A stretch of 64,000 nucleotides of DNA from Sedimentibacter sp. GTDB lineage: Bacteria; Bacillota; Clostridia; Tissierellales; Sedimentibacteraceae. The notes under the pieces are model-generated. The model saw nothing but the letters and a program-made list of their open reading frames with translations, ran no database searches and was not told the DNA's origin. The first letter of the stretch is position 1; every line of letters starts with the position of its first letter. The stretch is taken from positions 855 through 64,854 of the forward strand of contig JBFXKO010000020.1 of the NCBI GenBank assembly GCA_050173715.1, given 5' to 3'. Positions 1 to 64,000 of this stretch are shown one piece after another. The translations under genes and the position numbers were made by a program.

Positions 1-487
1 ATGTGGGTGCAACAACATTAAGTCTGAAGTCTGCTATTTCAATGCATGCATTGAATACATCTTCAGAACTTGTAATCCTGTATGTTGTTAATCCGAATGT
101 TTTTATATAATCTTCTACTCCCTTTGATATTGGCCCGACAATTAATACCTTTGCAGGAACATCCATACCTGAAGGATCCAACCTCAATATTTCATTTATA
201 ATCACAGGAGGCATGTAATTTCTTTCTGTGAACAACACAGGTGCATTAACAGGGAAATGGACAATGCTTGAGGCACAGGTTCCATATTGCCACATATCAG
301 ATGGCACAAGAATTACGGCATGTGGCCGCCAGTGAATATTTCGGCTGGGGTATATGATATTTGATACAGCAGCATTATAGTAGTACATGTCATCATAATT
401 TACTCTTGTAGTATTAACTGTTGCAGAAATATTTGTATAAAATGGAATAGGATTTTGTTGTATAGGGTTATTGTTTAATTTAAACAT
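1..487 (-). CDS. Cell wall-binding repeat 2 (CWB2)-like protein, partial (runs off the window start); not in ORF track
   Basis: Manual translation of the minus strand from ATG at 487 is open to base 1 (MFKLNNNPIQQ...HAVILVPSDMWQYGTCASSIVHFPVNAPVLFTE...KVLIVGPISKGVE). RBS-like GCAGGTG upstream. The NAPVLF and VLIVGPIS segments resemble CWB2 repeats. Confidence 0.6.
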   Translation of the reverse strand, partial: MFKLNNNPIQQNPIPFYTNISATVNTTRVNYDDMYYYNAAVSNIIYPSRNIHWRPHAVILVPSDMWQYGTCASSIVHFPVNAPVLFTERNYMPPVIINEILRLDPSGMDVPAKVLIVGPISKGVEDYIKTFGLTTYRITSSEDVFNACIEIADFRLNVVAPT

Positions 488-646
488 AATTTCACCTGCT
501 TTCTATAGTCTAATATATGATTGATAATGTAATTTGATATTTCTATAACTTAAAATGAAACCTATTATAAACTAAGTTAAACTTAATATTTCAACTGTAG
601 TGTATTCCATTTGAGAAATCAAAAATATAAAATTAATAAATTAAAA

Positions 647-680
647 TCTTTATAAGTTCTTCACAATCATATAGTAACAT
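647..680 (+). promoter_or_regulatory. Tandem direct-repeat activator site plus -10 box (site 1 of 5)
   Basis: TCTTTATAAGT/TCTTCACAATC (647-668, 11-bp period); TAACAT at 675-680. Confidence 0.7.
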
Positions 681-685
681 TTAAA

Positions 686-700
686 TACCCCGCGGGGGTG
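686..700. promoter_or_regulatory. CsoR-type operator
   Basis: TACCCCGCGGGGGTG, a C-tract/G-tract pseudo-palindrome typical of CsoR operators, just upstream of an HMA gene. Confidence 0.7.
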
Positions 701-720
701 CGGTATAAGGAGGTTTTAAA

Positions 721-957
721 ATGAATACTACTCAAACAATTAAATTAAAGCAAAGTAATATGTTATGCAATAGATGTTTAACGAATGTAGTCAAAGCTCT
801 CAGTCTCATAGAAGGGATTCAAGAATTAAATGTAAATCTTGATAAAAAGTTAATTAAGATTACTTATGATAATGACAAATTTACAAAAAAGGTAATTCAA
901 AAAATTATTAATGATTCAATCGTTCACGGAAAAGTGGACAGCAAAATATATTCATAA
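721..957 (+). CDS. Heavy-metal-associated (HMA) domain protein, CopZ-like
   Basis: MLCNRC CxxC motif, HMA-length protein, AGGAGG RBS. Confidence 0.85.
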   Translation: MNTTQTIKLKQSNMLCNRCLTNVVKALSLIEGIQELNVNLDKKLIKITYDNDKFTKKVIQKIINDSIVHGKVDSKIYS

Positions 958-982
958 AAATTTTTATTGAAAGGTGACAAAA

Positions 983-3649
983 ATGAAAATAGGCTTAGAT
1001 GTTGGTTCAACTACACTTAAATGCGTAGTTTTAGACGATGATGATAATTTAATATTTCACTCATATGAAAGACATTATTCTCAGATTAACCAAAAAACTG
1101 CTTTTTTACTAAAGCAAATAAAAGAAAGGTATCCAAAAGAAGAGTGTTTTGATTTAGCCATATCTGGCTCAGCAGGTATGGGGCTAGCAGGGAACTGTGG
1201 GATTCCATTTATTCAAGAAGTATATTCCACAAGAATAGCAGTAAAAAAAATACTTCCATATACAGATATAGTAATTGAACTAGGTGGCGAAGATGCTAAA
1301 ATTCTTTTTCTTCAAATAGTATGGAAGTTAGAATGAACGGTTCTTGTGCAGAAGGTACAGGTGCGTTTATAGACCAGATGGCTACACTTTTAAACGTAAG
1401 TTTAGATGAAATGAATGAGTTAGCAAAGAATTCTAACAAGATTTATACTATAGCCTCACGATGTGGAGTATTTGCAAAATCAGATGTGCAGCCTCTACTA
1501 AATCAAGGAGCAAATAAAAATGATATATCTGCTAGCATATTAGCAGCAGTTGTAAATCAAACAATTGCAGGATTAGCTCAAGGTAGAGAAATAGCAGGAC
1601 AAGTAGTATATCTTGGGGGACCTCTTACATTTTTATCAGAGTTAAGAAAAAGCTTCAATAATATATTGGGTGTCAAGGGCATCTGTCCCGAAAACTCATT
1701 ATACTATGTAGCACTGGGTGCAGCTTACACTGATTTGAGAGAGCCAATGAATATAAGTGAATTGATAGAAAAAATAGAAAATTACAAATCAGAGGCTGGA
1801 TATGCAAGTTCCATGACATTGTTTGAGAATGAGCCAAACTATAATGATTTTTTTGATAGACATTCTAGAGAAAAAGTAGAATATAGTAAACCTGAAAATT
1901 ATATAGGTGACGCATATTTAGGGATAGATGCAGGTTCAACAACGGTTAAGGCAACTGTAATAGATGAAAATGAAGACATACTATACTCTAAATATTTATC
2001 TAATAGTGGAAATCCAGTGCCAATAATAAAAGATTTTTTGATAGAATTTTATGATAATTATCCAAATATAAATATTAAATCATCTTCAGTAACCGGCTAT
2101 GGCGAAGATATAATTAAGAACGCATTTAGAGAAGGAAGGACTTCGCTAAGAATATTCATAGGATATTAGATGAGAACTTTGAAAATATTTCATTATCAGA
2201 GGTGAAAGTCGCCGTAGAAAAAGCTTTTGATGAATATGACTCATATATGAAGAAGGTTAGAGCTATGGGTAAAAACTATATGGACATAGCAGAATCAAAT
2301 AATATGAAGGTTATTGTTTTAGCTGGCAGACCATATCATATAGACCCTGAAATAAATCATGGTATAGCTGGTGGTTAATCTTGCATAATAATATTGTTGA
2401 ATTTACAAAAGATATGAAAGATGAGTATACCATCTTAGTTCCTAATATGTTGCCTATACATTTTTCCATGCTAAAAAGTGTCTTTCACGCTCATGGTTAT
2501 AATATGGTAGTTTTACAAAGTGAAGGACCTAATGTAGTCAATGAAGGATTAAAACTTGTGCATAATGACACATGCTATCCTGCTCTTTTAGTAATAGGAC
2601 AGTTAATAGATGCACTAAAGAGTGAAAATTATGATGTCAATAAAACAGCCCTTATGATAACTCAAACTGGTGGTGGATGTCGAGCTTCAAACTATATTTA
2701 TTTATTAAGAAAGGCATTAGTAAAGGCAGGATATGAAAATGTACCTGTAATTTCTTTAAATGCATCAAATGCATCGGGATTAGAAAAGAATAGTGGATTT
2801 AAATATACTATTCCAATGCTAAGACAGTCCTTAGCAGTAGTAGCATATGGTGATTTGCTTATGCTTTTAGATAATCAAACCAAACCTTATGAAGTCAATA
2901 GAGGGGAAAGTAAAGCCCTTGTTGCTAGTTGGACAGAAAAAATATCGGAGGAATTGAAGTACAATAAAGGATATAAATTTAATGAGTTGCAAGAAAATTT
3001 TAATAGAATATCAAAATCCTTTGCGGATATAAAAAAGGTAAATACACTAAAGGTTAAGGTTGGAATAGTTGGGGAAATCTATGTAAAATACTCTAGTCTA
3101 GGTAATAATAAACTAGAAGAATTTCTATATAATGAAAATTGCGAAATAATGGTGCCAGGATTATTAGGATTTATTATGTATTGTGTTGAAAATGATATTA
3201 TAGATACAGCGCTTTATGGTGGAGGATATATAAAAAGTAAAGTAAGAGCTAAATTGAATGAATATCTTGGTAAATTAGAAAGTGCTTTAATTAAATCCAT
3301 GAGTCAATATGAAGGCTTTGTAGCACCAACTGGCTTCAAGCATATAAAAACGCTTGGTGAGAAAGTAATTGGATTAGGGACTAAAATGGGTGAGGGCTGG
3401 CTATTACCAGCTGAAATAATGGAACTGATACAAATAGGGTATGAAAATATAATATGTACACAGCCATTTGGATGTTTGCCTAATCATATTATAGGAAAAG
3501 GGATAATTAGCAAGGTCAAGAGAATACATGAAAATGCAAATATTGTTTCTATTGATTATGACCCGGGAGCGACAAAAGTAAACCAAGAAAATAGAATAAA
3601 ATTGATGTTGTCCATAGCAAGAGAAAAACTTCAAACAAAAATAATGTAA
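983..3649 (+). pseudogene. Disrupted CoA-substrate-specific enzyme activase / 2-hydroxyacyl-CoA dehydratase-related fusion (YxcA-like)
   Basis: Two ASKHA motifs (GLDVGSTT, GIDAGSTT). Frameshift near 1310-1320. Out-of-frame middle fragment about 2130-2378 (VIVLAGRPYHIDPEINHG). C-terminal dehydratase-like domain 2381-3649 (HNDTCYPA, QTGGGCRASNY, QPFGCLPNH). Large parts of the usual protein are missing. Confidence 0.85.
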
Positions 3650-3717
3650 TAATTCTATCTCGAATTTTATATATAAAGTTATTATTGGGTGGTACAAGCA
3701 TAATATTCTTAACTGCT

Positions 3718-3751
3718 TCTCCATAAGTTCTTCAAATTGATTTGGTATTAT
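3718..3751 (+). promoter_or_regulatory. Tandem direct-repeat activator site plus -10 box (site 2 of 5)
   Basis: TCTCCATAAGT/TCTTCAAATTG (3718-3739); TATTAT at 3746-3751. Confidence 0.7.
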
Positions 3752-3812
3752 GATAATAAGACATGGACTTAAGCTTGTACGCTCTCTAATGAGACATAAG
3801 GTAGGTGATTTA

Positions 3813-4403
3813 ATGAGTTATAGGAAAATGAACGGATTTACAAGGTTGATTATTGTTGTAGCAGTTCTAGTATTTATATTGACTTTAATCATGAGTTTTA
3901 CATCTTTTCTTTCAGACAGCAATGAGAAAAAAGTATCCAATGAAAAAGTAGCCGAGGAAAATATATCTGTACAGCAAAATGAGGAAGAACCTGTTGAACA
4001 GTCCCAGTCAGATGGTTCTAATAATACAGTAAAATATATGACTATCAGCCAAAATGGGAATATCGATATTATCGTAAATTATTTATCCTCTTCGATAGGG
4101 GATAAAGATGTGCTAACATTTGAGGTTTCACTGGGAACACATTCTGTTAGCTTATCAAAGTACAAAGATATAAGGGAATATGTAGAGCTTGTAACAGATA
4201 CCGGAATTGTAGTAAGTGAGGGATTTGAGTGGGAATTGCAAAATGGAGAAGACCACCATACTAGCGGTATATTGAAAATAAAAAATGAAATTGATGGGAA
4301 ACCAATTGTCGGAGAAGATACAAAATCATTTAAACTGGTATTTAGGAATATTCCGGATAAAAGTGAAAGAGAGCACATATACGAAGGAGAAAAGCTTAAA
4401 TAA
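3813..4403 (+). CDS. Membrane-anchored exported protein with THSV and DHH His motifs (uncharacterised)
   Basis: ATG 3813 follows AGGTGA RBS (ORF track starts at 3750). N-terminal TM helix, acidic linker, LGTHSVSL and GEDHHTSGIL motifs. Confidence 0.8.
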   Translation: MSYRKMNGFTRLIIVVAVLVFILTLIMSFTSFLSDSNEKKVSNEKVAEENISVQQNEEEPVEQSQSDGSNNTVKYMTISQNGNIDIIVNYLSSSIGDKDVLTFEVSLGTHSVSLSKYKDIREYVELVTDTGIVVSEGFEWELQNGEDHHTSGILKIKNEIDGKPIVGEDTKSFKLVFRNIPDKSEREHIYEGEKLK

Positions 4404-4422
4404 TGAGCGAGAAAGATAAGGG

Positions 4423-5184
4423 GTGGGTTACATGTTTACATCCATTTATATTGTAGCATTTATTGCAGGATTAGTTTCTTTCCTGTCACCTTGTATAATA
4501 CCGATGATTACCGTGTATTTCAGTCTAATCACAGGCATGTCCGCAAAGGAACTTAAAGAGACCGGTAAAAGTAAAGCTATAAGGTTGAAGATAATAATAA
4601 ATACGCTTTTATTTATCTTGGCATTTACTATTGTTTTTACACTTGCTGGTGCTGCATCAGGAAAGGCTGCAAGTTTTATTAAAGAGAATATTGGTGTATT
4701 CAATGTTATTGGCGGTATTTTTGTTATTTTTCTCTCATTAAAACTTTTGGGCTTTTTTAAAACTGTTTCTTTCAGTATAAAAGCCCTGGATAATCTGTTT
4801 GACAGGTTTAAAGAGAGAGCTTCTACCAGATACCTTACCACTTTTTTAGTTGGAATATTCTTTGCCGTTGCTTGTTCACATTGTATTGGACCCTTATTAT
4901 ATTCAATGTTGATTTTTGCAGGAAGCATGGGTTCCTCCTATACTGGTATGGCAGTAATGTTCATGTTTTCAATAGGGCTAGGAGTGCCATATCTGTTGGT
5001 AGGGATAGCCTTTGGAAAGTCAATGGGTATATTGAAGAGAATTCAGAAATATCATACAGTGATATCATATGTGACAGGTGTAATTCTTCTTATTTTTGGG
5101 ATATTGTTGTTATTTAACAAATTCACATTAATGGTTGAACTACTATATAAATTCATTCCTTTCAGTTTACCTATAGGAATGTAG
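4423..5184 (+). CDS. ccdA: Cytochrome c biogenesis / disulfide-reducing membrane protein CcdA (DsbD transmembrane domain)
   Basis: FLSPCIIP and ACSHCIGP Cys motifs in a roughly 6-TM protein; likely ATG at 4432. Confidence 0.88.
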   Translation: MGYMFTSIYIVAFIAGLVSFLSPCIIPMITVYFSLITGMSAKELKETGKSKAIRLKIIINTLLFILAFTIVFTLAGAASGKAASFIKENIGVFNVIGGIFVIFLSLKLLGFFKTVSFSIKALDNLFDRFKERASTRYLTTFLVGIFFAVACSHCIGPLLYSMLIFAGSMGSSYTGMAVMFMFSIGLGVPYLLVGIAFGKSMGILKRIQKYHTVISYVTGVILLIFGILLLFNKFTLMVELLYKFIPFSLPIGM

Positions 5185-5436
5185 GAAATTATTGCTGACG
5201 CCAATGCAGTTAGGCTCTGCGGATATTCTGAAGGAATAGCTGATGCATTAGAAAAAAAATTAGTTTCAACAAATTTGTAGATGAGAAAAAAACCAGTGTT
5301 CAACAATTAATCGAATGCTGGTTTATTTTTTTAAATTTTTTATTATTGTAATTTTTCCAAAGGTTGAAGCAATATTAATTAAAAAGTTTAAGAAGAATGA
5401 TTTAAAATTTATAAAATAGTTAATAATATTTTTAAA

Positions 5437-5470
5437 TCTTCACAATTTCTACATAATCTTTTGTTAACAT
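5437..5470 (+). promoter_or_regulatory. Tandem direct-repeat activator site plus -10 box (site 3 of 5)
   Basis: TCTTCACAATT/TCTACATAATC (5437-5458); TAACAT at 5465-5470. Confidence 0.7.
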
Positions 5471-5486
5471 ACATATATAAAAGAAA

Positions 5487-5501
5487 CACCCCCCGGGGGT
5501 A
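5487..5501. promoter_or_regulatory. CsoR operator
   Basis: CACCCCCCGGGGGTA immediately upstream of csoR. Confidence 0.8.
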
Positions 5502-5522
5502 TGGTTAATGGAGTGGATTCTG

Positions 5523-5789
5523 ATGAACAAAGAGAAAGAAAATGCTGTTACTTCTTTAAAGACAGCAAAAGGGCAAATTGAAGGAATTATTAAAATGTTA
5601 GAGGATGATAGATATTGTGTTGATATATCAAATCAAATAATTGCAGCACAATCACTGTTAAAAAAGGCTAATATTTTAATTTTAAGGCAACACATTCATC
5701 ATTGTGTAAAAGAAGCAATAAAAGAAGAAACCGGTGATGAAAAGATAGACGAAATAATAAATATTTTAGAAAAAATAATACAAAAATAA
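5523..5789 (+). CDS. csoR: Copper-sensing repressor CsoR
   Basis: GQIEGIIKMLEDDRYCVDI and HIHHCV (C-H-C ligands); heads the copA operon. Confidence 0.92.
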   Translation: MNKEKENAVTSLKTAKGQIEGIIKMLEDDRYCVDISNQIIAAQSLLKKANILILRQHIHHCVKEAIKEETGDEKIDEIINILEKIIQK

Positions 5790-5804
5790 AAAGGAGTGGT
5801 TTTA

Positions 5805-5951
5805 ATGTTTAAATTTATTAAAAATTGGCTAGACAGATTAGCTAAAGAGAATCAAAAAACTTTTGGAACAGGTAGAATGGATTGCTGTGATTTAAATAAA
5901 CCAAAAAACACAAATACACAAGCTGCTACCAGTAATACAAATAAGAAATGA
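5805..5951 (+). CDS. LDCC-motif putative metal-binding small protein (48 aa); not in ORF track
   Basis: AAGGAG RBS. MFKFIKNWLDRLAKENQKTFGTGRMDCCDLNKPKNTNTQAATSNTNKK. Lies between csoR and copA, and its stop overlaps the copA RBS. Confidence 0.85.
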   Translation: MFKFIKNWLDRLAKENQKTFGTGRMDCCDLNKPKNTNTQAATSNTNKK

Positions 5952-5961
5952 GGTGTAATGA

Positions 5962-8418
5962 TTGGAAAAGAGTCTTAAAATAGAAGGAATGACCTGTGCA
6001 TCCTGCGCTAAGACAGTTGAAAAAGCTACTAAGAAAGTACAGGGTGTAACAGATGCAAATGTAAACTTTGCAACTGAAAAGTTAAATGTAACCTTTGATG
6101 ATTCAAAGGTTACTGTAAAGGATATACAAGCTGCTGTAGAAAAAGCAGGATACAAAGCTTTATCTGAAGCTGTAACAAAAACAATGAAAATACAGGGAAT
6201 GACATGTGCATCCTGTGCTGCAAATATAGAAAAAGCTACAAGAAAGCTTAATGGGGTAACTGAATCAAATGTAAATTTTGCTACAGAAAAGTTAACCATA
6301 AGTTATGAACCAACATTAGTGAAAGTTTCAGAAATAAAGAATGCAATTGAAAAAGCAGGGTATAAAGCAGTCGAAGAGGAAACTTCAGTAGATGCTGACA
6401 AGGAAAGAAAAGAAAAAGAGATAAAATCTTTATGGGGAAGATTTGTAATATCAGCAATTTTTACGACACCTCTGTTATACATGGCAATGGGTCATATGTT
6501 TGGAGAAATGCTTGGAATAAAATTACCTGAAGTTATAGATCCAATGATGAATCCATGGAACTTTGCAATAGTACAGTTGATTTTAGTTACACCACCTATG
6601 ATTGTAGGTTACAAATATTTTACCGTAGGTTTTAAATCGTTGTTTAGAGGAAGTCCAAATATGGATTCACTTATAGCAATAGGTACAGCTGCAGCTTTCT
6701 TATACGGAATTTATGCAATTGTACAGATTTATAACGGCAATGGTGATTATGCTAATGAATTGTATTTTGAAGCAGGAGGAGTAATATTAACCCTTATTAC
6801 ATTAGGGAAATATTTAGAATCAGTTACAAAAGGAAAAACATCTGAGGCAATAAAGAAATTAATGGGGCTTGCACCTAAGACAGCAATAATTATAAGAGAT
6901 GGCAAGGAAGTTGAAATTTCAATTGAAGATGTTGAAGTTGGAGATGTTATAGTAGTTAAACCTGGAGAAAAAATGCCGGTAGACGGAGAGGTTATAGAAG
7001 GAACAACTTCAGTAGATGAATCAATGCTTACAGGTGAAAGTATTCCAGTAGAAAAAAATATTGGTGACGGCATTATAGGTGCAAGTATAAATAAAAACGG
7101 AACAATAAAATATAAGGCTACAAAAGTCGGTAAGGATACAGCACTGGCACAAATTATAAAATTGGTTGAAGATGCTCAGGGTTCTAAAGCACCTATAGCA
7201 AAATTAGCCGATGTTATTTCAGGATATTTTGTTCCTGTGGTAATAGCTCTTTCAATAATATCAGCATTGGCATGGTACTTCTTAGGAGGGCAATCAACAG
7301 TATTTGCTTTAACAATATTTATATCAGTTCTTGTTATAGCCTGCCCATGCGCATTAGGATTGGCAACTCCGACAGCTATAATGGTTGGAACAGGAAAGGG
7401 AGCTGAAAACGGAGTATTGATTAAAAGCGGTGTTGCGTTAGAAACAACACATAAAATTAAAACAATCGTATTTGATAAAACCGGTACAATAACAGAAGGA
7501 AAACCAAAGGTAACAGATATAATAACTGCAAATGGAATACAAGAAAATGATTTGCTGCAATTAACAGCATCTGCTGAAAAGGGTTCAGAACATCCACTTG
7601 GTGAAGCAATAGTAAAAGGTGCTGAAGAAAAGGGACTAGAATTTAAAAACCTTGATGCATTCAATGCAATACCTGGTCATGGAATTGAAGTTAAAATTGA
7701 CGGCAAAAATATATTGGCAGGCAACAGAAAGCTTATGGTTGAACGCAACATTTCATTGGAAAACTTGGAATCAACATCTAACAAGCTTGCAGAAGAAGGT
7801 AAAACACCTATGTATGTTGCTATAGATAATAAGATAGCAGGTATAATAGCAGTAGCAGATACAGTTAAGGAAAACAGCAAAAGAGCTATTGAAAAATTGC
7901 ATCAAATGGGTATAGAAGTAGCAATGATTACAGGTGACAACAGAAGAACAGCAGAAGCTATAGCAAGACAAGTGGGAATAGACAGAACACTCGCAGAAGT
8001 ATTGCCGCAGGATAAAGCTAATGAAGTTAAGAAGCTTCAATCTGAAGGGAAAAAGGTTGCAATGGTTGGTGACGGTATAAATGATGCTCCTGCCTTGGCT
8101 CAAGCTGATATAGGTATAGCCATAGGTTCAGGAACAGACGTAGCAATGGAATCAGCTGATATAGTATTGATGAGAAGTGATTTGATGGATGTACCGACAG
8201 CCATACAGCTAAGTAAAAGCACAATAAGAAATATAAAACAAAATCTGTTTTGGGCTTTTGGTTATAACACATTAGGTATACCTGTAGCTATGGGAATCCT
8301 GTACCTCTTTGGAGGGCCACTGTTAAATCCAATGTTTGCAGCAGCAGCAATGAGTTTAAGTTCAGTATCAGTATTAGCAAATGCATTAAGATTAAAGAGA
8401 TTTAAGCCGGTTAGATAA
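5962..8418 (+). CDS. copA: Copper-translocating P1B-type ATPase
   Basis: Two GMTCASC HMA domains, TGES, CPC, DKTGT, SEHPL, GDGIND, YN and MxxSS motifs; TTG start. Confidence 0.97.
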
Positions 8419-8470
8419 TTAATAAAATAATTATTTAATATATAAAATACAAAATAATGGAGGATATGAA

Positions 8471-8686
8471 ATGAAAAAGAAAATATTAATTGAAGGAATG
8501 AGCTGTCAACATTGTGTAAATCACGTAACAGAAGCTTTAGGAGAAATTTGCGGAGTAAAATCTGTAAATGTAGATTTAGATAATAAGAACGCTGTAGTTG
8601 AACTGGCACATCCGGTAGACGATGCAAAGTTTAAGGAAGCTGTTGATGAAGCAGGTTATGAAGTTGTTGGAATAGAAGCATTATAA
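8471..8686 (+). CDS. copZ: Copper chaperone CopZ
   Basis: GMSCQHC motif, 71 aa, directly after copA. Confidence 0.92.
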   Translation: MKKKILIEGMSCQHCVNHVTEALGEICGVKSVNVDLDNKNAVVELAHPVDDAKFKEAVDEAGYEVVGIEAL

Positions 8687-8701
8687 TTTATATGTAATTA
8701 T

Positions 8702-8738
8702 AAAATGGCTTTGATAGTTAACTGTTGAAGCCATTTTT
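8702..8738 (+). terminator. Rho-independent terminator of the cop operon
   Basis: AAAATGGCTT...AAGCCATTTT stem followed by a T-tract. Confidence 0.7.
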
Positions 8739-8899
8739 TATGGAATTTTTTACTATAGTTTTAAAGATAATAACACAAATGTGGTTATTAAATTTGTTAA
8801 AAGGGTATATTAAATTATAATTATTTTTCTGAATAATAAGAAATTAAAGTTGTTAAGTTTTAATGATTTTACAGCTAACAGAAGTATAGGAGGAAACTT

Positions 8900-9169
8900 A
8901 TGAAATTAATTGACAATATATTTAGAAAAAAAGATGATACTATTATGTATACTTCAGATACTTGAGATGATTGTAAGGAAGCAAAAAGTTTTTTTGCAGA
9001 AAATCAAATAGAAGTTATATATAAAAATGTAGCAGATAAACAGAATAGGAATGAGCTTATGAAAAAATATGATCGTATGGTTGTCCCAACAATTATAATA
9101 GGAAATAAGATTCTTTTAGGATTTGCAGATAATAGAGATGAAATTATAAAACTTTTAAAACTAAGTTAA
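8900..9169 (+). CDS. Glutaredoxin/NrdH-like selenoprotein (UxxC), 89 aa; not in ORF track
   Basis: AGGAGG RBS, ATG 8900, in-frame TGA at 8963-8965 in YTSDT-U-DD-C-KEAKSFF. The frame continues through VVPTIIIGNKILLGF (Grx cis-Pro motif) to TAA at 9167-9169. Confidence 0.85.
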
Positions 9170-9185
9170 CTTAATATCAAACTGT

Positions 9186-9219
9186 ACTTCACAAGTTCTT
9201 CATAGTTATATAGTAAAAT
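9186..9219 (+). promoter_or_regulatory. Tandem direct-repeat activator site plus -10 box (site 4 of 5)
   Basis: ACTTCACAAGT/TCTTCATAGTT (9186-9207); TAAAAT at 9214-9219. Confidence 0.7.
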
Positions 9220-9266
9220 CTATATACATAAAGCTTTTAATTAAAAAGCATGATGGAGGAACTAAT

Positions 9267-9602
9267 ATGAATTGTCATGGAAATAACGATGGAAATAATA
9301 AAGAAAATTATAACGAAAATAAAGGGATGCACAATCATAGTCCGATAAAGCATATGCTTCATATGATTCTTTGCTGCGGATTGCCAATATTAATTTTTGC
9401 TGCACTACCGTTTATATCAAAGGTTAGTCCGGGAGCCAGCAGGATATTATTAGTGATTGCTCCATTTATATGTCCGTTAATGATGATAGGAATGATACCA
9501 ATGATGTTAGGCGGTGGAAAGAATAATAAAAAATCAAGCTACTGTGAAAACAAAGAAAGTATCTCCAAAGCACAACTTGAGTTAAATGAACCAACAGAAT
9601 AA
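9267..9602 (+). CDS. Small His/Cys/Met-rich two-TM membrane protein (DUF2933-like)
   Basis: HNHSPIKHMLHMILCCGLP and ICPLMMIGMIPMM motifs; GGAGG RBS. Confidence 0.75.
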   Translation: MNCHGNNDGNNKENYNENKGMHNHSPIKHMLHMILCCGLPILIFAALPFISKVSPGASRILLVIAPFICPLMMIGMIPMMLGGGKNNKKSSYCENKESISKAQLELNEPTE

Positions 9603-9687
9603 GTTGAATTTTGCAAAAAATGATAGCAATTTTATTATTGTTGCGACTATGGCGTGATGAGTAAAAAATTAACTAACATTTAATAAA

Positions 9688-9717
9688 AGATTAATGCCAA
9701 ACGGCATTAATTTTTGT
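9688..9717 (+). terminator. Rho-independent terminator
   Basis: ATTAATGCC-AAAC-GGCATTAAT followed by Ts. Confidence 0.7.
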
Positions 9718-9745
9718 TATTTAAAAAGAAAAAGGTGTTTTAATA

Positions 9746-12700
9746 ATGAAAAAATTTTTTAATAACAGATATAATGTTTTGTTTTTAATATTCGCTTTGC
9801 TTTTGATAATTTTAGGATATAGAATGGCTGTATTGACAATCGTTGAAGGGGCTAGCTACAGAGAAATTGCAGATGTTAAGAAAATTAAAGATATACCTGT
9901 CAAGGCTCCAAGAGGAAAAATATATGACAGAAACGGAGTTGTCTTAGCAGACAATGTACCAAGCTTCACGGTACAAATGTTTACTGACCAAATAAATGAA
10001 GAAGATTTTAATCAAATATCATATACTTTGTCTAAAATATTAGATATAAATGCGGAAAATTCTATAGATGAATTTCCTATACTTTTAGATTTATTAGAAT
10101 TTAAACAAAATATAAAGTTGGACAAGACAGCCAATGAAGAAGTTATTGATTCTGTAAAAGACAATATAAATGATTGGTTCAATTATGAAACGATAATTTA
10201 CGGTGAAAGGTTCAGTCCTAAAGAACTGGTATTAAAAACGATAAAAAAGGATATAAAAGATTTAAATATTGAACTTAAAGACGGACAATTTGTTTTTGCT
10301 GATGAGGATGAAGAACAGGAGGTATCAGGATTAACAGATGAAAGAAATAAGTTAAAAAATCAAAATCCTAAAGATATTATTATCGAGAAGCTATTGAACG
10401 AAAACAAATTCATACTGGAGCTTTTTTCTAATTCAAAAATCAGAAAATTTTCTTTTGAATTTTTAAAATCCATAGACCTTGCAGGCAATATCGAATTAGT
10501 TGAGTATTCATTCTCATATGATAATGAATTTAAAAACATAAAGAGGAATTTATCTCTGGCAAATGAAGAAATTACTGATGCAACAAATGCAAAGGATGAT
10601 TTTGTTGTCCTTACATTAAAAAATTCAATTGATAATTTATTGCTTGCTAATTATGAATCTAAAAATGAGAAAATAATACCTGGTAAAATACTTATTGAAA
10701 GATTAAAAGAAATTTATCCTGATTTTCCTGTTGAATATTATGAAAATGGACAAACAGTCTTATTTGAATTTACAGATGAAAAAACAAAGATGAAATATCT
10801 GAATCAATATAATTTTGACATTGAAATAAATGCATTAGATTTTATAAAAGAAATGGCAGCAAAAAATTATAATATTTTATATGACTTTATTACAAACGAC
10901 GAAATAAAATATTATGCCCAAGCAGAACTTTTAAAATATATAAATCCGCATATTTCAATAGATAATTGGGAATACACACCCATCAAAAACAAAAAAATAT
11001 GGATAAGCAAAAATATTGATTCAGAAGAAAATAACACTATCTATGCTGCAGAAGAATCATTTAATGCGTTAAGAGAGAAGTTGAAAGTAGATTTTAATAT
11101 TAACGACTATGACTTCCGAAACATGTTAGTTATTAGAGAAAGGTATAACAAAACAAGTTATCTTTCATATCATCCCGTAGATATAGCCTATGGAATTTCT
11201 GAAAAATCTGTCGCTATGATTTCAGAAAGATCACATGAATTAAATGGAATAAATGTTGAAATCGAACCGCTCCGAAGTTATCCTGAAAAAGAATCCGCAG
11301 CGCACATTTTAGGATATCTAGGCAAGATTTCACAGGAGAATGAAATAAAAGAATACATTGATGAGAATGGTTACAGCCCTGAAGACATCATAGGAAAAAC
11401 AGGAGTTGAAGAAAAGTTTGAACACTATTTAAGAGGAGAAAAAGGAAAGAAAACTGTTGAAGTTAATAATTTTGGAGAAACAATAAAGTCAGTTTCAAGT
11501 CAGGCGCCGGTACCAGGCGATGATTTGTATCTTACAATAGATATTAACTTACAAAAGAAGGCTGAGGAATCACTAAAAAAAGGTTTGGAACAGATACAAA
11601 ATGGCGGAGTCTTTGAAAGTGAATGGGGTAATTTCAATTTTGGAGACAGCTATGAAGATGCAACATCAGGCTCATTGGTTGCATTGGATGTAAAAACAGG
11701 AGAAGTTTTAGCAATGGCAAATTATCCATCATATGATTTAAACATGTTTTCAACGGGTATTTCTGCCGAAGATTGGAACAACCTCCAAAATGAATCAAGA
11801 AATCCTCTTGCTCCAAAATCTTTGTACAATATTGCAATGCTTACTTCTATTCAACCAGGCTCTACTTTTAAAATGGTAACAGCATTAGCAGCGCTTGAGA
11901 AAGGTGTTGACCCGCTTACTGAAATATATTGTCCAGGAACTATTAAAGTAGGAGATAGAAACTTTAACTGCTGGTCATATACTCTCTTTGGCTATGGACA
12001 TGGGTGGCAAAATATGTATGAAGCTATACAAAATTCATGCAATATATATTTTTTTGTAACTGTATTAGGAGTAAATCCGGCTACTGACCAAAAACACACA
12101 GTTCAAGTTGATGTAGATGATATAATTGAAACAGCTAAGATGTTAGGCTTAGATAGCAAAACAGGAATTGAAATAGATATTCCACAGGAATCTTCAGGAG
12201 GAGTTCCAAGTATAGATGGTAAAAAATCAAGTATAAGAGTGTATTTAAGAATATTTTTGGAAGGTAATTTGGAAAAATATTTATATAATGGTTCTAATTT
12301 AGGTGAAGACATGAAAAATGAAATAATAGAAGAAATAGTAAGCTGGATTGACAGAGAAGAACCATTGACCAGGGGAGAAGTATACGAAAACTTAAAATTG
12401 CTGGGAGTAAATCCGGATATAACAAATAACAATAATGTACCTTTGGTTGATATTATTAAATATTCTTTCATAAACCAGGCACACTGGACGGCTGGGGACA
12501 ATTTAAATATTGCTATCGGTCAGGGTTCTAATTCCTACACAGCTCTTCAAATGTCTAATTATGCTTCTATAATTGCTAATGGTGGCTACAAAAGAAATGT
12601 TAGTGTTATAAAAGAAATTAAAACATTTGATGGACAAAAAACGGATTATATTCCATTACGAGAATCTGAAAGAATTGAGCTTTCTGATTACAATCATTTG

Positions 12701-13003
12701 GAAATATTAAAGGAAGGCATGAGAAGAGTTTCATCGGAAGACAGTGGAAGACCATATGCTAATTTTCCGGTTGAAGTTGGAAGCAAGACAGGTACAGCAC
12801 AAAAGGAAGGGATAAATCCTGAAACAGGTGAACCTTATGATGAATTTGCCTGGTATGTTGCATTTGCTCCTTATGATGATCCTCAAATAGCAGTAGCAAT
12901 AGTTTTATTTCAAGGTGGTTCAGGAAGATATCCTACCCCTATTGCCAGAGAGGTAATTGGCGAATATTTGAAGATAAAAGGCATTGTTCAAACGAATAAT
13001 TAA
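9746..13003 (+). CDS. Large class B penicillin-binding protein (PBP2/MrdA-like transpeptidase with insertions)
   Basis: N-terminal TM helix, APRGKIYDRNG, SxxK (GSTFK), SxN (SCN) and KTG motifs; 1085 aa. Confidence 0.92.
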   Translation: MKKFFNNRYNVLFLIFALLLIILGYRMAVLTIVEGASYREIADVKKIKDIPVKAPRGKIYDRNGVVLADNVPSFTVQMFTDQINEEDFNQISYTLSKILDINAENSIDEFPILLDLLEFKQNIKLDKTANEEVIDSVKDNINDWFNYETIIYGERFSPKELVLKTIKKDIKDLNIELKDGQFVFADEDEEQEVSGLTDERNKLKNQNPKDIIIEKLLNENKFILELFSNSKIRKFSFEFLKSIDLAGNIELVEYSFSYDNEFKNIKRNLSLANEEITDATNAKDDFVVLTLKNSIDNLLLANYESKNEKIIPGKILIERLKEIYPDFPVEYYENGQTVLFEFTDEKTKMKYLNQYNFDIEINALDFIKEMAAKNYNILYDFITNDEIKYYAQAELLKYINPHISIDNWEYTPIKNKKIWISKNIDSEENNTIYAAEESFNALREKLKVDFNINDYDFRNMLVIRERYNKTSYLSYHPVDIAYGISEKSVAMISERSHELNGINVEIEPLRSYPEKESAAHILGYLGKISQENEIKEYIDENGYSPEDIIGKTGVEEKFEHYLRGEKGKKTVEVNNFGETIKSVSSQAPVPGDDLYLTIDINLQKKAEESLKKGLEQIQNGGVFESEWGNFNFGDSYEDATSGSLVALDVKTGEVLAMANYPSYDLNMFSTGISAEDWNNLQNESRNPLAPKSLYNIAMLTSIQPGSTFKMVTALAALEKGVDPLTEIYCPGTIKVGDRNFNCWSYTLFGYGHGWQNMYEAIQNSCNIYFFVTVLGVNPATDQKHTVQVDVDDIIETAKMLGLDSKTGIEIDIPQESSGGVPSIDGKKSSIRVYLRIFLEGNLEKYLYNGSNLGEDMKNEIIEEIVSWIDREEPLTRGEVYENLKLLGVNPDITNNNNVPLVDIIKYSFINQAHWTAGDNLNIAIGQGSNSYTALQMSNYASIIANGGYKRNVSVIKEIKTFDGQKTDYIPLRESERIELSDYNHLEILKEGMRRVSSEDSGRPYANFPVEVGSKTGTAQKEGINPETGEPYDEFAWYVAFAPYDDPQIAVAIVLFQGGSGRYPTPIAREVIGEYLKIKGIVQTNN

Positions 13004-13010
13004 TTTTATA

Positions 13011-13053
13011 TAAAAACGCCTATGTAATTTTTAAAATCACATAGGCGTTTTTT
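13011..13053. terminator. Bidirectional terminator between convergent genes
   Basis: AAAAACGCCTATGT...ACATAGGCGTTTTT. Confidence 0.8.
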
Positions 13054-14401
13054 ATTGTATTGTTATTGTACTGCTTATCATACCCATCCAGCATGTGTAA
13101 GTTATAGTTCCGGCTTGTGTTGGAGTAAATTCAATTGTATTTTCTCCAAGTTCAAGTTTTTGCTGAATTCCATATTGGGGTATTATAATTTCATTGTTGC
13201 AACCGTTCAATGTGCCTTTATCAGCTATTATTGTCCATTTCAAAGGGGCTCCGGCATATACGGTAATTGGCTGGTATTTGCCTGGCTCAAGTTTTGTTGT
13301 TACTGTCTGGTTGCCGTCATTAATAACAGCATTTACAGACTTTCCACTTTGGTTTAAATCTATTCCCAGAGGAGATAAAATGGCATTTGCTATATTAATT
13401 CCTGCCAATGAAAAACCTCTGTTTCCCATGATAATACCTAATATGATAACTAACATAGCACTTATTTTCATCATTTGTTTAGTAAACTTAGAACTCAGTA
13501 TTGAACTGAAAGCGCCAAAAGCAAACATCATAGGCACAGTTCCTATGCTAAAAATTAACATTGATAATGCGCCTGTAAAAAAGCTTCCTGTTCCAAGAGC
13601 ATAAAGCTGCATTGCCTGTAATGGACCACAAGGCATAAATCCATTAAGCAAACCTACAATAAATGGTCCATTATTATTTTTCTTATTGTCAATTTTATTA
13701 GTTAAACTTTTAGGAAGACGTGGCATTATTTTTCTCAATTTAGCGGATAAGCCTAACATGTTAATACCCATGATGATCATGAATAACCCTGCTATAAATG
13801 AAATCAATGCTTTACCTTTCAGTGAAATACTAAAAATTGAACCAAGAGCACCAACCAATCCTCCTAAAATTGTGTAAGATGTCACTCTCCCAAGGTTATA
13901 TAAAAAACTTGGTTTAAGCTTACTGTATATATTGTTTTCACATCCGTTGCATCCCGAACATTGAGATAAATTTATTCCGCCGCACATAGCTATACAGTGA
14001 ACTGATGTAAAAAGTCCTGCTACGAAAAGCATGCCATAACCCATACTCTGTGTTATTTGCGGGAAAAAGTTAAAACCAACAGTATTATTAATGATTACAT
14101 ACAGACCGACGATAATGAGACCAATTAACAAAGTAGTGGTGATAGATGATTCTTCTTCTATATTATCATCATCGAGTATAACATCATAACCTTTTTTCTT
14201 GATAGTTTCGTAAATAATGTTTATATCAATTTCTTCTGGTATATATGTTATTTCTGCTGTAGATGAAGCATAGCTTACATTTATCTTTAAAACTCCATCC
14301 AATTTGTTTATTGCTTTCTCAATCTTATTTTCACAAGCTGTGCAGGTAACCCCATCTAATTTAATAATTTTTTGTTCAGTTAACTTCTGCATTTTTACCA
14401 A
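13052..14401 (-). CDS. HMA + DsbD_2/TauE-like membrane domain + cupredoxin-like domain protein
   Basis: GVTCTAC HMA motif, TSVHCIAMCGG, FMPCGPLQ, C-terminal LNGCNN...YTCWMGM; likely ATG at 14392. Confidence 0.85.
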   Translation of the reverse strand: MVKMQKLTEQKIIKLDGVTCTACENKIEKAINKLDGVLKINVSYASSTAEITYIPEEIDINIIYETIKKKGYDVILDDDNIEEESSITTTLLIGLIIVGLYVIINNTVGFNFFPQITQSMGYGMLFVAGLFTSVHCIAMCGGINLSQCSGCNGCENNIYSKLKPSFLYNLGRVTSYTILGGLVGALGSIFSISLKGKALISFIAGLFMIIMGINMLGLSAKLRKIMPRLPKSLTNKIDNKKNNNGPFIVGLLNGFMPCGPLQAMQLYALGTGSFFTGALSMLIFSIGTVPMMFAFGAFSSILSSKFTKQMMKISAMLVIILGIIMGNRGFSLAGINIANAILSPLGIDLNQSGKSVNAVINDGNQTVTTKLEPGKYQPITVYAGAPLKWTIIADKGTLNGCNNEIIIPQYGIQQKLELGENTIEFTPTQAGTITYTCWMGMISSTITIQ

Positions 14402-14944
14402 CTAGTTTTTCCAATTTGCAAATATACCTTCAGCTTCAACAAGTAAATCCTTAGGAATTGTAATTGTTGAGTCAGTTTCTGTTTTCATTTCTTTAAATAT
14501 TGGAACAGGGTTACATCCGCCTCTTGCTACTTCAACTTCATCCATTTTAAATCTGTTCCCACAGTTTTGACATACCAACACATCACCTTCCTGTACGTAA
14601 TATCCTCTTCCTGAAGAATAACATACTTGACAAGTATTAAATGCTGTTCTTACTGTTCCATCTGATGCCTTGACAGCTAAAATTTCCATGTATGTGTCAA
14701 GTTCATCATAAGCATAGAATGTGGCAGTATCGGTTACATCAGCCTTAGGAATAACCATATCTCCTTTTTCGTCAGTTACTGATGTTGCTGTTGGCTTTGG
14801 TTGCTCTGTTAAGTTTTCATCTTCATTTTTAGAATTTAAAAAAGTAAATGCTGCTATGCCTATTACTATAACTGCTACAACTCCAAGAATTACATTAGAG
14901 TTTTTCTTTGATGATTTACCTTTGCCTTTTTTACTATTCTTCAT
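14402..14944 (-). CDS. DUF2318 family Cys-rich (putative Fe-S/metal-binding) membrane-anchored protein
   Basis: TM anchor; TCQVC, VCQNCGNRF and GGCNPVP motifs. Confidence 0.85.
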   Translation of the reverse strand: MKNSKKGKGKSSKKNSNVILGVVAVIVIGIAAFTFLNSKNEDENLTEQPKPTATSVTDEKGDMVIPKADVTDTATFYAYDELDTYMEILAVKASDGTVRTAFNTCQVCYSSGRGYYVQEGDVLVCQNCGNRFKMDEVEVARGGCNPVPIFKEMKTETDSTITIPKDLLVEAEGIFANWKN

Positions 14945-14979
14945 ATTATTATCCTTTCAATAAATTAAACTTAGAAATT

Positions 14980-15013
14980 ATCATAATAAAACTTTATGAA
15001 GATTTAATGGAGA
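14980..15013 (-). promoter_or_regulatory. Tandem direct-repeat activator site plus -10 box (site 5 of 5)
   Basis: Minus strand TCTCCATTAAA/TCTTCATAAAG (15013-14992); TATGAT at 14985-14980. Confidence 0.7.
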
Positions 15014-15142
15014 TTTAATAAAAATATCGAATTTCAAAGCATTGAATATTCAAGATTGTAGAAAATTGTAGAAAAATAGTGATAGCATTTTGTCATTGTG
15101 ACCATAAGATATACCATAAATTAATTATCAGGAGGACTTACA

Positions 15143-16069
15143 ATGCAATATAGAAACAATTTTGTTCAACAATCATTAGAGTTGCATCTATTTTTTTCAA
15201 GAATTATGAAGGAACACTCTTTTTTTCTACAAATAGCATTTACGCCCAGAGATTTGAATTATTCTCAAAAAGCTGATGAATTCAGAAGGGAATATGATAA
15301 GGTTTTGGATGAAGTTATTTTTCTTTCCAATGGCAATGTAGGGCAAAGCGTGCTTCAATCTGGTGAAGTTTTTACTCCTTACACGATACCAGCTGAAATG
15401 GCATCTTCTTATTTTACAGGGGTTAGGATTCCAAGTGAACTGACACAAAGAGAAGCACAATTGATGGGGAGCAATAATATTACTGTCAATTCACAATTAG
15501 AAGAAAGAGTTTATCAGATAAATCAGAGGGTTATAGAATTAACTCAAGCATTAATACAATTTAAAACTAATATTTTGAATAATGTATTATCTTGCAACAT
15601 GTTTACAGTTAATTATCCATTATTAATAGATCACATAATGCGAGAAGCAAAGCTTTACGTACAAACAATACAAAGAATCCAAAGCAGAGAATATATTGAT
15701 GTTGAAAGAGAAGCTTTAGAGCAAGAAATGTTTTGGAACAGAATAATGGCAGAGCATTCAAAATTTATACGTGGTTTCCTTGACCCATCCGAGGTTGAAT
15801 TATTTGATGCAGCTAATAATTTTGGTAAAGAGTTTGATCAATTAACTTTAGATGCAAAAGCTGCAATGGATATGACAATACCTGTGGCTAAGGTTACAAA
15901 TGATAGCCTGAAAGCTACTCAAGCAATAAGAGATTTTAAAACCCAAGGAACCCAAGGAATACTTGAATGCAAAATAAAATCAATTATTATACCTTTATTG
16001 GGTGATCATACAATTCGTGAAGCAAGTCACTACTTAAGACTTTTAAATATTTTTAAAAATTATAATTAA
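15143..16069 (+). CDS. DUF2935 domain protein
   Basis: Duplicated FFSRIMKEHS / FWNRIMAEHS motifs and DHIMREA / DHTIREA. Confidence 0.85.
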   Translation: MQYRNNFVQQSLELHLFFSRIMKEHSFFLQIAFTPRDLNYSQKADEFRREYDKVLDEVIFLSNGNVGQSVLQSGEVFTPYTIPAEMASSYFTGVRIPSELTQREAQLMGSNNITVNSQLEERVYQINQRVIELTQALIQFKTNILNNVLSCNMFTVNYPLLIDHIMREAKLYVQTIQRIQSREYIDVEREALEQEMFWNRIMAEHSKFIRGFLDPSEVELFDAANNFGKEFDQLTLDAKAAMDMTIPVAKVTNDSLKATQAIRDFKTQGTQGILECKIKSIIIPLLGDHTIREASHYLRLLNIFKNYN

Positions 16070-16252
16070 AGACGATTTTTAGCTTTATTTTACAAAAGCA
16101 TATGTTAATAGATGTCTTAAATAATAAACCTCTTGGAGTTTTATGAACCTAAGAGGTTATATTTAAGATTAAATGGTAGATATAATTAAGGATTAAATTT
16201 CAAATACAATAAACAAAAATAAACACCGAAAAAACTCGGTGCTTTATAACAA

Positions 16253-16945
16253 CTAATCATCAACTCTAAATACATGCTCATCTCTAAGTCGTTTTATTAC
16301 TTCCTTTGAAAGCTGTAACATTTCCATTTGTTCTTCCTCAGCCAGCTCTCTTTTTGACAAAATTACCTTGTAGCTCGATGGTCTTAAGGAAACACCTTCT
16401 AGTCCGCTTATAAGTCCTGATAAAGCCGTTGTTTTTTTCATTGGAACAAAGAAATTCATCAACACAAACTCTGAGTCATACAAGCAGTTTTTAAGATTAA
16501 AGTTAAGTATGTTTTCATGATGGTTCATATTACCTTGATAGACGCAATCACAATTTTTTAAATCGTTGAAGTTTTCAATCTTGTAATACAATGTGGCAAT
16601 TATTTTTTTATTGGCATCGTCTATTCTAAGCTGTATGTAAGAGCTGTATATTTTTTTTCCACTTTGGTGGTACAAGTATAAATGATCAGCTTGCCAAAAA
16701 GATTGTGGTTCAATTTCAACCTTATTGCTGTCTTCATAATCAATTAAATTAATAATGTTTATGTTTAATGCATTTGCAATATCATACAAGGTCTGTACAT
16801 CAATTGCTATTTCTCCGGATTCATACTTTGAAACTGTTGATTTGCTTTTGCTTATGAGCTTTGCAAGGTCATCAATAGTTAACTTCTTTATTTTACGAAA
16901 CATTTTTATTTGACTTCCAACATGCTTTAATAATTCATTAGCCAT
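16253..16945 (-). CDS. XRE-family HTH transcriptional regulator
   Basis: N-terminal HTH (LTIDDLAKLISKSKSTVSKYESGE) plus a C-terminal putative sensor domain. Confidence 0.85.
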   Translation of the reverse strand: MANELLKHVGSQIKMFRKIKKLTIDDLAKLISKSKSTVSKYESGEIAIDVQTLYDIANALNINIINLIDYEDSNKVEIEPQSFWQADHLYLYHQSGKKIYSSYIQLRIDDANKKIIATLYYKIENFNDLKNCDCVYQGNMNHHENILNFNLKNCLYDSEFVLMNFFVPMKKTTALSGLISGLEGVSLRPSSYKVILSKRELAEEEQMEMLQLSKEVIKRLRDEHVFRVDD

Positions 16946-17295
16946 TTCAGTCTCCTTATCTTACTATACATTTATATAGTTTGTATAAAATTATACAATT
17001 TATAATTAAGTATATAATAAAAGAAAATAATTGTCAATTAATAGCAAATTAGCAATCAAAACTATATAAGGGAGCGGAATAGAAAAGCCGGTTCATCTGG
17101 CTATAAATTAAAGTATTCTAATATACCTGAGGTAATTTCATCTGCACATTCCTGTCTAATCATTCATGCATTTTGCAACATTTGACTGTATTTGAAAATC
17201 GAAGACAATTGATGAAAAAAACAGCAAAATGGAAATTATAGCAGCAATGAATATAATTCTGCGAATAAATAATTTATTTTTTAAGAAAATAACTA

Positions 17296-17361
17296 TTGAA
17301 ATTCTATAAAACAATAGTTATAATAAGTTAAAGGTCAAAGAAAGTCAAAGTTAAAGTCAAA
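17296..17361 (+). promoter_or_regulatory. SigA promoter with CtsR boxes
   Basis: TTGAAA-N17-TATAAT (17296-17324), then GGTCAAA-GAA-AGTCAAA (17333-17349) and a third AGTCAAA (17355-17361). Confidence 0.88.
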
Positions 17362-17377
17362 CAAAGGAAGTGAGAAA

Positions 17378-17848
17378 TTGTCTAACAACTTAAGTGATAT
17401 AATTGAAGGTTTTATTAAAGAATTGCTTGAAGCAAATAACTTCAAGGCTGTGGAAATACAAAGAAATATTCTTGCTCAGCAATTTGACTGCTCTCCATCT
17501 CAAATAAATTATGTGCTTACAACCCGATTTAACAATGACAGAGGCTACATAGTTGAAAGCAGACGCGGAGGTGGCGGTTATATAAGAATTTTCAAAGTAC
17601 ATTCAGCCACTGAGGGTGAGCTTGAGAGAATACTGAATGATAGCATAGGAGATAGCATAACTTTAAATAGGGCATTTGATTTGTTGCATGCTCTGTCTGA
17701 AAGAGGTGTAATTTCCTTAAGGGATTTAAAGATTATGCAAAGTGTTTTAAGTGACAGAGCCTTAAATAATGTTTCTTATGAAGACAGAAACAAACTGCGG
17801 GCGGATTTGTTAAAGGAAATGATTTTATCATCTATAGAAGATGATTAA
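17378..17848 (+). CDS. ctsR: Class III heat-shock repressor CtsR
   Basis: PSQINYVLTTRF and VESRRGGGGYIRI motifs. Confidence 0.95.
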   Translation: MSNNLSDIIEGFIKELLEANNFKAVEIQRNILAQQFDCSPSQINYVLTTRFNNDRGYIVESRRGGGGYIRIFKVHSATEGELERILNDSIGDSITLNRAFDLLHALSERGVISLRDLKIMQSVLSDRALNNVSYEDRNKLRADLLKEMILSSIEDD

Positions 17849-17871
17849 TATAGTACTAGGAGGGTATAAAA

Positions 17872-18360
17872 ATGTTATGTAATGAATGCGGTAAAAATGA
17901 AGCTAAGGTCCATGTAACACAAATAATAAACGGTAAAAAAACAGAGTCGCATTTATGTGAAGAATGTGCTAAAAAGAATCAATCATTTTTCAATTCCAAT
18001 TTTTCAATGGAAAATTTGTTTTCTTCAATGTTAAATAATGCGTTTAATTCAACTGCTTATGCGCCAATCAAGGGTTGTTCAAAGTGCGGTATGACATATG
18101 AGGAATTTAGAACTGCAGGTAAGTTTGGCTGCAGCGACTGTATAGACACATTCAAGCCAAGGTTGATGCCGGTTGTTAAAAATATTCAAGGCTATGATGC
18201 ACATGCAGGGAAAATTCCTAAAAGAGCAGGCGGTAGCTACAAAATTCAAAAAGATATTGAAAAGTTAAAAGCACAGTTAAAGCTTGCAATTGAAAATGAG
18301 GAATATGAAAAAGCTGCACAGTATAGAGACCAAATCAGAGAAATGGAAAACAATATTTAG
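17872..18360 (+). CDS. mcsA: McsA (CxxC motifs plus UVR domain)
   Basis: CNEC, CEEC, CSKC and CSDC motifs; C-terminal EEYEKAAQYRD. Confidence 0.93.
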   Translation: MLCNECGKNEAKVHVTQIINGKKTESHLCEECAKKNQSFFNSNFSMENLFSSMLNNAFNSTAYAPIKGCSKCGMTYEEFRTAGKFGCSDCIDTFKPRLMPVVKNIQGYDAHAGKIPKRAGGSYKIQKDIEKLKAQLKLAIENEEYEKAAQYRDQIREMENNI

Positions 18361-18372
18361 GCAGGTGATATC

Positions 18373-19365
18373 ATGGATAATAAAGATATTGTAATAACAA
18401 GCCGAATAAGGCTTGCAAGAAATTTAAAAGATTACAGGTTTCCTATAAAAATGAATCAAGAAGAAGCAGAAAAGGTAATAATAGAAGTAAACAATGCCAT
18501 AAATAGAATCAATTTAAATTATAAACTTGAATATTTACGGGACTTATCAGACAATCAAAAAAATTCGTTGATAGAAAACCATTTAATAAGCCCTGCATTG
18601 GCTGAAAAAAAGGATACGGCTGCATTTTTGCTTAGCCCTGACAAAAAAGTTTCTATCATGCTTAATGAAGAGGACCACATTAGAATTCAAACATTGGATA
18701 AAGGAATGTCCTTGAAGGAATGCTGGGATTTAAGCACAAAAATAGATGATGTAATAGAGGAATCAGTTGACTATGCATTTGATCGTGAATTAGGATATGT
18801 AACAGCGTGTCCTACAAATATAGGAACAGGCATGAGAGCATCAGTTATGATTCATCTGCCAGCACTTTCAATAACAAATCAAATTGAAAAGCTTATGTAT
18901 GGTGTATCACAGCTTGGAGTTGCTGTTAGGGGAGTTTACGGTGAAGGCACAAAATCATTAGGACATCTGTATCAAATATCAAATCAAGGAACATTGGGGG
19001 CTTCTGAGGAAACATTAATTGACAAAATAACACAGATTGTTAGACAGATAGTTGAAAAGGAAGTAAAAACAAGAGAGCACATCAAAAAGAACAACTTTGA
19101 CCAGCTGGAAGATGAATTTTACAGAGCATACGGTTTGCTTACAAATGCAAGGAAGATGACAACTGAGGAAGCAATGAAGCTTTTATCACTATTAAAGCTT
19201 GGCAGAGACATGGAAATGATAAATTTTGCAAAGGACAAGGATTTATATGAATTAATTACAAAAATCCAACCCAGCAATTTGTCATCAACTTTAGAAAAAG
19301 AGTTGCTTCCAAATGAAAGAGATAACAAAAGAGCTGAAATTATCAGGAATGAATTATTAGGTTAA
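18373..19365 (+). CDS. mcsB: Protein arginine kinase McsB
   Basis: SRIRLARN, NEEDH, TACPTNIGTGMRAS motifs. Confidence 0.95.
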   Translation: MDNKDIVITSRIRLARNLKDYRFPIKMNQEEAEKVIIEVNNAINRINLNYKLEYLRDLSDNQKNSLIENHLISPALAEKKDTAAFLLSPDKKVSIMLNEEDHIRIQTLDKGMSLKECWDLSTKIDDVIEESVDYAFDRELGYVTACPTNIGTGMRASVMIHLPALSITNQIEKLMYGVSQLGVAVRGVYGEGTKSLGHLYQISNQGTLGASEETLIDKITQIVRQIVEKEVKTREHIKKNNFDQLEDEFYRAYGLLTNARKMTTEEAMKLLSLLKLGRDMEMINFAKDKDLYELITKIQPSNLSSTLEKELLPNERDNKRAEIIRNELLG

Positions 19366-19390
19366 ATAAGTTTATAATATTAAAAAGGAG

Positions 19391-21844
19391 ATGAACTACA
19401 TGATTAGCGGATTCAATAATTCTGCAAAAAAGACTATAGAATTGGCGCAGGAAGAAGTTAAAAATTTTAAACAAAATGTTCTTGGAACAGAGCATATTCT
19501 TATAGGACTCATGCTTGAAGAGGAAGGCATTGCAGGAAAAATACTTAGAAATAAATTGAATGTTGACTCAATAAGAGAAATAATAAAAAACACTATGGGC
19601 ATAGGAGATTCCAAACCTGAATATATAGCAATAAGCCCAAGAAGCAAATATATAATCGAGCTGGCACGACAGTATTCAGCACAAATGGGAGTTCCTTATG
19701 TGGGGACAGAGCACATACTTCTTGGTTTAATAGATGAAGGAGAAGGCATAGGAGCTCAAATCATAAAATCTGTTGTCAGCTTGAGGGATATAAAGTCTGA
19801 AGTTATTGAAGCAATCGGACAGGGAAGCGGCGGAGGTGCAGAAAGTACTCCAAACTTTGAAACAGGAGGTTCTCAAGCACAAGCAGCAGGCACAAAGACA
19901 ATTGACAAGTACGGTACAGATTTAAACCAAAGAGCTCGTGAAGGAAAGCTTGATCCTGTTATAGGAAGAGAGGATGTTATTGAAAGAGTTATTCAAATAT
20001 TGTCAAGAAGAACTAAAAACAACCCATGCTTAATAGGAGAGCCTGGAGTTGGAAAGACAGCTATCGCTGAAGGTCTTGCTCAAGAAATAGTAAATGGTAA
20101 TGTTCCTGAGACTTTGAAGGATAAAAGAGTTGTGACTCTTGATATGGCAGGCATGGTTGCAGGAGCTAAGTACAGAGGAGAATTTGAAGAAAGGCTTAAA
20201 GGAGCAGTTGAAGAAATTAAATCTGCAGGAAATATAATATTGTTCATTGACGAGCTTCATACAATAATAGGTGCAGGTGCTGCAGAGGGAGCAATAGATG
20301 CTTCCAATATTTTAAAGCCTACCTTGGCTAGAGGTGAGCTGCAGGTTGTGGGAGCAACAACCTTGGATGAATACAAGAAGCATATCGAAAAGGATGCAGC
20401 TCTTGAAAGAAGATTCCAGCCTGTAACAGTTGATGAACCAAGCGTTGAAGACACAATTAAAATACTTAAGGGCTTAAGAGATAAGTATGAAGCTCACCAC
20501 AAGGTTGCAATTACTGATGAGGCAATTGATGCAGCTGCTAAATTGTCACATAGATATATCTCAGACAGATTTTTGCCTGACAAGGCAATCGACCTGATTG
20601 ATGAAGCTGCATCAAGAACAAGACTTAAATCCTCAACAACTCCAAAGGGATTAAAGGAAATTGAAGAAAAATTAAAGGAAATAAAAACTGAAAAGAAGGC
20701 TGCAATCAATAATCAGGATTTTGAAAAAGCAGCGTCCTTCAGAGATGAAGAAAAGAACTTATCTGAGGAACTTGACAAGAAAAAGAAGCTATGGGCTGCT
20801 AAAAATTCAAAAGATTCAAAAATTGCTTATGAAGATATAGCAGATATTGTAGCTCAATGGACAGGAATACCTGTTAAAAAAATGCAGGGTGATGAATCGG
20901 AAAGACTTCTGCACATGGAAGATGTTCTTCACAAGAGAGTAATAGGCCAAGAAATTGCAGTGGAAGCATTGGCTAAAGCCATAAGAAGATCGAGAGTAGG
21001 ACTAAAGGATCCGAAAAAACCAATAGGTTCATTCATTTTCTTAGGACCTACGGGAGTAGGAAAGACAGAGCTTTCAAAGGCATTGGCAGAGGCAATGTTC
21101 GGCGATGAAGATGCCATGATAAGAGTTGATATGTCCGAGTACATGGAAAAGCACTCAGTGTCTAAAATAGTAGGTTCACCTCCGGGATATGTGGGCTTTG
21201 ATGAAGGAGGACAATTAACTGAAAAAATAAGAAGAAAACCATATTCGGTCATATTGTTCGATGAAATTGAAAAGGCACATCCGGACGTATTTAACATACT
21301 TTTACAAATTTTAGATGACGGAAGACTTACGGATGCCAAGGGAAGAACTGTTGACTTTAAAAATACTGTTATAATTATGACATCTAATGTTGGCGCAAGT
21401 ACTATCAAGAAACAAAGAACGCTAGGCTTTACTTCAAATGCTACAAATGAAGAAAAGAATGAATACGACAAAATGAAAGAAAATGTATTGGAAGAGCTGA
21501 AGAAAACCTTCAGGCCGGAGTTTTTAAACCGTATAGATGAAATAATTGTATTCCATTCACTTAGCAAGGAACATATCAAGAACATTGTATTCTTGATGAT
21601 TGACAACTTGTCAAAACGCCTTGAACAAATGAGCATCAAAATAGAGCTGGATGAAAAGGCAAAGGATTTGTTGGCAGAAGAAGGCTTCGACCCACTATAT
21701 GGAGCAAGACCTCTTCAAAGAGAAATCAGAAGAAAAATTGAAGACAAATTGTCCGAAGAGCTATTAAAAGGAACAATCAAAAAATCCGATACAATAAAAA
21801 TAAGCGCCGACGACAAAGAATTGGTATTCAGCAACGATAGATAA
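19391..21844 (+). CDS. clpC: ATP-dependent Clp protease ATPase ClpC
   Basis: Two AAA+ modules ([16 protein letters not shown]), Clp-N repeats, UVR middle domain. Confidence 0.97.
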
Positions 21845-21863
21845 TTTAGGTAGATAATTTAGG

Positions 21864-21907
21864 GACGGTTATTTTGGCTGATTTCAATCAAAATAATCGT
21901 CTTTTTT
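21864..21907 (+). terminator. Terminator of the clpC operon
   Basis: GACGGTTATTTTG...CAAAATAATCGTC followed by a T-tract. Confidence 0.75.
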
Positions 21908-21985
21908 AATTGTCACCGTAGTGATTGTAAAAAATTACCATTTGATTTTTGATAATAATTGTATATAATAATAAAAATTAATATA

Positions 21986-22262
21986 CAGCGATGATGGGAA
22001 GAGTAATTTGAAACTTAAGTCACAGAGAGATAGCGTTGGTGAGAGTCTATTATAACAGTTTTAAATGAAGAACATCCCTGAGCTTTTGACCCAAATTGCA
22101 ATTTACAAATGCAAAAGTAGGCTCAAACGCATCCGAGCGTTACAGCGGCAAAGACATGATAGTGTCTTTCGAGTGAGCCTGTACGTAAGTGCATGTTAAT
22201 TAGGGTGGTACCGCGAATGAATATAACTCCTTCGTCCCTTTCCAGGGATGGAGGAGTTTTTG
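21986..22262 (+). ncRNA. T-box riboswitch, probable Asn (AAC) specifier
   Basis: AGTA (GAGTA) in stem I, AGAGA/GGTGAGA apical motifs, GAAG-AAC-ATCCC specifier (AAC 22071-22073), T-box AATTAGGGTGGTACCGCG (22198-22215), terminator 22225-22262. Confidence 0.9.
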
Positions 22263-22388
22263 TATGCCCTAACCCCATTTTTCAGAGTGTTTTTTCTGAA
22301 AAATGGCGGTAGGTCAACCGCAACGAATTCCCAATTTTTGCGACGGTAGGAGCAGAAATTAAAAAAATTATTGGAAGGAAAGAAGATT

Positions 22389-24137
22389 ATGCAAAGAGTA
22401 AATGAGTACCGAACCCACACATGTGGGGAAATAAGAGAAAGTGATATCGGCAAGACAGTGAGAGTTGCTGGATGGTTTGAAAATGTGAGAGACCATGGAG
22501 GAGTTAAATTTATTAACTTAAGAGACCACTATGGCGTTGTGCAGGTGGTAGTTGAGGATGAATCGCAAGTAGCAGGAATAACCAAGGAAAGCACTGTTTC
22601 AGTGTTAGGTAAAGTCATCATGAGAGATGAAGATACAATCAACGAAAAATTAGAAACAGGAACTGTTGAGGTAGAAGCTGAAACCATAATAGTTCTTGGA
22701 AAAACAAAAGCTCCTCTTCCTTTTGAAATAACAACATCAAAGGAAACCAAGGAGGATTTAAGATTAAAATACAGATACTTGGATTTAAGAAACAAGGAAG
22801 TTCACAAAAACATTGTTTTTCGCTCACAGGTTATTTCGCATTTAAGAAACAAGATGACAGAGCTTGGGTTTTTGGAAATTCAAACTCCAATATTGACTGC
22901 ATCATCACCGGAGGGTGCAAGAGATTACATCATACCCAGCAGGAAGTATCACGGTAAATTTTATGCATTACCTCAAGCTCCGCAGATGTTTAAGCAGCTA
23001 TTGATGGTTTCCGGCTTTGATAAGTATTTTCAAGTTGCCCCTTGCTTCAGAGATGAAGATGCAAGAGCAGATCGTTCTCCCGGAGAATTTTATCAGCTTG
23101 ATTTTGAAATGGCTTTTGCAACTCAGGAGGATGTGTTGAATGTTGCAGAGGAAGTACTGTATGATGTATTTACTAAGTTTTCGGAAAAGCAAGTTTCAAA
23201 GCCTCCATTTGTCAGAATTCCATACAGTGAAGCTATGCTTAAGTATGGAACTGACAAGCCGGATTTAAGAAACCCTCTTGAAATAATTGACATAAGCCAT
23301 ATGTTTATTGAAACAGATTTTATCCCATTCAGGAAAAAGACGGTAAGAGCCATCAATGTTCCTGACTGTGCAGCACAGTCAAAGAGCTTTTTTGAAAAAA
23401 TGCTTGAATTTGCTATGAAAATAGGTATGAAGGGCTTAGGATATCTGAAGGTTGATGATAAAATGAAATACCAGGGACCTATTGACAAGTTTCTTTCTGA
23501 CAAAGATAAAGAAGAACTTAAAGAAGTAGCAGGTTTAAAACCAGGGTGTGTATTATTCTTCATAGCAGATGACAAGGAATATGCACCTAAGCTTGCAGGC
23601 CAAATTAGAACAGAGCTGGCCAAAAGATTAGGTCTTATTGATGAAAACAAATTTGAAATGTGCTTCATAGTGGATTTTCCTATGTATGAAATAGATGAAA
23701 ACACAGGAAACATAATCTTTACCCACAACCCCTTTTCAATGCCTCAGGGAGGACTGGAAGCATTAATAAACAAGGACCCTCTTGACATTTTAGCTTTTCA
23801 GTACGATATTGTATGTAACGGAGTTGAGCTTTCCTCAGGTGCTGTAAGAAACCACGATACGGACATAATGCTTAAGGCCTTTGAAATAGCAGGTTATACA
23901 GAAAAAGATTTACAAACTAAATTTACTGCATTGTACAATGCATTTAAATACGGTGCTCCTCCTCATGCAGGTATGGCACCGGGAATAGACAGAATTGTAA
24001 TGCTGTTGACAGGTGAAGAAAATATACGAGAAGTAATTGCTTTTCCAATGAACAGCAACGCTCAGGATTTAATGACAAATGCTCCCTGTGAGGTTACAGA
24101 AGAGCAAATAAGAGAAGTTCATATTAAAATCAGATAG
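22389..24137 (+). CDS. aspS: Aspartate--tRNA(Asp/Asn) ligase (non-discriminating)
   Basis: YRTHTCGE, LPQAPQMFKQ, FRDED, GAPPHAG motifs; co-located with gatCAB. Confidence 0.96.
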   Translation: MQRVNEYRTHTCGEIRESDIGKTVRVAGWFENVRDHGGVKFINLRDHYGVVQVVVEDESQVAGITKESTVSVLGKVIMRDEDTINEKLETGTVEVEAETIIVLGKTKAPLPFEITTSKETKEDLRLKYRYLDLRNKEVHKNIVFRSQVISHLRNKMTELGFLEIQTPILTASSPEGARDYIIPSRKYHGKFYALPQAPQMFKQLLMVSGFDKYFQVAPCFRDEDARADRSPGEFYQLDFEMAFATQEDVLNVAEEVLYDVFTKFSEKQVSKPPFVRIPYSEAMLKYGTDKPDLRNPLEIIDISHMFIETDFIPFRKKTVRAINVPDCAAQSKSFFEKMLEFAMKIGMKGLGYLKVDDKMKYQGPIDKFLSDKDKEELKEVAGLKPGCVLFFIADDKEYAPKLAGQIRTELAKRLGLIDENKFEMCFIVDFPMYEIDENTGNIIFTHNPFSMPQGGLEALINKDPLDILAFQYDIVCNGVELSSGAVRNHDTDIMLKAFEIAGYTEKDLQTKFTALYNAFKYGAPPHAGMAPGIDRIVMLLTGEENIREVIAFPMNSNAQDLMTNAPCEVTEEQIREVHIKIR

Positions 24138-24160
24138 TTGAAGTTAGGGTGGAGGTTAAG

Positions 24161-24448
24161 ATGGTTAATGCAGAAAATATTTTAAAGATTGCAAGGCTTG
24201 CTAAATTGTCAGTAGAAGAAGCTGAAATAGAGGAGCTTACAAAAGATATGTCGCGAATAATTCTTTTTGCAGATACAATTAATTTAGCTGTGGAAGGCGA
24301 AGATGATGAATTTGATGATATCAACAACGTAGTTAATGCATTCCATGAGGATGTGGTAATTGAATCCTTTGATAGAGAGGAAATATTAAAAAACAGAGAT
24401 GGCGGAGAAAACGGATATTTCTTAGTAAAAGGTTGTTCCGGCAAGTAG
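24161..24448 (+). CDS. gatC: Asp/Glu-tRNA amidotransferase subunit C
   Basis: IARLAKL motif, size and position. Confidence 0.88.
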   Translation: MVNAENILKIARLAKLSVEEAEIEELTKDMSRIILFADTINLAVEGEDDEFDDINNVVNAFHEDVVIESFDREEILKNRDGGENGYFLVKGCSGK

Positions 24449-24505
24449 AAAACAATATCCTAATAATAAGGAAATCTCAATGCAGTTCCTAAAAAGAGGT
24501 GAAAT

Positions 24506-25960
24506 ATGAGTAAAATTAAATACATTCATAAGCTATTAGAAACAAAACAATTATCTTGTACAGAATTAACATATAAATATTTACAGAGCATTGAAACAGA
24601 AAATAAAAAGCTGAATGCCTATGTTAATGTAACCCACGAGGTGGCCTTAAAGACTGCAAAAGAAGTGGATGAGAGAATTGCACGAAAAGAAAAGCTAAGT
24701 CCTTTAGAAGGCATTCCAATGTCTTTAAAGGACAATATATCAACAAAAAATATTGAAACAACATGCTGTTCAAACATATTGAAGGATTATGTTCCTATTT
24801 ATGATGCAACTGTATGGGAATTATTAAAAAATCAAAATGCAGTGCTGCTTGGAAAAACCAATATGGATGAATTTGCAATGGGCTCATCTTGTGAAACATC
24901 ATGCTTTGGTGGTGCTAAAAATCCTCATGACACAAGTCGCGTGGCTGGAGGAAGTTCAGGAGGAGCTGCTTCATCTGTTGCAGGAAATATTGCTGTTTTT
25001 GGATTGGGTTCAGATACAGGCGGCTCTGTAAGGCAACCTGCAAGCTTTTGCGACCTTGTGGGACTAAAGCCTACCTACGGCACAGTTTCAAGATACGGGC
25101 TCATAGCATATGCTTCAAGTCTTGATCAAATTGGTCCAATTGCATCCTGTGTTGAAGATGCTGCAATCATATATGATTCCATATCGCTTTATGACAGCAA
25201 GGATGCCACTTCTAGAGAGAGCAAAAGCACAGCCGACAAGCTTGATAAAAGCATCAAAGGAATGAAAATAGGCATAGCTGAAGAATTTTTTGATGGAATA
25301 AGAGAAGATATAAAACAATGTATAGATGAAGCTCTTAAGGTTTATGAAGATTTAGGCTGTGAGGTAGTTCATTTAAGCTTTCCTCAAATTAAGCATGCAC
25401 TTCCTGTTTACTATATAATTGCATGTGCTGAAGCATCTTCAAATTTAGGAAGATATGACGGAATACGATATGGATATAAAGCCTCAAATTACAGTGATAT
25501 AAATGATATGATATGCAAAACAAGAAGCCATGGTTTCGGCAAGGAAGTGCAGAGAAGAATTTTGCTTGGAACATATGTGTTAAGTGCAGGATATTTTGAT
25601 GCGTATTATAAGAAAGCACAGAGTCTTCGAGGATCAATTATCAAAGCCTTCAATGAAGCATTTACGCTCTGCGATGTGATGCTTACTCCTACAGTTCCTA
25701 CAACTGCCTTTAAACTTGGTTTTACACAGCATGAACCCATAGAAACCTATTTAACCGACATATGCACAGTTCCTGTAAATATTGCAGGCTTGCCTGCAGT
25801 TTCAATTCCATGCGGATTTGATGATAAAGGTCTTTCCATAGGAATGCAGCTAATAGGAAACACTTTTGATGATGCAGTTATACTGAATGCTGCTTATCAA
25901 TATGAACAACAAACAAAGGATAAAATATATAAACATGTAGAATCGGGGGTGATGCTATGA
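24506..25960 (+). CDS. gatA: Asp/Glu-tRNA amidotransferase subunit A
   Basis: Amidase signature GGSSGG, GSDTGGSVRQPA. Confidence 0.96.
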   Translation: MSKIKYIHKLLETKQLSCTELTYKYLQSIETENKKLNAYVNVTHEVALKTAKEVDERIARKEKLSPLEGIPMSLKDNISTKNIETTCCSNILKDYVPIYDATVWELLKNQNAVLLGKTNMDEFAMGSSCETSCFGGAKNPHDTSRVAGGSSGGAASSVAGNIAVFGLGSDTGGSVRQPASFCDLVGLKPTYGTVSRYGLIAYASSLDQIGPIASCVEDAAIIYDSISLYDSKDATSRESKSTADKLDKSIKGMKIGIAEEFFDGIREDIKQCIDEALKVYEDLGCEVVHLSFPQIKHALPVYYIIACAEASSNLGRYDGIRYGYKASNYSDINDMICKTRSHGFGKEVQRRILLGTYVLSAGYFDAYYKKAQSLRGSIIKAFNEAFTLCDVMLTPTVPTTAFKLGFTQHEPIETYLTDICTVPVNIAGLPAVSIPCGFDDKGLSIGMQLIGNTFDDAVILNAAYQYEQQTKDKIYKHVESGVML

Positions 25961-27375
25961 TATGGGAAATGGTAGCAGGATTTGAAACTCACATAGAGCT
26001 TTCAACAAAGACGAAAATATTCTGCCAATGTACAACAGAGTTTGGAGGAGAGCCAAACACACATTGCTGCCCTATCTGCATAGGACTTCCAGGCACTCTT
26101 CCCAAATTGAACGAGAAAGTTATAGAATATGCCGTAAAAGCAGGGCTTGCCACAAACTGCAAAATACGTAATATATCTAAGATGGATCGCAAGAATTACG
26201 TGTATCCTGACCTTCCAAAGGCATATCAAATATCACAATACGATAAGCCCCTTTGCGAGCATGGATTTATAACATTGTCTTCGGGTAAGAAAATAAATAT
26301 TACCCGTATTCACATAGAGGAAGATGCAGGAAAGCTCATTCATGAAAGAAAAGACACCTACATTGACTATAACAGAGGCGGAGTGCCGCTGATAGAAATA
26401 GTTTCAGAGCCTGATATAAGAAGCATTGATGAAGCAGTGGAGTATGTTGAAAAGCTAAGGCTTATAATGAAATATATAGGTGTATCAGATGTTAAAATGC
26501 AGGAAGGCTCATTGAGGTGCGATGTTAACATTTCATTGAGGAAAAAGGGAGAGGAAACTTTCGGTACCAGGACTGAAATAAAAAATATGAACTCTTTAAA
26601 CTTTATTGCAAAGGCAATGGAATATGAATTTAACAGGCAGATTGATATACTTGAAAGCGGAGGAGAAATAGAACAGGAAACAAGAAGGTACAACTCAGAT
26701 TTGAATATTACCGAAAGCATGAGGGGAAAGGAAGATGCTGATGATTATAGATATTTCAGAGAACCGGATTTGGTGACTATTGCTATTTCTGATGAAGAAA
26801 TAAAAAAATACAAGGACGCCCTTCCCGAGCTTTCTGGAGAAAAGTTTAATCGTTTTGTCAATGAATATGGATTGTCTGAATATGATGCAAGACAATTAAT
26901 AAAATATAAAAAAATAGCCGAGTATTTTGAGGAAGCTTCTAAAAATACAGAAAATAAAAAGATAACAGCAAACTATATATTGGGAAGCATTTTTCGAAGA
27001 ATTTCAACAGATACAGAAAAGGAAGAATGCAATATTCCAATTCCACCTCAATATTTAAATGAACTAGTGAAATTGACAGAAAATAAAAAAATAAATTCTC
27101 AAATGGCAAGAAATGCACTTGAACAAATGCTTGACACAGGAAAATCAGTCAATGAATTTATAACTGAAAATGATATGGAAAAAATTGATGATGTAATATT
27201 AAGAAAAATTTGTGAAAATGCAGTAAGTGCAAATGAAAATGCAGCATCTCAATATAAGGCAGGTAAAGAAAAGGCCTTAGGAGCAATTATTGGCTATATA
27301 ATGAAGGAAACAAAGGGCAAAGCAGATGCAGCTTTAGCAACAGAGATAGTAAAAGAATTGATAGAAATAGATTAA
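25957..27375 (+). CDS. gatB: Asp/Glu-tRNA amidotransferase subunit B
   Basis: DRKNYVYPDLPKAYQISQ, HIEEDAGK, DYRYFREPD motifs. Confidence 0.96.
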   Translation: MIWEMVAGFETHIELSTKTKIFCQCTTEFGGEPNTHCCPICIGLPGTLPKLNEKVIEYAVKAGLATNCKIRNISKMDRKNYVYPDLPKAYQISQYDKPLCEHGFITLSSGKKINITRIHIEEDAGKLIHERKDTYIDYNRGGVPLIEIVSEPDIRSIDEAVEYVEKLRLIMKYIGVSDVKMQEGSLRCDVNISLRKKGEETFGTRTEIKNMNSLNFIAKAMEYEFNRQIDILESGGEIEQETRRYNSDLNITESMRGKEDADDYRYFREPDLVTIAISDEEIKKYKDALPELSGEKFNRFVNEYGLSEYDARQLIKYKKIAEYFEEASKNTENKKITANYILGSIFRRISTDTEKEECNIPIPPQYLNELVKLTENKKINSQMARNALEQMLDTGKSVNEFITENDMEKIDDVILRKICENAVSANENAASQYKAGKEKALGAIIGYIMKETKGKADAALATEIVKELIEID

Positions 27376-27383
27376 TTAAATAG

Positions 27384-27427
27384 TAAAGACAGAGGGAGCA
27401 GATATATTCGTTCCCTCTGTCTTTTAT
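27384..27427 (+). terminator. Terminator of aspS-gatCAB
   Basis: AAAGACAGAGGGAGC...GTTCCCTCTGTCTTT. Confidence 0.8.
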
Positions 27428-27485
27428 ATTTAACAAATATTTTGTGAATGCATATACTAATGAAAGAATAGAAAGGAGAGAAATT

Positions 27486-28769
27486 ATGATAATTCATGTA
27501 GTTCAACCAGGTGAAACCATATATACAATAGCCGCACAATACAATACAACACCTCAAAAAATAATTGCTGATAATGAACTTCAAAATCCTAATGTCCTGG
27601 TCCCTGGGCAGACTCTTGTTATACTTGTTCCAGACCAGGTTCATACAGTCCAGCCGGGAGATACCCTTGAAAACATTGCTCAAAGATATAATACAACAGT
27701 TGTTGAGTTGCTGCAGATTAATCCTCAAATTACTCATGCTGATGCTATTTTTCCTGGAGATAAAATAACAATATCGCTTGCTCAAGAAAAAAGGGGACCA
27801 ATTCATGTTATTGGCTATGCATATCCAAATATAGATAGGACAGTATTAATGAAAACACTGCCATATTTAACTTATTTAACACTTTTCACATACGGGATTA
27901 CTCCTGAAGGCAATCTCATTGAAATAGAAGATGAGCAATTAATCAGAATAGCAAGAGATTACGGAGTTGCACCGCTCATGCTCATTTCAACTTTGACAGA
28001 GGAAGGAACGTTCAGCAATGAACTTGCCAGTCAAATTTTAAATAATCCTACTGTCCAAAACAATTTGATTGAAAATGTTGTAAGAACAATGGGAGAAAAA
28101 GGGTACTATGGTCTTGATATTGACTTTGAATATGTGCTTCCAGAGGATAGAGAAGAATTCGTGAACTTCGTAAGAAACATGACTAACAGATTAAATGAGG
28201 AGGGCTATACTGTACTTACAGCATTGGCGCCTAAAATTTCAGCAAATCAACCGGGACTTTTATATGAAGCACATGACTATCCTACACTTGGTGCTGTCTC
28301 AAACAGAGTTCTACTCATGACCTATGAATGGGGTTATACTTATGGTCCTCCAATGGCTGTGGCTCCTGTTAACAGAGTCAGAGAGGTTCTGGATTATGCT
28401 GTAACTGAAATACCAAGAGAAAAAATTTATATGGGCATACCAAACTATGGTTATGATTTTACATTGCCCTTTGTTCAAGGTGTTTCAAAAGCTGATTCGG
28501 TATCTAACGTAGAAGCTGTACAGCTTGCATCTGAGGTTGGAGCCCAAATTCAGTATGATGAAGAAGCACAATCACCATTTTTTATTTATTATGACAATCA
28601 AGGAAGACAGCATCAGGTATGGTTTGAAGATGCCAGAAGCATAAAAGCTAAATTGGATTTATTTACAGAATATGGTTTTGAGGGAGTGGGATATTGGAAT
28701 GTAATGAGATACTTCCCACAAAATTGGCTTGTGGCAAGCTCATTATATGACATTGCAAAAGTAATATGA
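27486..28769 (+). CDS. LysM-LysM-GH18 spore peptidoglycan hydrolase (YaaH/SleL/YdhD family)
   Basis: Two LysM repeats (HVVQPGETI, HTVQPGDTL); GLDIDFEY catalytic DxDxE; ATG 27486 after GAAAGGAG. Confidence 0.9.
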   Translation: MIIHVVQPGETIYTIAAQYNTTPQKIIADNELQNPNVLVPGQTLVILVPDQVHTVQPGDTLENIAQRYNTTVVELLQINPQITHADAIFPGDKITISLAQEKRGPIHVIGYAYPNIDRTVLMKTLPYLTYLTLFTYGITPEGNLIEIEDEQLIRIARDYGVAPLMLISTLTEEGTFSNELASQILNNPTVQNNLIENVVRTMGEKGYYGLDIDFEYVLPEDREEFVNFVRNMTNRLNEEGYTVLTALAPKISANQPGLLYEAHDYPTLGAVSNRVLLMTYEWGYTYGPPMAVAPVNRVREVLDYAVTEIPREKIYMGIPNYGYDFTLPFVQGVSKADSVSNVEAVQLASEVGAQIQYDEEAQSPFFIYYDNQGRQHQVWFEDARSIKAKLDLFTEYGFEGVGYWNVMRYFPQNWLVASSLYDIAKVI

Positions 28770-28849
28770 TGCAAGCATGTCATAAAACTGTAATTTTACA
28801 AAAATAATGGCATATATTTTTGTAACAGGTATTTTGTAGGAGGGAATTC

Positions 28850-30091
28850 ATGAATAATAAAAACTATAGAGTGATGAAATTTTTTGAACCGGTTAATAAA
28901 CAGGTTAAATCCAGAGGATATGTGCGCCTTGATATCAGAGGAATTAAAGGAAATATAATAGTTTCTGTAGAGAATCTGGGAGATGTTAAAACAACCAGTG
29001 AGGTGTTTCTGTACAAGGATAGAGTAAACAAAATTAAATTAGGCGATATAAACAATAAGAAAGGCATGATTAAAAAACTCTTAACATTCGGAAGCAACAA
29101 TGCAATAGAAGATTACAACATTTGTGCTGTTGTTAAGGATAAGAAAATAGTCATGTTTTCAAACTTGTTTAACACCTCAAGCTTAGAACAAATTAAAAAA
29201 CTCGAGTTTGATGAAGAAACTAAGACAGATGAAGTTGCAAGGCTTGAAGAAAAAGTCGAAGAAGCCCCAGTGAAAGAAGCCCCAGTGTCTAAAAAGTTCT
29301 CAAAGGAAGCTGAAAAACCAATGCGGGAAGAGCTTGAAGCAATCAATGAAAAAAAAGATGGTAAAATTGCTGAGAAGATTGAGAAGATTGAGAAGATTGA
29401 GAAGATTGAGAAGATTGAGGAGATTGAGGAGATTGGGGAGATTGAGAAGGTTGAGAAGGAAGTAGTTACGGAAGAAAAGAAAGTTGAAGTAGAAACATTC
29501 AAGAATGAACCAAAAGACATAATCTCTCATGAAAACTTAAATATGAAAAGAACATCTGTAGATTCTGCTGTAGATATCCATGGAGAGGCAAAAGAGCAAG
29601 AAGTTGAGGCAGAAGAAGCGCAAGCTCAATCACATAAATTCAGAAATAGATTTGATGAAAATCTTTACCATGTTTTGAAGGATTATAAACAGGTCGAACC
29701 ATTGTCAGTAAAAATCAAAAATTTTGACTGGTGGTACATTCCATATGATGAAACAGGAATAAAAAACGGATTCTTGCCATATTACAGCCAAATAATAAGC
29801 TCGTACTACCCTTACCCAATGTCTAACCGTGTTACAACCTGTGCAAGTCTCATGAAAAAATACAGACATTATATTTTTGGTGTTTATAAAGAAAAAGGAG
29901 ATATTGTTAAATTTGTGTATGGTGTTCCTGGAGAATTTACCAAGGAAGAACAGCCATACAAGGGAGTTACAGGATTTAAAAACTGGTCCTACAGCAACAA
30001 GGAAAAAGGTGACGAACACGGATATTGGCTGGCATTTGTAAATCCTAAAACCGGCGAAACCACAGAACCACCGCAAATAGTATTATCATAA
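28850..30091 (+). CDS. Conserved clostridial hypothetical protein with a low-complexity acidic linker
   Basis: GGAGGG RBS; globular-looking N- and C-terminal parts (HYIFG...YGVPG) separated by an E/K-rich linker. Confidence 0.75.
   Translation: MNNKNYRVMKFFEPVNKQVKSRGYVRLDIRGIKGNIIVSVENLGDVKTTSEVFLYKDRVNKIKLGDINNKKGMIKKLLTFGSNNAIEDYNICAVVKDKKIVMFSNLFNTSSLEQIKKLEFDEETKTDEVARLEEKVEEAPVKEAPVSKKFSKEAEKPMREELEAINEKKDGKIAEKIEKIEKIEKIEKIEEIEEIGEIEKVEKEVVTEEKKVEVETFKNEPKDIISHENLNMKRTSVDSAVDIHGEAKEQEVEAEEAQAQSHKFRNRFDENLYHVLKDYKQVEPLSVKIKNFDWWYIPYDETGIKNGFLPYYSQIISSYYPYPMSNRVTTCASLMKKYRHYIFGVYKEKGDIVKFVYGVPGEFTKEEQPYKGVTGFKNWSYSNKEKGDEHGYWLAFVNPKTGETTEPPQIVLS
29372..29458 (+). repeat. Intragenic 9-bp tandem repeat (GAGAAGATT, about 9-10 copies)
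   Basis: Five perfect copies then degenerate ones; encodes EKI/EEI. Confidence 0.92.
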
Positions 30092-30163
30092 ATAATTCTG
30101 TACAAAAATTTAAAAATTTGTTATAATGTACAAGAACATTTTATAAAGGAGTTAAGAAAACAA

Positions 30164-30757
30164 ATGCCGCCTATAAGTACCAACATGCACTTTGGTAAAT
30201 TATTTATAGAAAATTCGAAAAGAAAAATCCACATACCAAGCTTTATTTTAGGGATAATATCACCTGAAACAATAAACGAAGAAGATTTTGAGGATTTTCA
30301 CACTCAGGATGAAGATGGTAACATTGATGTTCGTGATTTTTATGAGCAATTTGATTTTAATAATCTTAATTTAATTCAACAATCATTTATATTGGGTTAT
30401 TACAGTCATTTGTGGTTTGATGAATACTATAAGTTTAATGCTAGCAAGCTTACGATACATAACAATGTAGATTTGACAGACGAAGAGCTTGGAACTGCGG
30501 TTAAATCATTATTGAAGCATTATGATAACAAGGCTATAAATAACTTCTTTGAAAAATATATTAAAGATATTGAACAATTCAATACAGAACTTAATTTGAA
30601 GGAAATCGAGGGTATTTGCATCAACAAATCTAAAGACAAAATACGAGAGTTTTTGAAGGAGACTGTTCCGAATGTCACTTATCCTCAGCTTATAGAAGAA
30701 CAAGAATATATGGGTTTTATAAAAAACGGCTGTAGCAAAATAATGAAATCATTATAA
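30164..30757 (+). CDS. Hypothetical protein, zinc-dependent phospholipase C / HD-like
   Basis: FILGIISPE and LGYYSHLWFDEY motifs. Confidence 0.55.
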   Translation: MPPISTNMHFGKLFIENSKRKIHIPSFILGIISPETINEEDFEDFHTQDEDGNIDVRDFYEQFDFNNLNLIQQSFILGYYSHLWFDEYYKFNASKLTIHNNVDLTDEELGTAVKSLLKHYDNKAINNFFEKYIKDIEQFNTELNLKEIEGICINKSKDKIREFLKETVPNVTYPQLIEEQEYMGFIKNGCSKIMKSL

Positions 30758-30876
30758 AACAAAAACTCCTTTTAAAGGAGTTTTTTTAAAAGTTAAAATT
30801 GACTGTACATTTAAAATATAATATAGTTGTAACATATAAGCAGTATGCTATTATTGATAAATAGTAAGGATGGATT

Positions 30877-31506
30877 ATGGTGAAATATAAATATGTCTTT
30901 TTTGATTTTGATGGAACATTGGCAGACACTGAAGAAGTGAATTTTGTTATATATCAAAAGTTAGCTGAAAAATATAATTTAAGAAACATAACCATTGATG
31001 AATTAGGACATCTCAAGAAAATGAGTGCAAGAGAATTAATGGCGTATGTTGAACTTAAAAAAAGGTATTTGCCGTTTATCCTTAAAAGGGGCAAAAATCT
31101 TTTAAAGCACGATATAAAAAATATTAAACCTTGCAAATCAGATATGTTCAGCACAGTTCAGCAGCTTAAATGTATGGGAATACAAACTGCAATTATTACA
31201 ACAAATTCAAAAATAAACGTTCAAATATTTTTAGAAGAAAATAATGCTGACATTTTTGATTTTGTTGCAAGTTCTTCCATGTTTGGCAAGGAAACAAAAA
31301 TGAAAAAGATCATAAGAAAAGAAAAACTTGCATTAGATGAAGTGCTTTATGTGGGCGATGAAATACGCGATATTCATGCTGCCAAGAATACAGGTATCCA
31401 CATTGCATCAGTTGCATGGGGATATAATACTGTTGAAAGCCTAAAAAAACACAAGCCGGAATATATCATATATGAACCGCCCGAGTTAATAGATATATGC
31501 AAATAG
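30877..31506 (+). CDS. HAD-family hydrolase (phosphoglycolate phosphatase-like)
   Basis: FDFDGTLADT motif I and YVGDEIRD motif IV. Confidence 0.9.
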   Translation: MVKYKYVFFDFDGTLADTEEVNFVIYQKLAEKYNLRNITIDELGHLKKMSARELMAYVELKKRYLPFILKRGKNLLKHDIKNIKPCKSDMFSTVQQLKCMGIQTAIITTNSKINVQIFLEENNADIFDFVASSSMFGKETKMKKIIRKEKLALDEVLYVGDEIRDIHAAKNTGIHIASVAWGYNTVESLKKHKPEYIIYEPPELIDICK

Positions 31507-31631
31507 AAAAGACGAACAATTATATAAAATATTTTAGAATAATTTGCTTATAATGCATACATTTTTATTGCATTTTAATTCTTCGTGTGCTAAAATACGA
31601 TATAAAAATTAATGCGGAGGAAACTGAGGTT

Positions 31632-33521
31632 ATGATTTACACAATTAAGCCCGAATATCATGGGATTACAGAATTGACAAGAATACTTGAGGAACATCCT
31701 GAAATTCAATTTGTATCATTCATGGGTGTTGATATAGGCGGTAACGGAACTGATGAAAAGATACCTGTAAAGTTATTTTTAAAAGATATGAAAGACATGC
31801 TTCAGTTTGGCATACAAACAGACGGATCAAGCGTTGAGCTTCAGGGAATTGCAGACTTAAACAATGCCAGAGTTGATATATTGCCAGACATGGACTGCAC
31901 TTGGTTTGTGGATTACAATTACGAATATTACAACGATGAAAACGGGCTTCCTGTTGGGACACTAAAAATTCCTTCTTTTATTATTCACAGTAACAAGCAG
32001 GTTTGCTCTAGATCAATTCTTAAAAGAGCTACAACTAATTTTAAAACTCAAATTTTAGAAATTCTGAAGAATTATCCTAACATACCTGAAAGTTATGGAT
32101 TTAAATTTGAAGATGTGGAAGAAGTTATATTAACATCAGCTACTGAGCTTGAAATGTGGGTTAAAACTCCTGAACAAAGCGCTGACTTTGAAGAGCTTCA
32201 CACATCTCAGGTTTTAAAGGAACAATATTGGAAGCGAACAATGGGAACTGTCAGAACTGTTCTTGAAAAAATAATGGATCAACTCGAATGCTATGATTTA
32301 AAGCCTGAGATGGCACATAAGGAAGTTGGCGGAATTGCTAACAAAATAGATGATAAGGGCAGAATCACTCATGTAATGGAACAGCTTGAAATAGATTGGA
32401 GATTTTCTGAATCTCTTCAAACAGCAGACAACGAAATGTTTGTAAGAGAATTAATTGAAGATCAATTTAGACATCATGGACTTGAAGTTTTGTTCAAAGC
32501 AAAACCTATAGAGGGGGTAGCCGGAAACGGAGAACATACCCACTTAGGAGTTGCTTTAAAGCTAAAAAACAGCAAGAGAGTTAACCTTTTTTCTCCAAAG
32601 GATATAAAAAAGGATTATTTAAGCGTAATAGGTTACGGAGCTCTCATGGGCTTATTGAAGAATTACGAGGTTATCAATCCCATAGTTACTGCTACAAATG
32701 ATGCCTTCAACAGATTGAAACCTGGATTTGAAGCTCCTGTATGTATTGTTACCTCATTGGGAGGCACCAAGGAAGCACCTTCAAGAAACCGTTCAGTGCT
32801 TGTTGGAGTAATCAGAGATATAAATAATCCAAATGCCATAAGATTTGAATTGAGATCACCAAATCCATATTCAAACACATACTTGGTAATTGCATCTTCA
32901 TATCAGGCAATGCTTGACGGAATAAAAAATGTTACTGAAGCAGGTTTAAACTGTGAAGAACTGGAAAAGGAAATATCTAAAAAATATGGTGATGACGCTA
33001 TATATCTTGAAAAATACAGAGAATACAGAAGTGAAGAAGATGTATTTGAAAAATACAGCGAAGAAGAAAGAAGCAAGCTGTATGGAACCGCTCCTGCTAC
33101 AGTCTGGGAAAATTTAAGCAGCTTTACATCCAATAGAATGAAGCAACAAGTTTTGAAATTAGGTGATGTTTTTACAGATGAACTTGTGAATTCCTTTATG
33201 GAATCAACATTGCAGAAATGGAAAAATGAGCTAAAGGGTAGAATTATTCATGACAACATAATGCTATTAAAAACTTTTGTAAAACTTCACGACGAAAAGG
33301 ATCATGCAACGGATTTGGATGTTGTAAACTGGGAAAGAATAGTGTACTTGAAAACAAAACTCATGAAGGATAGCATGACTAAAAAATGTATATTTACAAA
33401 AATTAAGACTGCATTAAACGAAAAGGATTATGATACAGCATCTGATCTGCAAAGGCAAATGAATGAAAAGATGACTGAAATCAGAGGTTTGTATATAGAG
33501 TATAAAAACAACATATTTTAG
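31632..33521 (+). CDS. glnA: Glutamine synthetase (long clostridial type)
   Basis: TDGSS, HKEV, GNGEHTH, NRSVL, RFELRSPNPYSN motifs; ATG 31632. Confidence 0.9.
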   Translation: MIYTIKPEYHGITELTRILEEHPEIQFVSFMGVDIGGNGTDEKIPVKLFLKDMKDMLQFGIQTDGSSVELQGIADLNNARVDILPDMDCTWFVDYNYEYYNDENGLPVGTLKIPSFIIHSNKQVCSRSILKRATTNFKTQILEILKNYPNIPESYGFKFEDVEEVILTSATELEMWVKTPEQSADFEELHTSQVLKEQYWKRTMGTVRTVLEKIMDQLECYDLKPEMAHKEVGGIANKIDDKGRITHVMEQLEIDWRFSESLQTADNEMFVRELIEDQFRHHGLEVLFKAKPIEGVAGNGEHTHLGVALKLKNSKRVNLFSPKDIKKDYLSVIGYGALMGLLKNYEVINPIVTATNDAFNRLKPGFEAPVCIVTSLGGTKEAPSRNRSVLVGVIRDINNPNAIRFELRSPNPYSNTYLVIASSYQAMLDGIKNVTEAGLNCEELEKEISKKYGDDAIYLEKYREYRSEEDVFEKYSEEERSKLYGTAPATVWENLSSFTSNRMKQQVLKLGDVFTDELVNSFMESTLQKWKNELKGRIIHDNIMLLKTFVKLHDEKDHATDLDVVNWERIVYLKTKLMKDSMTKKCIFTKIKTALNEKDYDTASDLQRQMNEKMTEIRGLYIEYKNNIF

Positions 33522-33631
33522 CAAACTTCAATATATTGAATAAAGTTCAAAATCAGAGCGAAGCTCTGATTTTATTTTGTAATAATTTGTAATATTAAAT
33601 TGCAAGGTTATAAATTAAATGAATTTTAATT

Positions 33632-33647
33632 AATTTGTTAACAAATT
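33632..33647. promoter_or_regulatory. Perfect 16-bp palindrome upstream of the nhaC promoter (putative operator)
   Basis: AATTTGTTAACAAATT just upstream of TTTACA-N17-TAAAAT. Confidence 0.5.
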
Positions 33648-33864
33648 GCTATTTACAAATACAACTTAATATGCTAAAATTATTACGTAAAAACGTATTC
33701 ATGGACTTTGGGCGAGCATGTGAAACGCTTATGTAAAAAGCGTGTTGATAGCAATGTAAGGACTATTAATGGGTTTAATATGGGTTAAAAGAATTATATG
33801 GGTTATTATTTATTTAATCCTTATAATCATATTGGCACGCATACAAATTTTATGGAGGATAATT

Positions 33865-35358
33865 ATGAGTAAAGTTCCAAAACAAAAAAAGGAAGCAACC
33901 TTAGGAATTTCGATCATCCCTGTAGCAGTAACAGTTGCAATGTTAGCTCTTGCTATATTGGTTTATGGCGGTGATGTTCATATTCCAATTTTAATTGGTG
34001 CTATTGTTGGCGCAGCAATTGCAATATTTGTATTAGGTTACACTTGGCAGGAAATAGAAGAAGGAATAGTAGATTCTATCGGTAGCACTATGCAGGCTAT
34101 TTTAATACTTGCAATCATTGGTATTTTAATAGGTGTTTGGATTTCAGGCGGTATTGTACCAACATTAATTTATTATGGTTTGCAGATTATGTCGCCAACA
34201 TTTTTCTTGGCCGCATCCTTAATTCTTTGCAGTATAGTTTCTTTAGCAACAGGAAGTTCTTGGACAACAGCAGGAACAGTTGGTATAGCACTTATAGGAA
34301 TTGCTCAGGGTTTAGGAGTATCTATGCCTTTAGCAGCTGGTGCAATAATTTCCGGTGCATACTTTGGAGATAAAATTTCACCGTTATCTGACACTACAAA
34401 CTTAGCACCGGCTATGGCTGGAGCATCATTGTTTGATCATATTAAGCACATGCTTTATACAACTTCTGTATCATACGGTATAACACTTGTTCTATTTTTA
34501 ATATTAGGATTACAATACAGAGGAATGGAACTTGATACTTCTGAAATCAATGCTATTCTTGAAGCAATATCAAGTATATACATTATTAATCCATTGTTCT
34601 TATTAGTTCCTGTTATAGTAATTGTAATGGTTGCTATGAAAATTCCTGCAATACCTGGCTTAATAGTTGGTTGCTTGTTAGGAGCACTTTGTACAATATT
34701 CCAAGGCGGAGATTTTGGCTACATCATAGATGTTGCTAACTATGGAACAGTTGCTGAAACTGGCCATGTTGTTGTTGATGAATTGTTAACAAGAGGCGGA
34801 TTACAAAGTATGATGTGGACAATTTCTTTGATTATGAGTGCATTAACATTTGGTGGAGTTCTTGAAAAAACAGGAATGATGGCAGCTATAGCAAATAGAT
34901 TGTTAGTATTTGCAAAGAATACTGGTTCATTAATACTTGTAACTGCACTAACTTGTCTTTTCGTAAACATTCTATGCGGAGACCAATACCTTGCATTAGC
35001 ACTTCCTGGTAAAATGTACAAAAATACATTTGCTGAAAGAGGCTTGGCACCTAGAAACTTATCTCGTATTCTTGAAGACTCAGGTACAGTTACTTCTGCA
35101 TTGGTACCATGGAATACTTGTGGTGCAACAATGTCAACATTCCTTGGAGTTCCAACATTAACATATATACCATATGCATTTTTTAACTTATTAAGTCCAA
35201 TTGTTTCAGTTACATTTGCCTATTTGGGAATCTCTATAATGACACTGGAAGAAGATCCTGCATCTGAACAATATGTGAAACCTATGAAATTGAAGAAATC
35301 ACCAAAGGAATTGGAAGAATTTATAGTTAATTATCAAAAAAAACACGTTAACGCATAA
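33865..35358 (+). CDS. nhaC: NhaC-family Na+/H+ antiporter / amino-acid or organic-acid transporter
   Basis: TGSSWTT, GAYFGDKISPLSDTTNLA, LEDSGT, PWNTCG motifs; ATG 33865 after GGAGG. Confidence 0.9.
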   Translation: MSKVPKQKKEATLGISIIPVAVTVAMLALAILVYGGDVHIPILIGAIVGAAIAIFVLGYTWQEIEEGIVDSIGSTMQAILILAIIGILIGVWISGGIVPTLIYYGLQIMSPTFFLAASLILCSIVSLATGSSWTTAGTVGIALIGIAQGLGVSMPLAAGAIISGAYFGDKISPLSDTTNLAPAMAGASLFDHIKHMLYTTSVSYGITLVLFLILGLQYRGMELDTSEINAILEAISSIYIINPLFLLVPVIVIVMVAMKIPAIPGLIVGCLLGALCTIFQGGDFGYIIDVANYGTVAETGHVVVDELLTRGGLQSMMWTISLIMSALTFGGVLEKTGMMAAIANRLLVFAKNTGSLILVTALTCLFVNILCGDQYLALALPGKMYKNTFAERGLAPRNLSRILEDSGTVTSALVPWNTCGATMSTFLGVPTLTYIPYAFFNLLSPIVSVTFAYLGISIMTLEEDPASEQYVKPMKLKKSPKELEEFIVNYQKKHVNA

Positions 35359-35511
35359 ATATTTTTTAATATAAAATAACCTTGTAGTGAAACTACGAGG
35401 TTATTTTTCTCATATGGATATTTTTTATATTGGTTCTATTTGACAATATGTTTATTTCATTATATTATATTAGTAATAAAAATTCATGCAAAGTGGTAAG
35501 CAGGGGTGGGT

Positions 35512-37608
35512 ATGGATTTTCAAATTAGGTATGCAGATGAATTAAATAAACTTAAAGAAAATGAAAATAACATAGAATTTTTCCGTGGGTTAGCTTTTAA
35601 TAAAAATAATCCGGAAATTAGGAAAGAAATAATAGAGACTCTTTTAAATTTTTCAAAAGAAAATAATCTAAATAATGTAAAAGCATGGGCTTATTATTAT
35701 TTAGGATGGTTGAATTTTGACAAATCACATTATGACAAGGCAGCTGAAAGTTTTTTAATTTCAAATGACATTTTTGATTTAACGAAAAATAGTACAGGAT
35801 TAATATATGCATGCAACGGGTTAACAAATGTTTATTGTCAAATAGGACAATTTCAGCTTGCTAATGAATGGGGGCTTAAAGGAATTTCCTTGTGCGAAGA
35901 AACAAACAATGAGGAAGCCCTTGTTATTCTTCTTATAAACACCGGCATAAATTATATTCAAATGAAATATTTCAGCAAGGGAAGGGAAATATTCCACAGC
36001 CTTGAAATATTGGATTGTGAGCTCACTAAGTCGCAACAGATTTCTTGCTTCTTAGCTTTGGCGGAAATTGAAATAAATATTGGAGAGCCTAATTTAGCGT
36101 TATCATATGTTGACAATGCCTTGAAAATAGAAGAAGAGCTTGAAATTACTGCAGACATATGCGAAATATACAAATTAAGAGGTATGGCATATGTAAAAAT
36201 GAGATTATATGATCTTGCAGAACAAGCTTTAAAAAATTCATATAATTTTTCTGTTAAGTATGACTTTATATATGAAAAATGCTGCTCAATGGTAGAATGG
36301 GCTAAGTTACATATTTTAATTGGAAGGAAACAAGAAGCAATTAATATGCTTAATGAAGTAATAGAAATTTGCTCCTCCAAAGAATTAAATATTTTACTGC
36401 GAGAATCATATCATATTCTTTATGCTATATACAAGGGTATGAACATGCCGGACAACGCTCTGAAATTTTTAGAAAAATATATTTTAATTGATGATGAAAT
36501 GTATGATTATGAACAAAATCAACTAATGGCTAAAATGAACTTCAAGCATACAAAGAGAGAGGCAGACCAATACAAATCCCTTTATGATAAAACTGAGTTG
36601 TTATCTACAATAGGTCAAAAAATCATATCAAACCTAAATATTACCTCAATCATATCCATAATAGATGAAGAAATAAATAAGCTTATTGAAGCTGATTATT
36701 TTGGAATAGCAGTATATGAACATGAAAAAGACCAAGCTACGTATTATTTTAAGGGAGAGAATCTTGAGTTGAAGGAGGTTGTTAAATTTAATGAAAATGA
36801 TAATAACACCTTTGGAGCTTACTGCATAAAAAATAAAAAAGATATTATAATAGGAAACTCAGATAAGGAATACAAAAAATATATAGACCATGAACCTATT
36901 GAATTTGATGCAGCACAGGGAAAGGGCAAGTCATATATGAATTCATTAATATATACACCAATGATAATTAATGATAAGGTAGTAGGGTTAATGACAGTAC
37001 AGAGTAATGAAGAAGATGCCTATAATCAAAATGATCTTCACACACTTAAAATATTGGCAAATTATTCTGCAATAGCTATTGAGAATGCTATTTCATATCA
37101 GAAGATAGAGAATCTTGCAACATACGACAATTTGACAAGATTTTTAAATAAATTTGAAATTTTAAGGCTTGGAGAATTTATATGTGATAAATATAAAGCA
37201 AATAACTCATGCTTTAGTGTCACAATGATAGATATTGACAATTTTAAGGAGGTCAATGATACCTATGGACACATTTTGGGAGATAAAGCCCTGAGTATGA
37301 TAGCTGAAACTATTTCAAGATGCATAAGAAACACAGATTATATAGGAAGGTACGGAGGAGATGAATTTCTTCTTATCTGTCCTGGATTAAGCTGGTCTGA
37401 AGCTGTTGATGTTGCAGAAAGAATAAGATCAACTGTTGAAAAGAAAATATATGAGTTAGGTGATGGAAAAAGGGTATCTGTTACTATCAGTCTTGGGGTT
37501 CATGAATACAGTTCTAAAGACATGTCTTTTATTGATGCAGTTAAGGCAGCTGACAAGAATTTATATAGCGCTAAGGGAAAAAATAGAAATATAGTAATTT
37601 GTGGTTAG
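35512..37608 (+). CDS. TPR-GAF-GGDEF diguanylate cyclase
   Basis: N-terminal TPR-like helices, GAF domain, DIDNFKEVNDTYGH and RYGGDEF motifs. Confidence 0.92.
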   Translation: MDFQIRYADELNKLKENENNIEFFRGLAFNKNNPEIRKEIIETLLNFSKENNLNNVKAWAYYYLGWLNFDKSHYDKAAESFLISNDIFDLTKNSTGLIYACNGLTNVYCQIGQFQLANEWGLKGISLCEETNNEEALVILLINTGINYIQMKYFSKGREIFHSLEILDCELTKSQQISCFLALAEIEINIGEPNLALSYVDNALKIEEELEITADICEIYKLRGMAYVKMRLYDLAEQALKNSYNFSVKYDFIYEKCCSMVEWAKLHILIGRKQEAINMLNEVIEICSSKELNILLRESYHILYAIYKGMNMPDNALKFLEKYILIDDEMYDYEQNQLMAKMNFKHTKREADQYKSLYDKTELLSTIGQKIISNLNITSIISIIDEEINKLIEADYFGIAVYEHEKDQATYYFKGENLELKEVVKFNENDNNTFGAYCIKNKKDIIIGNSDKEYKKYIDHEPIEFDAAQGKGKSYMNSLIYTPMIINDKVVGLMTVQSNEEDAYNQNDLHTLKILANYSAIAIENAISYQKIENLATYDNLTRFLNKFEILRLGEFICDKYKANNSCFSVTMIDIDNFKEVNDTYGHILGDKALSMIAETISRCIRNTDYIGRYGGDEFLLICPGLSWSEAVDVAERIRSTVEKKIYELGDGKRVSVTISLGVHEYSSKDMSFIDAVKAADKNLYSAKGKNRNIVICG

Positions 37609-37667
37609 TTTAATAAATTTAATAAGTTTAATAAATTTAAAAAATATGTAAAATATAATTAAAATAC

Positions 37668-37707
37668 TTTACATATTTTTTACATTTTACCGATAAATTT
37701 TTTACAT
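37668..37707 (+). promoter_or_regulatory. Pho boxes upstream of pstS
   Basis: TTTACAT at 37668, 37679 and 37701 (11-bp register, degenerate unit at 37690). Confidence 0.8.
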
Positions 37708-37763
37708 ACGGGGTATATATTTAGGACAAAGATTAAAATTGAAATTAAAGGAGAAAAACTCGA

Positions 37764-38639
37764 ATGAAAAATAGGAAATTTCTATCCTTAATTGCATTAG
37801 CTATGGTGATTACTTTAGCTTTTACGGGTTGTGCTAACGGGAAAACATCAGAATTTGATTCTGAAAATGATATTACAGTAGTAGCCAGAGATGCAGCTTC
37901 AGGAACAAGAGGAGCTTTTCATGAGATAATGGGAATTATTCAAAAGCAAGGTGATACACAGGTTGATAATCTTGTGGAGGGCGCTCTTGAGTTTGACGGC
38001 ACAGATAAGGTTATAACAACTGTTGAAGGAGACAAATATGGTATTGGATACATTTCATTAGGTTCAGTGAGCGACAGGACCAAATTGGCTAAAGTTGATG
38101 GTGTTGAGGCAACTATTGATAATGTAAAGAGCGGAAAATATACTGTAGCAAGACCTTTCCTTTTAGTGACTAAAGGAGAAGAAAGCGAATTGGTAAAAGA
38201 TTTCTTAAGCTTTGCAGAATCTAAACAAGGACAGGAAATAACTGCAAGAATGAAATATATTGGAGCAGCAGAAGAACCAAAGGATTACACTGCTAAAGGA
38301 ATTTCCGGAACTATTAAGGTAGCAGGCTCTACATCTGTAACACCTTTGATGGAAAAAATACAAGAAGCATATAAAGAGCTAAACCCTGAAGTTACATTTG
38401 AAATGCAGTCAAATGGTTCATCTCAAGGAATTAAGGCAGCTATTGACGGTTCATATGACATAGGGATGTCTTCAAGAGAATTAAAGGAAGAAGAAGCTGG
38501 AGAATTAAACAGATATATACTTGCAATAGATGGCATTGCAGTAATTATAAACAATGAAAATCCAACAGACAGCTTAACATCACAACAGATTACAAGCATT
38601 TACACTGGTGAAATCACTCAGTGGTCTGAAATTAAATAA
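37764..38639 (+). CDS. pstS: Phosphate-binding lipoprotein PstS
   Basis: Lipobox FTGC, RDAASGTRGAF, AGSTSV, GSSQG motifs. Confidence 0.93.
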   Translation: MKNRKFLSLIALAMVITLAFTGCANGKTSEFDSENDITVVARDAASGTRGAFHEIMGIIQKQGDTQVDNLVEGALEFDGTDKVITTVEGDKYGIGYISLGSVSDRTKLAKVDGVEATIDNVKSGKYTVARPFLLVTKGEESELVKDFLSFAESKQGQEITARMKYIGAAEEPKDYTAKGISGTIKVAGSTSVTPLMEKIQEAYKELNPEVTFEMQSNGSSQGIKAAIDGSYDIGMSSRELKEEEAGELNRYILAIDGIAVIINNENPTDSLTSQQITSIYTGEITQWSEIK

Positions 38640-39520
38640 TGGAAAATACAAGGATATCTCACTTTAATGAGAAGCTAATGCAGGCAATATTCTTTCTTTC
38701 TGCATTAGTTTCAGTTATAGCTGTTATTGCCATTTGCCTCTTCCTTCTTTTAAGAGGTTTACCAGCTATAAGCGAAATAGGGTTTATGGAATTTATTTTT
38801 AATGAAAAATGGAAGCCAACAAATACTCCGCCATCCTATGGAATTTTGTCCATGATAGTAGGAAGCTTTTATGTTACAGGAGGAGCTATTGTGATAGGAG
38901 TTCCAATAGGTCTAATGTGCGCAATTTTCCTTGCTGAATTTTGCCCTCCGGCAATTTATAAAATTGTTAAACCTGCAGTTAATCTGCTTGCTGGAATTCC
39001 ATCAATTATTTATGGCTTTTTCGGTATGGAAATAGTTGTTCCATATGTCAGAGAATATTTAGGAGGTAACGGATTCAGCATAATGTCAGCTTCCATAATA
39101 TTAGGAATAATGATATTGCCCACAATAATATCTATAAGCGAATCATCAATACGTGCAGTTCCTAATAGCTACAAGGAAGGCTCATATGGAATTGGAGCCA
39201 CAAAGGAAGAGACAGTTTTCAAGGTAGTAGTTCCTGCTGCTAAATCAGGCGTCTTAACCTCCATAATTCTGGGAATAGGAAGAGCTGTGGGAGAAACAAT
39301 GGCTGTTGTAATGGTTGCAGGTAATTCAGTAATGCCTTTGGATAAAATAAAATTATTGAAGCCTATTAGGACTCTTACCACAAACATAGTAACAGAAATG
39401 AGCTATGCTTCAGGACTTCATGAAGCTTCACTCATTTCAACAGGAGTCGTGCTCTTTGTATTCATAATAATATTAAATGCTGCTTTAAGCTTGATTAAGG
39501 CAAATTCAGTAAGAAACTAG
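38639..39520 (+). CDS. pstC: Phosphate ABC permease PstC
   Basis: LAGIPSIIYG and GRAVGETMAV motifs. Confidence 0.95.
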   Translation: MENTRISHFNEKLMQAIFFLSALVSVIAVIAICLFLLLRGLPAISEIGFMEFIFNEKWKPTNTPPSYGILSMIVGSFYVTGGAIVIGVPIGLMCAIFLAEFCPPAIYKIVKPAVNLLAGIPSIIYGFFGMEIVVPYVREYLGGNGFSIMSASIILGIMILPTIISISESSIRAVPNSYKEGSYGIGATKEETVFKVVVPAAKSGVLTSIILGIGRAVGETMAVVMVAGNSVMPLDKIKLLKPIRTLTTNIVTEMSYASGLHEASLISTGVVLFVFIIILNAALSLIKANSVRN

Positions 39521-39529
39521 GAGGCAGAA

Positions 39530-40405
39530 ATGGAATTGGTTAATGCCGAAAAAGTATTAAGTAAAAGAAAAATAATATCTTTGGTTTTGAAAGCAGCAGT
39601 TTGGCTCTGTGGAATTTTAACTGTTGGAATATTAATATATATACTTTTATTTATTCTGATTCGTGGAATTCCTAACATCAACATGGAATTCTTGTTTGGA
39701 GAATATAACTCAGAATCGCTTTCTGCTTTTTCATCTATTGTAACAACCATCGAAATGATTTTTATTTCACTTCTTTTTGCAGTTCCCATTGGAGTGTTTT
39801 GTGCAATATATCTCACAGAATATGCAAAAAGAGGAAACAAGGCAGTAAAGGTCATAAGACTTGCTGTTGATACGCTTGCGGGTATACCTTCAATAGTTTA
39901 TGGCTTATTTGGTATGATTTTGTTTGTTAACCTCCTGGGCTTCAGAGCATCAGTATTGTCAGGCATATGCACAGTTTCAATCATGATTTTGCCTGTAATA
40001 ATAAGTTCTTCTGAAGAAGCAATTAAATCAGTGCCTGATATGTATAGAGAAGGAAGTCTTGGATTAGGTGCTACAAGACTTAGAACTGTGTTTAAAATAG
40101 TTTTGCCAACTGCTATGCCTGGAATATTGGCAGGAGTAATTCTAGCTATAGGTAGAATTGTAGGAGAAACTGCAGCATTGATATTTACAAGCGGCACTAA
40201 CGTGTTGGAAAATCCTACATTGGATTTGCTTGCTTCACAAAGAACGCTGGCAATACACATGTACATGTTGGCCAGTGAAGGTCTGCCTCATTCAAAGGAT
40301 ATGGCTTTTGCAACAGGAGCAATTTTGATATTGGTTGTTTTTTTAGTAAATCTTACAACTACTAAGCTTGCAGGAAAACTGGGGAGGCTTGAAAATGATA
40401 AATAA
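39530..40405 (+). CDS. pstA: Phosphate ABC permease PstA
   Basis: [10 protein letters not shown] and [10 protein letters not shown] motifs. Confidence 0.95.
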
Positions 40406-41153
40406 TGATAAAATCAAAATAGAAAATGTAAATTTATATTATGGAGAATTCCAAGCTCTGAAAAATATTAACATGGATGTAAAGGAAAATGAAATAACAG
40501 CATTTATTGGACCATCAGGCTGCGGAAAATCAACTCTTTTAAAATCATTGAACAGAATGAATGATTTGGTTGAAGGAGTAAAGATAAATGGCAAGATGCT
40601 TTTGGATAATGTTGACATTTACAAGGATATGGATCCGACAATACTGAGGAAAAGAGTTGGAATGGTGTTTCAAAAACCAAATCCATTTCCAATGAGCATA
40701 TATGAAAATGTTGCATATGGACCAAAGACTCACGGTGTTAAATCCAAATCAAAACTGAATGAAATAGTTGAACAAAGCCTTAGATCAGCCGCAATGTGGG
40801 ACGAAGTAAAGGATAGATTGAAAAAAAGTGCACTGGGACTGTCAGGCGGACAGCAACAAAGACTTTGTATCGCAAGAGCATTTTCGGTTAATCCTGAAGT
40901 TATTTTGCTTGATGAGCCAACTTCAGCGTTAGACCCTATCTCTACCATGAAAATAGAGGATTTATTAGTTGAAATTAAGAAAAATTATACTATAATAATA
41001 GTAACTCACAATATGCAGCAAGCAACTAGAATTTCAGATAAAACCGGTTTTTTCCTCCATGGAGAAGTGGTTGAATTTGATGAAACAGAAAAATTATTTT
41101 CTATGCCAAAAAATAAGAAAACCGAAGATTATATAACCGGAAGATTCGGCTAA
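40395..41153 (+). CDS. pstB: Phosphate ABC ATPase PstB
   Basis: [37 protein letters not shown] motifs. Confidence 0.96.
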
Positions 41154-41175
41154 AATTAAAAAGGTGGAGGCAGAT

Positions 41176-41823
41176 ATGAGAAACAGATTTGATACAGAAC
41201 TGGAAAATTTAAATCTTGAGCTAATTAAAATGGGTAGCATGATTGAAGTGGCGATTGAAACTAGTGCTAAGGCTCTGATAAACCAGGATATAGAACTTGT
41301 AAAAAAAGTAAATGAATATGAAGTTGAAATTGATGAAATGGAAAAGACAATTGAAGGTCACTGCTTAAAGCTTCTGCTTCAACAGCAGCCTGTTGCATCA
41401 GATTTAAGATTAATAAGCACTGCTCTTAAGATGATCACAGATATGGAAAGAATCGGTGACAATGCAGAGGATATAGCTGAAATTTCTAGATATCTTGTTG
41501 ATCAAAAATTCATTAAGGATTTAGTCCACATACCTCAGATGGCAGAAGCAACCATAAGTATGGTTAAAAGAGCTGTTGATGCTTTCGTATCCAAGGACAA
41601 GGAGCTTGCAATGGAAGTTTGCAAGGATGATGATATTGTAGATGATTTGTTCCAGGTAATAAAAAAAGAATTAATTGAAAAAATCCAGGAAAGTACTGAA
41701 AACGGCGAGCAGGCAATCGACCTTTTAATGGTGGCTAAATATTTGGAGAGAATTGGAGATCATGCTGAAAATATAGCGGAATGGGTTATATTTTCAATTA
41801 CTGGTGAACATAAAATAAGATAG
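41176..41823 (+). CDS. phoU: Phosphate signalling protein PhoU
   Basis: QQPVASDLR, ERIGD repeated twice. Confidence 0.95.
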   Translation: MRNRFDTELENLNLELIKMGSMIEVAIETSAKALINQDIELVKKVNEYEVEIDEMEKTIEGHCLKLLLQQQPVASDLRLISTALKMITDMERIGDNAEDIAEISRYLVDQKFIKDLVHIPQMAEATISMVKRAVDAFVSKDKELAMEVCKDDDIVDDLFQVIKKELIEKIQESTENGEQAIDLLMVAKYLERIGDHAENIAEWVIFSITGEHKIR

Positions 41824-41832
41824 GAGAGAATA

Positions 41833-42528
41833 ATGAAGCTTGTATACTGTGTAGAAGATGATGCAGGAATCAGAGAGCTGATAACCTTGGCTTTGAGCAC
41901 TGCTGATTTTGAAGTTATAGGATTTGAGGATTCACAGGAGTTTTATGTTGAATTAAAGAAAAGAGTTCCCGATTTAATCCTCCTTGATTTAATGCTGCCC
42001 AAAATTGATGGCATGTCTATTTTGAAGGGTCTGAAAAAGGATGCAAATTACAGCGATATTCCCGTAATAATTCTTACTGCAAAATCTTTGGAATTAGACA
42101 AAGTAAAAGGATTGGAATCAGGAGCGGATGATTTTATCACTAAACCATTTGGAGTATTAGAGCTTCTAGCAAGAGTAAAAGCAGTTTTAAGACGTTCATT
42201 CAAGAAAGGTACTGATGATGAAGTTATTGAGTATAATGATATTGTGCTTGATTACAATAAACGCACAATACAATTCAATAACAATCAGGTTGCCTTAACA
42301 TACAAGGAATTTGAGCTTTTACATTATTTGATGCTGAACAAGGGAATTGTTTTGTCCAGAGAAAAGATACTTCAGGAAATATGGGGTTACGACTATGAGG
42401 GCGAAACAAGGACTGTTGACATGCATATAAAGACAATAAGACAGAAGTTAGAAGCTGCAGGCTGCCCCAATTATATCGTAACAGTAAGAAGTGCAGGATA
42501 CAAGCTAGAGGAGCCTGTTGATGAATGA
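41833..42528 (+). CDS. phoP: OmpR-family response regulator (PhoP/PhoB)
   Basis: Receiver domain (LDLMLP, GADDFITKPF) plus winged helix (RTVDMHI, TVRSAGY); follows pst-phoU. Confidence 0.88.
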   Translation: MKLVYCVEDDAGIRELITLALSTADFEVIGFEDSQEFYVELKKRVPDLILLDLMLPKIDGMSILKGLKKDANYSDIPVIILTAKSLELDKVKGLESGADDFITKPFGVLELLARVKAVLRRSFKKGTDDEVIEYNDIVLDYNKRTIQFNNNQVALTYKEFELLHYLMLNKGIVLSREKILQEIWGYDYEGETRTVDMHIKTIRQKLEAAGCPNYIVTVRSAGYKLEEPVDE

Positions 42529-44249
42529 AAAAAAGATTATTTTTAATATTAATGCTTATTTCAGCAATAGCATCTGCCATATCATCCATTCTGACCACAT
42601 ATATTTATTATAATTTTTATGTAACAGAAACCGAAAATCATTTAAAAACAATTGTTGAGCTGCAGGCTGACGCTGAAAATTGGGAAAGTGAAAGCAAAAT
42701 TAATTCCTCTGTTAGTAAAATATTAGGTGCTTCTGATTACAGCATGCGATTTACTATTATAAATAAAAGCGGAGAAGTTGTTTATGATAGCTGGGCAAAG
42801 GTTGATGCATTGGAAAATCATAAGGATAGACCTGAAATTGCACAGGCATTTGAGAAGGGTTCCGGAGACTTTACAAGATATTCTAATACCATAGATTCAA
42901 ATATGTACTATTACGCTATCAAAATAAATGATGACGAGGTGTTGAGAGTTTCAAGAGAAATAAGTAGCATTAATTCAGTATTTATGAGCATAGTACCAAT
43001 ACTATTTGTTTTATTTATAGGATTGCTGATTGTAGTATATGCAGCGGTCAGTGTATTTATAAAGAAAATACTTAAGCCTTTAAATCAAATGACTAAAGTC
43101 CTTGATGAAATGCTGGTGGGCGAGGAGAGAACAAACCTTAGAATTTATGAAGAATTCGAACCTCTTTCACATAAAATCTTAGAACAAAAAATAAAAATCA
43201 ACCAATATGTTGAAGAGCTGAAATATGAAAGAGACACTATCAGCATAATTACTGAAAACATGAAAGAAGGATTTATTCTTATAAACAGAGATAAAAACAT
43301 TCTTTCCATAAATACCAGCGGCAGACGCATGATTGGAAATGAAAAATTTGATTTAAACCATAAAAGAAATATATTGGAACTCACAAGAAACACTGAATTA
43401 TTGGAAAGAATTGATATATCTATACAGGAAAACAAGCATCTGGTTTATGATGTAAACAATAACAAAAAATATTACAGATATTATTTCAGCCCTGTTTTAG
43501 AACAACACGGTACTAATGTTGCAGGTCTTTTAATTTTAATCGAAGATGTTACAATACAGAAAAATGCTGAAATAATGAGAAGTGAGTTTTCTGCCAATGT
43601 TTCTCATGAATTAAAAACACCTCTTACTACCATCAATGGCTTTGCCGAAATGATTAAGGAAGGTTTTATTACGGATTTACCCAGCATACAAAAATATAGC
43701 GGAATGATAAACAAGGAAGGCTTGAGACTCATTTCCTTAATTGAAGATATTATGAGGCTTTCAAAAATAGAAGAAAAACATAATATTGAAGAAAATTCTT
43801 TAGTTAACTTAAAGGAAAATGCTGAATATATTGTTTCAATTTTAAAAACCAAAGCAGATGGCATGAATGTAAGCATAAATCTGAATGCTCAAGAAGTGTT
43901 CATTAAAGCCAATAAAAATTATATTCATGAACTTATGTACAATCTTACTGACAACGCAATAAAGTACAATAAAAATGGCGGATCTGTGGAAATTGATATA
44001 AGCAAATCAAATAATATAATAAGCATAACAGTGAAGGATACAGGCGTGGGTATTGCAAGCGAGCATATGGATAGAATATTTGAACGCTTCTACAGAGTTG
44101 ACAAAAGCCGATCTAACAAAACAGGAGGAACAGGGCTGGGCTTATCAATTGTAAAGCATATAGTTGAGCTTTATGACGGTATGATAGACATTGAAAGCAA
44201 AGAAAACATAGGAACAGAAATTACAATTAAGTTTCCGTCAAACAATTAG
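42525..44249 (+). CDS. phoR: Sensor histidine kinase PhoR
   Basis: ANVSHELKTPL, NLTDNAIKYN, DTGVGI, GTGLGL motifs. Confidence 0.9.
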   Translation: MKKRLFLILMLISAIASAISSILTTYIYYNFYVTETENHLKTIVELQADAENWESESKINSSVSKILGASDYSMRFTIINKSGEVVYDSWAKVDALENHKDRPEIAQAFEKGSGDFTRYSNTIDSNMYYYAIKINDDEVLRVSREISSINSVFMSIVPILFVLFIGLLIVVYAAVSVFIKKILKPLNQMTKVLDEMLVGEERTNLRIYEEFEPLSHKILEQKIKINQYVEELKYERDTISIITENMKEGFILINRDKNILSINTSGRRMIGNEKFDLNHKRNILELTRNTELLERIDISIQENKHLVYDVNNNKKYYRYYFSPVLEQHGTNVAGLLILIEDVTIQKNAEIMRSEFSANVSHELKTPLTTINGFAEMIKEGFITDLPSIQKYSGMINKEGLRLISLIEDIMRLSKIEEKHNIEENSLVNLKENAEYIVSILKTKADGMNVSINLNAQEVFIKANKNYIHELMYNLTDNAIKYNKNGGSVEIDISKSNNIISITVKDTGVGIASEHMDRIFERFYRVDKSRSNKTGGTGLGLSIVKHIVELYDGMIDIESKENIGTEITIKFPSNN

Positions 44250-44367
44250 AGCATTGAACTTTATATGAAAAAATGATAGTATTATGAACATAGGTAAAAC
44301 TACAGATAATGTATGAATAGTAAATAATGTGAAACCTGGTTAATAATACTTTTTTATTGAGGTGAAT

Positions 44368-46050
44368 ATGGATAAAATATTGAGAATAAACACGAGAAGT
44401 AAAGAAATAACTTATGAAAAAGCATCTGATGAATATTTAAAAACTGGAGGCAGAGGTTTAATTGCAAAAATATTGTTAAATGAAGTAAATCCCCAGTGCG
44501 AGCCTCTTGGAAGTGATAATAAGCTTATAATCGCCAACGGTCTATTGACAGGAACTCTTGCTTCAAGCGCAAACAGAATAAGTATTGGAGCTAAAAGCCC
44601 CCTAACAGGCGGCATCAAGGAAAGCAATGGAGGAGGAATAACCGCTATGTGGCTTGCACAGCTTGGAATTAAGGCAGTAGTTGTTGAAGGCATTCCAGAT
44701 GATGATAATTGGTATTACATAAAAATATCCAAGAGCAGCTGCAGCTTGGAGCTTGCTGATGAATATACTGGTATGGGAACATTTGAATTTTGTGAAGAAA
44801 TGCTTAAATTGTATCCTGATTGCGCTGTAACATGCATAGGTCCTGCCGGAGAAAGACAATACAATATTGCAGGCATAGCAACAATGGATAAGGAAAAAAA
44901 GCCCAACAGATACTCAGGCAGAGGCGGACTGGGAGCAGTAATGGGTTCTAAAAAAATAAAGGCAATTGTAGTGACCGAAAAGGGCTCTGTAAATATTGCC
45001 GACAAAAATAAATTTACTGCTGCTTTAAAGGAATACACAACCATTGTCAATGAAGCACCAAGCTCCTTGAGTTACAGGACGTTGGGAACATCAGCAACAG
45101 TAAGGGTGACCAATGATTTGACAGGACTTCCAACAAGAAATTTCAGAGGAGAAAAATTTGAACATGCAGATGAAATTTCCGGAGAAAGCCTTTATTCCTT
45201 TATTAAGGAAAGAGGTGGAGAAGGCAGAAACACGCATGCCTGCATGCCTGGCTGCGTAATACAATGCTCAAATGTAGTTCCTGACAAGGAAGGGCACACC
45301 ATAGTTTCTCCGTTAGAATATGAAACCATAGGTCTTTTGGGTTCTAACTTAGGTCTTGGAAATTTGGAAACAATAGCAAGATTAAATGCCTTTTGCAATG
45401 ATTTCGGAATTGACACCATTGAAACAGGAGCAGCCATAGGTGTTGCCATGGAATCTGGTTTAGCTGATTTTGGTGATGATAAGGCTGCATTTAAATTTAT
45501 GGATGAAATAAAAAATGATACAATTATGGGGAAATTACTTGGAGCAGGGGCTTTAATAACAGGTAAAGTTCTTGGAGTTAAACACATTCCTGCTGTCAAC
45601 GGTCAGGCAATGCCTGCTTATGACCCAAGAGCCATAAAGGGTATGGGTGTTACATTTGCAACCACACCAATGGGAGCAGACCATACATACGGACCAGTTG
45701 TTAAAACAGACAAGGGCTGGGCAGAGGCTTCCTTTGAATCTCAGCAGCTTATGGCTGTATTGGACAGTATGGGAATATGCATGTTCACAAGAGCTGCCAT
45801 AGGGAATCACAAACAGGTGCTGGTTGATTTGGTCAACGGATTAAATGGATATGATTTGGATATGAACTGGCTTAACAAAATGGCAGAAGAAACCATACGT
45901 GATGAATACAAATTTAATGAGCTGGCTGGATTTACAAAATACAATTACCGTATGCCAGATACCTTTGTAAACACTAAAATAAAAAGTCTGGACACTTATT
46001 TTGATGTAAATCAACAAGAGTTAGATAAATTTAGAGAATATTATGATTAA
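44368..46050 (+). CDS. aor: Aldehyde:ferredoxin oxidoreductase family (tungstopterin) enzyme
   Basis: KSPLTGGIKESNGGG, GRGGLGAVMGSKKIKA, CMPGCVIQC, EYET motifs. Confidence 0.9.
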   Translation: MDKILRINTRSKEITYEKASDEYLKTGGRGLIAKILLNEVNPQCEPLGSDNKLIIANGLLTGTLASSANRISIGAKSPLTGGIKESNGGGITAMWLAQLGIKAVVVEGIPDDDNWYYIKISKSSCSLELADEYTGMGTFEFCEEMLKLYPDCAVTCIGPAGERQYNIAGIATMDKEKKPNRYSGRGGLGAVMGSKKIKAIVVTEKGSVNIADKNKFTAALKEYTTIVNEAPSSLSYRTLGTSATVRVTNDLTGLPTRNFRGEKFEHADEISGESLYSFIKERGGEGRNTHACMPGCVIQCSNVVPDKEGHTIVSPLEYETIGLLGSNLGLGNLETIARLNAFCNDFGIDTIETGAAIGVAMESGLADFGDDKAAFKFMDEIKNDTIMGKLLGAGALITGKVLGVKHIPAVNGQAMPAYDPRAIKGMGVTFATTPMGADHTYGPVVKTDKGWAEASFESQQLMAVLDSMGICMFTRAAIGNHKQVLVDLVNGLNGYDLDMNWLNKMAEETIRDEYKFNELAGFTKYNYRMPDTFVNTKIKSLDTYFDVNQQELDKFREYYD

Positions 46051-46252
46051 AATTACCAATGCAACAGAAGATATAAAGGTTACAATAAATTTAGAATATA
46101 AGGATATCACGTTAAATGAACTTATCGCTGAGCTTAAGGTTGACAATATAAATATTGGAGCTATCCTTGTTAACGGCGTTCCTAAAAAGTTAACTGAAAG
46201 ATTTGAAGATAATTCAGAAATTTATTTACTCCCCATATTGGGGGGAGGATAA
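46043..46252 (+). CDS. MoaD/ThiS-family sulfur carrier
   Basis: 69 aa with C-terminal GG, overlapping the aor stop. Confidence 0.85.
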   Translation: MIKITNATEDIKVTINLEYKDITLNELIAELKVDNINIGAILVNGVPKKLTERFEDNSEIYLLPILGGG

Positions 46253-46387
46253 ACATAATTAAACACGGAGGAGGATAATAATACCCTCTTCTTTTTTTTC
46301 AAAATATATTGACTATTGAATTAATCCATAAATTAAAATATAATTAATCAATTATTTAGATAATTTTAATGTACGAGGTATAAAATA

Positions 46388-47554
46388 ATGTATGTTATAA
46401 ACAATGATGAATTAATAAACATAAGGCGTGAGTTGCACAGAAACCCGGAGCTAGGGGGCAGTGAATATAAAACAATGGATTTTATTTGTTCATACCTTGA
46501 TTCCTGGAACATCGAATATGAAAAGGGAGTTGCTGAAACAGGAGTTATGGCTATTGTCAGAGGAAAAAACAAAACATACAATTCCATTTGCATAGGTATA
46601 AGGGCAGACATTGATGCGCTTCCAATCAAGGAAGAAACTAACATTGATTTTAAATCATTAAATGAAGGAAAAATGCATGCCTGTGGTCATGATGCTCACA
46701 CTGCTGTGGCACTTTATTGTGCTAAGATAATTAAGACTATGGAATCAGAGCTTAAGGGTGATGTTAAGTTTTTCTTTCAACCTGCTGAAGAAACAACAGG
46801 AGGTGCAGAAAGAATGATAAACGAAGGCTGCTTAAAAAACCCAGATGTTGATTATGTCTTTGGTCTCCATGTGGATCCAAATCTTAGAACAGGCAAAATA
46901 AGCATTAAATACGGAAAAATGATGGCCTCATCAGATGAATTAAGAATCAAGGTCTACGGTAAATCAACACACGGAGCACACCCCCACAATGGCATAGACC
47001 CTGTTGTCATAGCATGCAATATAGTTATGTCATTGCAGTCACTAGTGAGCAGAAACATATCACCATTAAATTCAGCAGTTCTCACAATGGGAAGCATCCA
47101 CGGTGGAACGGGTGGCAACATTATACCAGATGAAGTTGAAATGGTGGGAATTTTAAGAACATTAGACCCTGAAACCCGAGAATTTATGAAAAGAAGAATT
47201 GCTGAAATTGTTGAAAGTGTTCCAAAGGCAATGGGAGGCGAAGGAAATCTTCTTATAAGAGAAAGCTATGGTGCATTGATTAATAATGATGAAGCTGTTG
47301 ATTCAATTAAGGAAACTGCCGTAAAAATTCTTGGCAAGGACAATGTGGTAATTTTGGAATATCCCAATATGGGAACAGAGGATTTTTCATATTTTTGTCA
47401 AAATACAAAGGCTTGCTTTTTTAACCTTGGCTGCAGAAATGAACAGATGGATGCTGTATATCCTATTCATTCCAGCAAATTTATGCTGGACGAAGCCTGC
47501 CTTGAAACAGGTGTAAGGCTCCAAGTTGAAAACATACTAAGGATATTTAATTGA
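46388..47554 (+). CDS. M20D amidohydrolase
   Basis: LHRNPEL, RADIDAL, MHACGHDAH, FQPAEE motifs. Confidence 0.92.
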   Translation: MYVINNDELINIRRELHRNPELGGSEYKTMDFICSYLDSWNIEYEKGVAETGVMAIVRGKNKTYNSICIGIRADIDALPIKEETNIDFKSLNEGKMHACGHDAHTAVALYCAKIIKTMESELKGDVKFFFQPAEETTGGAERMINEGCLKNPDVDYVFGLHVDPNLRTGKISIKYGKMMASSDELRIKVYGKSTHGAHPHNGIDPVVIACNIVMSLQSLVSRNISPLNSAVLTMGSIHGGTGGNIIPDEVEMVGILRTLDPETREFMKRRIAEIVESVPKAMGGEGNLLIRESYGALINNDEAVDSIKETAVKILGKDNVVILEYPNMGTEDFSYFCQNTKACFFNLGCRNEQMDAVYPIHSSKFMLDEACLETGVRLQVENILRIFN

Positions 47555-47625
47555 AATTTATATTGATAAATTAAAATAATGTTGATACAATTATACAGTG
47601 TATTTAATATAGAAATGAGTGCAAT

Positions 47626-48453
47626 ATGTTCGGATACGTAAAAATCAATAAAATGGAATTAAAATTTAAGGAATACTACAGCTACAAGGGATATTATTGC
47701 GGGCTCTGTAAGTGCCTTAAACACAAGTACAGCAACAAATCAAGAATGACATTGAATTATGACATGACATTTCTTATATTGCTTTTAAGCTCTCTCTATG
47801 AACCTGAAAACGAGGTATTTCACGAAAGATGCATAGTGCACCCTGAAAAGAAGCAGCTCGTTATACAAAACGAAATAACCGAATATGCAGCTTCCTTGAA
47901 CATAATACTTTCGTACTACAACATGCTTGACAACTGGCAGGATGACAGGGACTATAAATCTTTTGCTGTTATGAAATTATTGGCAGTGGAATTTAAAAAG
48001 GCAAGCAATGAGCTTCCTGAAAAGTCCGAAATAATAAAAGAAAGATTAAATAATATTACAAAACTCGAGAAAGAAAGAACAAAGGATATAGATGCTGTAT
48101 CAAATGAATTCGGACATTTGATGGAAGAAATAATTTTGTTTAAAAAGGATAATTGGGAAAAAAGCTTGAGAAAGATTGGTTTTTATCTAGGCAAATTCAT
48201 TTATTATATTGATGCATTTGAGGATATAAAAAAGGATGAGGAAAGTGGTTCCTATAATCCATTCAACAATCTGGAAGATGCTGACAAAGAGAAGTATGCA
48301 ATGGACTTAATTATGCTTAATTTATCTTTTCTAAGCGATGAAATTGAAAAGCTTCCGTTGGTACAGGATAAGGGAACTATTGATAATATAATTTATTCTG
48401 GTATATTAAATAATTTAGATAAAAGGAGAAATACAAATGAAAGACCCGTATGA
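47626..48453 (+). CDS. DUF5685 family protein
   Basis: [25 protein letters not shown] motifs. Confidence 0.85.
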
Positions 48454-49033
48454 AGTGCTTGGCCTGCAAAGAGGCGCATCTAAGGATGAAGTAAAGAGCG
48501 CATACCGAAAGCTGGCTAAAAAATACCACCCTGATATGAATGAAAATAATCCTCTTAAAGATTTAGCGGAGGAAAAATTTAAGGAAATTCAATCAGCATA
48601 CGATGAAATAATGAACGGAAACGCAAGCTCTTACCAAGGCTATAACGGAAGCGGCAGTTCTTATGAAAGCGGTTCAGGAAATTTAAACAACATAAGGCAA
48701 ATGATTCAAACAGGAAGGTTCCAGGAGGCTATAAGAGCATTGAACCTGATTCCTACAAGAAATGCAGAGTGGAATTATTTAATGGGTGTTTGTTATGTCA
48801 ATATGGGCTCAATTGCTCAGGGCATGCAATTCGTTCAAAATGCAGCCAGGATGGAACCAAGCAACTTTGAATACAAAAATTTTCTAAATCAAATATACAA
48901 CATGCAAAATTCTTATCAGCACAGAGCATATAATTATGGTGGAGGCAATTCAAGCGCCGACTGCTGCACACAGCTTATTTGTGCAGACTGCTTGTGTGAG
49001 TGCTTGGGAGGAGACCTGATTTCATGCTGTTAA
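48437..49033 (+). CDS. J-domain protein with TPR-like middle and Cys-rich C-terminus
   Basis: DPYEVLG...KYHPD J-domain; 8 Cys in the last 23 residues. Confidence 0.9.
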
Positions 49034-49527
49034 AAAGCAAAGACATAGCATATTTAGGGGTACTTTTAGGATTAAATCAACTTTTTATAATTTTGTCATC
49101 TGTAATAGAAACAAATACAATAATATTTTTTGCTGCGGCAGCATTATTAGTTGGTGTAGTAATAGTTGAGTTCGGGGGAAAAAGCGGAATAGTATTTTAT
49201 GTTGCATCCTGCATTCTTGGATTCTTTTTAACATTCAATAAAATTGAAATAATAACATACATAATTTTTTTTGGATTATACAGTATAGTAAAGCATATAT
49301 TAGAAATAAAAATTAACAATAAAACAATATTGTATGCTTCAAAGATTTTATATTTTAACATATCATTAATTGTAATGTATTTTACAGTGAAATTATTTAT
49401 ATCATTTGAGCTAATGTGGTGGATGATACTAGCAGCTCAAGCGTTGTTCTTAATATATGATTACGCATTTGCAATTTTTATAACCAGCTATATAAATAAT
49501 ATTCAACCAAAGCTAAAACGCAAATAA
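49024..49527 (+). CDS. Hypothetical multi-TM membrane protein
   Basis: Very hydrophobic; ATG 49024 overlaps the preceding stop. Confidence 0.8.
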
Positions 49528-49598
49528 AAACCCACCCATCAATGCAATTAAGGATTGCTAATGTATTTCGGGAACATTGTTGTATATGCAATAAAAAT

Positions 49599-49667
49599 AA
49601 GGATTTGTGCTGGCACAAATCCTTTCATTAACTGTTCAATGTTCAATATTAATTGTTCACTGAATTC
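49599..49667. repeat. Hairpin plus heptamer (TGTTCAA-type) tandem repeat at the purA 3' end
   Basis: AAGGATTTGTGC-TG-GCACAAATCCTT (49599-49624), then 7-bp units TGTTCAA TGTTCAA TATTAAT TGTTCAC (49633-49660). Confidence 0.7.
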
Positions 49668-50935
49668 ATTATTAGATAGTCTTCTCTTTCAGCTCCCACT
49701 GATACATATTTTATAGGGCAGTCTACCATTTGCTCTAGATACTTGATATATTCATATGCAGCTTTTGGAAGATCTGATTCTTTTCTGCATTTGTTGATGT
49801 CGCATTTCCAGCCGTCCATGTATTCAATTACAGGTTTTGCTTTTTCTAAATCAACTCCCATAGGGAATTCCTGTAGGATTTTGCCATCAACATCATATGC
49901 TGTGACAACAGGTATTTTATCCAAGTAAGACAATACGTCAAGCTTAGTCAAGGCAAGTATATCGGCTCCCTGCATCCTTACTCCGTATTTTGAAGCAACT
50001 ACATCAAAAGGTCCCACTCTTCTTGGACGACCTGTGGCGGCACCGTATTCTCCACCAGCTTCTCTTAGAGCCTTTGCTTCATCTCCGAACATTTCTGCTG
50101 TGAAAGGTCCTTCACCTACACACGAAGAATATGCTTTCATAATACCTATTGTATTATCTAGCTTTTGTCCAGGCACACCGGCACCTATTGGTGCATAAGC
50201 AGCAATCGTAGATGATGAGGAAGTATACGGATAAATTCCAAAATCTATATCTCTTAATGCACCTAATTGAGCTTCAAACATAATTTGTTTGCCTTCTTTT
50301 ACAGCTTCATTAAGATATAAACCTACATCACAGATGTACTCCTCAAGCTCAGCACCATATTTCATCAACCAATCATACATGTCTTCAGCATAAAATTCTA
50401 TTGATTTATATCCGCCTGCAATCATCAGGTTTTTCCATTCAACAACTTGTTCTAAGCGACTCTTAAGAGTTTCCTTGTTCAGCAAGTCTCCCATGCGTAT
50501 GCCCTTTTTAAGGTACTTGTCGCCATAAACCGGTGCAATGCCTCTTCTTGTAGAACCGAACTTCATATCCTTCAACCGTTCTTCTTCAAGCACATCCTGT
50601 TTCACATGATATGGAAGACAAATGATTGCTCTGTCACTGATTTTTAAATTTCCAGGTGTAATTTTTACTCCTGAATTTCTTAAATTATTTAATTCTTTAT
50701 GGAGGTGTTCTAAGTCTATAACCATTCCATTGCCCATTACATTTACTACTTCAGGTCTTAGAATACCTGATGGGAGAAGGTTAAGCACAAATTTGCCTGA
50801 TTCATTCACCACTGTATGACCTGCATTGTTTCCGCCTTGGTAACGGGATACAATATCATAATCCTTAGCTAATAAATCAACCATTCTGCCTTTGCCTTCA
50901 TCACCCCAATTTATTCCTACTATTGCAGTTAGCAT
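49649..50935 (-). CDS. purA: Adenylosuccinate synthetase
   Basis: WGDEGKG, GGNNAGHT, EYGAATGRPRRVG motifs; ATG 50935 after AAGGAGG. Confidence 0.97.
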   Translation of the reverse strand: MLTAIVGINWGDEGKGRMVDLLAKDYDIVSRYQGGNNAGHTVVNESGKFVLNLLPSGILRPEVVNVMGNGMVIDLEHLHKELNNLRNSGVKITPGNLKISDRAIICLPYHVKQDVLEEERLKDMKFGSTRRGIAPVYGDKYLKKGIRMGDLLNKETLKSRLEQVVEWKNLMIAGGYKSIEFYAEDMYDWLMKYGAELEEYICDVGLYLNEAVKEGKQIMFEAQLGALRDIDFGIYPYTSSSSTIAAYAPIGAGVPGQKLDNTIGIMKAYSSCVGEGPFTAEMFGDEAKALREAGGEYGAATGRPRRVGPFDVVASKYGVRMQGADILALTKLDVLSYLDKIPVVTAYDVDGKILQEFPMGVDLEKAKPVIEYMDGWKCDINKCRKESDLPKAAYEYIKYLEQMVDCPIKYVSVGAEREDYLIMNSVNN

Positions 50936-50963
50936 AAAAACCTCCTTATGTTTTGCTAAAAGA

Positions 50964-51009
50964 ATTATATATTTTACGAAAATTAATGTCAAGGAATTAT
51001 TTTTCGTTT
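50964..51009 (-). promoter_or_regulatory. SigA promoter of purA with a possible PurBox-like AAACGAA
   Basis: Minus strand TTGACA-N17-TATAAT (50992-50964); AAACGAAAA at 51009-51001. Confidence 0.65.
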
Positions 51010-51178
51010 GTATTTTATATTTGCACATTTTGTTAAATATTACATGTGTCGAAATATATTGCATATTGTATGAAAAATTTATTTATGTTAGAATTATTAT
51101 AGATTAATCATATTTTTATTCAAAATAAATAATATGTAATGGGTATGGCTTACATATCTAAAATACTAAGGAGGACTT

Positions 51179-52954
51179 ATGTTTAATAAGGCAAAAAAAG
51201 CAATACTCATATTATTACTGGCAACAACATTAACAGCATGCACCGAGCAGGTGAGTGCAAATCCCCCCATACCCCAGGAAGAACCAAATCAATCTGAAGT
51301 TGAAGTTGTGCCATCTGAACCGGAGCTTACGGAAGAAGAAAAAGCCCAGCTTGAATTAGAAAAAAAACTAGCTGAAAGAGAAGAATTGGAAATTAAGCGA
51401 AAAAATGAGCTCGGTGAATTTTATGTTCCTTTAGTACCCATAGGACAAGAAAGAGAAAAGAAATCGGTTGATGTCAAAGCATTGTATGCTACAGGCCACA
51501 CAGCCGGAAATTCTCTGAGCAAAGAAAATATAGATGCCTATGGAGCATATGTAAAAGCTCTATCTGAAAATGATACTTTAAAAGCAAAGGAACTTTTGCC
51601 TCAAGCCGAAAAAGCCAATAAGTTTGAAAGGATTATCGGCATTGCGGCAGGAACCGAAATAAACGGACTTGTAATCAATGTAAAAGATGACAATGGATTT
51701 ATAACATACGAAAGCAATGTTGAAGTGATCCAGAAAATGAATGAAAAAACACCGATTCCAATAGATGATGTAAAAAATATGCTTCAAGTTTTGTCTGACT
51801 ATGATGTTTATACAATCGGAAGAATTGTTGCATTTAAAGATAAGAACTTTGCAGTTCAAAACCCTGAACATTCTATTCAGTTAAAGTCAGGAGGAACATG
51901 GCTTGATCCAAACAGCGGAAACATACCATGGATAAATCCATTTGACCAGTACGTATGGGATTACAATGTGGCAATCGCAAAGGAAGCTGCATTATTGGGT
52001 TTTGATGAAATACAATTTGATTATGTAAGATTCCCTGATGGAGCTAAAAAATACAACTCCATTACAGAATTTCCTGGCAGAAATGGAAGAGACAAAGATG
52101 AAGCAATAGCAGAATTTCTGCAGTATGCTAAAAAAGAGTTGGAACCCTACAATGTTAATTTAGGTGCAGATGTTTTCGGCATAATTACAAGAACATGGGA
52201 TGATTATCCTGAAGATATAGGACAGACATGGATTTTAATGGGAGAACATGTTGACAATTTGGCGCCAATGGTTTATCCAAGCCACTATTCTACAGGCTGG
52301 TACAATCTAGAAAACCCAAATGCTCATCCATACCTTGTTGTAAAGGGAGCAATGGAAGAAGCTGTTGAAAAAAACGCAGCAATGGAAAACCCACCTGTTA
52401 TAAGACCTTGGATTCAAGACTTTGACTGGGCAGGTATAGAATATGGCCCTGCAAAGGTAAGAGATCAGATAATAGCAGCAAAGGAGCTTGGTATAACAGA
52501 ATATATGATTTGGAATCCAAGCAATGCATATGACCCATACGCATTCATGTTGTCTGATAAAGAAGAAACTACAACGTATCCTTTTGACAAGGGAGAATTG
52601 GATTACAGAGAAAAATCACCTGCAGATTCAGCAGACAAATATTTGTCTGGAATGCTTCAAGATAGATACAGCTATATGTATTTAATGGAACCTGTTAAGG
52701 ATAGAGTGAAGGATTTTGATGAATACGCAAATCTCAAGGCAACAAGCAACATCAAGTTGTTAAACTACAAGGTTAAAAGCTATCAAATGGATCCAAGCAG
52801 CATGGACAAGGCAACAGTTCAATTATATTATAAAATTGAAGTTACTGACGGTGACGTAAAACAAGTGATTGAAAAGGATAAGGAGTGGATTGCAGCGAAA
52901 GAAAATAACATATGGAAAATAAAGGCTGAATTTGACACTTCTTTAGATCAATAA
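51179..52954 (+). CDS. Lipoprotein with putative glycoside hydrolase domain (DUF4015-like)
   Basis: Lipobox LTAC; GFDEIQFDYVRFP, APMVYPSHY, RPWIQDF motifs. Confidence 0.85.
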   Translation: MFNKAKKAILILLLATTLTACTEQVSANPPIPQEEPNQSEVEVVPSEPELTEEEKAQLELEKKLAEREELEIKRKNELGEFYVPLVPIGQEREKKSVDVKALYATGHTAGNSLSKENIDAYGAYVKALSENDTLKAKELLPQAEKANKFERIIGIAAGTEINGLVINVKDDNGFITYESNVEVIQKMNEKTPIPIDDVKNMLQVLSDYDVYTIGRIVAFKDKNFAVQNPEHSIQLKSGGTWLDPNSGNIPWINPFDQYVWDYNVAIAKEAALLGFDEIQFDYVRFPDGAKKYNSITEFPGRNGRDKDEAIAEFLQYAKKELEPYNVNLGADVFGIITRTWDDYPEDIGQTWILMGEHVDNLAPMVYPSHYSTGWYNLENPNAHPYLVVKGAMEEAVEKNAAMENPPVIRPWIQDFDWAGIEYGPAKVRDQIIAAKELGITEYMIWNPSNAYDPYAFMLSDKEETTTYPFDKGELDYREKSPADSADKYLSGMLQDRYSYMYLMEPVKDRVKDFDEYANLKATSNIKLLNYKVKSYQMDPSSMDKATVQLYYKIEVTDGDVKQVIEKDKEWIAAKENNIWKIKAEFDTSLDQ

Positions 52955-53147
52955 AATATTAGTTAAAATAATAATTATATGGAACGATATTTTGTCGTTC
53001 CATATTTTTGTGCGTAAGTTTAATACTTGTGTAATAAATAACAAAACAAAATACTTGACAACAATGAATTTATTGTTATAATAAATTTTATATATTTAAA
53101 AACATATTGTTATAATTACAAATTTATATATGGAAGAAGGTATTATT

Positions 53148-54161
53148 ATGAAAAAGTACAATGTAGCAATTTTAGGAGCAACAGGTGCGGTTGGCCAAGA
53201 AATGCTTAAGGTATTGGGAGAAAGAGATTTTCCCTACGGAGAGCTTAAGTTGTTGGCAAGTAAGAGAAGCGCCGGTGATGAGGTTGATTTTTTAGGAAAA
53301 AAATATGTCATTGAAGAAGCTACAGAAAATTCATTTGAAAATGTTCAAGTGGTTTTGTGTGCCGCAGAAAACTATATAAGTGAAGCTCTTTCACCTGCTG
53401 CTGTAAAAGCAGGGGCAGTTGTTATTGACAACTCTTCTGCATTTAGATTGAATGATGACGTACCATTGGTGGTTCCTGAGGTAAATGCTGAAGACGTTAA
53501 AAAACATAATGGAATAATAGCAAATCCTAACTGTTCAACAATTATAGCACTTACAGCATTAAATGAACTGAATAAATATGCTAAGGTTAACCGTATGATA
53601 GTATCTACATTCCAAGCAGTTTCCGGTGCTGGAGTCAACGGAATAAAGGAATTAGACCAACAGATAAAAAATATAAGCGAAGGTAATCCTATAGAGATAA
53701 AAACATTCCAGCATCAGATAGCGTACAATGTAATACCGCAAATAGGTAATTTTGATGAAATGGGATATTCACAAGAAGAAATGAAGCTACAAAATGAAGG
53801 AAGAAAAATCCTCCACAATCCTGAATTAAAGGTTAACTGCACATGTGTTAGAGTTCCTGTGTACAGAAGTCACTCTGAATCAATAACTATTGAAACTGAA
53901 AAAGAACTATCTCCTGAAAAAGCAAAAGAACTGCTGGCTAAGGCAGATGGAGTTAAATTAGTAGATGATTTGGCAAACAAACAATATCCAATGCCTCTTG
54001 ATACATCAAATCAAGATTTAATTTATGTAGGGAGAATAAGAAAAGATATTAGTAACGACAATTCCTTAGTACTCTGGTGCTGCGGCGACCAGGTAAGAAA
54101 AGGTGCAGCGACAAATGCAGTTCAAATAGCAGAAGTGCTGGTAAAGGAAAATTTAATATAA
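53148..54161 (+). CDS. asd: Aspartate-semialdehyde dehydrogenase
   Basis: GATGAVG, NPNCST, CVRVPVYRSHSE, RKGAATNAVQ motifs. Confidence 0.96.
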   Translation: MKKYNVAILGATGAVGQEMLKVLGERDFPYGELKLLASKRSAGDEVDFLGKKYVIEEATENSFENVQVVLCAAENYISEALSPAAVKAGAVVIDNSSAFRLNDDVPLVVPEVNAEDVKKHNGIIANPNCSTIIALTALNELNKYAKVNRMIVSTFQAVSGAGVNGIKELDQQIKNISEGNPIEIKTFQHQIAYNVIPQIGNFDEMGYSQEEMKLQNEGRKILHNPELKVNCTCVRVPVYRSHSESITIETEKELSPEKAKELLAKADGVKLVDDLANKQYPMPLDTSNQDLIYVGRIRKDISNDNSLVLWCCGDQVRKGAATNAVQIAEVLVKENLI

Positions 54162-54250
54162 CTATTTAAGGGCGATTATGTCGCTCTTTTATTTTGTAAA
54201 ATTTCTGTACAAATGTTCGATTTTATGGTATATTTTATAGGGACAGGGAG

Positions 54251-55483
54251 GTGACAACATTGGAAATTATAATAATTGGTTTGCTCGCAATAACAATAAT
54301 ATTCAACATAATATTGTTGATTAAGCTTAATAAAAACCAAGATGATCACATGATATCAGAAATAAAATTAAATTTAAGTCAAAACAATCTTCATTTAATT
54401 GACCAGGTATCAAAAAAAATATCAGATTCAGAGCAAAAGCAGCTGAGAGAAATACTTACCAACAAGCTTGAAACTGTTGAGAGACTTCAAAAAAGCACTA
54501 ATAAAATGACTGAAGCATTCATGAATTTCAGCGGGGAAACATCAAAGACATTAAATGAAAATTTCGCTTCTTTAAACGACAAAGTTAGCTATAGCTTAGA
54601 TAAAATCAATATTCGCGTTGAAGAAAGACTCAATGAAGGCTTTGAAAAAACTAACAAGACATTTGTAAATATTTTAGAGAGGCTTTCAAAAATTGATGAA
54701 GCTCAGAAAAAAATAGACAGCCTTTCAACTAACATAGTATCCCTGCAAGATGTATTGACAGATAAAAAAAGCAGAGGCACATTTGGGGAAGTGCAGCTTA
54801 ATCACATATTGACTAGTGTGTTTGGGGAAAATAACAATAAAGTATATGAAATTCAAAAAAAATTAACCAACAGCATGATTGCAGATGCTGTGCTTTATAT
54901 TCCCGAGCCTGTTGGTATGCTTTGTGTGGATTCAAAATTCCCTTTGGAAAATTATCAGCGAATGATAGACAAAAGCATTTCTGATTCTGAAAGAAAGAAC
55001 TATGAAAGAGATTTTAAAATAAATGTAAAAAAACATATTAACGATATTTCATCTAAATACATAATAAATGGAGTAACATCAGAACAAGCAATAATGTTTC
55101 TTCCAGCTGAAGCCATATTTGCAGAAATAAATGCCTATCATCAGGATTTAATTGATTATGCAGGCTCTAAGAAGGTTTGGATTGCATCTCCAACAACGCT
55201 AATGTCAGTTTTGTCAACAGTGCAGGTTGTATTAAGAAACCTTGAAAGAGAAAAGTATGCGTCCATAATTCATGAGGAGCTTAACAATTTAGGAAGAGAA
55301 TTTAAACTGTATAAAGACAGATGGGATTCACTGGCTAAGGACATTAAGAGGGTGTCAGATGATGTGGATAAAATCCATATTACATCAAATAAAATAGAAA
55401 AGAAATTTGACAAAATATCAAAGGTAGAAATGAACGATTTTGATGAACAAGACAATGTAAAAGGTGCATTAGCTGAAAATTAA
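54251..55483 (+). CDS. rmuC: DNA recombination protein RmuC
   Basis: TM anchor, coiled coil, KSRGTFGEVQL, DSKFPLENY, MFLPAEAIF motifs. Confidence 0.92.
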   Translation: MTTLEIIIIGLLAITIIFNIILLIKLNKNQDDHMISEIKLNLSQNNLHLIDQVSKKISDSEQKQLREILTNKLETVERLQKSTNKMTEAFMNFSGETSKTLNENFASLNDKVSYSLDKINIRVEERLNEGFEKTNKTFVNILERLSKIDEAQKKIDSLSTNIVSLQDVLTDKKSRGTFGEVQLNHILTSVFGENNNKVYEIQKKLTNSMIADAVLYIPEPVGMLCVDSKFPLENYQRMIDKSISDSERKNYERDFKINVKKHINDISSKYIINGVTSEQAIMFLPAEAIFAEINAYHQDLIDYAGSKKVWIASPTTLMSVLSTVQVVLRNLEREKYASIIHEELNNLGREFKLYKDRWDSLAKDIKRVSDDVDKIHITSNKIEKKFDKISKVEMNDFDEQDNVKGALAEN

Positions 55484-55609
55484 GTTACATAAAATCTATG
55501 TAATTAAATTATATAAAAATTGTAAAAATTACCACCTTAAAATATATAAAATGTTAAAAATATCTCTTGATTTTTACATTTCAATGTGTTAATATCTTAA
55601 AGTGGTTAA

Positions 55610-55695
55610 GCCGTAGTGATGGAATGGCAGACGTGACGGACTCAAAATCCGTTGGTGGCAACACCGTGGGGGTTCAAGTCCCTTCTACGGCACCA
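55610..55695 (+). tRNA. tRNA-Leu (CAA)
   Basis: Acceptor GCCGTAG/CTACGGC, anticodon arm ACGGA-CTCAAAA-TCCGT, long variable arm, GTTCAAGTC T-loop, encoded CCA; promoter TTGATT-N17-TAATAT at 55567-55595. Confidence 0.96.
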
Positions 55696-55699
55696 AATA

Positions 55700-55825
55700 T
55701 GCGACAAGGGTCGCAATGAACATGGAACAGTGAGCACTTAACAATGAACAATAGATATGCAATTATAAAATTTTGCATATTTGTACTATTCATTGTTCAG
55801 TGTTCATTTTTCATTGTTCAATTAT
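55700..55825. repeat. Palindromic element built from AATGAAC/GTTCATT heptamers
   Basis: Hairpin TGCGAC-AAGG-GTCGCA; left arm AATGAAC ATGGAAC AGTGAGC ACTTAAC AATGAAC; inner stem ATATGCAA/TTGCATAT; right arm TTCATT GTTCAGT GTTCATT TTTCATT GTTCAAT. Confidence 0.8.
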
Positions 55826-55829
55826 TTAT

Positions 55830-57200
55830 TTATCTTAACGTACTGTTCTCATCCAATATCCTATTAATTTGCATAGCGAATGTTATGGATGTAACTGATG
55901 CTGCAATGAAATCTGAAACAGGTTCTGCAAGGAATACTGCAAATACTTTGTTTTGAAAGAAGTTAGGCAATATAAATATTAATGGAATAAGCAGTACTAT
56001 TTTTCTAAGTAATGCTAAAAACATTGATACCTTTGCTTGCCCTAAAGCAACAAATGTCTGCTGGCATGAATTCTGGGCTGCCATAACAAATGCAGTTGCC
56101 ATATAAATACGTGCTGCCCACACAGCGTAGGTCTTTAAATCAGGGTCATTGGTAAATACTGAAACAAAAGCATCTGTAAATATCATCATTAAAAGCCACA
56201 TTATTATTGTGTAGGTAAAGGCGCTTTTTATGAGAAGCTTAAACGTGTTTTTAACTCTTTCATTATTTTTTGCTCCATAATTATAGCTTGTTATAGGCTG
56301 GGCTCCCTGTGTTAGTCCAACTAATGGAAGATGTAAAATTTGCATTAAGCTAGACAATATGGTCATGGAGCCTACGGCTACATCACCGCCGTACTTTTGA
56401 AGAGAAAAATTAAATGCAATATTTAACAAACCTTCTGTGCTTAACATAATAAATGGTGACATGCCTAGTGCTAAGATAGGTAAAATAACAACTCTTTCAA
56501 TTTTTAAGTTTTCTCTTTTAATTTTTAATTTTGTTTTATTGCCTGTTAAAAATTTTAAAACCCATACAGCTGACAGTGCTTGAGATAATACAGTAGCAAT
56601 TGCGGCGCCCCTCACTCCCATGTTAAACCCAAATATTAATATGGGGTCAAGGATTATATTTGTAACAGCTCCTATAATAACTGTCAACATGCTGAATTTA
56701 GCATATCCCTGTGTGGAAATAAAGCTGTTTAATCCTAATGTTAGCTGTACAAAAATGGTTCCACAAACATATATGTTTAAATATTCTAATCCATATTGAA
56801 TTGTATCAGAAGAGGCACCGAAAATCCATAAAAGCTCCTCGCCCAAAATTAAAAATATAATGCTCAAGGATACTGATATTATCAGTAAGGAAGAAAAGCA
56901 GTTGCCTAATATTTTTTCTGCCTCCCTATCATTTTGCTCACCCATTTTAATTGCTGCTCTTGGCGCTCCACCCATTCCTATAAGACTGCTGAAGGCTGAA
57001 ATTACTATTATTATTGGCATAGTTATACCCACACCCGTCAATGCATCTGAGCCTATATCCGCCATATGACCTATATATATTCTGTCAACAATATTGTAAA
57101 GCATATTCACCAGCTGTGCGGTTATAGAGGGTATTGCAAGACTAAAAAGAAGTTTTCCTATATTTTCTGTCCCTAATTTATTATTTCTGTCAGTATTCAT
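55830..57200 (-). CDS. MATE family efflux transporter
   Basis: LYNIVDRIYIG, NIILDPILIF, QPITSYNYGA motifs; about 12 TM. Confidence 0.93.
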   Translation of the reverse strand: MNTDRNNKLGTENIGKLLFSLAIPSITAQLVNMLYNIVDRIYIGHMADIGSDALTGVGITMPIIIVISAFSSLIGMGGAPRAAIKMGEQNDREAEKILGNCFSSLLIISVSLSIIFLILGEELLWIFGASSDTIQYGLEYLNIYVCGTIFVQLTLGLNSFISTQGYAKFSMLTVIIGAVTNIILDPILIFGFNMGVRGAAIATVLSQALSAVWVLKFLTGNKTKLKIKRENLKIERVVILPILALGMSPFIMLSTEGLLNIAFNFSLQKYGGDVAVGSMTILSSLMQILHLPLVGLTQGAQPITSYNYGAKNNERVKNTFKLLIKSAFTYTIIMWLLMMIFTDAFVSVFTNDPDLKTYAVWAARIYMATAFVMAAQNSCQQTFVALGQAKVSMFLALLRKIVLLIPLIFILPNFFQNKVFAVFLAEPVSDFIAASVTSITFAMQINRILDENSTLR

Positions 57201-57441
57201 ATATTCTCCAGTCAAATTATTAGTTATAATATTCCGAATTTATATTATATAACCAATCAATTTTTCTTACAACATAATTATGAATAAAATTTCATTGTTA
57301 TTTGTATAACTTTTAATGAAATTTACATGAATACATGCTATAATTTATTATTGCAAAGCAACAAGGTTGATTTCTGTGCTGGGGTTATAATTGCGTAGCA
57401 ACAAGGTGCTGAGGTTCTTATTATAAAATTGGGGTAGTGCA

Positions 57442-59631
57442 ATGAAAACAGCTGTTGAATTATTAAAAAAATATTATGGGTACGATTCATTCAGGAAAGG
57501 ACAAAATGAAATAATTGAAAACATTTTGTCTCATAAGGATGTGCTGGCAATTATGCCTACCGGTGGTGGTAAGTCGCTTTGCTATCAAATACCTGCCATG
57601 ATAATGGAAGGAACTACTATAGTCATTTCACCACTTATTTCACTTATGAAGGATCAGGTGGATACCTTGAAGCAAATTGGTATACCATCGGCTTTTATTA
57701 ACAGTTCTTTGTCTTTACGTGAATTAAGACAAATTGTATATGAGGCTGAAGACAATAAATATAAGCTGTTATACGTGGCTCCTGAGAGGCTTGAATCTGA
57801 AAGCTTTATTGAAATGCTTAAAAATATTAAAATTTCTATGATAGCTGTTGATGAAGCTCATTGTGTTTCTCAGTGGGGTCATGATTTCAGACCTAGCTAT
57901 TTGAAAATTAAAAATTTAAGAGATTTAACCTTTAATAATCCGGTAGTATCTGCGTTTACAGCAACTGCAACACCTGAAGTAAAAGAAGATATCATTAATT
58001 TAATAGGATTAAATGAACATTATGAAGTAATTACTGGTTTTGACAGAGAAAATTTAAAGTTTAATGTTGAAAGAACTAATAAAAAGCTTCCTTACATATT
58101 AAAATATATTGAAGAATATAAGGGCAAATCAGGCATTATTTACTGCCTTACTAGAAAATTAACGGATGATGTATGCGCTAGGCTAGTTAAAGAAGGTTAT
58201 AAGGCTGTTAAATATCACGCAGGCTTAAGTGATGTAGAAAGAAGTAAGAATCAGGATGATTTTTTATATGACAATGCTGATATAATGGTTGCAACAAATG
58301 CTTTTGGTATGGGTATAGATAAGCTTGATATAAGGTATGTTATTCATTATAACATGCCTAAAAATATTGAGTCATATTACCAGGAAGCAGGAAGGGCAGG
58401 CAGAGATGGAGAGCCTTCAGATTGCATTTTATTGTTCAGTCCCCAGGACATAGTTATGAACAATTTTCTAATAGAAAACAGCATCAGTGATTTTAATTCA
58501 AAATCAAATGAATACTCAAAGCTTAGGGATATGATTAATTACTGCAATACTGATAAATGTTTGAGAAGATATCTCATAAGCTATTTTGATTCAAGTTATG
58601 ATAATGAAGAATGCAATAATTGCAGCAACTGTCTCAGCGAAATAGAAAGAAGTGACATAACAATTGAAACACAGAAAATTTTGTCCTGCATTTACAGAAT
58701 GGGTGAAAGATTCGGCAGTAATGTTGTTATAGATGTTTTGAAAGGAAGCTCAAATCAGCGAATAAAGTCCTTAAATTTCCATAAATTAAGCACATACGGA
58801 ATTATGAAGGAATATGACAAAGACACATTAAAGGAAATAATTTCGTATTTAATATCTGACGGTTATATAAATGTTGTAGGAGACAAATATCCTGTGCTTA
58901 ATATATCTCAGGTCGGTCATTATGTTTTGAAGGGAAAAGAAAATGTAATGATCAAAAAAGTTTTTGCCAAACAAGTTGACAACATTGTGTCTGTTCAATA
59001 CAACAAGGATTTGTTTAATGTTTTAAAGATTTTAAGAAAGGAATTAGCGGACAGCTTAAAGGTACCTCCCTTTATTGTTTTCTCAGATGCAGCATTAAAG
59101 GATATGTGTGTAAAATATCCATTAAATAAAAAAGAATTCCTTAAAGTGTCAGGGGTTGGTGAAGTCAAAGCCGAAAAATATGGCAGCAAATTCATTGATG
59201 CAATAAATGATTATGTGCAAAAAAACAACATAAATGTTGATGATCTTAAAAAAAGCACAGACTCTGGTAATGATACTAAAAAAATTAATGAAATTATAAA
59301 AAATGATACTGAATTAAAATCTAAAAAAGAAGATACCAGAACAATCAGCTACAACCTATATAAAGAAGGGAAAGGTTTAGAGGAAATTGCAAAAGAAAGA
59401 AATTTATCATTAACTACAATTGAAGGACATTTGACAGATTGCGCTAAGCTTGGATTCGAAATTAATTACAGAGAATTTGTATCAGAGGAAACTGAAAAGC
59501 TAATAATCAAAGTATATAAGGAAATTGGCGGAGATAGACTAAAACCAATAAAGGAAGCGTTGCCGCCTGAAATAACATATACGGAAATTAAATTTGCACT
59601 GGCAAGCTTAACAGGAGAAAAAAATGAGTAA
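57442..59631 (+). CDS. recQ: DNA helicase RecQ
   Basis: PTGGGKS, DEAH, SQWGHDFRP, QEAGRAGRDG; RQC, HRDC and C-terminal HTH domains. Confidence 0.96.
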   Translation: MKTAVELLKKYYGYDSFRKGQNEIIENILSHKDVLAIMPTGGGKSLCYQIPAMIMEGTTIVISPLISLMKDQVDTLKQIGIPSAFINSSLSLRELRQIVYEAEDNKYKLLYVAPERLESESFIEMLKNIKISMIAVDEAHCVSQWGHDFRPSYLKIKNLRDLTFNNPVVSAFTATATPEVKEDIINLIGLNEHYEVITGFDRENLKFNVERTNKKLPYILKYIEEYKGKSGIIYCLTRKLTDDVCARLVKEGYKAVKYHAGLSDVERSKNQDDFLYDNADIMVATNAFGMGIDKLDIRYVIHYNMPKNIESYYQEAGRAGRDGEPSDCILLFSPQDIVMNNFLIENSISDFNSKSNEYSKLRDMINYCNTDKCLRRYLISYFDSSYDNEECNNCSNCLSEIERSDITIETQKILSCIYRMGERFGSNVVIDVLKGSSNQRIKSLNFHKLSTYGIMKEYDKDTLKEIISYLISDGYINVVGDKYPVLNISQVGHYVLKGKENVMIKKVFAKQVDNIVSVQYNKDLFNVLKILRKELADSLKVPPFIVFSDAALKDMCVKYPLNKKEFLKVSGVGEVKAEKYGSKFIDAINDYVQKNNINVDDLKKSTDSGNDTKKINEIIKNDTELKSKKEDTRTISYNLYKEGKGLEEIAKERNLSLTTIEGHLTDCAKLGFEINYREFVSEETEKLIIKVYKEIGGDRLKPIKEALPPEITYTEIKFALASLTGEKNE

Positions 59632-60487
59632 ATTATACGTGGTTCCTACGCCCATAGGAAACTTAAGCGATATGACAGAAAGGGCAATAGAAACTTTAAG
59701 AGAAAGTGATTTAATTTTAGCTGAGGATACAAGGCATACGCAAAAGCTTTTAAATTTTTTTGATATTAAATCACGGTTGGTTTCATACCATAAATTCAAT
59801 GAAAAAAGCAGAAGTCAAGAGATTATAAGTGAAATTATTGAAGACAACAAAACGGTTTCGCTGGTAACTGATGCAGGAACACCTTGCATTTCTGACCCTG
59901 GCTACGAGCTTGTTAAAAGTGCCAGGGAAGCCGGAATAGAAGTAATCGGGCTGGCAGGAGCTTCAGCTGTTACAATTGCTCTCTCTATTGCAGGAATAGA
60001 TACAAATCAATTTGCCTTCTATGGATTTTTACCAAGAAAGAAAAGCGAATTAGATGATGCTTTGAAAAATGTGAAGGAAAATTCAATTAAGACCTTTGTA
60101 CTTTATGAATCGCCAAAGCGAGTAATCAATTTAGTGGAAAGTATTAAAGAACACATGCCTAATGCTACATTGTGCGTTTGCAAGGAACTTACCAAGCTTC
60201 ATGAAAACACGTTTTATGGCAGTGTTGACTCCGTTATTGAACAGTTAAATAACCATGAGGATGTTGAAAGAGGAGAATATGTAATCGTAGGCTTCAACAA
60301 TGATTACCAGGAAAGGGATGAGATAGGCACTAAAACAAGCATACATGGAATATTGTTTGACAAATTATATCATAACAATTATTCTTTAAAAGAAGCAGTC
60401 AATGAAGTGGTAGAAGAAGGGCTGGCTGCAAAAAACGAAGTTTATAAGGCTTCATTAGATATAAAAAATTTCATAGAAAAGTATTGA
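59624..60487 (+). CDS. rsmI: 16S rRNA (cytidine1402-2'-O)-methyltransferase
   Basis: LYVVPTPIGNL, AEDTR, DAGTPCISDPG, YESP motifs. Confidence 0.95.
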   Translation: MSKLYVVPTPIGNLSDMTERAIETLRESDLILAEDTRHTQKLLNFFDIKSRLVSYHKFNEKSRSQEIISEIIEDNKTVSLVTDAGTPCISDPGYELVKSAREAGIEVIGLAGASAVTIALSIAGIDTNQFAFYGFLPRKKSELDDALKNVKENSIKTFVLYESPKRVINLVESIKEHMPNATLCVCKELTKLHENTFYGSVDSVIEQLNNHEDVERGEYVIVGFNNDYQERDEIGTKTSIHGILFDKLYHNNYSLKEAVNEVVEEGLAAKNEVYKASLDIKNFIEKY

Positions 60488-60497
60488 GAGGACAAAC

Positions 60498-61172
60498 ATG
60501 TTAGGGACAATTGTAAATTCATTGGCTGTATTAGTAGGCGGTATGATTGGAATTTTATTTAAAAGCGTTATTCCTGAAAAAATAACGGAAGCTCTTCTTA
60601 AAGCTGCCGGCTTGGCAGTAATCACAGTGGGCATTAAATTGAGTTTGGTTGGTGAAAACCTTACACTTTTAATAATGTCCATCATTATTGGTACAGCCAT
60701 AGGTGAGATGATTAATATTGAAGGAAGATTGGACAATCTTGGAGCATTTGTTGAAAGCAAAATGAAAAATAAACAAAGCAATGTGACATTGGGATTTGTA
60801 ACATGTACACTTATTTATTGTGTTGGTTCTATGTCTATAATGGGAGCAATTCAAAGCGGTTTGACAGGCAATCACGAAATATTGTTTTCAAAAGCGCTGC
60901 TTGACGGAATATTAGCCATTACTATGGCAGTTTCAATGGGAGTTGGTGTTGTTTTATCAAGTATAAGCATATTGTTATATCAGGGAACCATAACATTGCT
61001 TGCTCAGTTAATGCAGTCACTGTTAAGTGATGTAGTTGTAACAGAGATGACTGCCATAGGCGGAGTGTTGATTATGGCAATAGGTCTTAATTTTCTTGAA
61101 ATTAAACGTATCAAGGCGGGGAACATGCTACCTGCAATATTTTTACCAATTATTTATTTCTTGATTTTTTAA
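60498..61172 (+). CDS. DUF554 family membrane protein
   Basis: GTIVNSLAV, YCVGSMSIMG, KALLDG, NMLPA motifs. Confidence 0.9.
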   Translation: MLGTIVNSLAVLVGGMIGILFKSVIPEKITEALLKAAGLAVITVGIKLSLVGENLTLLIMSIIIGTAIGEMINIEGRLDNLGAFVESKMKNKQSNVTLGFVTCTLIYCVGSMSIMGAIQSGLTGNHEILFSKALLDGILAITMAVSMGVGVVLSSISILLYQGTITLLAQLMQSLLSDVVVTEMTAIGGVLIMAIGLNFLEIKRIKAGNMLPAIFLPIIYFLIF

Positions 61173-61184
61173 AAGAGGTGTAAA

Positions 61185-62603
61185 GTGGAAGGTAAAAAAT
61201 TAGTACTGAATCCTATAGCAATAATGTTTACTAGTCTTGGATTTATTATTGGTTCAATCCTGCTGTCAATACCGTTGTACATTGGATTTCTTATGGGCAT
61301 AGTTTTCACCTCTGCTGTAATGGTCAAAAGCGGATATAGACTATCAGAGTTATTGAAGGTTATAATAAATTCAGTGACTGAAATAAAAAACTTAATAGTT
61401 GTAATTTTATTTATAGGTGCCACAACTTCTATATGGCTGTCATCTGGAGTTGTTCCAACAATAATGTACTATGGATTTACATACATGGAGGGTGTTAATT
61501 TCTTGTTTGCTGCTTTCTTGATAATGTCTGCAGTATCCTTGTTTATGGGAACTGCCGTGGGAACAATGAGCACTGTTGGTATTTCATTGAGCGGTGTAGG
61601 AATGGGACTTGGCATTCCTCAAGGCTTGGTCGTCGGTATGCTGGTTTCAGGGGCGTTCATTGCCGATAAAATTTCACCATTATCTGGTTTGATCAATTTG
61701 TTAATGGCTACAACAAATAAAAGCTACAAGGAAATTTTCAAGTGCATGATAGTGACATTGGTGCCAACAATTATAATAACATCAATTATTTATTATATTA
61801 TCGGAATGAAGTACACATCAGGAGATTACGCAAGTCTTCTCTTGTACAAGGAGGCAATTGCCGCAGGTTTTAATACTTCGCCATTTTTGCTGATATTGCC
61901 TGTGATTATTTTAGGGTTGTCAATTGCTGGATTAAATGCAATAAAAACTTTTTCAATAGGAATAGGTGTCGGGTCTGTTCTAAGCATAGTTTTTCAAGAA
62001 GCCACAATTGAAGGCATAATAAAATCTATATTATTTGGTTATCATGGAAACACACCTTCAGCGGAATTGAACAAGCTTTTGATCAGCGGCGGAATGGTAT
62101 CCATGATTGAAGCCATCATTATTGTTATCAGCGCTTATTCACTGGTTCAACTGTTTGAAAAAGGAAATATATTGATGCCCTTGATGGAAAAGCTTGTTAA
62201 GGGAATTAATACAAAGATGTCATTAGTAGCACGCACAGGGTTCATTAGCACGCTGCTTACAGTTGCAACCTGTGATCAAACAGCTGGAATAATACTTCCT
62301 ATCAAGGTTCTTAAAAGTAAGTACAAGGAATTAGATTTGGATATCAATGTTATATCGAGAACTATTTCTGATACAGGAATAATTGTGGCACCACTCATGC
62401 CTTGGAACATAAATTCATTTTTAATTAAACCCATAATGGGTATAACGGCAGCACAATATGCACCCTATGCAGTGCTTTGTTATATTTGCCCATTTATAAG
62501 CATGTTAATTTCTTATATTTTATATAAAAAACCCGTTTCTTATTATCCTGATCGATCTTCTAATATTGAAAACAGAGATTCTTCGGGCAAGCCCTCAGAA
62601 TGA
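61185..62603 (+). CDS. Second NhaC-family antiporter/transporter
   Basis: GTAVGT, GAFIADKISPLS, ISDTG, PWNIN motifs (divergent paralog of 33865-35358). Confidence 0.85.
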   Translation: MEGKKLVLNPIAIMFTSLGFIIGSILLSIPLYIGFLMGIVFTSAVMVKSGYRLSELLKVIINSVTEIKNLIVVILFIGATTSIWLSSGVVPTIMYYGFTYMEGVNFLFAAFLIMSAVSLFMGTAVGTMSTVGISLSGVGMGLGIPQGLVVGMLVSGAFIADKISPLSGLINLLMATTNKSYKEIFKCMIVTLVPTIIITSIIYYIIGMKYTSGDYASLLLYKEAIAAGFNTSPFLLILPVIILGLSIAGLNAIKTFSIGIGVGSVLSIVFQEATIEGIIKSILFGYHGNTPSAELNKLLISGGMVSMIEAIIIVISAYSLVQLFEKGNILMPLMEKLVKGINTKMSLVARTGFISTLLTVATCDQTAGIILPIKVLKSKYKELDLDINVISRTISDTGIIVAPLMPWNINSFLIKPIMGITAAQYAPYAVLCYICPFISMLISYILYKKPVSYYPDRSSNIENRDSSGKPSE

Positions 62604-63024
62604 CAATAAAAAAATAGATTATGTAATCCAATTTAGCCACAGATTTCTGTGGCTGTTTTAGTTAATATTATTTTTTATAAGAATACAATTGCTTTTGCTT
62701 TATATCCCATAAAAATACAAAATAAAATAAATGCTGACAAATAAGAAGTATAACATTTAAACATTTTGAATACTTATTAGCTGTATTTATTGTGTTATAT
62801 ATGAGATTTATGCCTTAGTTTTACTATTTTAAGTTTTTTGTATATGTTCTTAAAATAATTAAGAAATAAATGCAAATAGCTTAAAAATAACGAAATAAAT
62901 ATTCAATATTGAAAGTATTATAAGGACGGGGTATAATAACTTAGATGAATAAATATTATAACACATATTTTAAATTTGACGATATAATATAACATATATA
63001 ATAATAAGTATAGGAGTGTACCTA

Positions 63025-64000
63025 ATGCTAAGTTTAACATCAAACGCAAATGTATTAAAATGGATAGAGGAAGTAGTTTCATTAACAAATCCGGAAAAAG
63101 TTATGTGGATAGATGGCAGTGAAGAACAATTAAATCAGCTTCGCGAAGAAGCATGCAGATCAGGTGAATTAAAACCTCTTAATCAAGAAAAATTACCAGG
63201 CTGCTACTATCACCGTTCACAAAAAGATGACGTTGCTCGCATGGAGGACAAAACATACATTTGCTCAAGAAACAAAATTGATGCAGGCTCTACAAACAAT
63301 TGGAAAAGCCCAGAAGATGCATACAAGCTGGGAAGAGAAATATTTGAAAATTCTATGAACGGAAGAACAATGTATATAATTCCTTACTCAATGGGACCTG
63401 TGGGCTCGCCTTTTTCTAAGATTGGCTTTGAAGTGACAGATTCCATTTATGTTGTATTGAACATGAATATTATGACTCGAATAGGGCAAAAGGTATTGGA
63501 TGCACTTGGAGATTCTAATGATTTTGTAAGAGGCTTACATGGAAAATGCACATTGGACATCAATCAGCGATATATATTCCACTTTCCTGAAGACAACACC
63601 ATTTGGTCATGTAATTCAGCATATGGCGGAAATGTATTGTTAGGAAAGAAATGTTTTGCACTGCGCATAGCTTCTTACCAAGGCTGGAAGGAAGGCTGGA
63701 TGGCAGAACACATGCTTATTTTAGGAATAGAAAATCCTAAAGGTGAAGTGAAATATGTTGCAGCTGCATTCCCATCTGCATGCGGAAAAACAAATTTGGC
63801 GATGCTTATACCACCAGAAATATATAAGAAAAAAGGTTACAAGGTTTGGACTGTTGGCGATGATATTGCATGGCTGAGAATTAAAGAAGACGGAAGACTA
63901 TGGGCAATCAATCCCGAAGCAGGATTCTTTGGAGTTGCACCAGGAACGAGTGAAAAATCAAATTATAATGCTCTTATGGCTACAAGAAAAAATGCTATTT
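63025..64000 (+). CDS. pckG: Phosphoenolpyruvate carboxykinase (GTP), partial; not in ORF track
   Basis: Manual translation open to the window end: DDVARMEDKT, YGGNVLLGKKCFALRIAS, AEHMLI, FPSACGKTNLAM, VGDDIAW, NPEAGFFGVAPG. Confidence 0.95.
   Translation, partial: MLSLTSNANVLKWIEEVVSLTNPEKVMWIDGSEEQLNQLREEACRSGELKPLNQEKLPGCYYHRSQKDDVARMEDKTYICSRNKIDAGSTNNWKSPEDAYKLGREIFENSMNGRTMYIIPYSMGPVGSPFSKIGFEVTDSIYVVLNMNIMTRIGQKVLDALGDSNDFVRGLHGKCTLDINQRYIFHFPEDNTIWSCNSAYGGNVLLGKKCFALRIASYQGWKEGWMAEHMLILGIENPKGEVKYVAAAFPSACGKTNLAMLIPPEIYKKKGYKVWTVGDDIAWLRIKEDGRLWAINPEAGFFGVAPGTSEKSNYNALMATRKNAI

Follow-up and report, generated by a model that had tools for sequence, protein, structure and literature searches.

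Five promoters of a copper and thiol-redox gene island in a Clostridium-like bacterium, all within the window (the whole 64-kb stretch of DNA analysed here), carry the same tandem element, two 11-bp units of the form TCTYCAYAA-nn that start at 647, 3718, 5437 and 9186 on the plus strand and at 15013 on the minus strand (Table 1). Probably, these repeats are sites for one phosphorylated regulator of the OmpR/PhoB family that reads DNA in the manner of BaeR and resembles CopR of Corynebacterium glutamicum. At all five sites the repeat has a period of 11 bp, and the distance from its start to that of the -10 hexamer is exactly 28 bp (+28). Direct reading reproduced the sequences, strands and coordinates given in an initial annotation of this DNA, together with the hexamers TAACAT, TATTAT, TAACAT, TAAAAT and TATGAT at +28. 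The repeat was also said to take the place of a -35 box, and indeed none is present at any of the five: the match to TTGACA is 0–3 of 6 bases (0–2 at four of the five sites), against a random best-of-three mean of 2.55.

The five sites are sharply separated from the remainder of the window. A 22-bp position weight matrix (PWM) built from them, as the initial annotation had proposed, places all five at the top with 23–28 bits, while the runner-up over both strands of the 64 kb reaches 14.0. When each site in turn is left out of the matrix, it ranks fifth or sixth of 127,958 positions. A pattern of the invariant columns gives five matches versus 0.00 in 100 dinucleotide shuffles, a comparison that is circular, as the pattern was derived from the same sites. 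The literature-derived pattern TCTNCANAA-nn-TCTNCANAA, a doubled BaeR box, has seven matches with at most two mismatches in 64 kb, where 1.67 are expected by chance; five of the seven are the sites described here (0–2 mismatches, with none at site 3) and two lie elsewhere in the 64 kb. In DNA this rich in AT, a generic sigma-70 scan tells little, yielding 84 promoters versus 88.5 expected, with none of the five among the best 60 of the 84. A search of the island against Rfam returned no match.

Table 1. Tandem boxes, -10 hexamers, CsoR-operator-like elements and genes of the five promoter units in the window
Feature	Position	Strand	Basis or remark
Site 1 tandem box TCTTTATAAGT/TCTTCACAATC	647..668	+	PWM, pattern scans
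Site 1 -10 hexamer TAACAT	675..680	+	at +28; without -35
CsoR-operator-like GC-rich element ATACCCCGCGGGGGTGCGGTAT	685..706	+	read directly; just 3' of site 1 -10
HMA-domain (CopZ-like) gene, first behind site 1	721..957	+	Pfam HMA, 2.1e-08
Site 2 tandem box TCTCCATAAGT/TCTTCAAATTG	3718..3739	+	PWM
Site 2 extra, weaker third half-site TCTTAACTG	3707 (whole element 3707..3739)	+	in register
Site 2 -10 hexamer TATTAT with TG extension	3746..3751	+	
Operon behind site 2	3813..5184	+	Pfam
196-aa membrane-anchored protein, first in site 2 operon	3813..4403	+	no Pfam match
CcdA/DsbD_TM thiol-disulfide transporter, second in site 2 operon	4423..5184	+	Pfam
Site 3 tandem box TCTTCACAATT/TCTACATAATC	5437..5458	+	PWM, doubled BaeR box
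Site 3 -10 hexamer TAACAT with TG extension	5465..5470	+	
CsoR-operator-like element ACACCCCCCGGGGGTATGGT	5486..5505	+	between site 3 -10 and csoR; palindrome at 5486–5502
csoR, behind site 3	5508..5789	+	Pfam Trns_repr_metal
copA P-type ATPase, site 3 unit	5962..8418	+	Pfam E1-E2_ATPase and HMA
copZ, site 3 unit (unit 5508..8686)	8471..8686	+	Pfam HMA
Site 4 tandem box ACTTCACAAGT/TCTTCATAGTT	9186..9207	+	PWM
Site 4 -10 hexamer TAAAAT	9214..9219	+	
111-aa membrane protein, behind site 4	9267..9602	+	N-terminal MNCHGN motif, CC pair, Met-rich helix
Site 5 tandem box TCTCCATTAAA/TCTTCATAAAG	14992..15013	-	PWM; with three upstream bases, AAATCTCCAttAAATCTTCA
Site 5 -10 hexamer TATGAT	14980..14985	-	
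FtrD-like/DUF2318, first in site 5 operon (13052..14944)	14944..14402	-	Pfam
HMA-DsbD_2 with cupredoxin-like tail, second in site 5 operon	14401..13052	-	Pfam

Pfam assignments bear out the proposal that the five boxes head metal and thiol genes, and three of the five units contain genes for membrane proteins of the thiol-disulfide kind. The first protein of the site 2 operon is an exception to the earlier description, as it is not notably His-rich; it also has no significant homology to the families that recur behind such boxes. The gene of the 111-aa protein is followed by a terminator-like hairpin at 9686–9715 and is thus probably monocistronic; a homologue of this protein also stands behind a box in another genome (L069).

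Two of the promoters bear a further element. GC-rich, pseudo-palindromic sequences like CsoR operators lie downstream of the -10 at sites 1 and 3 only and, as judged by inspection, are absent at sites 2, 4 and 5. From its likeness to Firmicute CsoR sites, we take the element at site 1 as a candidate CsoR operator. Given the position of these elements just 3' of the -10, the HMA and csoR-copA-copZ promoters would need two inputs: the activator must bind, and cytoplasmic Cu(I) must release CsoR. DUF2318 and HMA-DsbD_2 proteins have been reported in the CsoR meta-regulon of gut Firmicutes (PMC4938975).

The same arrangement is found far beyond this genome. An exact-pattern scan (TCTHCAYAA-nn-TCTHCAYAA-N8-TANNNT) in which each species was represented by one genome gave at least 120 loci from Bacillota, Chloroflexota, Bipolaricaulota, Desulfobacteria and Campylobacterota; chance matches in the whole collection are put at about 20, which is a rough estimate and not a measurement. 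None of the 120 listed loci is a close relative of the window, the closest having 77% nucleotide identity to it in copA/csoR. Nearly all boxes among the matches listed lie 30–100 bp upstream of a ribosome-binding site and start codon. The 124 sites from other genomes likewise have an 11-bp period; the positions that the pattern leaves free display an extended -10, with T in 56% and G in 45% at the TG positions, followed by TAtaaT. Furthermore, 23 additional PWM sites in these loci were not selected for a -10, and 21 of them have TAnnnT exactly at +28.

Among the matches listed, the first gene behind the box encodes HMA-DsbD_2/CcdA in 14 loci, an FtrD-like protein in eight, CsoR in three and a homologue of the 111-aa protein in one, and other first genes encode multicopper oxidase, DUF1541 (CopL family), a CusB-like adaptor, DUF6803 and HtrA. 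CopA and CopZ/HMA are also recurrent targets in this set. The pair of FtrD-like/DUF2318 and HMA-DsbD_2 proteins encoded behind site 5 stands behind the same box in six loci (L075, L077, L089, L091, L076 and L048). Targets with no copper link in the same list comprise HtrA, NlpC/P60, PcsB-like and PepSY proteins and assorted single genes, and at 49 of the 124 sites no recognised family lies downstream.

The initial annotation had proposed to search related genomes for an autoregulated regulator–kinase pair, and in the scan such genes do occur behind the same box and beside the same copper/thiol genes. An OmpR-type regulator is present in 46 of the 120 listed loci, each of at most 8 kb, and six of the matches listed have the regulator gene directly behind the box. 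Operons of the order box-FtrD-HMA_DsbD2-(CopA)-RR-HK, where RR and HK are the regulator and the kinase, were found in L075, L077, L089, L091, L106 and L113. In 34 of 45 regulator ORFs the recognition helix has the form H[IV]KN[LI]R, within RTID(S/T)HIKNLR as in E. coli BaeR, and 29 of these 34 are linked to a box. None of the linked regulators reaches the cut-off of any NCBIfam equivalog: they score 160–237 bits with the BaeR equivalog NF007982 (cut-off 380 bits) and 120–180 bits with TIGR01387, the proteobacterial CusR/CopR/SilR subfamily (cut-off 279.2 bits). For the one regulator compared with PDB entries (L031), RegX3 and MtrA are nearer than BaeR in whole-sequence score. The box-linked regulators are BaeR-like in their reading helix but, by these scores, are not BaeR orthologues. 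The linked kinases have outer loops either of 125–148 aa, with C..M..M..M or Met-rich runs, or of 29–43 aa, rich in His and Met; such Met/His/Cys-rich loops suggest copper sensing.

The cognate two-component system was earlier stated to lie outside the island, and this extends to the window as a whole: its sole pair is PhoPR (41833–44249), and no regulator of the BaeR/CopR type is encoded in the 64 kb. We infer the presence of the regulator in this organism solely from the quality of the five sites, since none of its type is found in the window.

Several characterized systems are pertinent here, and they show that the regulon is only partly 'undescribed', as its box type has been published. 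The E. coli BaeR consensus is TCTNCANAA (Yamamoto 2008 and Nishino 2005, as quoted in PMC3799227), which is identical to the half-site in the window. A tandem of this kind with an 11-bp period, TCTTCATAAtcTCTGCAAAA, can be read directly upstream of E. coli spy, and box-linked regulators from other genomes share the BaeR helix, RTIDSHIKNLR. BaeS, a protein with two membrane passes, has an outer loop of about 136 aa, the size of the long loops of the linked kinases, although the loops of the latter are Met/His/Cys-rich. BaeSR is also induced by copper and zinc. Its targets, however, are the RND pumps mdtABCD and acrD and the chaperone spy, whereas those in the window are HMA, CcdA, csoR-copA-copZ and DUF2318-HMA/DsbD_2, and the strict +28 distance from box to -10 is not seen at E. 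coli mdtA.

The second published match is close. CopRS of C. glutamicum, compared here by box and targets, is a copper-responsive, autoregulated OmpR-type pair whose box, TGAAGATTTnnTGAAGATTT, has been proven by EMSA and mutagenesis and which controls, among others, a multicopper oxidase and a copper ATPase (PMC3140484). The reverse complement of this box, AAATCTTCAnnAAATCTTCA, has TCTTCA cores 11 bp apart. Site 5 matches the CopR box at 17 of 18 bases; sites 1–4 share the TCTTCA cores and their spacing, but not the AAA before each core. The bases after the core are TCA in the CopR box versus YAA in the window. Furthermore, CopR has a single site; of its two target operons, one has its mapped start at a great distance from this site. 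On sequence grounds, the box of the window is of the known BaeR/CopR type, not a new kind of element. A full-text literature search for the half-site strings gave only noise.

Nor is the regulator family altogether new, as one member is already annotated as 'cusRS' on an enterococcal copper island, beside cueO and tcrYAZB (PMC4511184). Its regulator is 54.6% identical to a box-linked one (L025), has the helix DRSIDSHIKNLR and is encoded in a cluster of the order HMA-multicopper oxidase-RR-HK that also holds a YdhK/DUF1541 gene; on the same island, a box with its -10 at +28 precedes lgt-DUF2933. Unlike the system sought here, it is plasmid-borne and adjoins its own targets; its control of cueO is a prediction and its binding site is not described in that report (PMC4511184). 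The physiological logic, in which copper elicits thiol repair in the envelope, is shared by DsbRS of Pseudomonas aeruginosa (bioRxiv 10.1101/2020.08.17.255257), a copper-sensing pair that switches on its own operon as well as thiol-disulfide genes of the DsbD type, although its motif is TTAA-N7-TTAA and both the regulator subfamily and the target proteins differ. Synechocystis CopRS was rejected as the nearest relative: the copM and copB promoters on pSYSX have ATTTCAT-N4 repeats, and the regulator helix is different.

In the mechanism that we propose, two regulator molecules would bind head-to-tail to two TCTNCAYAA half-sites one helical turn apart, the downstream half-site ending 8 bp short of the -10, in the place normally taken by a -35 box. 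With the box in this position, the housekeeping sigma factor is most likely recruited by the bound dimer, much as PhoB acts at pho boxes, and the five promoters would be activator-dependent. In this class II activation, too, a pair of direct repeats with an 11-bp period stands in for the -35 and is followed by a -10 about 28 bp from the box start, whereas half-site sequence and signal are different. Attribution of the sites to an activator of the OmpR/PhoB family, already made in the initial annotation, is supported by the 11-bp repeats, the fixed +28, the lack of a -35 and the box-linked OmpR-type regulators elsewhere. The partner kinase would be encoded outside the 64-kb window. By analogy with its relatives, it would be a two-pass membrane protein with a Met/His/Cys-rich outer loop, most likely sensing copper, or damage caused by copper, outside the cytoplasm; a copper/redox signal is plausible. 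The output would be a local regulon comprising the HMA chaperone, CcdA, csoR-copA-copZ, the small Cys/His/Met membrane protein and DUF2318-HMA/DsbD_2.

The targets without a copper link, together with the 49 sites lacking a recognised family, imply that the signal could be broader envelope stress. A regulator of the same type might respond to general envelope or thiol/disulfide stress, as do BaeSR, CpxAR and CssRS, with the copper genes forming only part of its output; the HtrA proteases, NlpC/P60 and PcsB-like wall hydrolases, PepSY and DUF6803 among the targets elsewhere, the BaeS-like size of the long kinase loops and the thiol-disulfide membrane proteins of the window all point that way. 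We nevertheless consider it unlikely, since the sensor loops are Met/His/Cys-rich and the recurrent targets include multicopper oxidase, CopA, CopZ/HMA, DUF1541/CopL, a CusB-like adaptor and csoR. Moreover, a member of the regulator family resides in an enterococcal copper-resistance island (PMC4511184), and C. glutamicum CopRS, with its matching box, is copper-specific (PMC3140484). It is very improbable that the regulator instead represses by occluding the promoter, so that the genes are on when it is absent or unphosphorylated. The box does overlap a region that RNA polymerase must contact, but CopR (PMC3140484) and BaeR (a DNA-binding transcriptional activator in RefSeq) activate at their boxes. 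A promoter with no -35 element, whose -10 stands at a fixed, helically phased distance from the box, has the geometry of PhoB-type activation at pho boxes, and autoregulated regulator operons behind the box fit positive feedback.

The window has its own PhoP-like regulator (41833–42528), part of the PhoPR pair beside pstSCAB-phoU, which is the only two-component pair in 64 kb. Firmicute Pho boxes are direct repeats of TT[ATC]ACA with an 11-bp period, and TTCACA occurs inside some of the half-sites in the window. That the boxes are Pho boxes read by this regulator, placing the island in the phosphate regulon, is still extremely unlikely: the pst promoter of the window has TTTACA-N5-TTTACA and scores below 8 bits with the site PWM, the PhoP helix is RTVDMHIKTIR versus RTID(S/T)HIKNLR in the box-linked regulators, and elsewhere the box is linked to copper/thiol genes and to a regulator pair of its own, and almost never to phosphate genes (a single PHO4-family match). 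There is next to no chance that the five promoters are alike merely as duplicates of one promoter, with no dedicated regulator. Sites 1 and 4 do show 80% identity across 41 nt of flanking sequence and share an upstream block, the 3' end of a glutaredoxin-like gene, so that part of their similarity stems from duplication; sites 2, 3 and 5, however, have nothing in common beyond the box and the -10, and the same box at +28 precedes homologous genes in distant phyla with unrelated flanks.

Copper control in Firmicutes is usually described in terms of the cytoplasmic repressors CsoR and CopY. A regulator of the BaeR/CopR-like type would add a second layer of the two-component kind, whose promoter module is sharply defined and easy to search for. 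This module ties copper export to membrane thiol-disulfide proteins in anaerobes and can serve directly to predict regulons in many uncultured lineages. Such a layer would also give a functional context, co-induction with copA and csoR, to the DUF2318/FtrD-like, HMA-DsbD_2 and DUF6803 proteins and the small Cys/His/Met membrane protein. Tentatively, and at somewhat less than an even chance, we extend this to a wider reading: the box, a 6-bp gap and the -10 may form one composite promoter module, almost unchanged across many phyla, read by one ancient BaeR/CopR-like lineage with kinases that sense copper by way of Met/His/Cys-rich outer loops, and in this genome detached from the regulator genes and placed in series with CsoR at two promoters. 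If so, DUF2318/FtrD-like, HMA-DsbD_2, DUF6803 and the MNCHGN protein would belong to an extracytoplasmic copper/thiol defence, and two promoters would need both extracytoplasmic and cytoplasmic copper signals.

The comparison suggests one common mode of DNA recognition for E. coli BaeR, C. glutamicum CopR and the enterococcal copper-island 'cusR', which would unify systems at present treated separately. As to range, the module in its composite form would span Clostridia, Bacilli, Negativicutes, Chloroflexota, Bipolaricaulota, Desulfobacteria and Campylobacterota, and would still be recognisable in E. coli and Corynebacterium.

Five promoters of the Sedimentibacter copper/thiol island carry a tandem of two 11-bp units (TCTYCAYAA-nn), exactly where the initial annotation had placed them, and in all five a -10-like hexamer begins 28 bp after the repeat start, as it had claimed. 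Reading of the window sequence and statistics confirm that this observation is real. Scanning with a position-weight matrix (PWM) built from the five sites, the check proposed at the time, yielded 23–28 bits at the sites and at most 14.0 bits at any other position on both strands of the 64 kb, and each site omitted in leave-one-out runs ranked fifth or sixth of 127,958 positions. The invariant columns combined with TANNNT at +28 match five times in the window and never in 100 dinucleotide shuffles; this pattern derives from the sites themselves and makes the test circular, therefore a literature-derived pattern was also used. A pair of BaeR boxes set 11 bp from each other, with at most two mismatches, occurs seven times in the window (1.67 expected), and five of these are the claimed sites. 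A tandem half-site PWM detected nothing above 12 bits elsewhere in the window beyond the five sites and a weaker third half-site in the same register at site 2 (3707). The repeat indeed replaces the -35 box: TTGACA is matched there at only 0–3 of 6 bases, no better than in random sequence of the same composition.

Features of the island and of the rest of the window
Feature	Position	Strand	Basis or content
Partial copy of glutaredoxin-like gene end	566-598		repeats 9150-9185
Box, site 1	647	+	
GC-rich element, site 1	685-706		
HMA	721-957	+	Pfam
Successive ORFs (120, 282, 58, 422 aa)	974-3649	+	pieces of BcrAD_BadFG ATPase and DUF2229
Box, site 2	3718	+	
196-aa membrane-anchored protein, unnamed, then CcdA/DsbD_TM	4423-5184 (CcdA/DsbD_TM)	+	Pfam
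Box, site 3	5437	+	
GC-rich element, site 3	5486-5505		
CsoR, CopA, CopZ	5508-8686	+	Pfam
Glutaredoxin-like gene, 89 codons	8900-9169	+	in-frame TGA at 8963-8965
Box, site 4	9186	+	
111-aa membrane protein, unnamed		+	MNCHGN, CC pair, Met-rich helix
Box, site 5	15013	-	
FtrD-like/DUF2318, then HMA-DsbD_2		-	Pfam
Second direct repeat	15055-15078	-	10-bp period
DUF2935 gene	15143-16069		
T-box leader	21982-22242	+	RF00230, 122.8 bits
pstS-pstC-pstA-pstB-phoU-phoP-phoR, complete cluster	37660-44249		
OmpR-type regulator	41833-42528		tblastn with PhoB

Most of the initial gene labels were upheld by Pfam, the exception being a 'His-protein', the 196-aa product, which is not notably His-rich. The island terminates at ctsR-mcsA-mcsB-clpC and is therefore chromosomal, in a Firmicute of low GC content (33%). 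The two-component system postulated to control it is absent from the island, as predicted: tblastn with PhoB found exactly one OmpR-type response regulator (RR) in the 64 kb, with a kinase gene after it and pstSCAB-phoU before it. We rejected this pair, the only one present, as a phosphate system, given its pst neighbours and the different boxes in front of pstS (TTTACA-N5-TTTACA), which the site PWM does not detect. The cognate regulator is presumably encoded elsewhere in this genome.

A search of one genome per species with TCTHCAYAA-nn-TCTHCAYAA-N8-TANNNT, which only site 3 of the five matches exactly, returned at least 120 loci. The matches listed span Clostridia, Bacilli, Negativicutes, Chloroflexota, Bipolaricaulota, Desulfobacteria, Campylobacterota and others; almost every one is followed within ~30–100 bp by a ribosome-binding site and start codon, and positions left free by the pattern show an extended -10 (TG) and TAtaaT. 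Furthermore, 21 of 23 PWM sites in the listed loci, chosen without any -10 criterion, have TAnnnT exactly at +28; thus, the fixed spacing is a conserved property of the module. Among the matches listed (at least 120 loci), the families recurring directly behind the box are HMA-DsbD_2/CcdA (14 loci), DUF6803 (9), FtrD-like/DUF2318 (8), OmpR-family regulators (6), an unnamed secreted Gly/Met-rich family (5–8), HtrA (4), multicopper oxidase (3–4), csoR (3), NlpC/P60 (3), PepSY (2), DUF1541 (2; the CopL family, PMC5947656), a CusB-like adaptor (1–2) and a homologue of the window's 111-aa protein (1). In organisms with unrelated flanking DNA, the box heads the families that it heads in the window, and simple promoter duplication is therefore ruled out. 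This is a very clean cross-phylum promoter module, which ties several membrane families of unknown function to copper and thiol defence. The secreted family (~175 aa, ITQEQADWM-type repeat, Gly/Met-rich tail; loci L017, L041, L054, L078, L085, L099, L108, L111) has no Pfam match and lies directly behind the box, before the RR and sensor kinase (HK) genes, mainly in Chloroflexota. Some promoters (in loci L027, L040 and L082, and at window 3707) extend the 11-bp register to three or four half-sites, which suggests higher-order binding.

RR-HK pairs, which were to be sought in related genomes, are often linked to the box there. An OmpR-type regulator is present in 46 of the 120 listed loci (each at most 8 kb), typically in the arrangements box-FtrD-HMA_DsbD2-(CopA)-RR-HK (L075, L077, L089, L091, L106, L113), box-RR-HK-copA-copZ-csoR plus box-HMA_DsbD2 in divergent orientation (L025), box-csoR-copA-copZ and, divergently, a weaker box ahead of RR-HK (L031, a Clostridium), box-PepSY-RR-HK (Bipolaricaulota and one Fraserbacteria MAG) and RR-HK, then box-DUF1541 or box-multicopper oxidase (Bacilli). 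In the listed loci, 34 of 45 regulator ORFs have H[IV]KN[LI]R in the DNA-reading helix, 29 of them physically linked to a box; several regulators without the exact signature have different helices and are located elsewhere in the loci, and a few near variants (e.g. HIRNLR) are box-linked.

E. coli BaeR has the reading helix of the box-linked regulators (DRTIDSHIKNLRRKL); RegX3, MtrA, PhoB and the window's PhoP differ there. The half-site TCTNCAYAA is identical to the BaeR consensus that PMC3799227 quotes for E. coli, TCTNCANAA, and in that species spy has a tandem TCTTCATAAtcTCTGCAAAA with 11-bp period upstream. EMSA and mutagenesis have established a similar box for C. glutamicum CopR, TGAAGATTTgaTGAAGATTT (PMC3140484): site 5, taken together with the three bases before it, agrees with the reverse complement, AAATCTTCAtcAAATCTTCA, at 17 of 18 specified positions. 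The kind of element and the kind of regulator are thus known and the class is not an undescribed one; the mechanistic guess of the initial annotation was a good one. The system appears to work like BaeR/CopR but is not filed as BaeSR, because the linked regulators miss the NCBIfam BaeR equivalog score (160–237 vs 380), the L031 regulator, compared with PDB entries by whole sequence, matches RegX3 and MtrA better than BaeR, and the proteobacterial CusR/CopR subfamily model is not reached; nor do they reach the NCBIfam equivalog score of any other named regulator. In the enterococcal copper-resistance island, a regulator flanked by cueO and a YdhK gene, with tcrYAZB adjacent, is 54.6% identical to that of L025 and has the same helix; PMC4511184 names it cusR, and its control of cueO is only a prediction there. 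In that island, on the E. faecalis plasmid NZ_MH830363 (L127), a box (TCTACATAAAATTTCCATAATA, ~5854–5875, minus strand; TATAGT at +28) heads lgt and a pair of DUF2933 genes, and the kinase gene that follows 'cusR' reads as frameshifted in this record. P. aeruginosa DsbRS, with a different motif, shows that copper acting through a two-component system on DsbD genes is an established logic.

Kinases adjoining the linked regulators cross the membrane twice, and their outer loop is either 125–148 aa long (136 aa in BaeS), with M..M..M after a conserved Cys or, in Chloroflexota, with Met-rich runs, or only 29–43 aa, His/Met-rich (e.g. KGHEHLMMLHLTDSQEVIHHFD; Bacilli and one Negativicute). These Met/His/Cys-rich loops, together with the target list, point to copper as the signal; a broader envelope stress could also be sensed, as the targets include HtrA and wall hydrolases. 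A phosphorylated RR dimer would bind head-to-tail on the two half-sites and probably activate transcription, the downstream half-site taking the -35 place; the strict +28 phasing would fit sigma-factor recruitment, as at pho boxes. Sites 1 and 3, alone among the five, have GC-rich elements directly after the -10 (ATACCCCGCGGGGGTGCGGTAT and ACACCCCCCGGGGGTATGGT), the latter before csoR itself, which we read as putative CsoR operators. The HMA gene and csoR-copA-copZ may therefore be under two-input control, in which CsoR would add a second, cytoplasmic copper gate.

Sites 1 and 4 are 80% identical over 41 nt. About 50 bp before the site 1 box, the final ~35 bp of the glutaredoxin-like gene and bases beyond (aactaagttaacttaatat..caaactgta) recur without an attached gene, in what looks like a duplication remnant that would also explain this identity. 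The in-frame TGA of the glutaredoxin-like gene occupies the first-Cys position of a CxxC motif (TSDT-U-DDC), making the product a candidate selenoprotein; a hairpin begins a few bases past the TGA (MFE -11.8 kcal/mol, z -2.7), with no Rfam match. Only 16 bp after the site 1 HMA gene, three to four successive ORFs read as if one large CoA-enzyme-activase-type gene had been broken by frameshifts. Between site 5 and the divergently oriented DUF2935 gene, ~45 bp upstream of the site, the second direct repeat (TTTTCTACAA in two copies) resembles a shortened half-site (TCTACAA); it may be an auxiliary site or serve a different regulator. The T-box leader lies between clpC and a 588-aa ORF at 22371.

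Follow-up and report, generated by a model that had tools for sequence, protein, structure and literature searches.

A Sedimentibacter copper-export locus whose accessory metal-binding genes probably form one copper-defence regulon

Introduction

To our knowledge, little beyond CsoR–CopA–CopZ has been described of how strictly anaerobic Gram-positives deal with copper. In the csoR-copA-copZ operon of Firmicutes such as Bacillus subtilis and Listeria monocytogenes, the repressor CsoR and its GC-rich pseudo-palindromic operator accompany a CPC-type P1B ATPase, which bears HMA domains at its N-terminus, and the chaperone CopZ. Several other systems bear on the locus described here. In the CopRS regulon of Corynebacterium glutamicum, the CopR site TGAAGATTTnnTGAAGATTT was defined by EMSA (PMC3140484). 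The predicted CsoR meta-regulon of gut Firmicutes includes COG2836 (HMA-DsbD_2±DUF2318) and DUF2318; the latter was reported on its own as well as in fusion with HMA-DsbD_2, and CsoR control was predicted for both forms (PMC4938975). Gene clusters of the order merR-copA-cupredoxin-DUF2933-ICMT have been noted in Alteromonas and other Gammaproteobacteria (PMC8478169). In the Scs system (ScsB/ScsC/ScsD), thiol reductases of the DsbD/CcdA type, membrane proteins of the DsbD superfamily encoded with copper-responsive genes, guard the envelope against copper (PMC10907172).

Here we analyse a 64,000-nucleotide stretch of a Sedimentibacter sp. contig (JBFXKO010000020.1), hereafter the window. The original prediction had read positions 647–15013 as a csoR-copA-copZ operon surrounded by eight further proteins with Cys/His/Met motifs, which together would move copper and reducing equivalents across the envelope. 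Taken as a whole, this interpretation is partly supported: the accessory genes are linked to copper by predicted regulatory sites, and a trans-membrane metal relay fits the evidence better than the proposed redox relay.

Layout of the copper locus

ORF and Pfam inspection shows csoR, copA and copZ in canonical order, with accessory genes on both sides, and all eight accessory ORFs are present where they had been described. The genes do cluster around the cop operon, but not as one cluster-wide operon, since the span is split into at least seven transcription units. It is also interrupted by two genes that the original prediction did not mention, a decayed CoA-activase pseudogene, frameshifted and partly deleted (974–3649), and a gene for a PBP2-like protein of 1085 residues (9746–13003).

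The core genes all lie on the forward strand. CsoR (5508–5789; Trns_repr_metal, PF02583, 94.3 bits) contains the motif RYC...H-I-H-H-C, and with it the Cys/His-x3-Cys ligand set of the family. CopA (5962–8418) is a P1B-1-type copper ATPase with two N-terminal HMA domains, each with GMTCASC, and with the CPC (ACPCALG), DKTGT (FDKTGT) and HP motifs; the chaperone CopZ (8471–8686) carries MSCQHC. Three features distinguish this core from the operons of B. subtilis and L. monocytogenes: the insertion of a peptide gene between csoR and copA, a separate HMA gene under a second predicted CsoR operator, and an extra tandem-repeat box upstream of the CsoR-controlled promoters. The inserted gene (5796–5951, forward strand) encodes a putative metal-binding peptide of 51 residues belonging to the LDCC family (NF040898, 62.9 bits, with the curated cut-off at 30, 1.7e-17), although its motif reads MDCC; homologues adjoin HMxxCC, ICMT or Lgt genes in two other loci (L004 and L015). 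The stand-alone HMA gene (721–957, forward strand) encodes a metallochaperone-like protein of 78 residues (Pfam HMA, 2e-8) with the sequence M-L-C-N-R-C, which includes the CxxC motif (CNRC). Its orthologue is 83% identical in L001, where the box again lies upstream, and 58% identical in L003, where it is placed between csoR and copA.

Predicted regulatory sites

Perfect CsoR-type palindromes occur only at 687–699 and 5488–5500. The first is part of the predicted operator ATACCCCGCGGGGGTGCGGTAT (684..705, forward strand), between the box and the ribosome-binding site of the stand-alone HMA gene, and the second of ACACCCCCCGGGGGTATGGT (5485..5504, forward strand), immediately 5′ of csoR, which has a GC-rich pseudo-palindrome in its own promoter. 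When up to one mismatch is allowed, the window contains five overlapping matches at three sites, against 0.36 expected; the third site, at 55662, has one mismatch and adjoins a tRNA-Leu gene. No other tRNA gene is present in the window.

The second element is a tandem box, TCTYCA-N5-TCTTCA, with six matches in the window against 1.5 expected. Five of these are intergenic, 52–79 nt upstream of start codons of island genes, and the sixth lies inside clpC, in antisense. Five units are preceded by a box: the stand-alone HMA gene (AAATCTTTATAAGTTCTTCA, 644..663, forward strand, three mismatches to the reverse-complemented C. glutamicum CopR site), THSV-CcdA (TCTCCATAAGTTCTTCA, 3718..3734, forward strand), the csoR operon (the variant AAATCTTCACAATTTCTACA, 5434..5453, forward strand, conserved in position in L005), the DUF2933-like HMxxCC gene (ACTTCACAAGTTCTTCA, 9186..9202, forward strand) and the FtrD-like/HMA-DsbD_2-cupredoxin operon (AAATCTCCATTAAATCTTCA, 14997..15016, reverse strand, one mismatch from the CopR motif as published). 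The box is a short, AT-rich sequence. An exact 10-mer, AAGTTCTTCA, has three copies in the 64 kb, all intergenic and located upstream of the HMA, THSV and HMxxCC genes.

The box matches the CopR site of C. glutamicum in reverse complement, with the same 11-bp periodicity and one to three mismatches, and like that site it is a tandem direct repeat upstream of its presumptive target genes. A search with the actinobacterial site, allowing one to three mismatches, returned four matches against 0.51 expected. C. glutamicum, however, belongs to another phylum and has a single site rather than five sites before five units, and the likeness could be a coincidence. The regulator itself lies outside the window: no orthologue of the cognate two-component system is encoded in the 64 kb, in which the sole two-component system, 3′ of PhoU, is PhoPR-like. 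In related loci the module adjoins OmpR-type response regulators and kinases, as in the C. glutamicum regulon. An orthologous response regulator and kinase are found beside it in L001, L003 and L004; L012 has an orthologous kinase there, next to a response regulator.

Six poorly understood metal-binding genes around the copper-export operon share with it the two kinds of predicted regulator site, and so they probably form a single copper-defence regulon. This reading builds on gene content, motifs, shared cis-elements and recurrence across lineages, which the analysis establishes, and we lean, by a modest degree, towards regarding the whole span as a dual-controlled copper-stress island.

Recurrence in other lineages

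These genes turn up again, differently ordered, in loci of Sedimentibacter, Clostridium and metagenomes, together with the box and an OmpR-type two-component system next to them. Co-occurrence with copA, csoR and HMA genes in other lineages bears out, together with the sites shared with the cop operon, the functional tie to copper that had been proposed for the accessory genes. The order is csoR-HMA-copA-copZ...ICMT-THSV-DUF2933-CcdA in L003 and LDCC-HMxxCC-ICMT-THSV-CcdA-TCS...HMA-DsbD_2 in L004. L012 and L094 both contain copA-copZ...NusG_II-HMA-DsbD_2-HMxxCC, with csoR in front in L012, while L094 begins inside copA; THSV-CcdA is found together with CopA in L014, L088 and L091. Some of these loci are orthologous and hence not independent. 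In L001, L003, L004, L005, L007, L008 and three Clostridium species the same box lies ahead of orthologous or associated genes, among them ICMT-THSV-CcdA in L001, L004, L007 and L008 and the HMxxCC homologues of Clostridium bovifaecis, C. intestinale and C. cochlearium.

These observations bear on one alternative, namely that there is no functional module, that metal-motif genes lie near each other by local synteny in one clade and that the box is an ordinary promoter feature. The unrelated activase pseudogene and PBP2 gene do break up the region, the close THSV family comprises only 25 proteins, most of them Sedimentibacter-like, and a generic promoter scan gave no enrichment. We nevertheless regard this alternative as very improbable, given that the same families recur despite shuffled order, that the box is over-represented four- to eightfold and restricted to these upstream sequences, with a single, intragenic match in the remaining 49 kb of the window, that it is kept before HMxxCC homologues in Clostridium, a member of another class, and that Rosetta-stone fusions join HMA to the CCxHH protein described below and HMA-DsbD_2 to DUF2318 or a cupredoxin.

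The locus also resembles the Gammaproteobacterial cluster (PMC8478169), in which an exported β-sandwich, a DUF2933-type protein and an ICMT-like methyltransferase likewise lie by copA; L003 and L004 carry ICMT, THSV and the DUF2933-like protein in one string. Unlike in that cluster, the β-sandwich here is the Pfam-less THSV protein and not an annotated cupredoxin, there is an additional gene for CcdA, the window lacks ICMT, and CsoR and the CopR-like box stand in place of MerR. The DUF2933-like gene of the window (9267–9602, forward strand) encodes a small membrane protein with HMxxCC and CPxMM motifs, whose homologues share the invariant residues H24, H29, H32, C36, C37, C69, P70, M73, M76, M79 and M80 and which is predicted to fold as a two-helix hairpin. 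It has no Pfam match itself; homologues match DUF2933 (PF11666) weakly at best (graded 'weak' in L003; 20.8 bits against 21 in L077), and UniRef labels several of them DUF2933. Some genes of this type are distant from any cop gene (L011, L095).

The THSV protein and its family

The THSV/DHH gene (3813..4403, forward strand) has no Pfam match; its ORF is open from 3750, and homologues start at the Met codon at 3813. The protein has an N-terminal membrane anchor, a disordered linker and a β-sandwich domain (residues ~70–196), with invariant H110, H148 and H149 and no cysteine. Metal binding is predicted from these three histidines and a weak fold match to Helicobacter pylori CrdA (E 6e-3). THSV is one of a widespread and hitherto undescribed family of exported proteins with three histidines. 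The family comprises at least 362 clusters, and in copper contexts its members have as partner either CcdA or a CCxHH membrane protein that lacks a Pfam match and is sometimes HMA-fused. Among 80 loci of remote homologues (GC 32–65%), a same-strand CCxH[HY] membrane protein is adjacent in 39, in some cases fused to HMA, and a metal-type neighbour lies within 4 kb in 52; a P-type ATPase is present in 11 of the 32 loci that are at least 5 kb long.

It is possible, although we hold it to be doubtful as a whole, that THSV is a new extracytoplasmic copper-binding domain obligately paired with the CCxHH partner, a Pfam-less and often HMA-fused four-helix protein, or with a recruited CcdA, that a protein of the CcdA/DsbD family here carries metal in place of electrons, that such a relay is widespread from Chloroflexota to Clostridia, and that in this organism it is part of a surface-copper regulon under a CopR-like regulator.

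Other neighbours of remote THSV genes would fit a different role. These genes often abut Rieske (12 loci), CcmH+DUF1573 (11), PCYCGC (9) or TlpA-like thioredoxin (6) genes, and the Rieske, CcmH-like and TlpA-like neighbours give a hint of cofactor maturation instead of defence. THSV and its partner in the membrane might then supply copper to, or assemble, an extracytoplasmic metalloprotein in the manner of PCuAC, Sco or TlpA, the position near cop genes reflecting general copper handling; the best non-immunoglobulin fold match of THSV is indeed a small periplasmic copper protein. For this locus such a role appears quite improbable. In the window and in close relatives, THSV-CcdA has the box in common with the efflux operon and with the HMA gene that CsoR controls; among the neighbours that could be identified in low-GC loci, CopA, CsoR, YHS and Csp are the most frequent; and the window encodes no cuproenzyme or cytochrome, in line with the original description of an anaerobe with no obvious cuproenzyme.

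Redox relay or metal relay

The CcdA gene (4423–5184, forward strand; DsbD_TM family, 3e-22, 79.3 bits) starts 19 nt past the THSV gene, and the two adjoin each other in L001, L002, L003, L004, L007, L008, L009, L014, L088 and L091; the closest relative, L005, has THSV without adjacent CcdA. CcdA has six hydrophobic segments, of which the first holds the membrane-embedded Cys motif SPC and the fourth CSHC. It therefore keeps all hallmarks of an electron transporter, and a redox role is possible. In such a thiol-redox relay, the cytoplasmic glutaredoxin-like protein, a predicted selenoprotein, would reduce CcdA and DsbD_2 and, through them, exported proteins, which would keep envelope thiols reduced or reduce Cu(II) under copper stress, as a Gram-positive analogue of ScsB/ScsC or DsbD/DsbC. 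The protective role of Scs reductases against copper offers a precedent, the redoxin gene directly follows copZ and has a homologue beside ICMT in L013, and DsbD-like, CcdA, TlpA-like or CcmH-like neighbours are found in 26 of the 80 remote THSV loci.

We consider this relay unlikely nonetheless. The co-transcribed partner of CcdA, THSV, is devoid of cysteine and so cannot be its thiol substrate, and no thioredoxin-fold extracytoplasmic acceptor of the ResA, StoA, Etrx or ScsC type is encoded in 1–16 kb, in contrast to Scs and DsbD systems. CcdA is normally reduced by thioredoxin rather than by glutaredoxin-like proteins. Scanning for both motifs revealed neither a tandem box nor a CsoR operator upstream of the redoxin gene, whose homologue was found in no other examined locus except L013; the redoxin is thus weakly linked to the copper module. 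Moreover, cytoplasmic HMA domains are repeatedly fused to Cys-bearing membrane partners, both DsbD_2 and CCxHH proteins, which argues for the hand-off of metal rather than electrons. Of the trans-envelope system originally envisaged, the copper tie and the shared sites are supported, whereas the electron path from redoxin through CcdA to an exported His/Cys protein is not.

The fusion protein of the window (13052–14401, reverse strand) combines an N-terminal HMA domain (2e-15, 57.5 bits) with a DsbD_2 membrane domain (2e-52, 178.5 bits), as in COG2836-type proteins, and a cupredoxin-like C-terminus. The latter scores 20.3 bits against Cupredoxin_1 (PF13473; cut-off 27), with a local match (E 1e-5) to a bona fide Cupredoxin_1 protein over G-x-T-x-x-F-T-P...G-T-x-T-x-x-C. 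Directly abutting it is the gene of a membrane-anchored, Cys-rich FtrD-like/DUF2318 protein (14402–14944, reverse strand; PF10080, 1e-26, 93.4 bits against 26.3). Both belong to the same families as predicted members of the gut Firmicutes CsoR meta-regulon (PMC4938975); they are adjacent here and were reported as a fusion there. In the window their promoter contains a CopR-like box but lacks a CsoR palindrome, and the fusion ends in a cupredoxin-like domain. An FtrABCD iron-uptake system was considered, and neither an FTR1-type permease nor P19 was found among the ORFs of 1–18 kb.

Proposed mechanism

We propose a metal relay within an island of at least five transcription units that is probably controlled by two sensors. 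CsoR, with operators before the HMA gene and csoR-LDCC-copA-copZ, would sense cytoplasmic Cu(I), while a CopR-like response regulator of the OmpR family probably responds to surface copper via its kinase. CopZ, the HMA protein and the LDCC peptide would bind cytoplasmic Cu(I), which CopA would pump out by its known mechanism. The accessory modules would work on the external side of the membrane and follow a common plan, in which a polytopic membrane protein with Cys residues (CcdA, DsbD_2 or, in distant relatives, the CCxHH protein) is joined to or paired with an extracytoplasmic metal-binding domain (the tri-His THSV β-sandwich, the cupredoxin-like domain or the Cys-rich FtrD-like protein), in relatives often with a cytoplasmic HMA domain on the opposite side. 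The modules may capture surface copper and shuttle it between cytoplasmic chaperones and the outer domain, either through the membrane or alongside it, which would keep exposed envelope thiols copper-free; CcdA may in addition provide reducing power. In this scheme copper induction, the direction of transfer and the choice of metal over electrons as cargo are inferred.

In the MerP/MerT mercury relay, a thiophilic metal passes from a soluble metal-binding domain to a Cys pair in a small membrane protein and on to a site across the membrane. The proposed modules would follow the same hand-off logic, a functional likeness only: apart from generic HMA-domain similarity there is no sequence homology, and the HMA domain here lies in the cytoplasm instead of the periplasm, the outer domain being a His-based β-sandwich.

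The locus suggests a second, envelope-directed copper layer with its own sensor in strictly anaerobic Gram-positives, and gives a testable role to orphan families seen by copA in many phyla (DUF2933, LDCC peptides, DUF2318/FtrD-like proteins and HMA-DsbD_2). It also brings to light two families that have no model, THSV and the CCxHH protein that partners it in the membrane. Should CcdA or DsbD_2 proteins relay metal here, 'cytochrome c biogenesis' annotations would read differently where cytochromes c are absent. The common box offers an easy experimental handle.

A predicted selenoprotein next to copZ

The glutaredoxin-like UxxC redoxin (8900–9169, forward strand) is a credible selenoprotein on the evidence of its gene. 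An in-frame TGA (8963–8965) would encode the U of T-U-D-D-C, at the position of a redox Cys, and 15 nt downstream of the UGA lies a SECIS-like hairpin, GCAAAAA-GUU-UUUUUGC (8981–8997), with a GUU loop. With U replaced by C, the protein scores 60.3 bits against the YruB family (TIGR02196), for which the cut-off is 88.55, and it was not assigned to that family. The Grx-like and 'Uxx-star' selenoproteins of Clostridia (NF041212, TIGR02196) share the small thioredoxin fold, selenocysteine at the first redox position and a SECIS-like hairpin. The window protein falls under the trusted cut-offs of both models and, unlike 'Uxx-star', continues after UxxC into a full-length domain in place of the Uxx-stop. 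Its homologue in L013, 44% identical, has the UGA at the same codon and retains the hairpin, in which one A-U pair is replaced by G-C in a compensatory change.

Gene content and transcription units of the island

ORF listing together with Pfam and NCBIfam scans recovered every element that the original prediction had named around the cop operon. The core of the island is the known csoR–copA–copZ system, consisting of csoR (5508–5789, +), copA (5962–8418, +), which carries two GMTCASC domains and the CPC and DKTGT motifs, and copZ (8471–8686, +); between csoR and copA, a 51-residue peptide reading MDCC (5796–5951, +) matches NCBIfam NF040898, 'LDCC motif putative metal-binding protein'. Upstream lie a stand-alone HMA protein of 78 residues with an MLCNRC motif (721–957, +), a membrane-anchored protein named here THSV after one of its two motifs, THSV and DHH (start Met at 3813 according to its homologues, end 4403, +), and CcdA (4423–5184, +), which begins 19 nt past the THSV gene. 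Downstream are a glutaredoxin-like ORF in which an in-frame TGA gives T-U-D-D-C (8900–9169, +), a His/Cys/Met-rich, DUF2933-like membrane protein of 111 residues (9267–9602, +) and, on the minus strand, an FtrD-like/DUF2318 gene (14402–14944) abutted by the HMA–DsbD_2–cupredoxin-like fusion (13052–14401). LDCC, DUF2933, DUF2318/FtrD-like and HMA–DsbD_2 are named but uncharacterised families, the association of which with copA or CsoR is already on record (PMC8478169, PMC4938975). Hairpin terminators are found 3′ of ccdA, copZ, the 111-residue gene and the PBP2-like gene described below; rather than forming a single operon, the island therefore comprises seven transcription units or more.

Two further genes had been missing from the original prediction. 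The first is a BcrAD/BadFG-type CoA-substrate activase remnant (974–3649, +), frameshifted and partly deleted, which reads as four consecutive ORFs in different frames (974–1336, 1321–2169, 2202–2378 and 2381–3649), its second ATPase and HGD-D part being largely missing. It begins 17 nt past the HMA gene, itself predicted to be copper-regulated, and occupies the slot where relatives have an ICMT/PEMT methyltransferase. The second encodes a PBP2-like transpeptidase (9746–13003, +) whose unusual length of 1085 residues is due to a large N-terminal insert; PBP2-like genes adjoin THSV at two more loci (L008, 3481–5981; L013, 6235–7446). The surroundings include a DUF2935 protein (15143–16069, +) divergent from the FtrD-like operon and, as housekeeping context, ctsR–mcsA–mcsB–clpC directly downstream (17378–21844) and a PhoU–PhoP–PhoR cluster farther along (41137–44246). 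An Rfam scan of positions 1–17 kb gave no match.

Two classes of common putative regulatory sites

Units of the island have two classes of sites in common. CsoR-type palindromes stand just 5′ of the HMA gene (ATACCCCGCGGGGGTGCGGTAT) and just 5′ of csoR (ACACCCCCCGGGGGTATGGT), the only two perfect ones; with up to one mismatch, the pattern gives five overlapping matches at three sites in the window versus 0.36 expected, the third site (55662, one mismatch) lying beside a tRNA-Leu gene. The 64 kb contain three exact copies of the 10-mer AAGTTCTTCA, each on the plus strand and directly 5′ of one of the HMA, THSV and 111-residue genes. Generalised to a tandem box, TCTYCA-N5-TCTTCA, this element has six matches with up to one mismatch versus 1.5 expected, a number that no shuffle reached. 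Five of the six are intergenic, face the downstream gene and end 52–79 nt 5′ of its start, at 647 (HMA gene), 3718 (THSV–ccdA), 5437 (csoR operon), 9186 (111-residue gene) and, on the minus strand, 15013–14997 (FtrD-like operon); the sixth (21744) is antisense within clpC and was discarded for that reason. The box between the DUF2935 and FtrD-like genes faces the latter alone, and the limits originally drawn around the island, 647 and 15013, are the exact outer edges of the first and last boxes. Neither a CsoR palindrome nor a box precedes the glutaredoxin-like ORF or the PBP2-like gene, and a generic sigma-70 promoter scan showed no enrichment (83 matches versus 86 expected).

In the box, the two hexamers are spaced by 11 bp, as is typical for OmpR/PhoB-type response regulators. 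The tandem box is the reverse complement of TGAAGATTTnnTGAAGATTT, the site of the copper-responsive CopR of Corynebacterium glutamicum as defined by EMSA and mutagenesis (PMC3140484), and the FtrD-like box, AAATCTCCATTAAATCTTCA, is one position off that site. Searched with up to three mismatches, the published CopR motif has four matches in the window versus 0.51 expected, three of them being the HMA, csoR and FtrD-like boxes; the other (43742, three mismatches), antisense within the PhoR-like gene, is probably due to chance. A single CopR-like box that, judged from this likeness, would unite five units including the cop operon is new here. The one two-component system of the window (41.8–44.2 kb) follows the PhoU gene and is PhoPR-like, so that the presumed regulator of the box is encoded elsewhere; as a candidate it was rejected for its PhoU linkage and its 35–46% identity to the response regulators linked to the module in relatives. 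The latter are orthologous (84 and 59% identity), and their kinases are alike over the full length (62% identity; 32–35% for the Clostridium one).

The THSV protein and its wide family

The AlphaFold model of THSV, built with 17 homologues, shows a confident β-sandwich (residues ~70–196, pLDDT >90) with a membrane anchor and then a disordered linker ahead of it. Cysteine is absent from the sequence, and three histidines (H110, H148 and H149) are invariant. Results of a Foldseek search are weak and consist mainly of immunoglobulin domains, with Helicobacter pylori CrdA second (E 6e-3) and a weak match to SOD1, so no fold family was assigned; the notion of a detached N-terminal domain of DsbD was dropped, as such domains are missing from the matches. 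A PDB profile search with the family found no solved homologue, giving spurious FliL and pilin matches on the anchor, and an exact-sequence look-up of the 217-residue ORF, whose real start lies 21 codons downstream, returned no match.

Among 1.84 billion representatives, a profile search identified 362 family members, a few of them fused to YncE-type propellers; none of the 83 members scanned has a Pfam domain over the THSV region. Neighbours at 80 remote metagenomic loci (GC 32–65%) were clustered without bias. Directly 5′ of THSV, 39 of these loci encode a small same-strand membrane protein of ~165–200 residues with the motif A-M-V-A-C-C-x-H-H-V-x-D-V-L-P (L017, L019, L050, for example 7327–7818, L078 and 35 more); this CCxHH protein has no Pfam model, and several copies bear an N-terminal HMA domain. 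Other neighbours are Rieske (12), DsbD-like (11), Cupredoxin_1 (11), CcmH with DUF1573 (11), Lgt (10), PCYCGC (9), CcdA (8), DUF2933 (8) and YHS (7) proteins, and ICMT, YkuD and TlpA-like proteins (6 each). Of the 32 loci no shorter than 5 kb, 11 have a P-type ATPase gene. THSV–CcdA stands beside CopA again at L014, L088 and L091, where THSV identity is just 28–35%. THSV is therefore tied to thiophilic-metal genes far outside the Sedimentibacter clade; the family, its CCxHH partner, both without a model, and the THSV–CcdA pairing are new here. The Rieske [2Fe-2S] proteins have a TAT signal and lie directly 3′ of THSV at 12 of the 80 loci (median gap 44 bp; for example L051, 325–840), a position that, in those lineages, hints at a role in maturation.

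Recurrence of the module in Sedimentibacter-like and Clostridium loci

In a neighbourhood comparison, a check proposed with the original prediction, the same families recur in Sedimentibacter-like and Clostridium loci. Close THSV relatives number 25 among 5.8 billion proteins, mainly Sedimentibacter-like. CcdA comes directly after THSV in L001, L002, L003, L004, L007, L008 and L009, and an ICMT/PEMT-like methyltransferase, absent from the window, is usually 5′ of THSV. The order is csoR–HMA78–copA–copZ–YHS–ParA…ICMT–THSV–DUF2933-like–CcdA in L003 and LDCC–HMxxCC–ICMT–THSV–CcdA–response regulator–kinase…HMA–DsbD_2 in L004; L001 also has an HMA gene, NusG_II, a copper-storage Csp gene and a two-component system as in L004. 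The exception is L005 (88% identical), where no CcdA adjoins THSV and Csp and csoR–LDCC–copA are nearby. This contig (JBFXJF010000027.1) is labelled as a Vulcanibacillus MAG; the bin may be mislabelled, given that its proteins share 88–96% identity with their counterparts in the window and that the other relatives of the window belong to Sedimentibacter. Three relatives have a gene for a Csp-type four-helix copper storage protein a few kb or less from THSV (L001, 15294–15722; L005, 8118–8465; L013, 9841–10200); the window has none.

The 111-residue family is broad in Clostridia (>312 proteins, some DUF2933 according to UniRef), and the AlphaFold model of the DUF2933-like protein, only moderately confident (pLDDT 59 overall), served for nothing beyond its two-helix topology. 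In C. intestinale and C. cochlearium, the homologue is divergent beside an HMA–DsbD_2 fusion, near copA–copZ and NusG_II; csoR lies upstream in C. intestinale, where a Lit lipoprotein transacylase gene and the module-linked two-component system are also present, and locus L094 starts within copA. No cop gene is close to the homologue in C. bovifaecis and Desnuesiella.

The box recurs as well. It precedes ICMT–THSV–CcdA in L001, L004, L007 and L008, the HMA gene in L001, csoR in L005, HMA–DsbD_2 in L004, the YHS and NlpC/P60 genes in L003 and L004, the 111-residue homologues of three Clostridium species and the PBP2-like gene of L008, the window copy of which has none. A Pfam-less protein of ~770 residues, with no homologue in the window, recurs beside copZ or THSV (L003, 6813–9125, with a CopR-like box upstream; L094, 1450–3750; L015, 5–2164).

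A predicted selenocysteine redoxin beside copZ

In the glutaredoxin-like ORF, the TGA occupies the first position of the redox motif, and this codon is TGA as well in the L013 homologue, which is 44% identical. In both, a hairpin with a GUU loop lies 15 nt past the TGA, with stems GCAAAAA/UUUUUGC in the window and GCAAAGA/UCUUUGC in L013 that differ by one compensatory change. The protein reaches the cut-off of neither the YruB nor the Uxx-star model, and a word-based homologue search with U replaced by C gave no match. It follows copZ in the window and stands beside ICMT in L013; its tie to the copper module is weak, with no regulatory element in common. A predicted Sec-containing redoxin at the locus is new here.

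A proposed metal relay across the envelope

CsoR derepresses on Cu(I), which reaches CopA via CopZ and HMA proteins and is then exported. If the box binds a CopR-like regulator that reports surface copper, control would be dual for the HMA gene and the cop operon, and CopR-like alone for the envelope units. The latter appear to have a common design, in which a polytopic membrane protein with cysteines (CcdA, DsbD_2 or the CCxHH protein), in relatives often with a putative cytoplasmic HMA domain, would be joined to, or form a pair with, a metal-binding domain on the outer side (tri-His THSV, cupredoxin-like or Cys-rich FtrD-like). Hydropathy of the fusion suggests seven membrane segments, six strong ones and the MPCGP helix, and would place HMA inside and the cupredoxin-like domain outside.

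What the original prediction observed is confirmed, and its interpretation is supported in part. The module itself stands as real and copper-linked; the electron path first proposed for it, from the redoxin through CcdA to exported proteins, does not have the features that it would require. THSV has no cysteine, the island encodes no thioredoxin-fold acceptor, and HMA domains bind metal rather than electrons. For these reasons the predicted design fits a MerP/MerT-like metal relay better than an electron relay. CcdA may also have a reducing role, for which the copper-induced Scs system offers a precedent (PMC10907172).

Genes for Lgt, Lit, ICMT-like, NlpC/P60, YkuD, NusG_II and PBP proteins recur in copper neighbourhoods, several with a box upstream; such envelope-biogenesis genes occur in L003, L004, L012, L015 and L088 and in 10 of the 80 remote loci. 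Their recurrence agrees with the Listeria lipoprotein transacylase, described as copper-induced (Armbruster et al. 2019, as cited in PMC8275575), and suggests that the regulon may guard or remodel envelope biogenesis under copper stress.

Follow-up and report, generated by a model that had tools for sequence, protein, structure and literature searches.

Selenocysteine (Sec)-containing glutaredoxins are an already known selenoprotein class (PMC13188914, PMC1794560): PMC1794560 lists members of the glutaredoxin family PF00462 with a UxxC motif in Geobacter sulfurreducens, Alkaliphilus metalliredigens and Moorella thermoacetica, and PMC13188914 counts the class as experimentally verified, with reference to Kim et al. 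2011 (Mol Microbiol 79:1194). Judging from the title of its reference 85, the Sec-glutaredoxin studied experimentally reduces a selenoprotein MsrA (PMC13188914). Furthermore, the UXX-star selenoproteins were discussed in a metal context, and in some of the selenoproteins involved in metal resistance, Sec may itself coordinate the metal (PMC13188914). In mammals, glutaredoxin acts on a copper chaperone and on copper ATPases, with Grx1 speeding up the redox equilibration of the CxxC site of Atox1 (PMC5039574). In a review on bacterial copper homeostasis, the word “glutaredoxin” appeared only in the citation of this mammalian Grx1 work (PMC7558416).

We analysed a stretch of 64,000 nucleotides of Sedimentibacter sp. 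DNA (hereafter, the window), for which a preliminary description had proposed a hidden glutaredoxin-like UxxC selenoprotein encoded right after copA-copZ. The gene in question, positioned at 8900-9169 of the forward strand, is very probably a genuine Sec-decoded gene, as far as can be judged from comparative sequence data. The probability of the whole explanation, in which a glutaredoxin-fold oxidoreductase with Sec at position 22 would be produced through hairpin-dependent recoding and would serve CopA/CopZ copper handling, was estimated at about 0.72.

The gene is preceded by the Shine-Dalgarno sequence AGGAGG (8888-8893), the strong ribosome-binding site noticed earlier, with the ATG at 8900 following after 6 nt. 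Translation of 8900-9169 returned the same peptide as reported before, 89 residues ending at the TAA of 9167-9169 and interrupted by a single internal stop, TGA, at 8963-8965 (codon 22). The active site reads T-U-D-D-C, comprising Sec22 and the resolving Cys25 (TGT, 8972-8974), and the cis-Pro63 is located within the VPT motif; in the family alignment (A1), Pro63 was invariant and Asp24 was kept in nearly all relatives. With Cys placed at codon 22, the protein scored 40.7 bits against the Pfam Glutaredoxin model PF00462 (gathering threshold 22.9), and the UxxC after beta1 and the cis-Pro loop are both in place. Residues 13-88 aligned with chain A of the solved glutaredoxin PDB 7c10 (E-value 3e-11), in which the first Cys of CPHC faces the TGA, as does the first Cys of CxxC in the seven Cys-containing homologues of A1. 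The two earlier claims, that the TGA stands exactly at the first Cys of CxxC and that the fold downstream, VPT included, is intact, were thus borne out by Pfam, the structure and the alignment. 7c10_A shares with the redoxin the beta1-CxxC-alpha1 layout, the cis-Pro region and an ‘ELMKK’ segment, and differs from it in having CPHC with Cys in the first position; its depositors named it just ‘Glutaredoxin’, and to our knowledge it has no copper context.

It should be mentioned that the gene is easily overlooked: in the contig L049, an independent Logan assembly (reads SRR27751817) that matches the window at 100% identity across 10.5 kb, with the TGA likewise present, and that might go back to the same source reads, the gene caller reported merely the last 36 codons (P0092). 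Sequencing error at the TGA was considered and rejected. The word-indexed protein search with the U-to-C version of the redoxin returned no matches, and the scan of the genome collection yielded just one irrelevant Lentisphaerae fragment and no relative of the host. The matches from tblastn against the plasmid collection were ordinary Cys glutaredoxins, and an unannotated Acetoanaerobium match proved to be a normal CSYC protein.

In comparison with the known Sec-glutaredoxins, the redoxin has the same small thioredoxin fold with Sec in place of the N-terminal Cys of CxxC, likewise occurs in anaerobes, has Cys-containing homologues and is truncated by gene callers. Judged against the descriptions of that class, it is set apart by the U-x-D-C site with its conserved Asp, which is not of CPYC/CPHC type, by ‘GF..N’ where glutaredoxins have the GG motif, by the N-terminal extension M-x-L-I-x-N-[IL]-F conserved in the clade of the window and by the linkage to copA. 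The classical glutathione-dependent glutaredoxin is characterised by a CPYC-type site and a GG-x-x-D glutathione-binding motif; the redoxin has T-U-D-D-C and L-G-F-A-D-N instead, and scored 35 bits with GRX_bact (TIGR02181, cut-off 90). The best NCBIfam similarities were to YruB and NrdH, which are also non-classical glutaredoxin-like proteins of Firmicutes with approximately 75-80 residues. Scores were nevertheless below the cut-offs, 60.3 bits vs 88.55 for YruB (TIGR02196; seven other members, 39-72 bits) and 23 bits vs 85.75 for NrdH (TIGR02194), and neither the WSGFRP motif of NrdH in the redoxin nor ribonucleotide reductase genes among the scanned neighbours were found. UXX-star proteins (NF041212, NF041114, NF041211 and NF047338) are similarly distantly glutaredoxin-like selenoproteins truncated in databases; against NF041212 and NF041114 the redoxin reached 35 and 27 bits, respectively (cut-offs 66 and 72). 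Unlike these, it has no Sec near the C-terminus (LKLS is directly followed by TAA, with no second TGA), and the motif listed for UXX-star family 1 is UxxT instead of UxxC. Altogether, none of the eight members tested, that of the window among them, attained any NCBIfam cut-off. The class suggested in the preliminary description therefore stands with regard to the glutaredoxin-like fold, and does not extend, by score, to membership in the Uxx-star, YruB or NrdH families of NCBIfam.

Homologues were collected by an exhaustive protein search with the 67 residues after the TGA as a query, and by scanning metagenomes with a hand-made degenerate DNA pattern in which the hairpin region was left free; the latter yielded 20 forms with TGA, 9 with Cys and 10 chance matches. 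As to the residue at codon 22, which the preliminary description had suggested to check for Cys or TGA, 24 other loci carried TGA and 10 relatives TGY (Cys), the two forms being interleaved among the relatives. The top identity match (P0001/L009) was set aside as uninformative on recoding, being a decayed, low-coverage copy with TTA at the Sec position and without beta1.

These data bear on the possibility that the gene is a pseudogene, in which a recent change of TGT or TGC to TGA, requiring one base substitution, limited the product to a 21-residue peptide. True decay does occur in the family, as the relative L013 is a degenerating copy with an extra TAG. A refutation anticipated earlier, namely that all close homologues carry TGY and that dN/dS is raised, turned out not to apply: the nearest relative (L039/L045) retains the TGA across a dS of 0.63, the reading frame is intact on both sides and the overall dN/dS is 0.18. 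Estimated separately against L039, dN/dS was 0.39 for the 21 codons that precede the TGA and 0.13 for those that follow it, which points to purifying selection acting on both sides of it. The TGA was, moreover, found in 23 further loci.

Downstream of the TGA, the preliminary description had drawn a hairpin GCAAAA-AGTTT-TTTTGC at 8981-8997. It is indeed present at this position, with G8988 in the loop 23 nt after the A of UGA, and is better represented as a 7-bp stem, 8981-8987 paired with 8991-8997, topped by the triloop GUU (8988-8990). The base of the hairpin lies 15 nt, and the beginning of the loop 22 nt, past the UGA. The outer GATT/AATC stem proposed along with it can be paired in the window; in the relatives it was not conserved.

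All TGA forms possessed a hairpin of 6-7 bp with GUU in the loop, as did one of the nine Cys forms. With the register fixed, 19 of the 20 distinct TGA forms, vs 1/9 Cys forms, had the GUU looped out by a nearly complete stem (the Fisher test applied to this association ignores phylogeny); the 20th TGA form, L015, has the stem with the loop AGUU. In a GUU-centred comparison of 18 distinct TGA-form segments, 94% of the cells of the 7-bp stem were paired, vs 47-75% after sliding the 3' partner; pairs 1, 2, 6 and 7 had changes on both sides, and pairs 8-10 were unconserved. The pair table was scripted across the whole family, since MAFFT had aligned the two hairpin groups by their codon, and not their structural, register. 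The first of these groups (AKSFFA) has GCAAAGA-GUU-UCUUUGC and the second (AKRFFS) CGAAAAG-GUU-CUUUUCG, which is the same hairpin with the register offset by 1 nt; it was kept between the groups by way of amino-acid changes, and third positions of the Lys and Phe codons co-vary (AAA/TTT vs AAG/TTC). Within the AKSFFA group alone covariation was modest, with one pair changed on both sides and the score matched by 30 of 500 shuffles.

Cys forms had 4-7 of the seven stem pairs at the same place, and the closest of them, L003 and L025, retained the stem and lost the loop G. The stem is apparently in part a by-product of coding for Ala-Lys/Glu-x-Phe-Phe. A covariance model built from 11 other loci, with the window excluded, placed its top match on both strands of the 64 kb at 8978-9000 (35.3 bits, E-value ~2e-6; the runner-up had 18.1 bits), a score that owes part of its height to coding-sequence homology. 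At a permissive threshold, Rfam gave only chance-level snoRNA/sRNA matches, and the hairpin fitted no family.

According to the published rules, a bacterial SECIS element (bSECIS) has an apical loop of 3-9 nt, an upper stem of 4-16 bp, a distance of 16-37 nt between UGA and loop, and a G as the first or second nucleotide of the loop, after which G or U is usual; the energy threshold of bSECISearch is -7.5 kcal/mol (PMC13188914). The element in question, with its 3-nt loop starting with G-U, 7-bp stem and 22-nt spacing, resembles this consensus, in agreement with the fit suggested in the preliminary description. It departs from it in being very small and AU-rich, the conserved fold having -5.2 kcal/mol vs the above threshold. 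The hairpin is weak in the window, having -3.2 kcal/mol by itself and -5.2 together with a lower stem, and the local minimum free energy (MFE) fold of -11.4 kcal/mol is a different, unconserved structure that buries the GUU; in most relatives, the MFE fold contains the conserved hairpin and has values from -8 to -17 kcal/mol.

Genes for SelA, SelB, SelD and tRNA-Sec were absent from the 64-kb window, and no tRNA-Sec was found in 18 related loci; in L005, the TGA homologue has a SelB gene at a distance of 4.4 kb. Literature search returned nothing on Sec use in the genus Sedimentibacter. Apart from frames overlapping known genes, no other candidate selenoprotein genes (long ORFs split by one TGA) were detected in the window. 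The weakness of the hairpin and the lack of Sec machinery within the window might be taken in favour of a pseudogene. Given that the TGA forms have a conserved GUU hairpin specific to them, and given the shared TGA and constrained frame described above, the pseudogene is an extremely improbable explanation. The hidden UxxC selenoprotein of the preliminary description is the reading on which TGA conservation, purifying selection and the TGA-specific GUU hairpin all agree.

Another way to read through the codon would do without Sec: UGA might be decoded as Trp or Gly under an alternative code, or as Cys or Trp by near-cognate suppression after the loss of the Sec system. Public gene callers indeed put W at this codon in four homologues from the representative library (P0005, P0009, P0010 and P0028), for which the DNA has TGA in 4/4 cases. 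In the window, TGA terminates 8 of 50 ORFs, well-aligned housekeeping genes and the full-length gatA among them, and occurs in frame only once, in the redoxin gene, vs 104 TGG codons; elsewhere in the window it is an ordinary stop. The W in public homologues is for this reason an artefact of code-4 metagenome gene calling on AT-rich contigs. As, in addition, Trp as an attacking residue of CxxC would be non-functional and the conserved hairpin downstream looks like a SelB site, decoding without Sec appears very improbable.

We then considered the surroundings of the gene. A gene for a CcdA/DsbD-type membrane thiol-electron transporter (4423-5184) precedes the copper operon (5486-8686), which consists of a CsoR box (5486-5502), csoR (5508-5789), a gene for an LDCC mini metal-binding protein (5796-5951), copA (5962-8418) and copZ (8471-8686), all on the forward strand. 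A second site resembling a CsoR box was noted at 685-701, and a second CcdA/DsbD-type transporter is encoded at 13052-14401 on the minus strand. An exact look-up of the CopZ of the window found no record. The redoxin gene lies on the same strand with copA-copZ directly upstream of it, in line with the earlier “right after copA-copZ” as regards position; what intervenes is a terminator-like hairpin followed by a T-run at 8702-8737 (-19.2 kcal/mol, z -4.34, equalled by 0/200 shuffles) and a promoter-like site TTGTTA-16-TATAAT at 8794-8821, a 10/12 consensus match only, ~79 nt before the start codon. No CsoR box was found ahead of the gene in 8687-8899. By these signals it has neither a CsoR operator nor a place in the copA/copZ transcription unit, and is probably served by its own promoter; transcriptional read-through from copZ may occur. 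Following the redoxin gene, orf111 (9267-9602) encodes a small Cys/His/Met-rich membrane protein of 111 amino acids with no Pfam or NCBIfam match, whose homologues adjoin the redoxin in L039/L045 and lie near copA in L038. As no terminator was found between the two genes (9170-9266) and a terminator-like hairpin with a T-run at 9686-9715 would end the unit, orf111 is probably co-transcribed with the redoxin gene.

Across the family, at least 12 of the 24 Sec loci and 7 of the 10 Cys loci have a copA-like ATPase gene no more than 3.5 kb away; considering the Sec loci with at least 2.5 kb of flanking sequence on both sides, the count was 7/11, while copA was absent near four well-flanked ones (L005, L013, L022 and L046). 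The linkage spans several gene arrangements and GC contents of 0.28-0.53, and in the Cys form L025, ccdA, the redoxin gene, csoR and copA are found together. The [Sec/Cys]-x-Asp-Cys redoxins form a distinct subfamily, and synteny shows that in many lineages their genes adjoin those for P-type Cu(I) ATPases of the CopA type. The link to copper export drawn in the preliminary description has gained a conserved synteny with these ATPases, and the role itself still has to be inferred: the genomic context suggests that the redoxin may assist copper detoxification in a way not described so far, and we would give a role in copper handling an even chance.

Under the favoured explanation, translation would begin at the AUG of 8900 and the 89-residue product would be cytoplasmic. 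The hairpin at 8981-8997 would recruit SelB with Sec-tRNA(Sec) at the UGA of 8963, so that Sec would be inserted rather than translation terminated, as the comparative data suggest. By analogy with the UxxC/CxxC chemistry of thioredoxin folds, the selenolate of Sec22 would attack a disulfide or metal-thiolate of the partner, Cys25 would resolve the mixed Se-S bond and a reductase would recycle the redoxin. This reductant might be thioredoxin reductase or a ferredoxin-linked system, the latter suggested by a ferredoxin gene next to the sediment-type operons. Because the [Sec/Cys]-x-Asp-Cys subfamily adjoins CopA-type ATPases in many lineages, the likeliest job proposed is that, under copper stress, the redoxin maintains the copper-binding CxxC motifs, both in CopZ and in the N-terminal domains of CopA, in a reduced state competent for copper; alternatively, it might hand over or reduce copper itself. 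The redoxin might thus be a bacterial counterpart of the mammalian relationship between Grx1 and Atox1/ATP7A/ATP7B, in which a glutaredoxin-fold protein is likewise tied functionally to a copper chaperone with an HMA domain and to a copper ATPase of P1B type. The mammalian system differs in being eukaryotic, glutathione-dependent and Cys-based, and the bacterial link consists in gene neighbourhood only.

One may also suppose that the Sec-redoxin is real and has nothing to do with copper: it could be a disulfide reductase of a general kind, similar to NrdH/YruB, with clients such as methionine sulfoxide reductase or peroxiredoxins, or a cytoplasmic electron donor of the CcdA/DsbD-type transporters encoded nearby. 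The probable promoter of its own, the lack of a CsoR box, the hairpin separating it from copZ, the YruB- and NrdH-type redoxins as best NCBIfam matches, the MsrA reduction named in the reference title cited in PMC13188914, the ccdA genes found beside the redoxin gene both in the window and in L025, and the four well-flanked Sec loci without copA are all compatible with such a function. What speaks for the copper-related reading is that genes for CopA-type ATPases are repeatedly linked to the redoxin gene, across many lineages and with several different gene orders, a recurrence hard to account for if there were no functional tie, and that no msr, nrd or peroxiredoxin genes adjoin the redoxin in the window; we consider the general, non-copper function unlikely.

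The same synteny would equally fit a selenoprotein of the cop system whose selenolate-thiolate site binds or buffers Cu(I), or which reduces Cu(II), and not one that reduces protein disulfides. The acidic residue of [U/C]-x-D-C, recovered in nearly all relatives by the unbiased search, is unusual for disulfide reductases, and the possible role of Sec as a metal ligand elsewhere (PMC13188914) goes in the same direction. The fold and the UxxC/cis-Pro geometry are, on the contrary, typical of oxidoreductases, and the relatives with CPDS, AVDC and SADF, which have lost one or both active-site residues, fit neither role cleanly. We therefore hold a copper-binding or Cu(II)-reducing protein to be quite unlikely, and retain the oxidoreductase serving CopA/CopZ as the preferred reading. 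In its broadest form, as a widespread and undescribed accessory of CopA/CopZ efflux in anaerobes, with a [Sec/Cys]-x-Asp-Cys mini-redoxin whose selenolate would re-reduce CxxC or pass on Cu(I), the proposal is put forward tentatively, at somewhat less than even odds.

What is new here is the linkage of both Sec and Cys forms to CopA-type ATPases, along with the failure to reach any of the NCBIfam cut-offs. For annotation, this means that standard gene calling shrinks the redoxin gene to a 36-residue fragment and that its relatives in public protein sets carry a false Trp or are N-terminally truncated stubs; the remedy would be a family model permitting Sec at the first active-site position. 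At the RNA level, the SECIS of this family is very small (7 bp with GUU), and where Sec was naturally converted to Cys, ‘fossil’ stems are left behind; such material could be useful for studies of minimal SelB recognition and of Sec/Cys turnover. Anaerobes often have no glutathione. The occurrence of Sec and Cys forms beside CopA-type pumps suggests that many anaerobes may carry a dedicated small redoxin for copper efflux, and, if the accessory role in copper handling holds true, it would directly link the use of selenium to copper resistance.

The redoxin gene (8900-9169, plus strand) starts with ATG at 8900, six nucleotides behind a Shine-Dalgarno sequence AGGAGG (8888-8893, +), and translates as MKLIDNIFRKKDDTIMYTSDT*DDCKEAKSFFAENQIEVIYKNVADKQNRNELMKKYDRMVVPTIIIGNKILLGFADNRDEIIKLLKLS, with TGA at 8963-8965 as the sole internal stop and a terminal TAA. 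Direct translation reproduced exactly the reading frame of the preliminary description, which had proposed a hidden UxxC glutaredoxin-like selenoprotein here. With Cys replacing the stop, the product scored 40.7 bits against Pfam Glutaredoxin (gathering score 22.9), and residues 13-88 aligned to the solved glutaredoxin 7c10_A (E 3e-11). The TGA stood opposite the first Cys of the CPHC motif of 7c10_A, in line with the proposed place at the first Cys of CxxC. The gene caller used on L049, a Logan assembly contig, took just the final 36 codons. We consider the gene call and Sec recoding very likely (probability of about 0.85-0.9). Sec-containing glutaredoxins (PF00462, UxxC) have been on record from 2006 onwards and are regarded as verified by experiment (PMC1794560; PMC13188914); the window gene is therefore a new, unannotated member of an already known kind.

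It is only by its fold that the protein counts as a glutaredoxin. It scored 60.3 bits with the NCBIfam model YruB (cut-off 88.55), 35 with Uxx-star (66), 27 with UXX-star family 1 (72), 23 with NrdH (85.75) and 35 with Grx3 (90), and neither it nor the seven other family members tested reached a curated cut-off. The active site reads [U/C]-x-D-C, the Asp being kept in nearly all relatives from an unbiased search, and the subfamily has a GF..N motif where classical glutaredoxins have GG. An N-terminal extension, M-x-L-I-x-N-[IL]-F, is common to the clade of the window protein.

This organism uses TGA as a normal stop codon: eight of the 50 window ORFs end in it, including gatA with a near end-to-end match to its NCBIfam model, and the same ORFs hold 104 TGG codons versus one in-frame TGA, that of the redoxin gene, which argues against an alternative genetic code. 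L049 is identical to the window (100%) across 10.5 kb, TGA included. A recent nonsense mutation, which would make the gene a pseudogene, was ruled out, because the nearest relative, found in loci L039/L045 (MKFINNIIKRKGSIIMYTSDT*DDCKEAKSYF...), retains the TGA at dS 0.63 with an overall dN/dS of 0.18 (0.39 in the 21 codons before TGA and 0.13 after it); the ratio was not elevated, and the selenoprotein assignment withstood this test.

The 67 residues that follow TGA served as query in an exhaustive HMMER search. Its 44 relatives were CxxC proteins, proteins with W at the critical column, or stubs starting just past it (P0017, P0020 and P0026 begin right after TGA). Among the CxxC proteins, P0002 (61-66% identity, CADC) shares the N-terminal extension with the window protein, as MSLIGNLFGKR. 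At the DNA level all four W-printed relatives (P0005, P0009, P0010, P0028; loci L005, L002, L004, L006-L008) read TGA; the Trp that public metagenome gene calls give them is a code-4 artefact on AT-rich contigs. Metagenome contigs were also scanned with a degenerate pattern whose only fixed elements were TGN-x-Asp-Cys, Pro-x-[ILM]-[ILM], Gly-Phe and Asn, the hairpin region being unconstrained. This gave 39 loci, namely 20 intact TGA forms, nine Cys forms and ten chance matches. In a rough neighbour-joining tree Sec and Cys forms interleave at least three times. One TGA homologue is probably decaying: in L013 (minus strand, with TGA at reverse-complement position 5660) an additional in-frame TAG replaces the CAG (Gln) of its relatives, and copA is absent from the surrounding 5 kb. 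L009:65-310, which shows the highest similarity across the C-terminal part (73%), carries TTA (Leu) at the Sec position and two added codons after the Cys, and is devoid of the beta1 strand and N-terminus. Its contig is covered 1.4x, and the sequence is a degenerate paralogue or else an artefact of assembly.

Every TGA form has a hairpin beginning 18-19 nt past the U of UGA: GCAAAAA-GUU-UUUUUGC in the window and L006, GCAAAGA-GUU-UCUUUGC and, with the register shifted by 1 nt, CGAAAAG-GUU-CUUUUCG in the AKSFFA and AKRFFS groups (named by the residues coded across it), GCCAAGG-AGUU-CCUUGGC in L015, and GCAAAA-AGUUA-UUUUGC (6 bp, 5-nt loop) in L039. In 18 distinct segments of TGA forms aligned on GUU, 94% of the cells of the 7-bp stem were paired, versus 47-75% with the 3' partner slid by 1-2 positions. 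Pairs 1, 2, 6 and 7 showed changes on both sides; pair 2, formed by third positions of Lys and Phe codons, alternates between A-U (AAA/TTT) and G-C (AAG/TTC). The inner stem-loop lies at 8981-8997 as originally placed. Pairs 8-10 were not conserved, and thus the outer GATT/AATC stem drawn around it has no comparative support. Covariation inside the AKSFFA group alone was modest (30 of 500 shuffles reached the measure). The window hairpin agrees with published bacterial SECIS rules in loop size, stem length, a loop-starting G followed by U and 22-nt spacing (PMC13188914), which upholds the suggested SECIS position. It is weak, as had been noted (-3.2 kcal/mol alone, -5.2 with the lower stem). 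The local MFE structure (-11.4) is another fold, one that is not conserved; the MFE folds of most relatives (-8 to -17 kcal/mol) include the conserved hairpin. No Rfam family matched it. A covariance model from 11 other loci placed 8978-9000 first across the full window (35.3 bits; runner-up 18.1).

The coding of Ala-Lys/Glu-x-Phe-Phe is partly self-complementary by itself, and Cys forms pair 4-7 of seven positions at the same place. What sets Sec forms apart is the GUU loop combined with a near-complete stem (19/20 versus 1/9 Cys forms; Fisher p ~2e-5, uncorrected for phylogeny). Among Cys forms, the two nearest to that of the window have both lost this loop and kept the stem, as GCAAAAA-AAU-UUUUUGC (L003:6064-6110) and AAAGA-GAU-UCUUU (L025:12994-13040), and look like fossil SECIS elements after a Sec-to-Cys change. 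Conservation of UGA and hairpin points to a Sec-decoding capacity in this lineage. The 64-kb window holds no selA, selB, selD or tRNA-Sec, and the searchable literature yielded nothing on Sec use in Sedimentibacter. A SelB gene 4.4 kb from the TGA homologue of L005, in another organism, is an additional hint.

The neighbourhood agrees with the preliminary description and comprises a CcdA/DsbD-type gene (4423-5184), csoR (5508-5789), a gene for an LDCC mini metal-binding protein (5796-5951), copA (5962-8418) and copZ (8471-8686). The redoxin gene is separated from copZ by a strong terminator-like hairpin (8702-8737; -19.2 kcal/mol, z -4.3) and a promoter-like site (8794-8821). No CsoR-type box precedes the redoxin gene, good ones occurring in the window only at 5486-5502 and 685-701. 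The latter, a GC palindrome ATACCCCGCGGGGGTGC with three mismatches to the csoR-copA operator 5486-5502, sits upstream of BcrAD/BadFG-type activase genes (974-2169) and could be an extra CsoR target without a tie to efflux. No terminator was detected between the redoxin gene and orf111 (9267-9602, +), and a terminator-like site follows orf111 (9686-9715); the two genes therefore likely form a transcription unit. The 111-aa orf111 product combines an N-terminus rich in His and Asn with a CC pair and predicted membrane segments rich in Met, and matched nothing in Pfam or NCBIfam. It may be a further metal-handling membrane protein, as yet uncharacterised, whose gene is co-transcribed with that of the redoxin. 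Its homologues adjoin the Sec-redoxin in L039/L045 and lie directly upstream of copA in L038.

Further along the window, a PBP2-type transpeptidase (9746-13003, +; 1085 aa) matches the NCBIfam PBP2 model from residue 438 only, leaving ~430 N-terminal residues unexplained; in L045 just its last 75 residues are present beside the redoxin locus. A second metal/thiol-redox module, ~4 kb from the cop operon and ~80% identical in L045 (13052-14944, -), comprises a 449-aa fusion of HMA domain, DsbD_2 membrane domain and weak cupredoxin-like C-terminus and, after it, a 180-aa FtrD-like membrane iron-sulfur protein. A T-box leader (21982-22242, +; 122.8 bits) precedes aspS (22371-24137), which looks T-box-regulated and grouped with the tRNA amidotransferase genes gatA and gatB (24506-27375). 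AspRS shares 80-90% identity with Sedimentibacter proteins, which makes the host a Sedimentibacter-like member of the Tissierellia.

The synteny between redoxin and CopA is newly found here. When the window's neighbours were compared with related loci by tblastn, a CopA-type ATPase lay within 3.5 kb in 12 of 24 Sec loci (7 of the 11 with at least 2.5 kb of flank on each side) and in 7 of 10 Cys loci, at GC contents of copA-linked loci from 0.28 to 0.53. Arrangements differ: the redoxin gene is downstream of copZ in the window, divergent from copZ-copA in L004, within the order ccdA, redoxin, csoR, copA in L025, and ahead of copA, with both genes on one strand, in sediment-type operons (L012, L020, L030, L031, L033, L037, L048; from ~1.5 kb before TGA to 4 kb after it). 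Gene order is shared among these operons: first a monothiol CPDS paralogue, Grx-like and with a long, basic N-terminus, next a small ferredoxin of 4Fe-4S type and a membrane protein with a SHOCT domain, after these the UVDC Sec-redoxin, in some cases a secreted Met-rich protein, and last a CopA whose N-terminus bears a YHS/TRASH-like CGM...C..C motif. The presence of the ferredoxin hints at the electron source.

A copper role is plausible, at roughly even odds, its main rival being a function independent of copper. A review of bacterial copper homeostasis mentions glutaredoxin solely in citing mammalian Grx1 work (PMC7558416); mammalian Grx1 speeds redox equilibration at the CxxC site of Atox1 and may modulate ATP7A/B (PMC5039574). 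In the best-supported model, the Sec-dependent redoxin would service the CxxC copper sites of CopZ (GMSCQHC) and of the two N-terminal domains of CopA (GMTCASC twice). In a close variant, it would bind Cu(I) directly or reduce Cu(II). What exceeds the textbook case is a distinct UxDC subfamily, with no NCBIfam model at cut-off in any tested member, together with its very small GUU-triloop SECIS, repeated Sec/Cys switching and conserved linkage to copper pumps.
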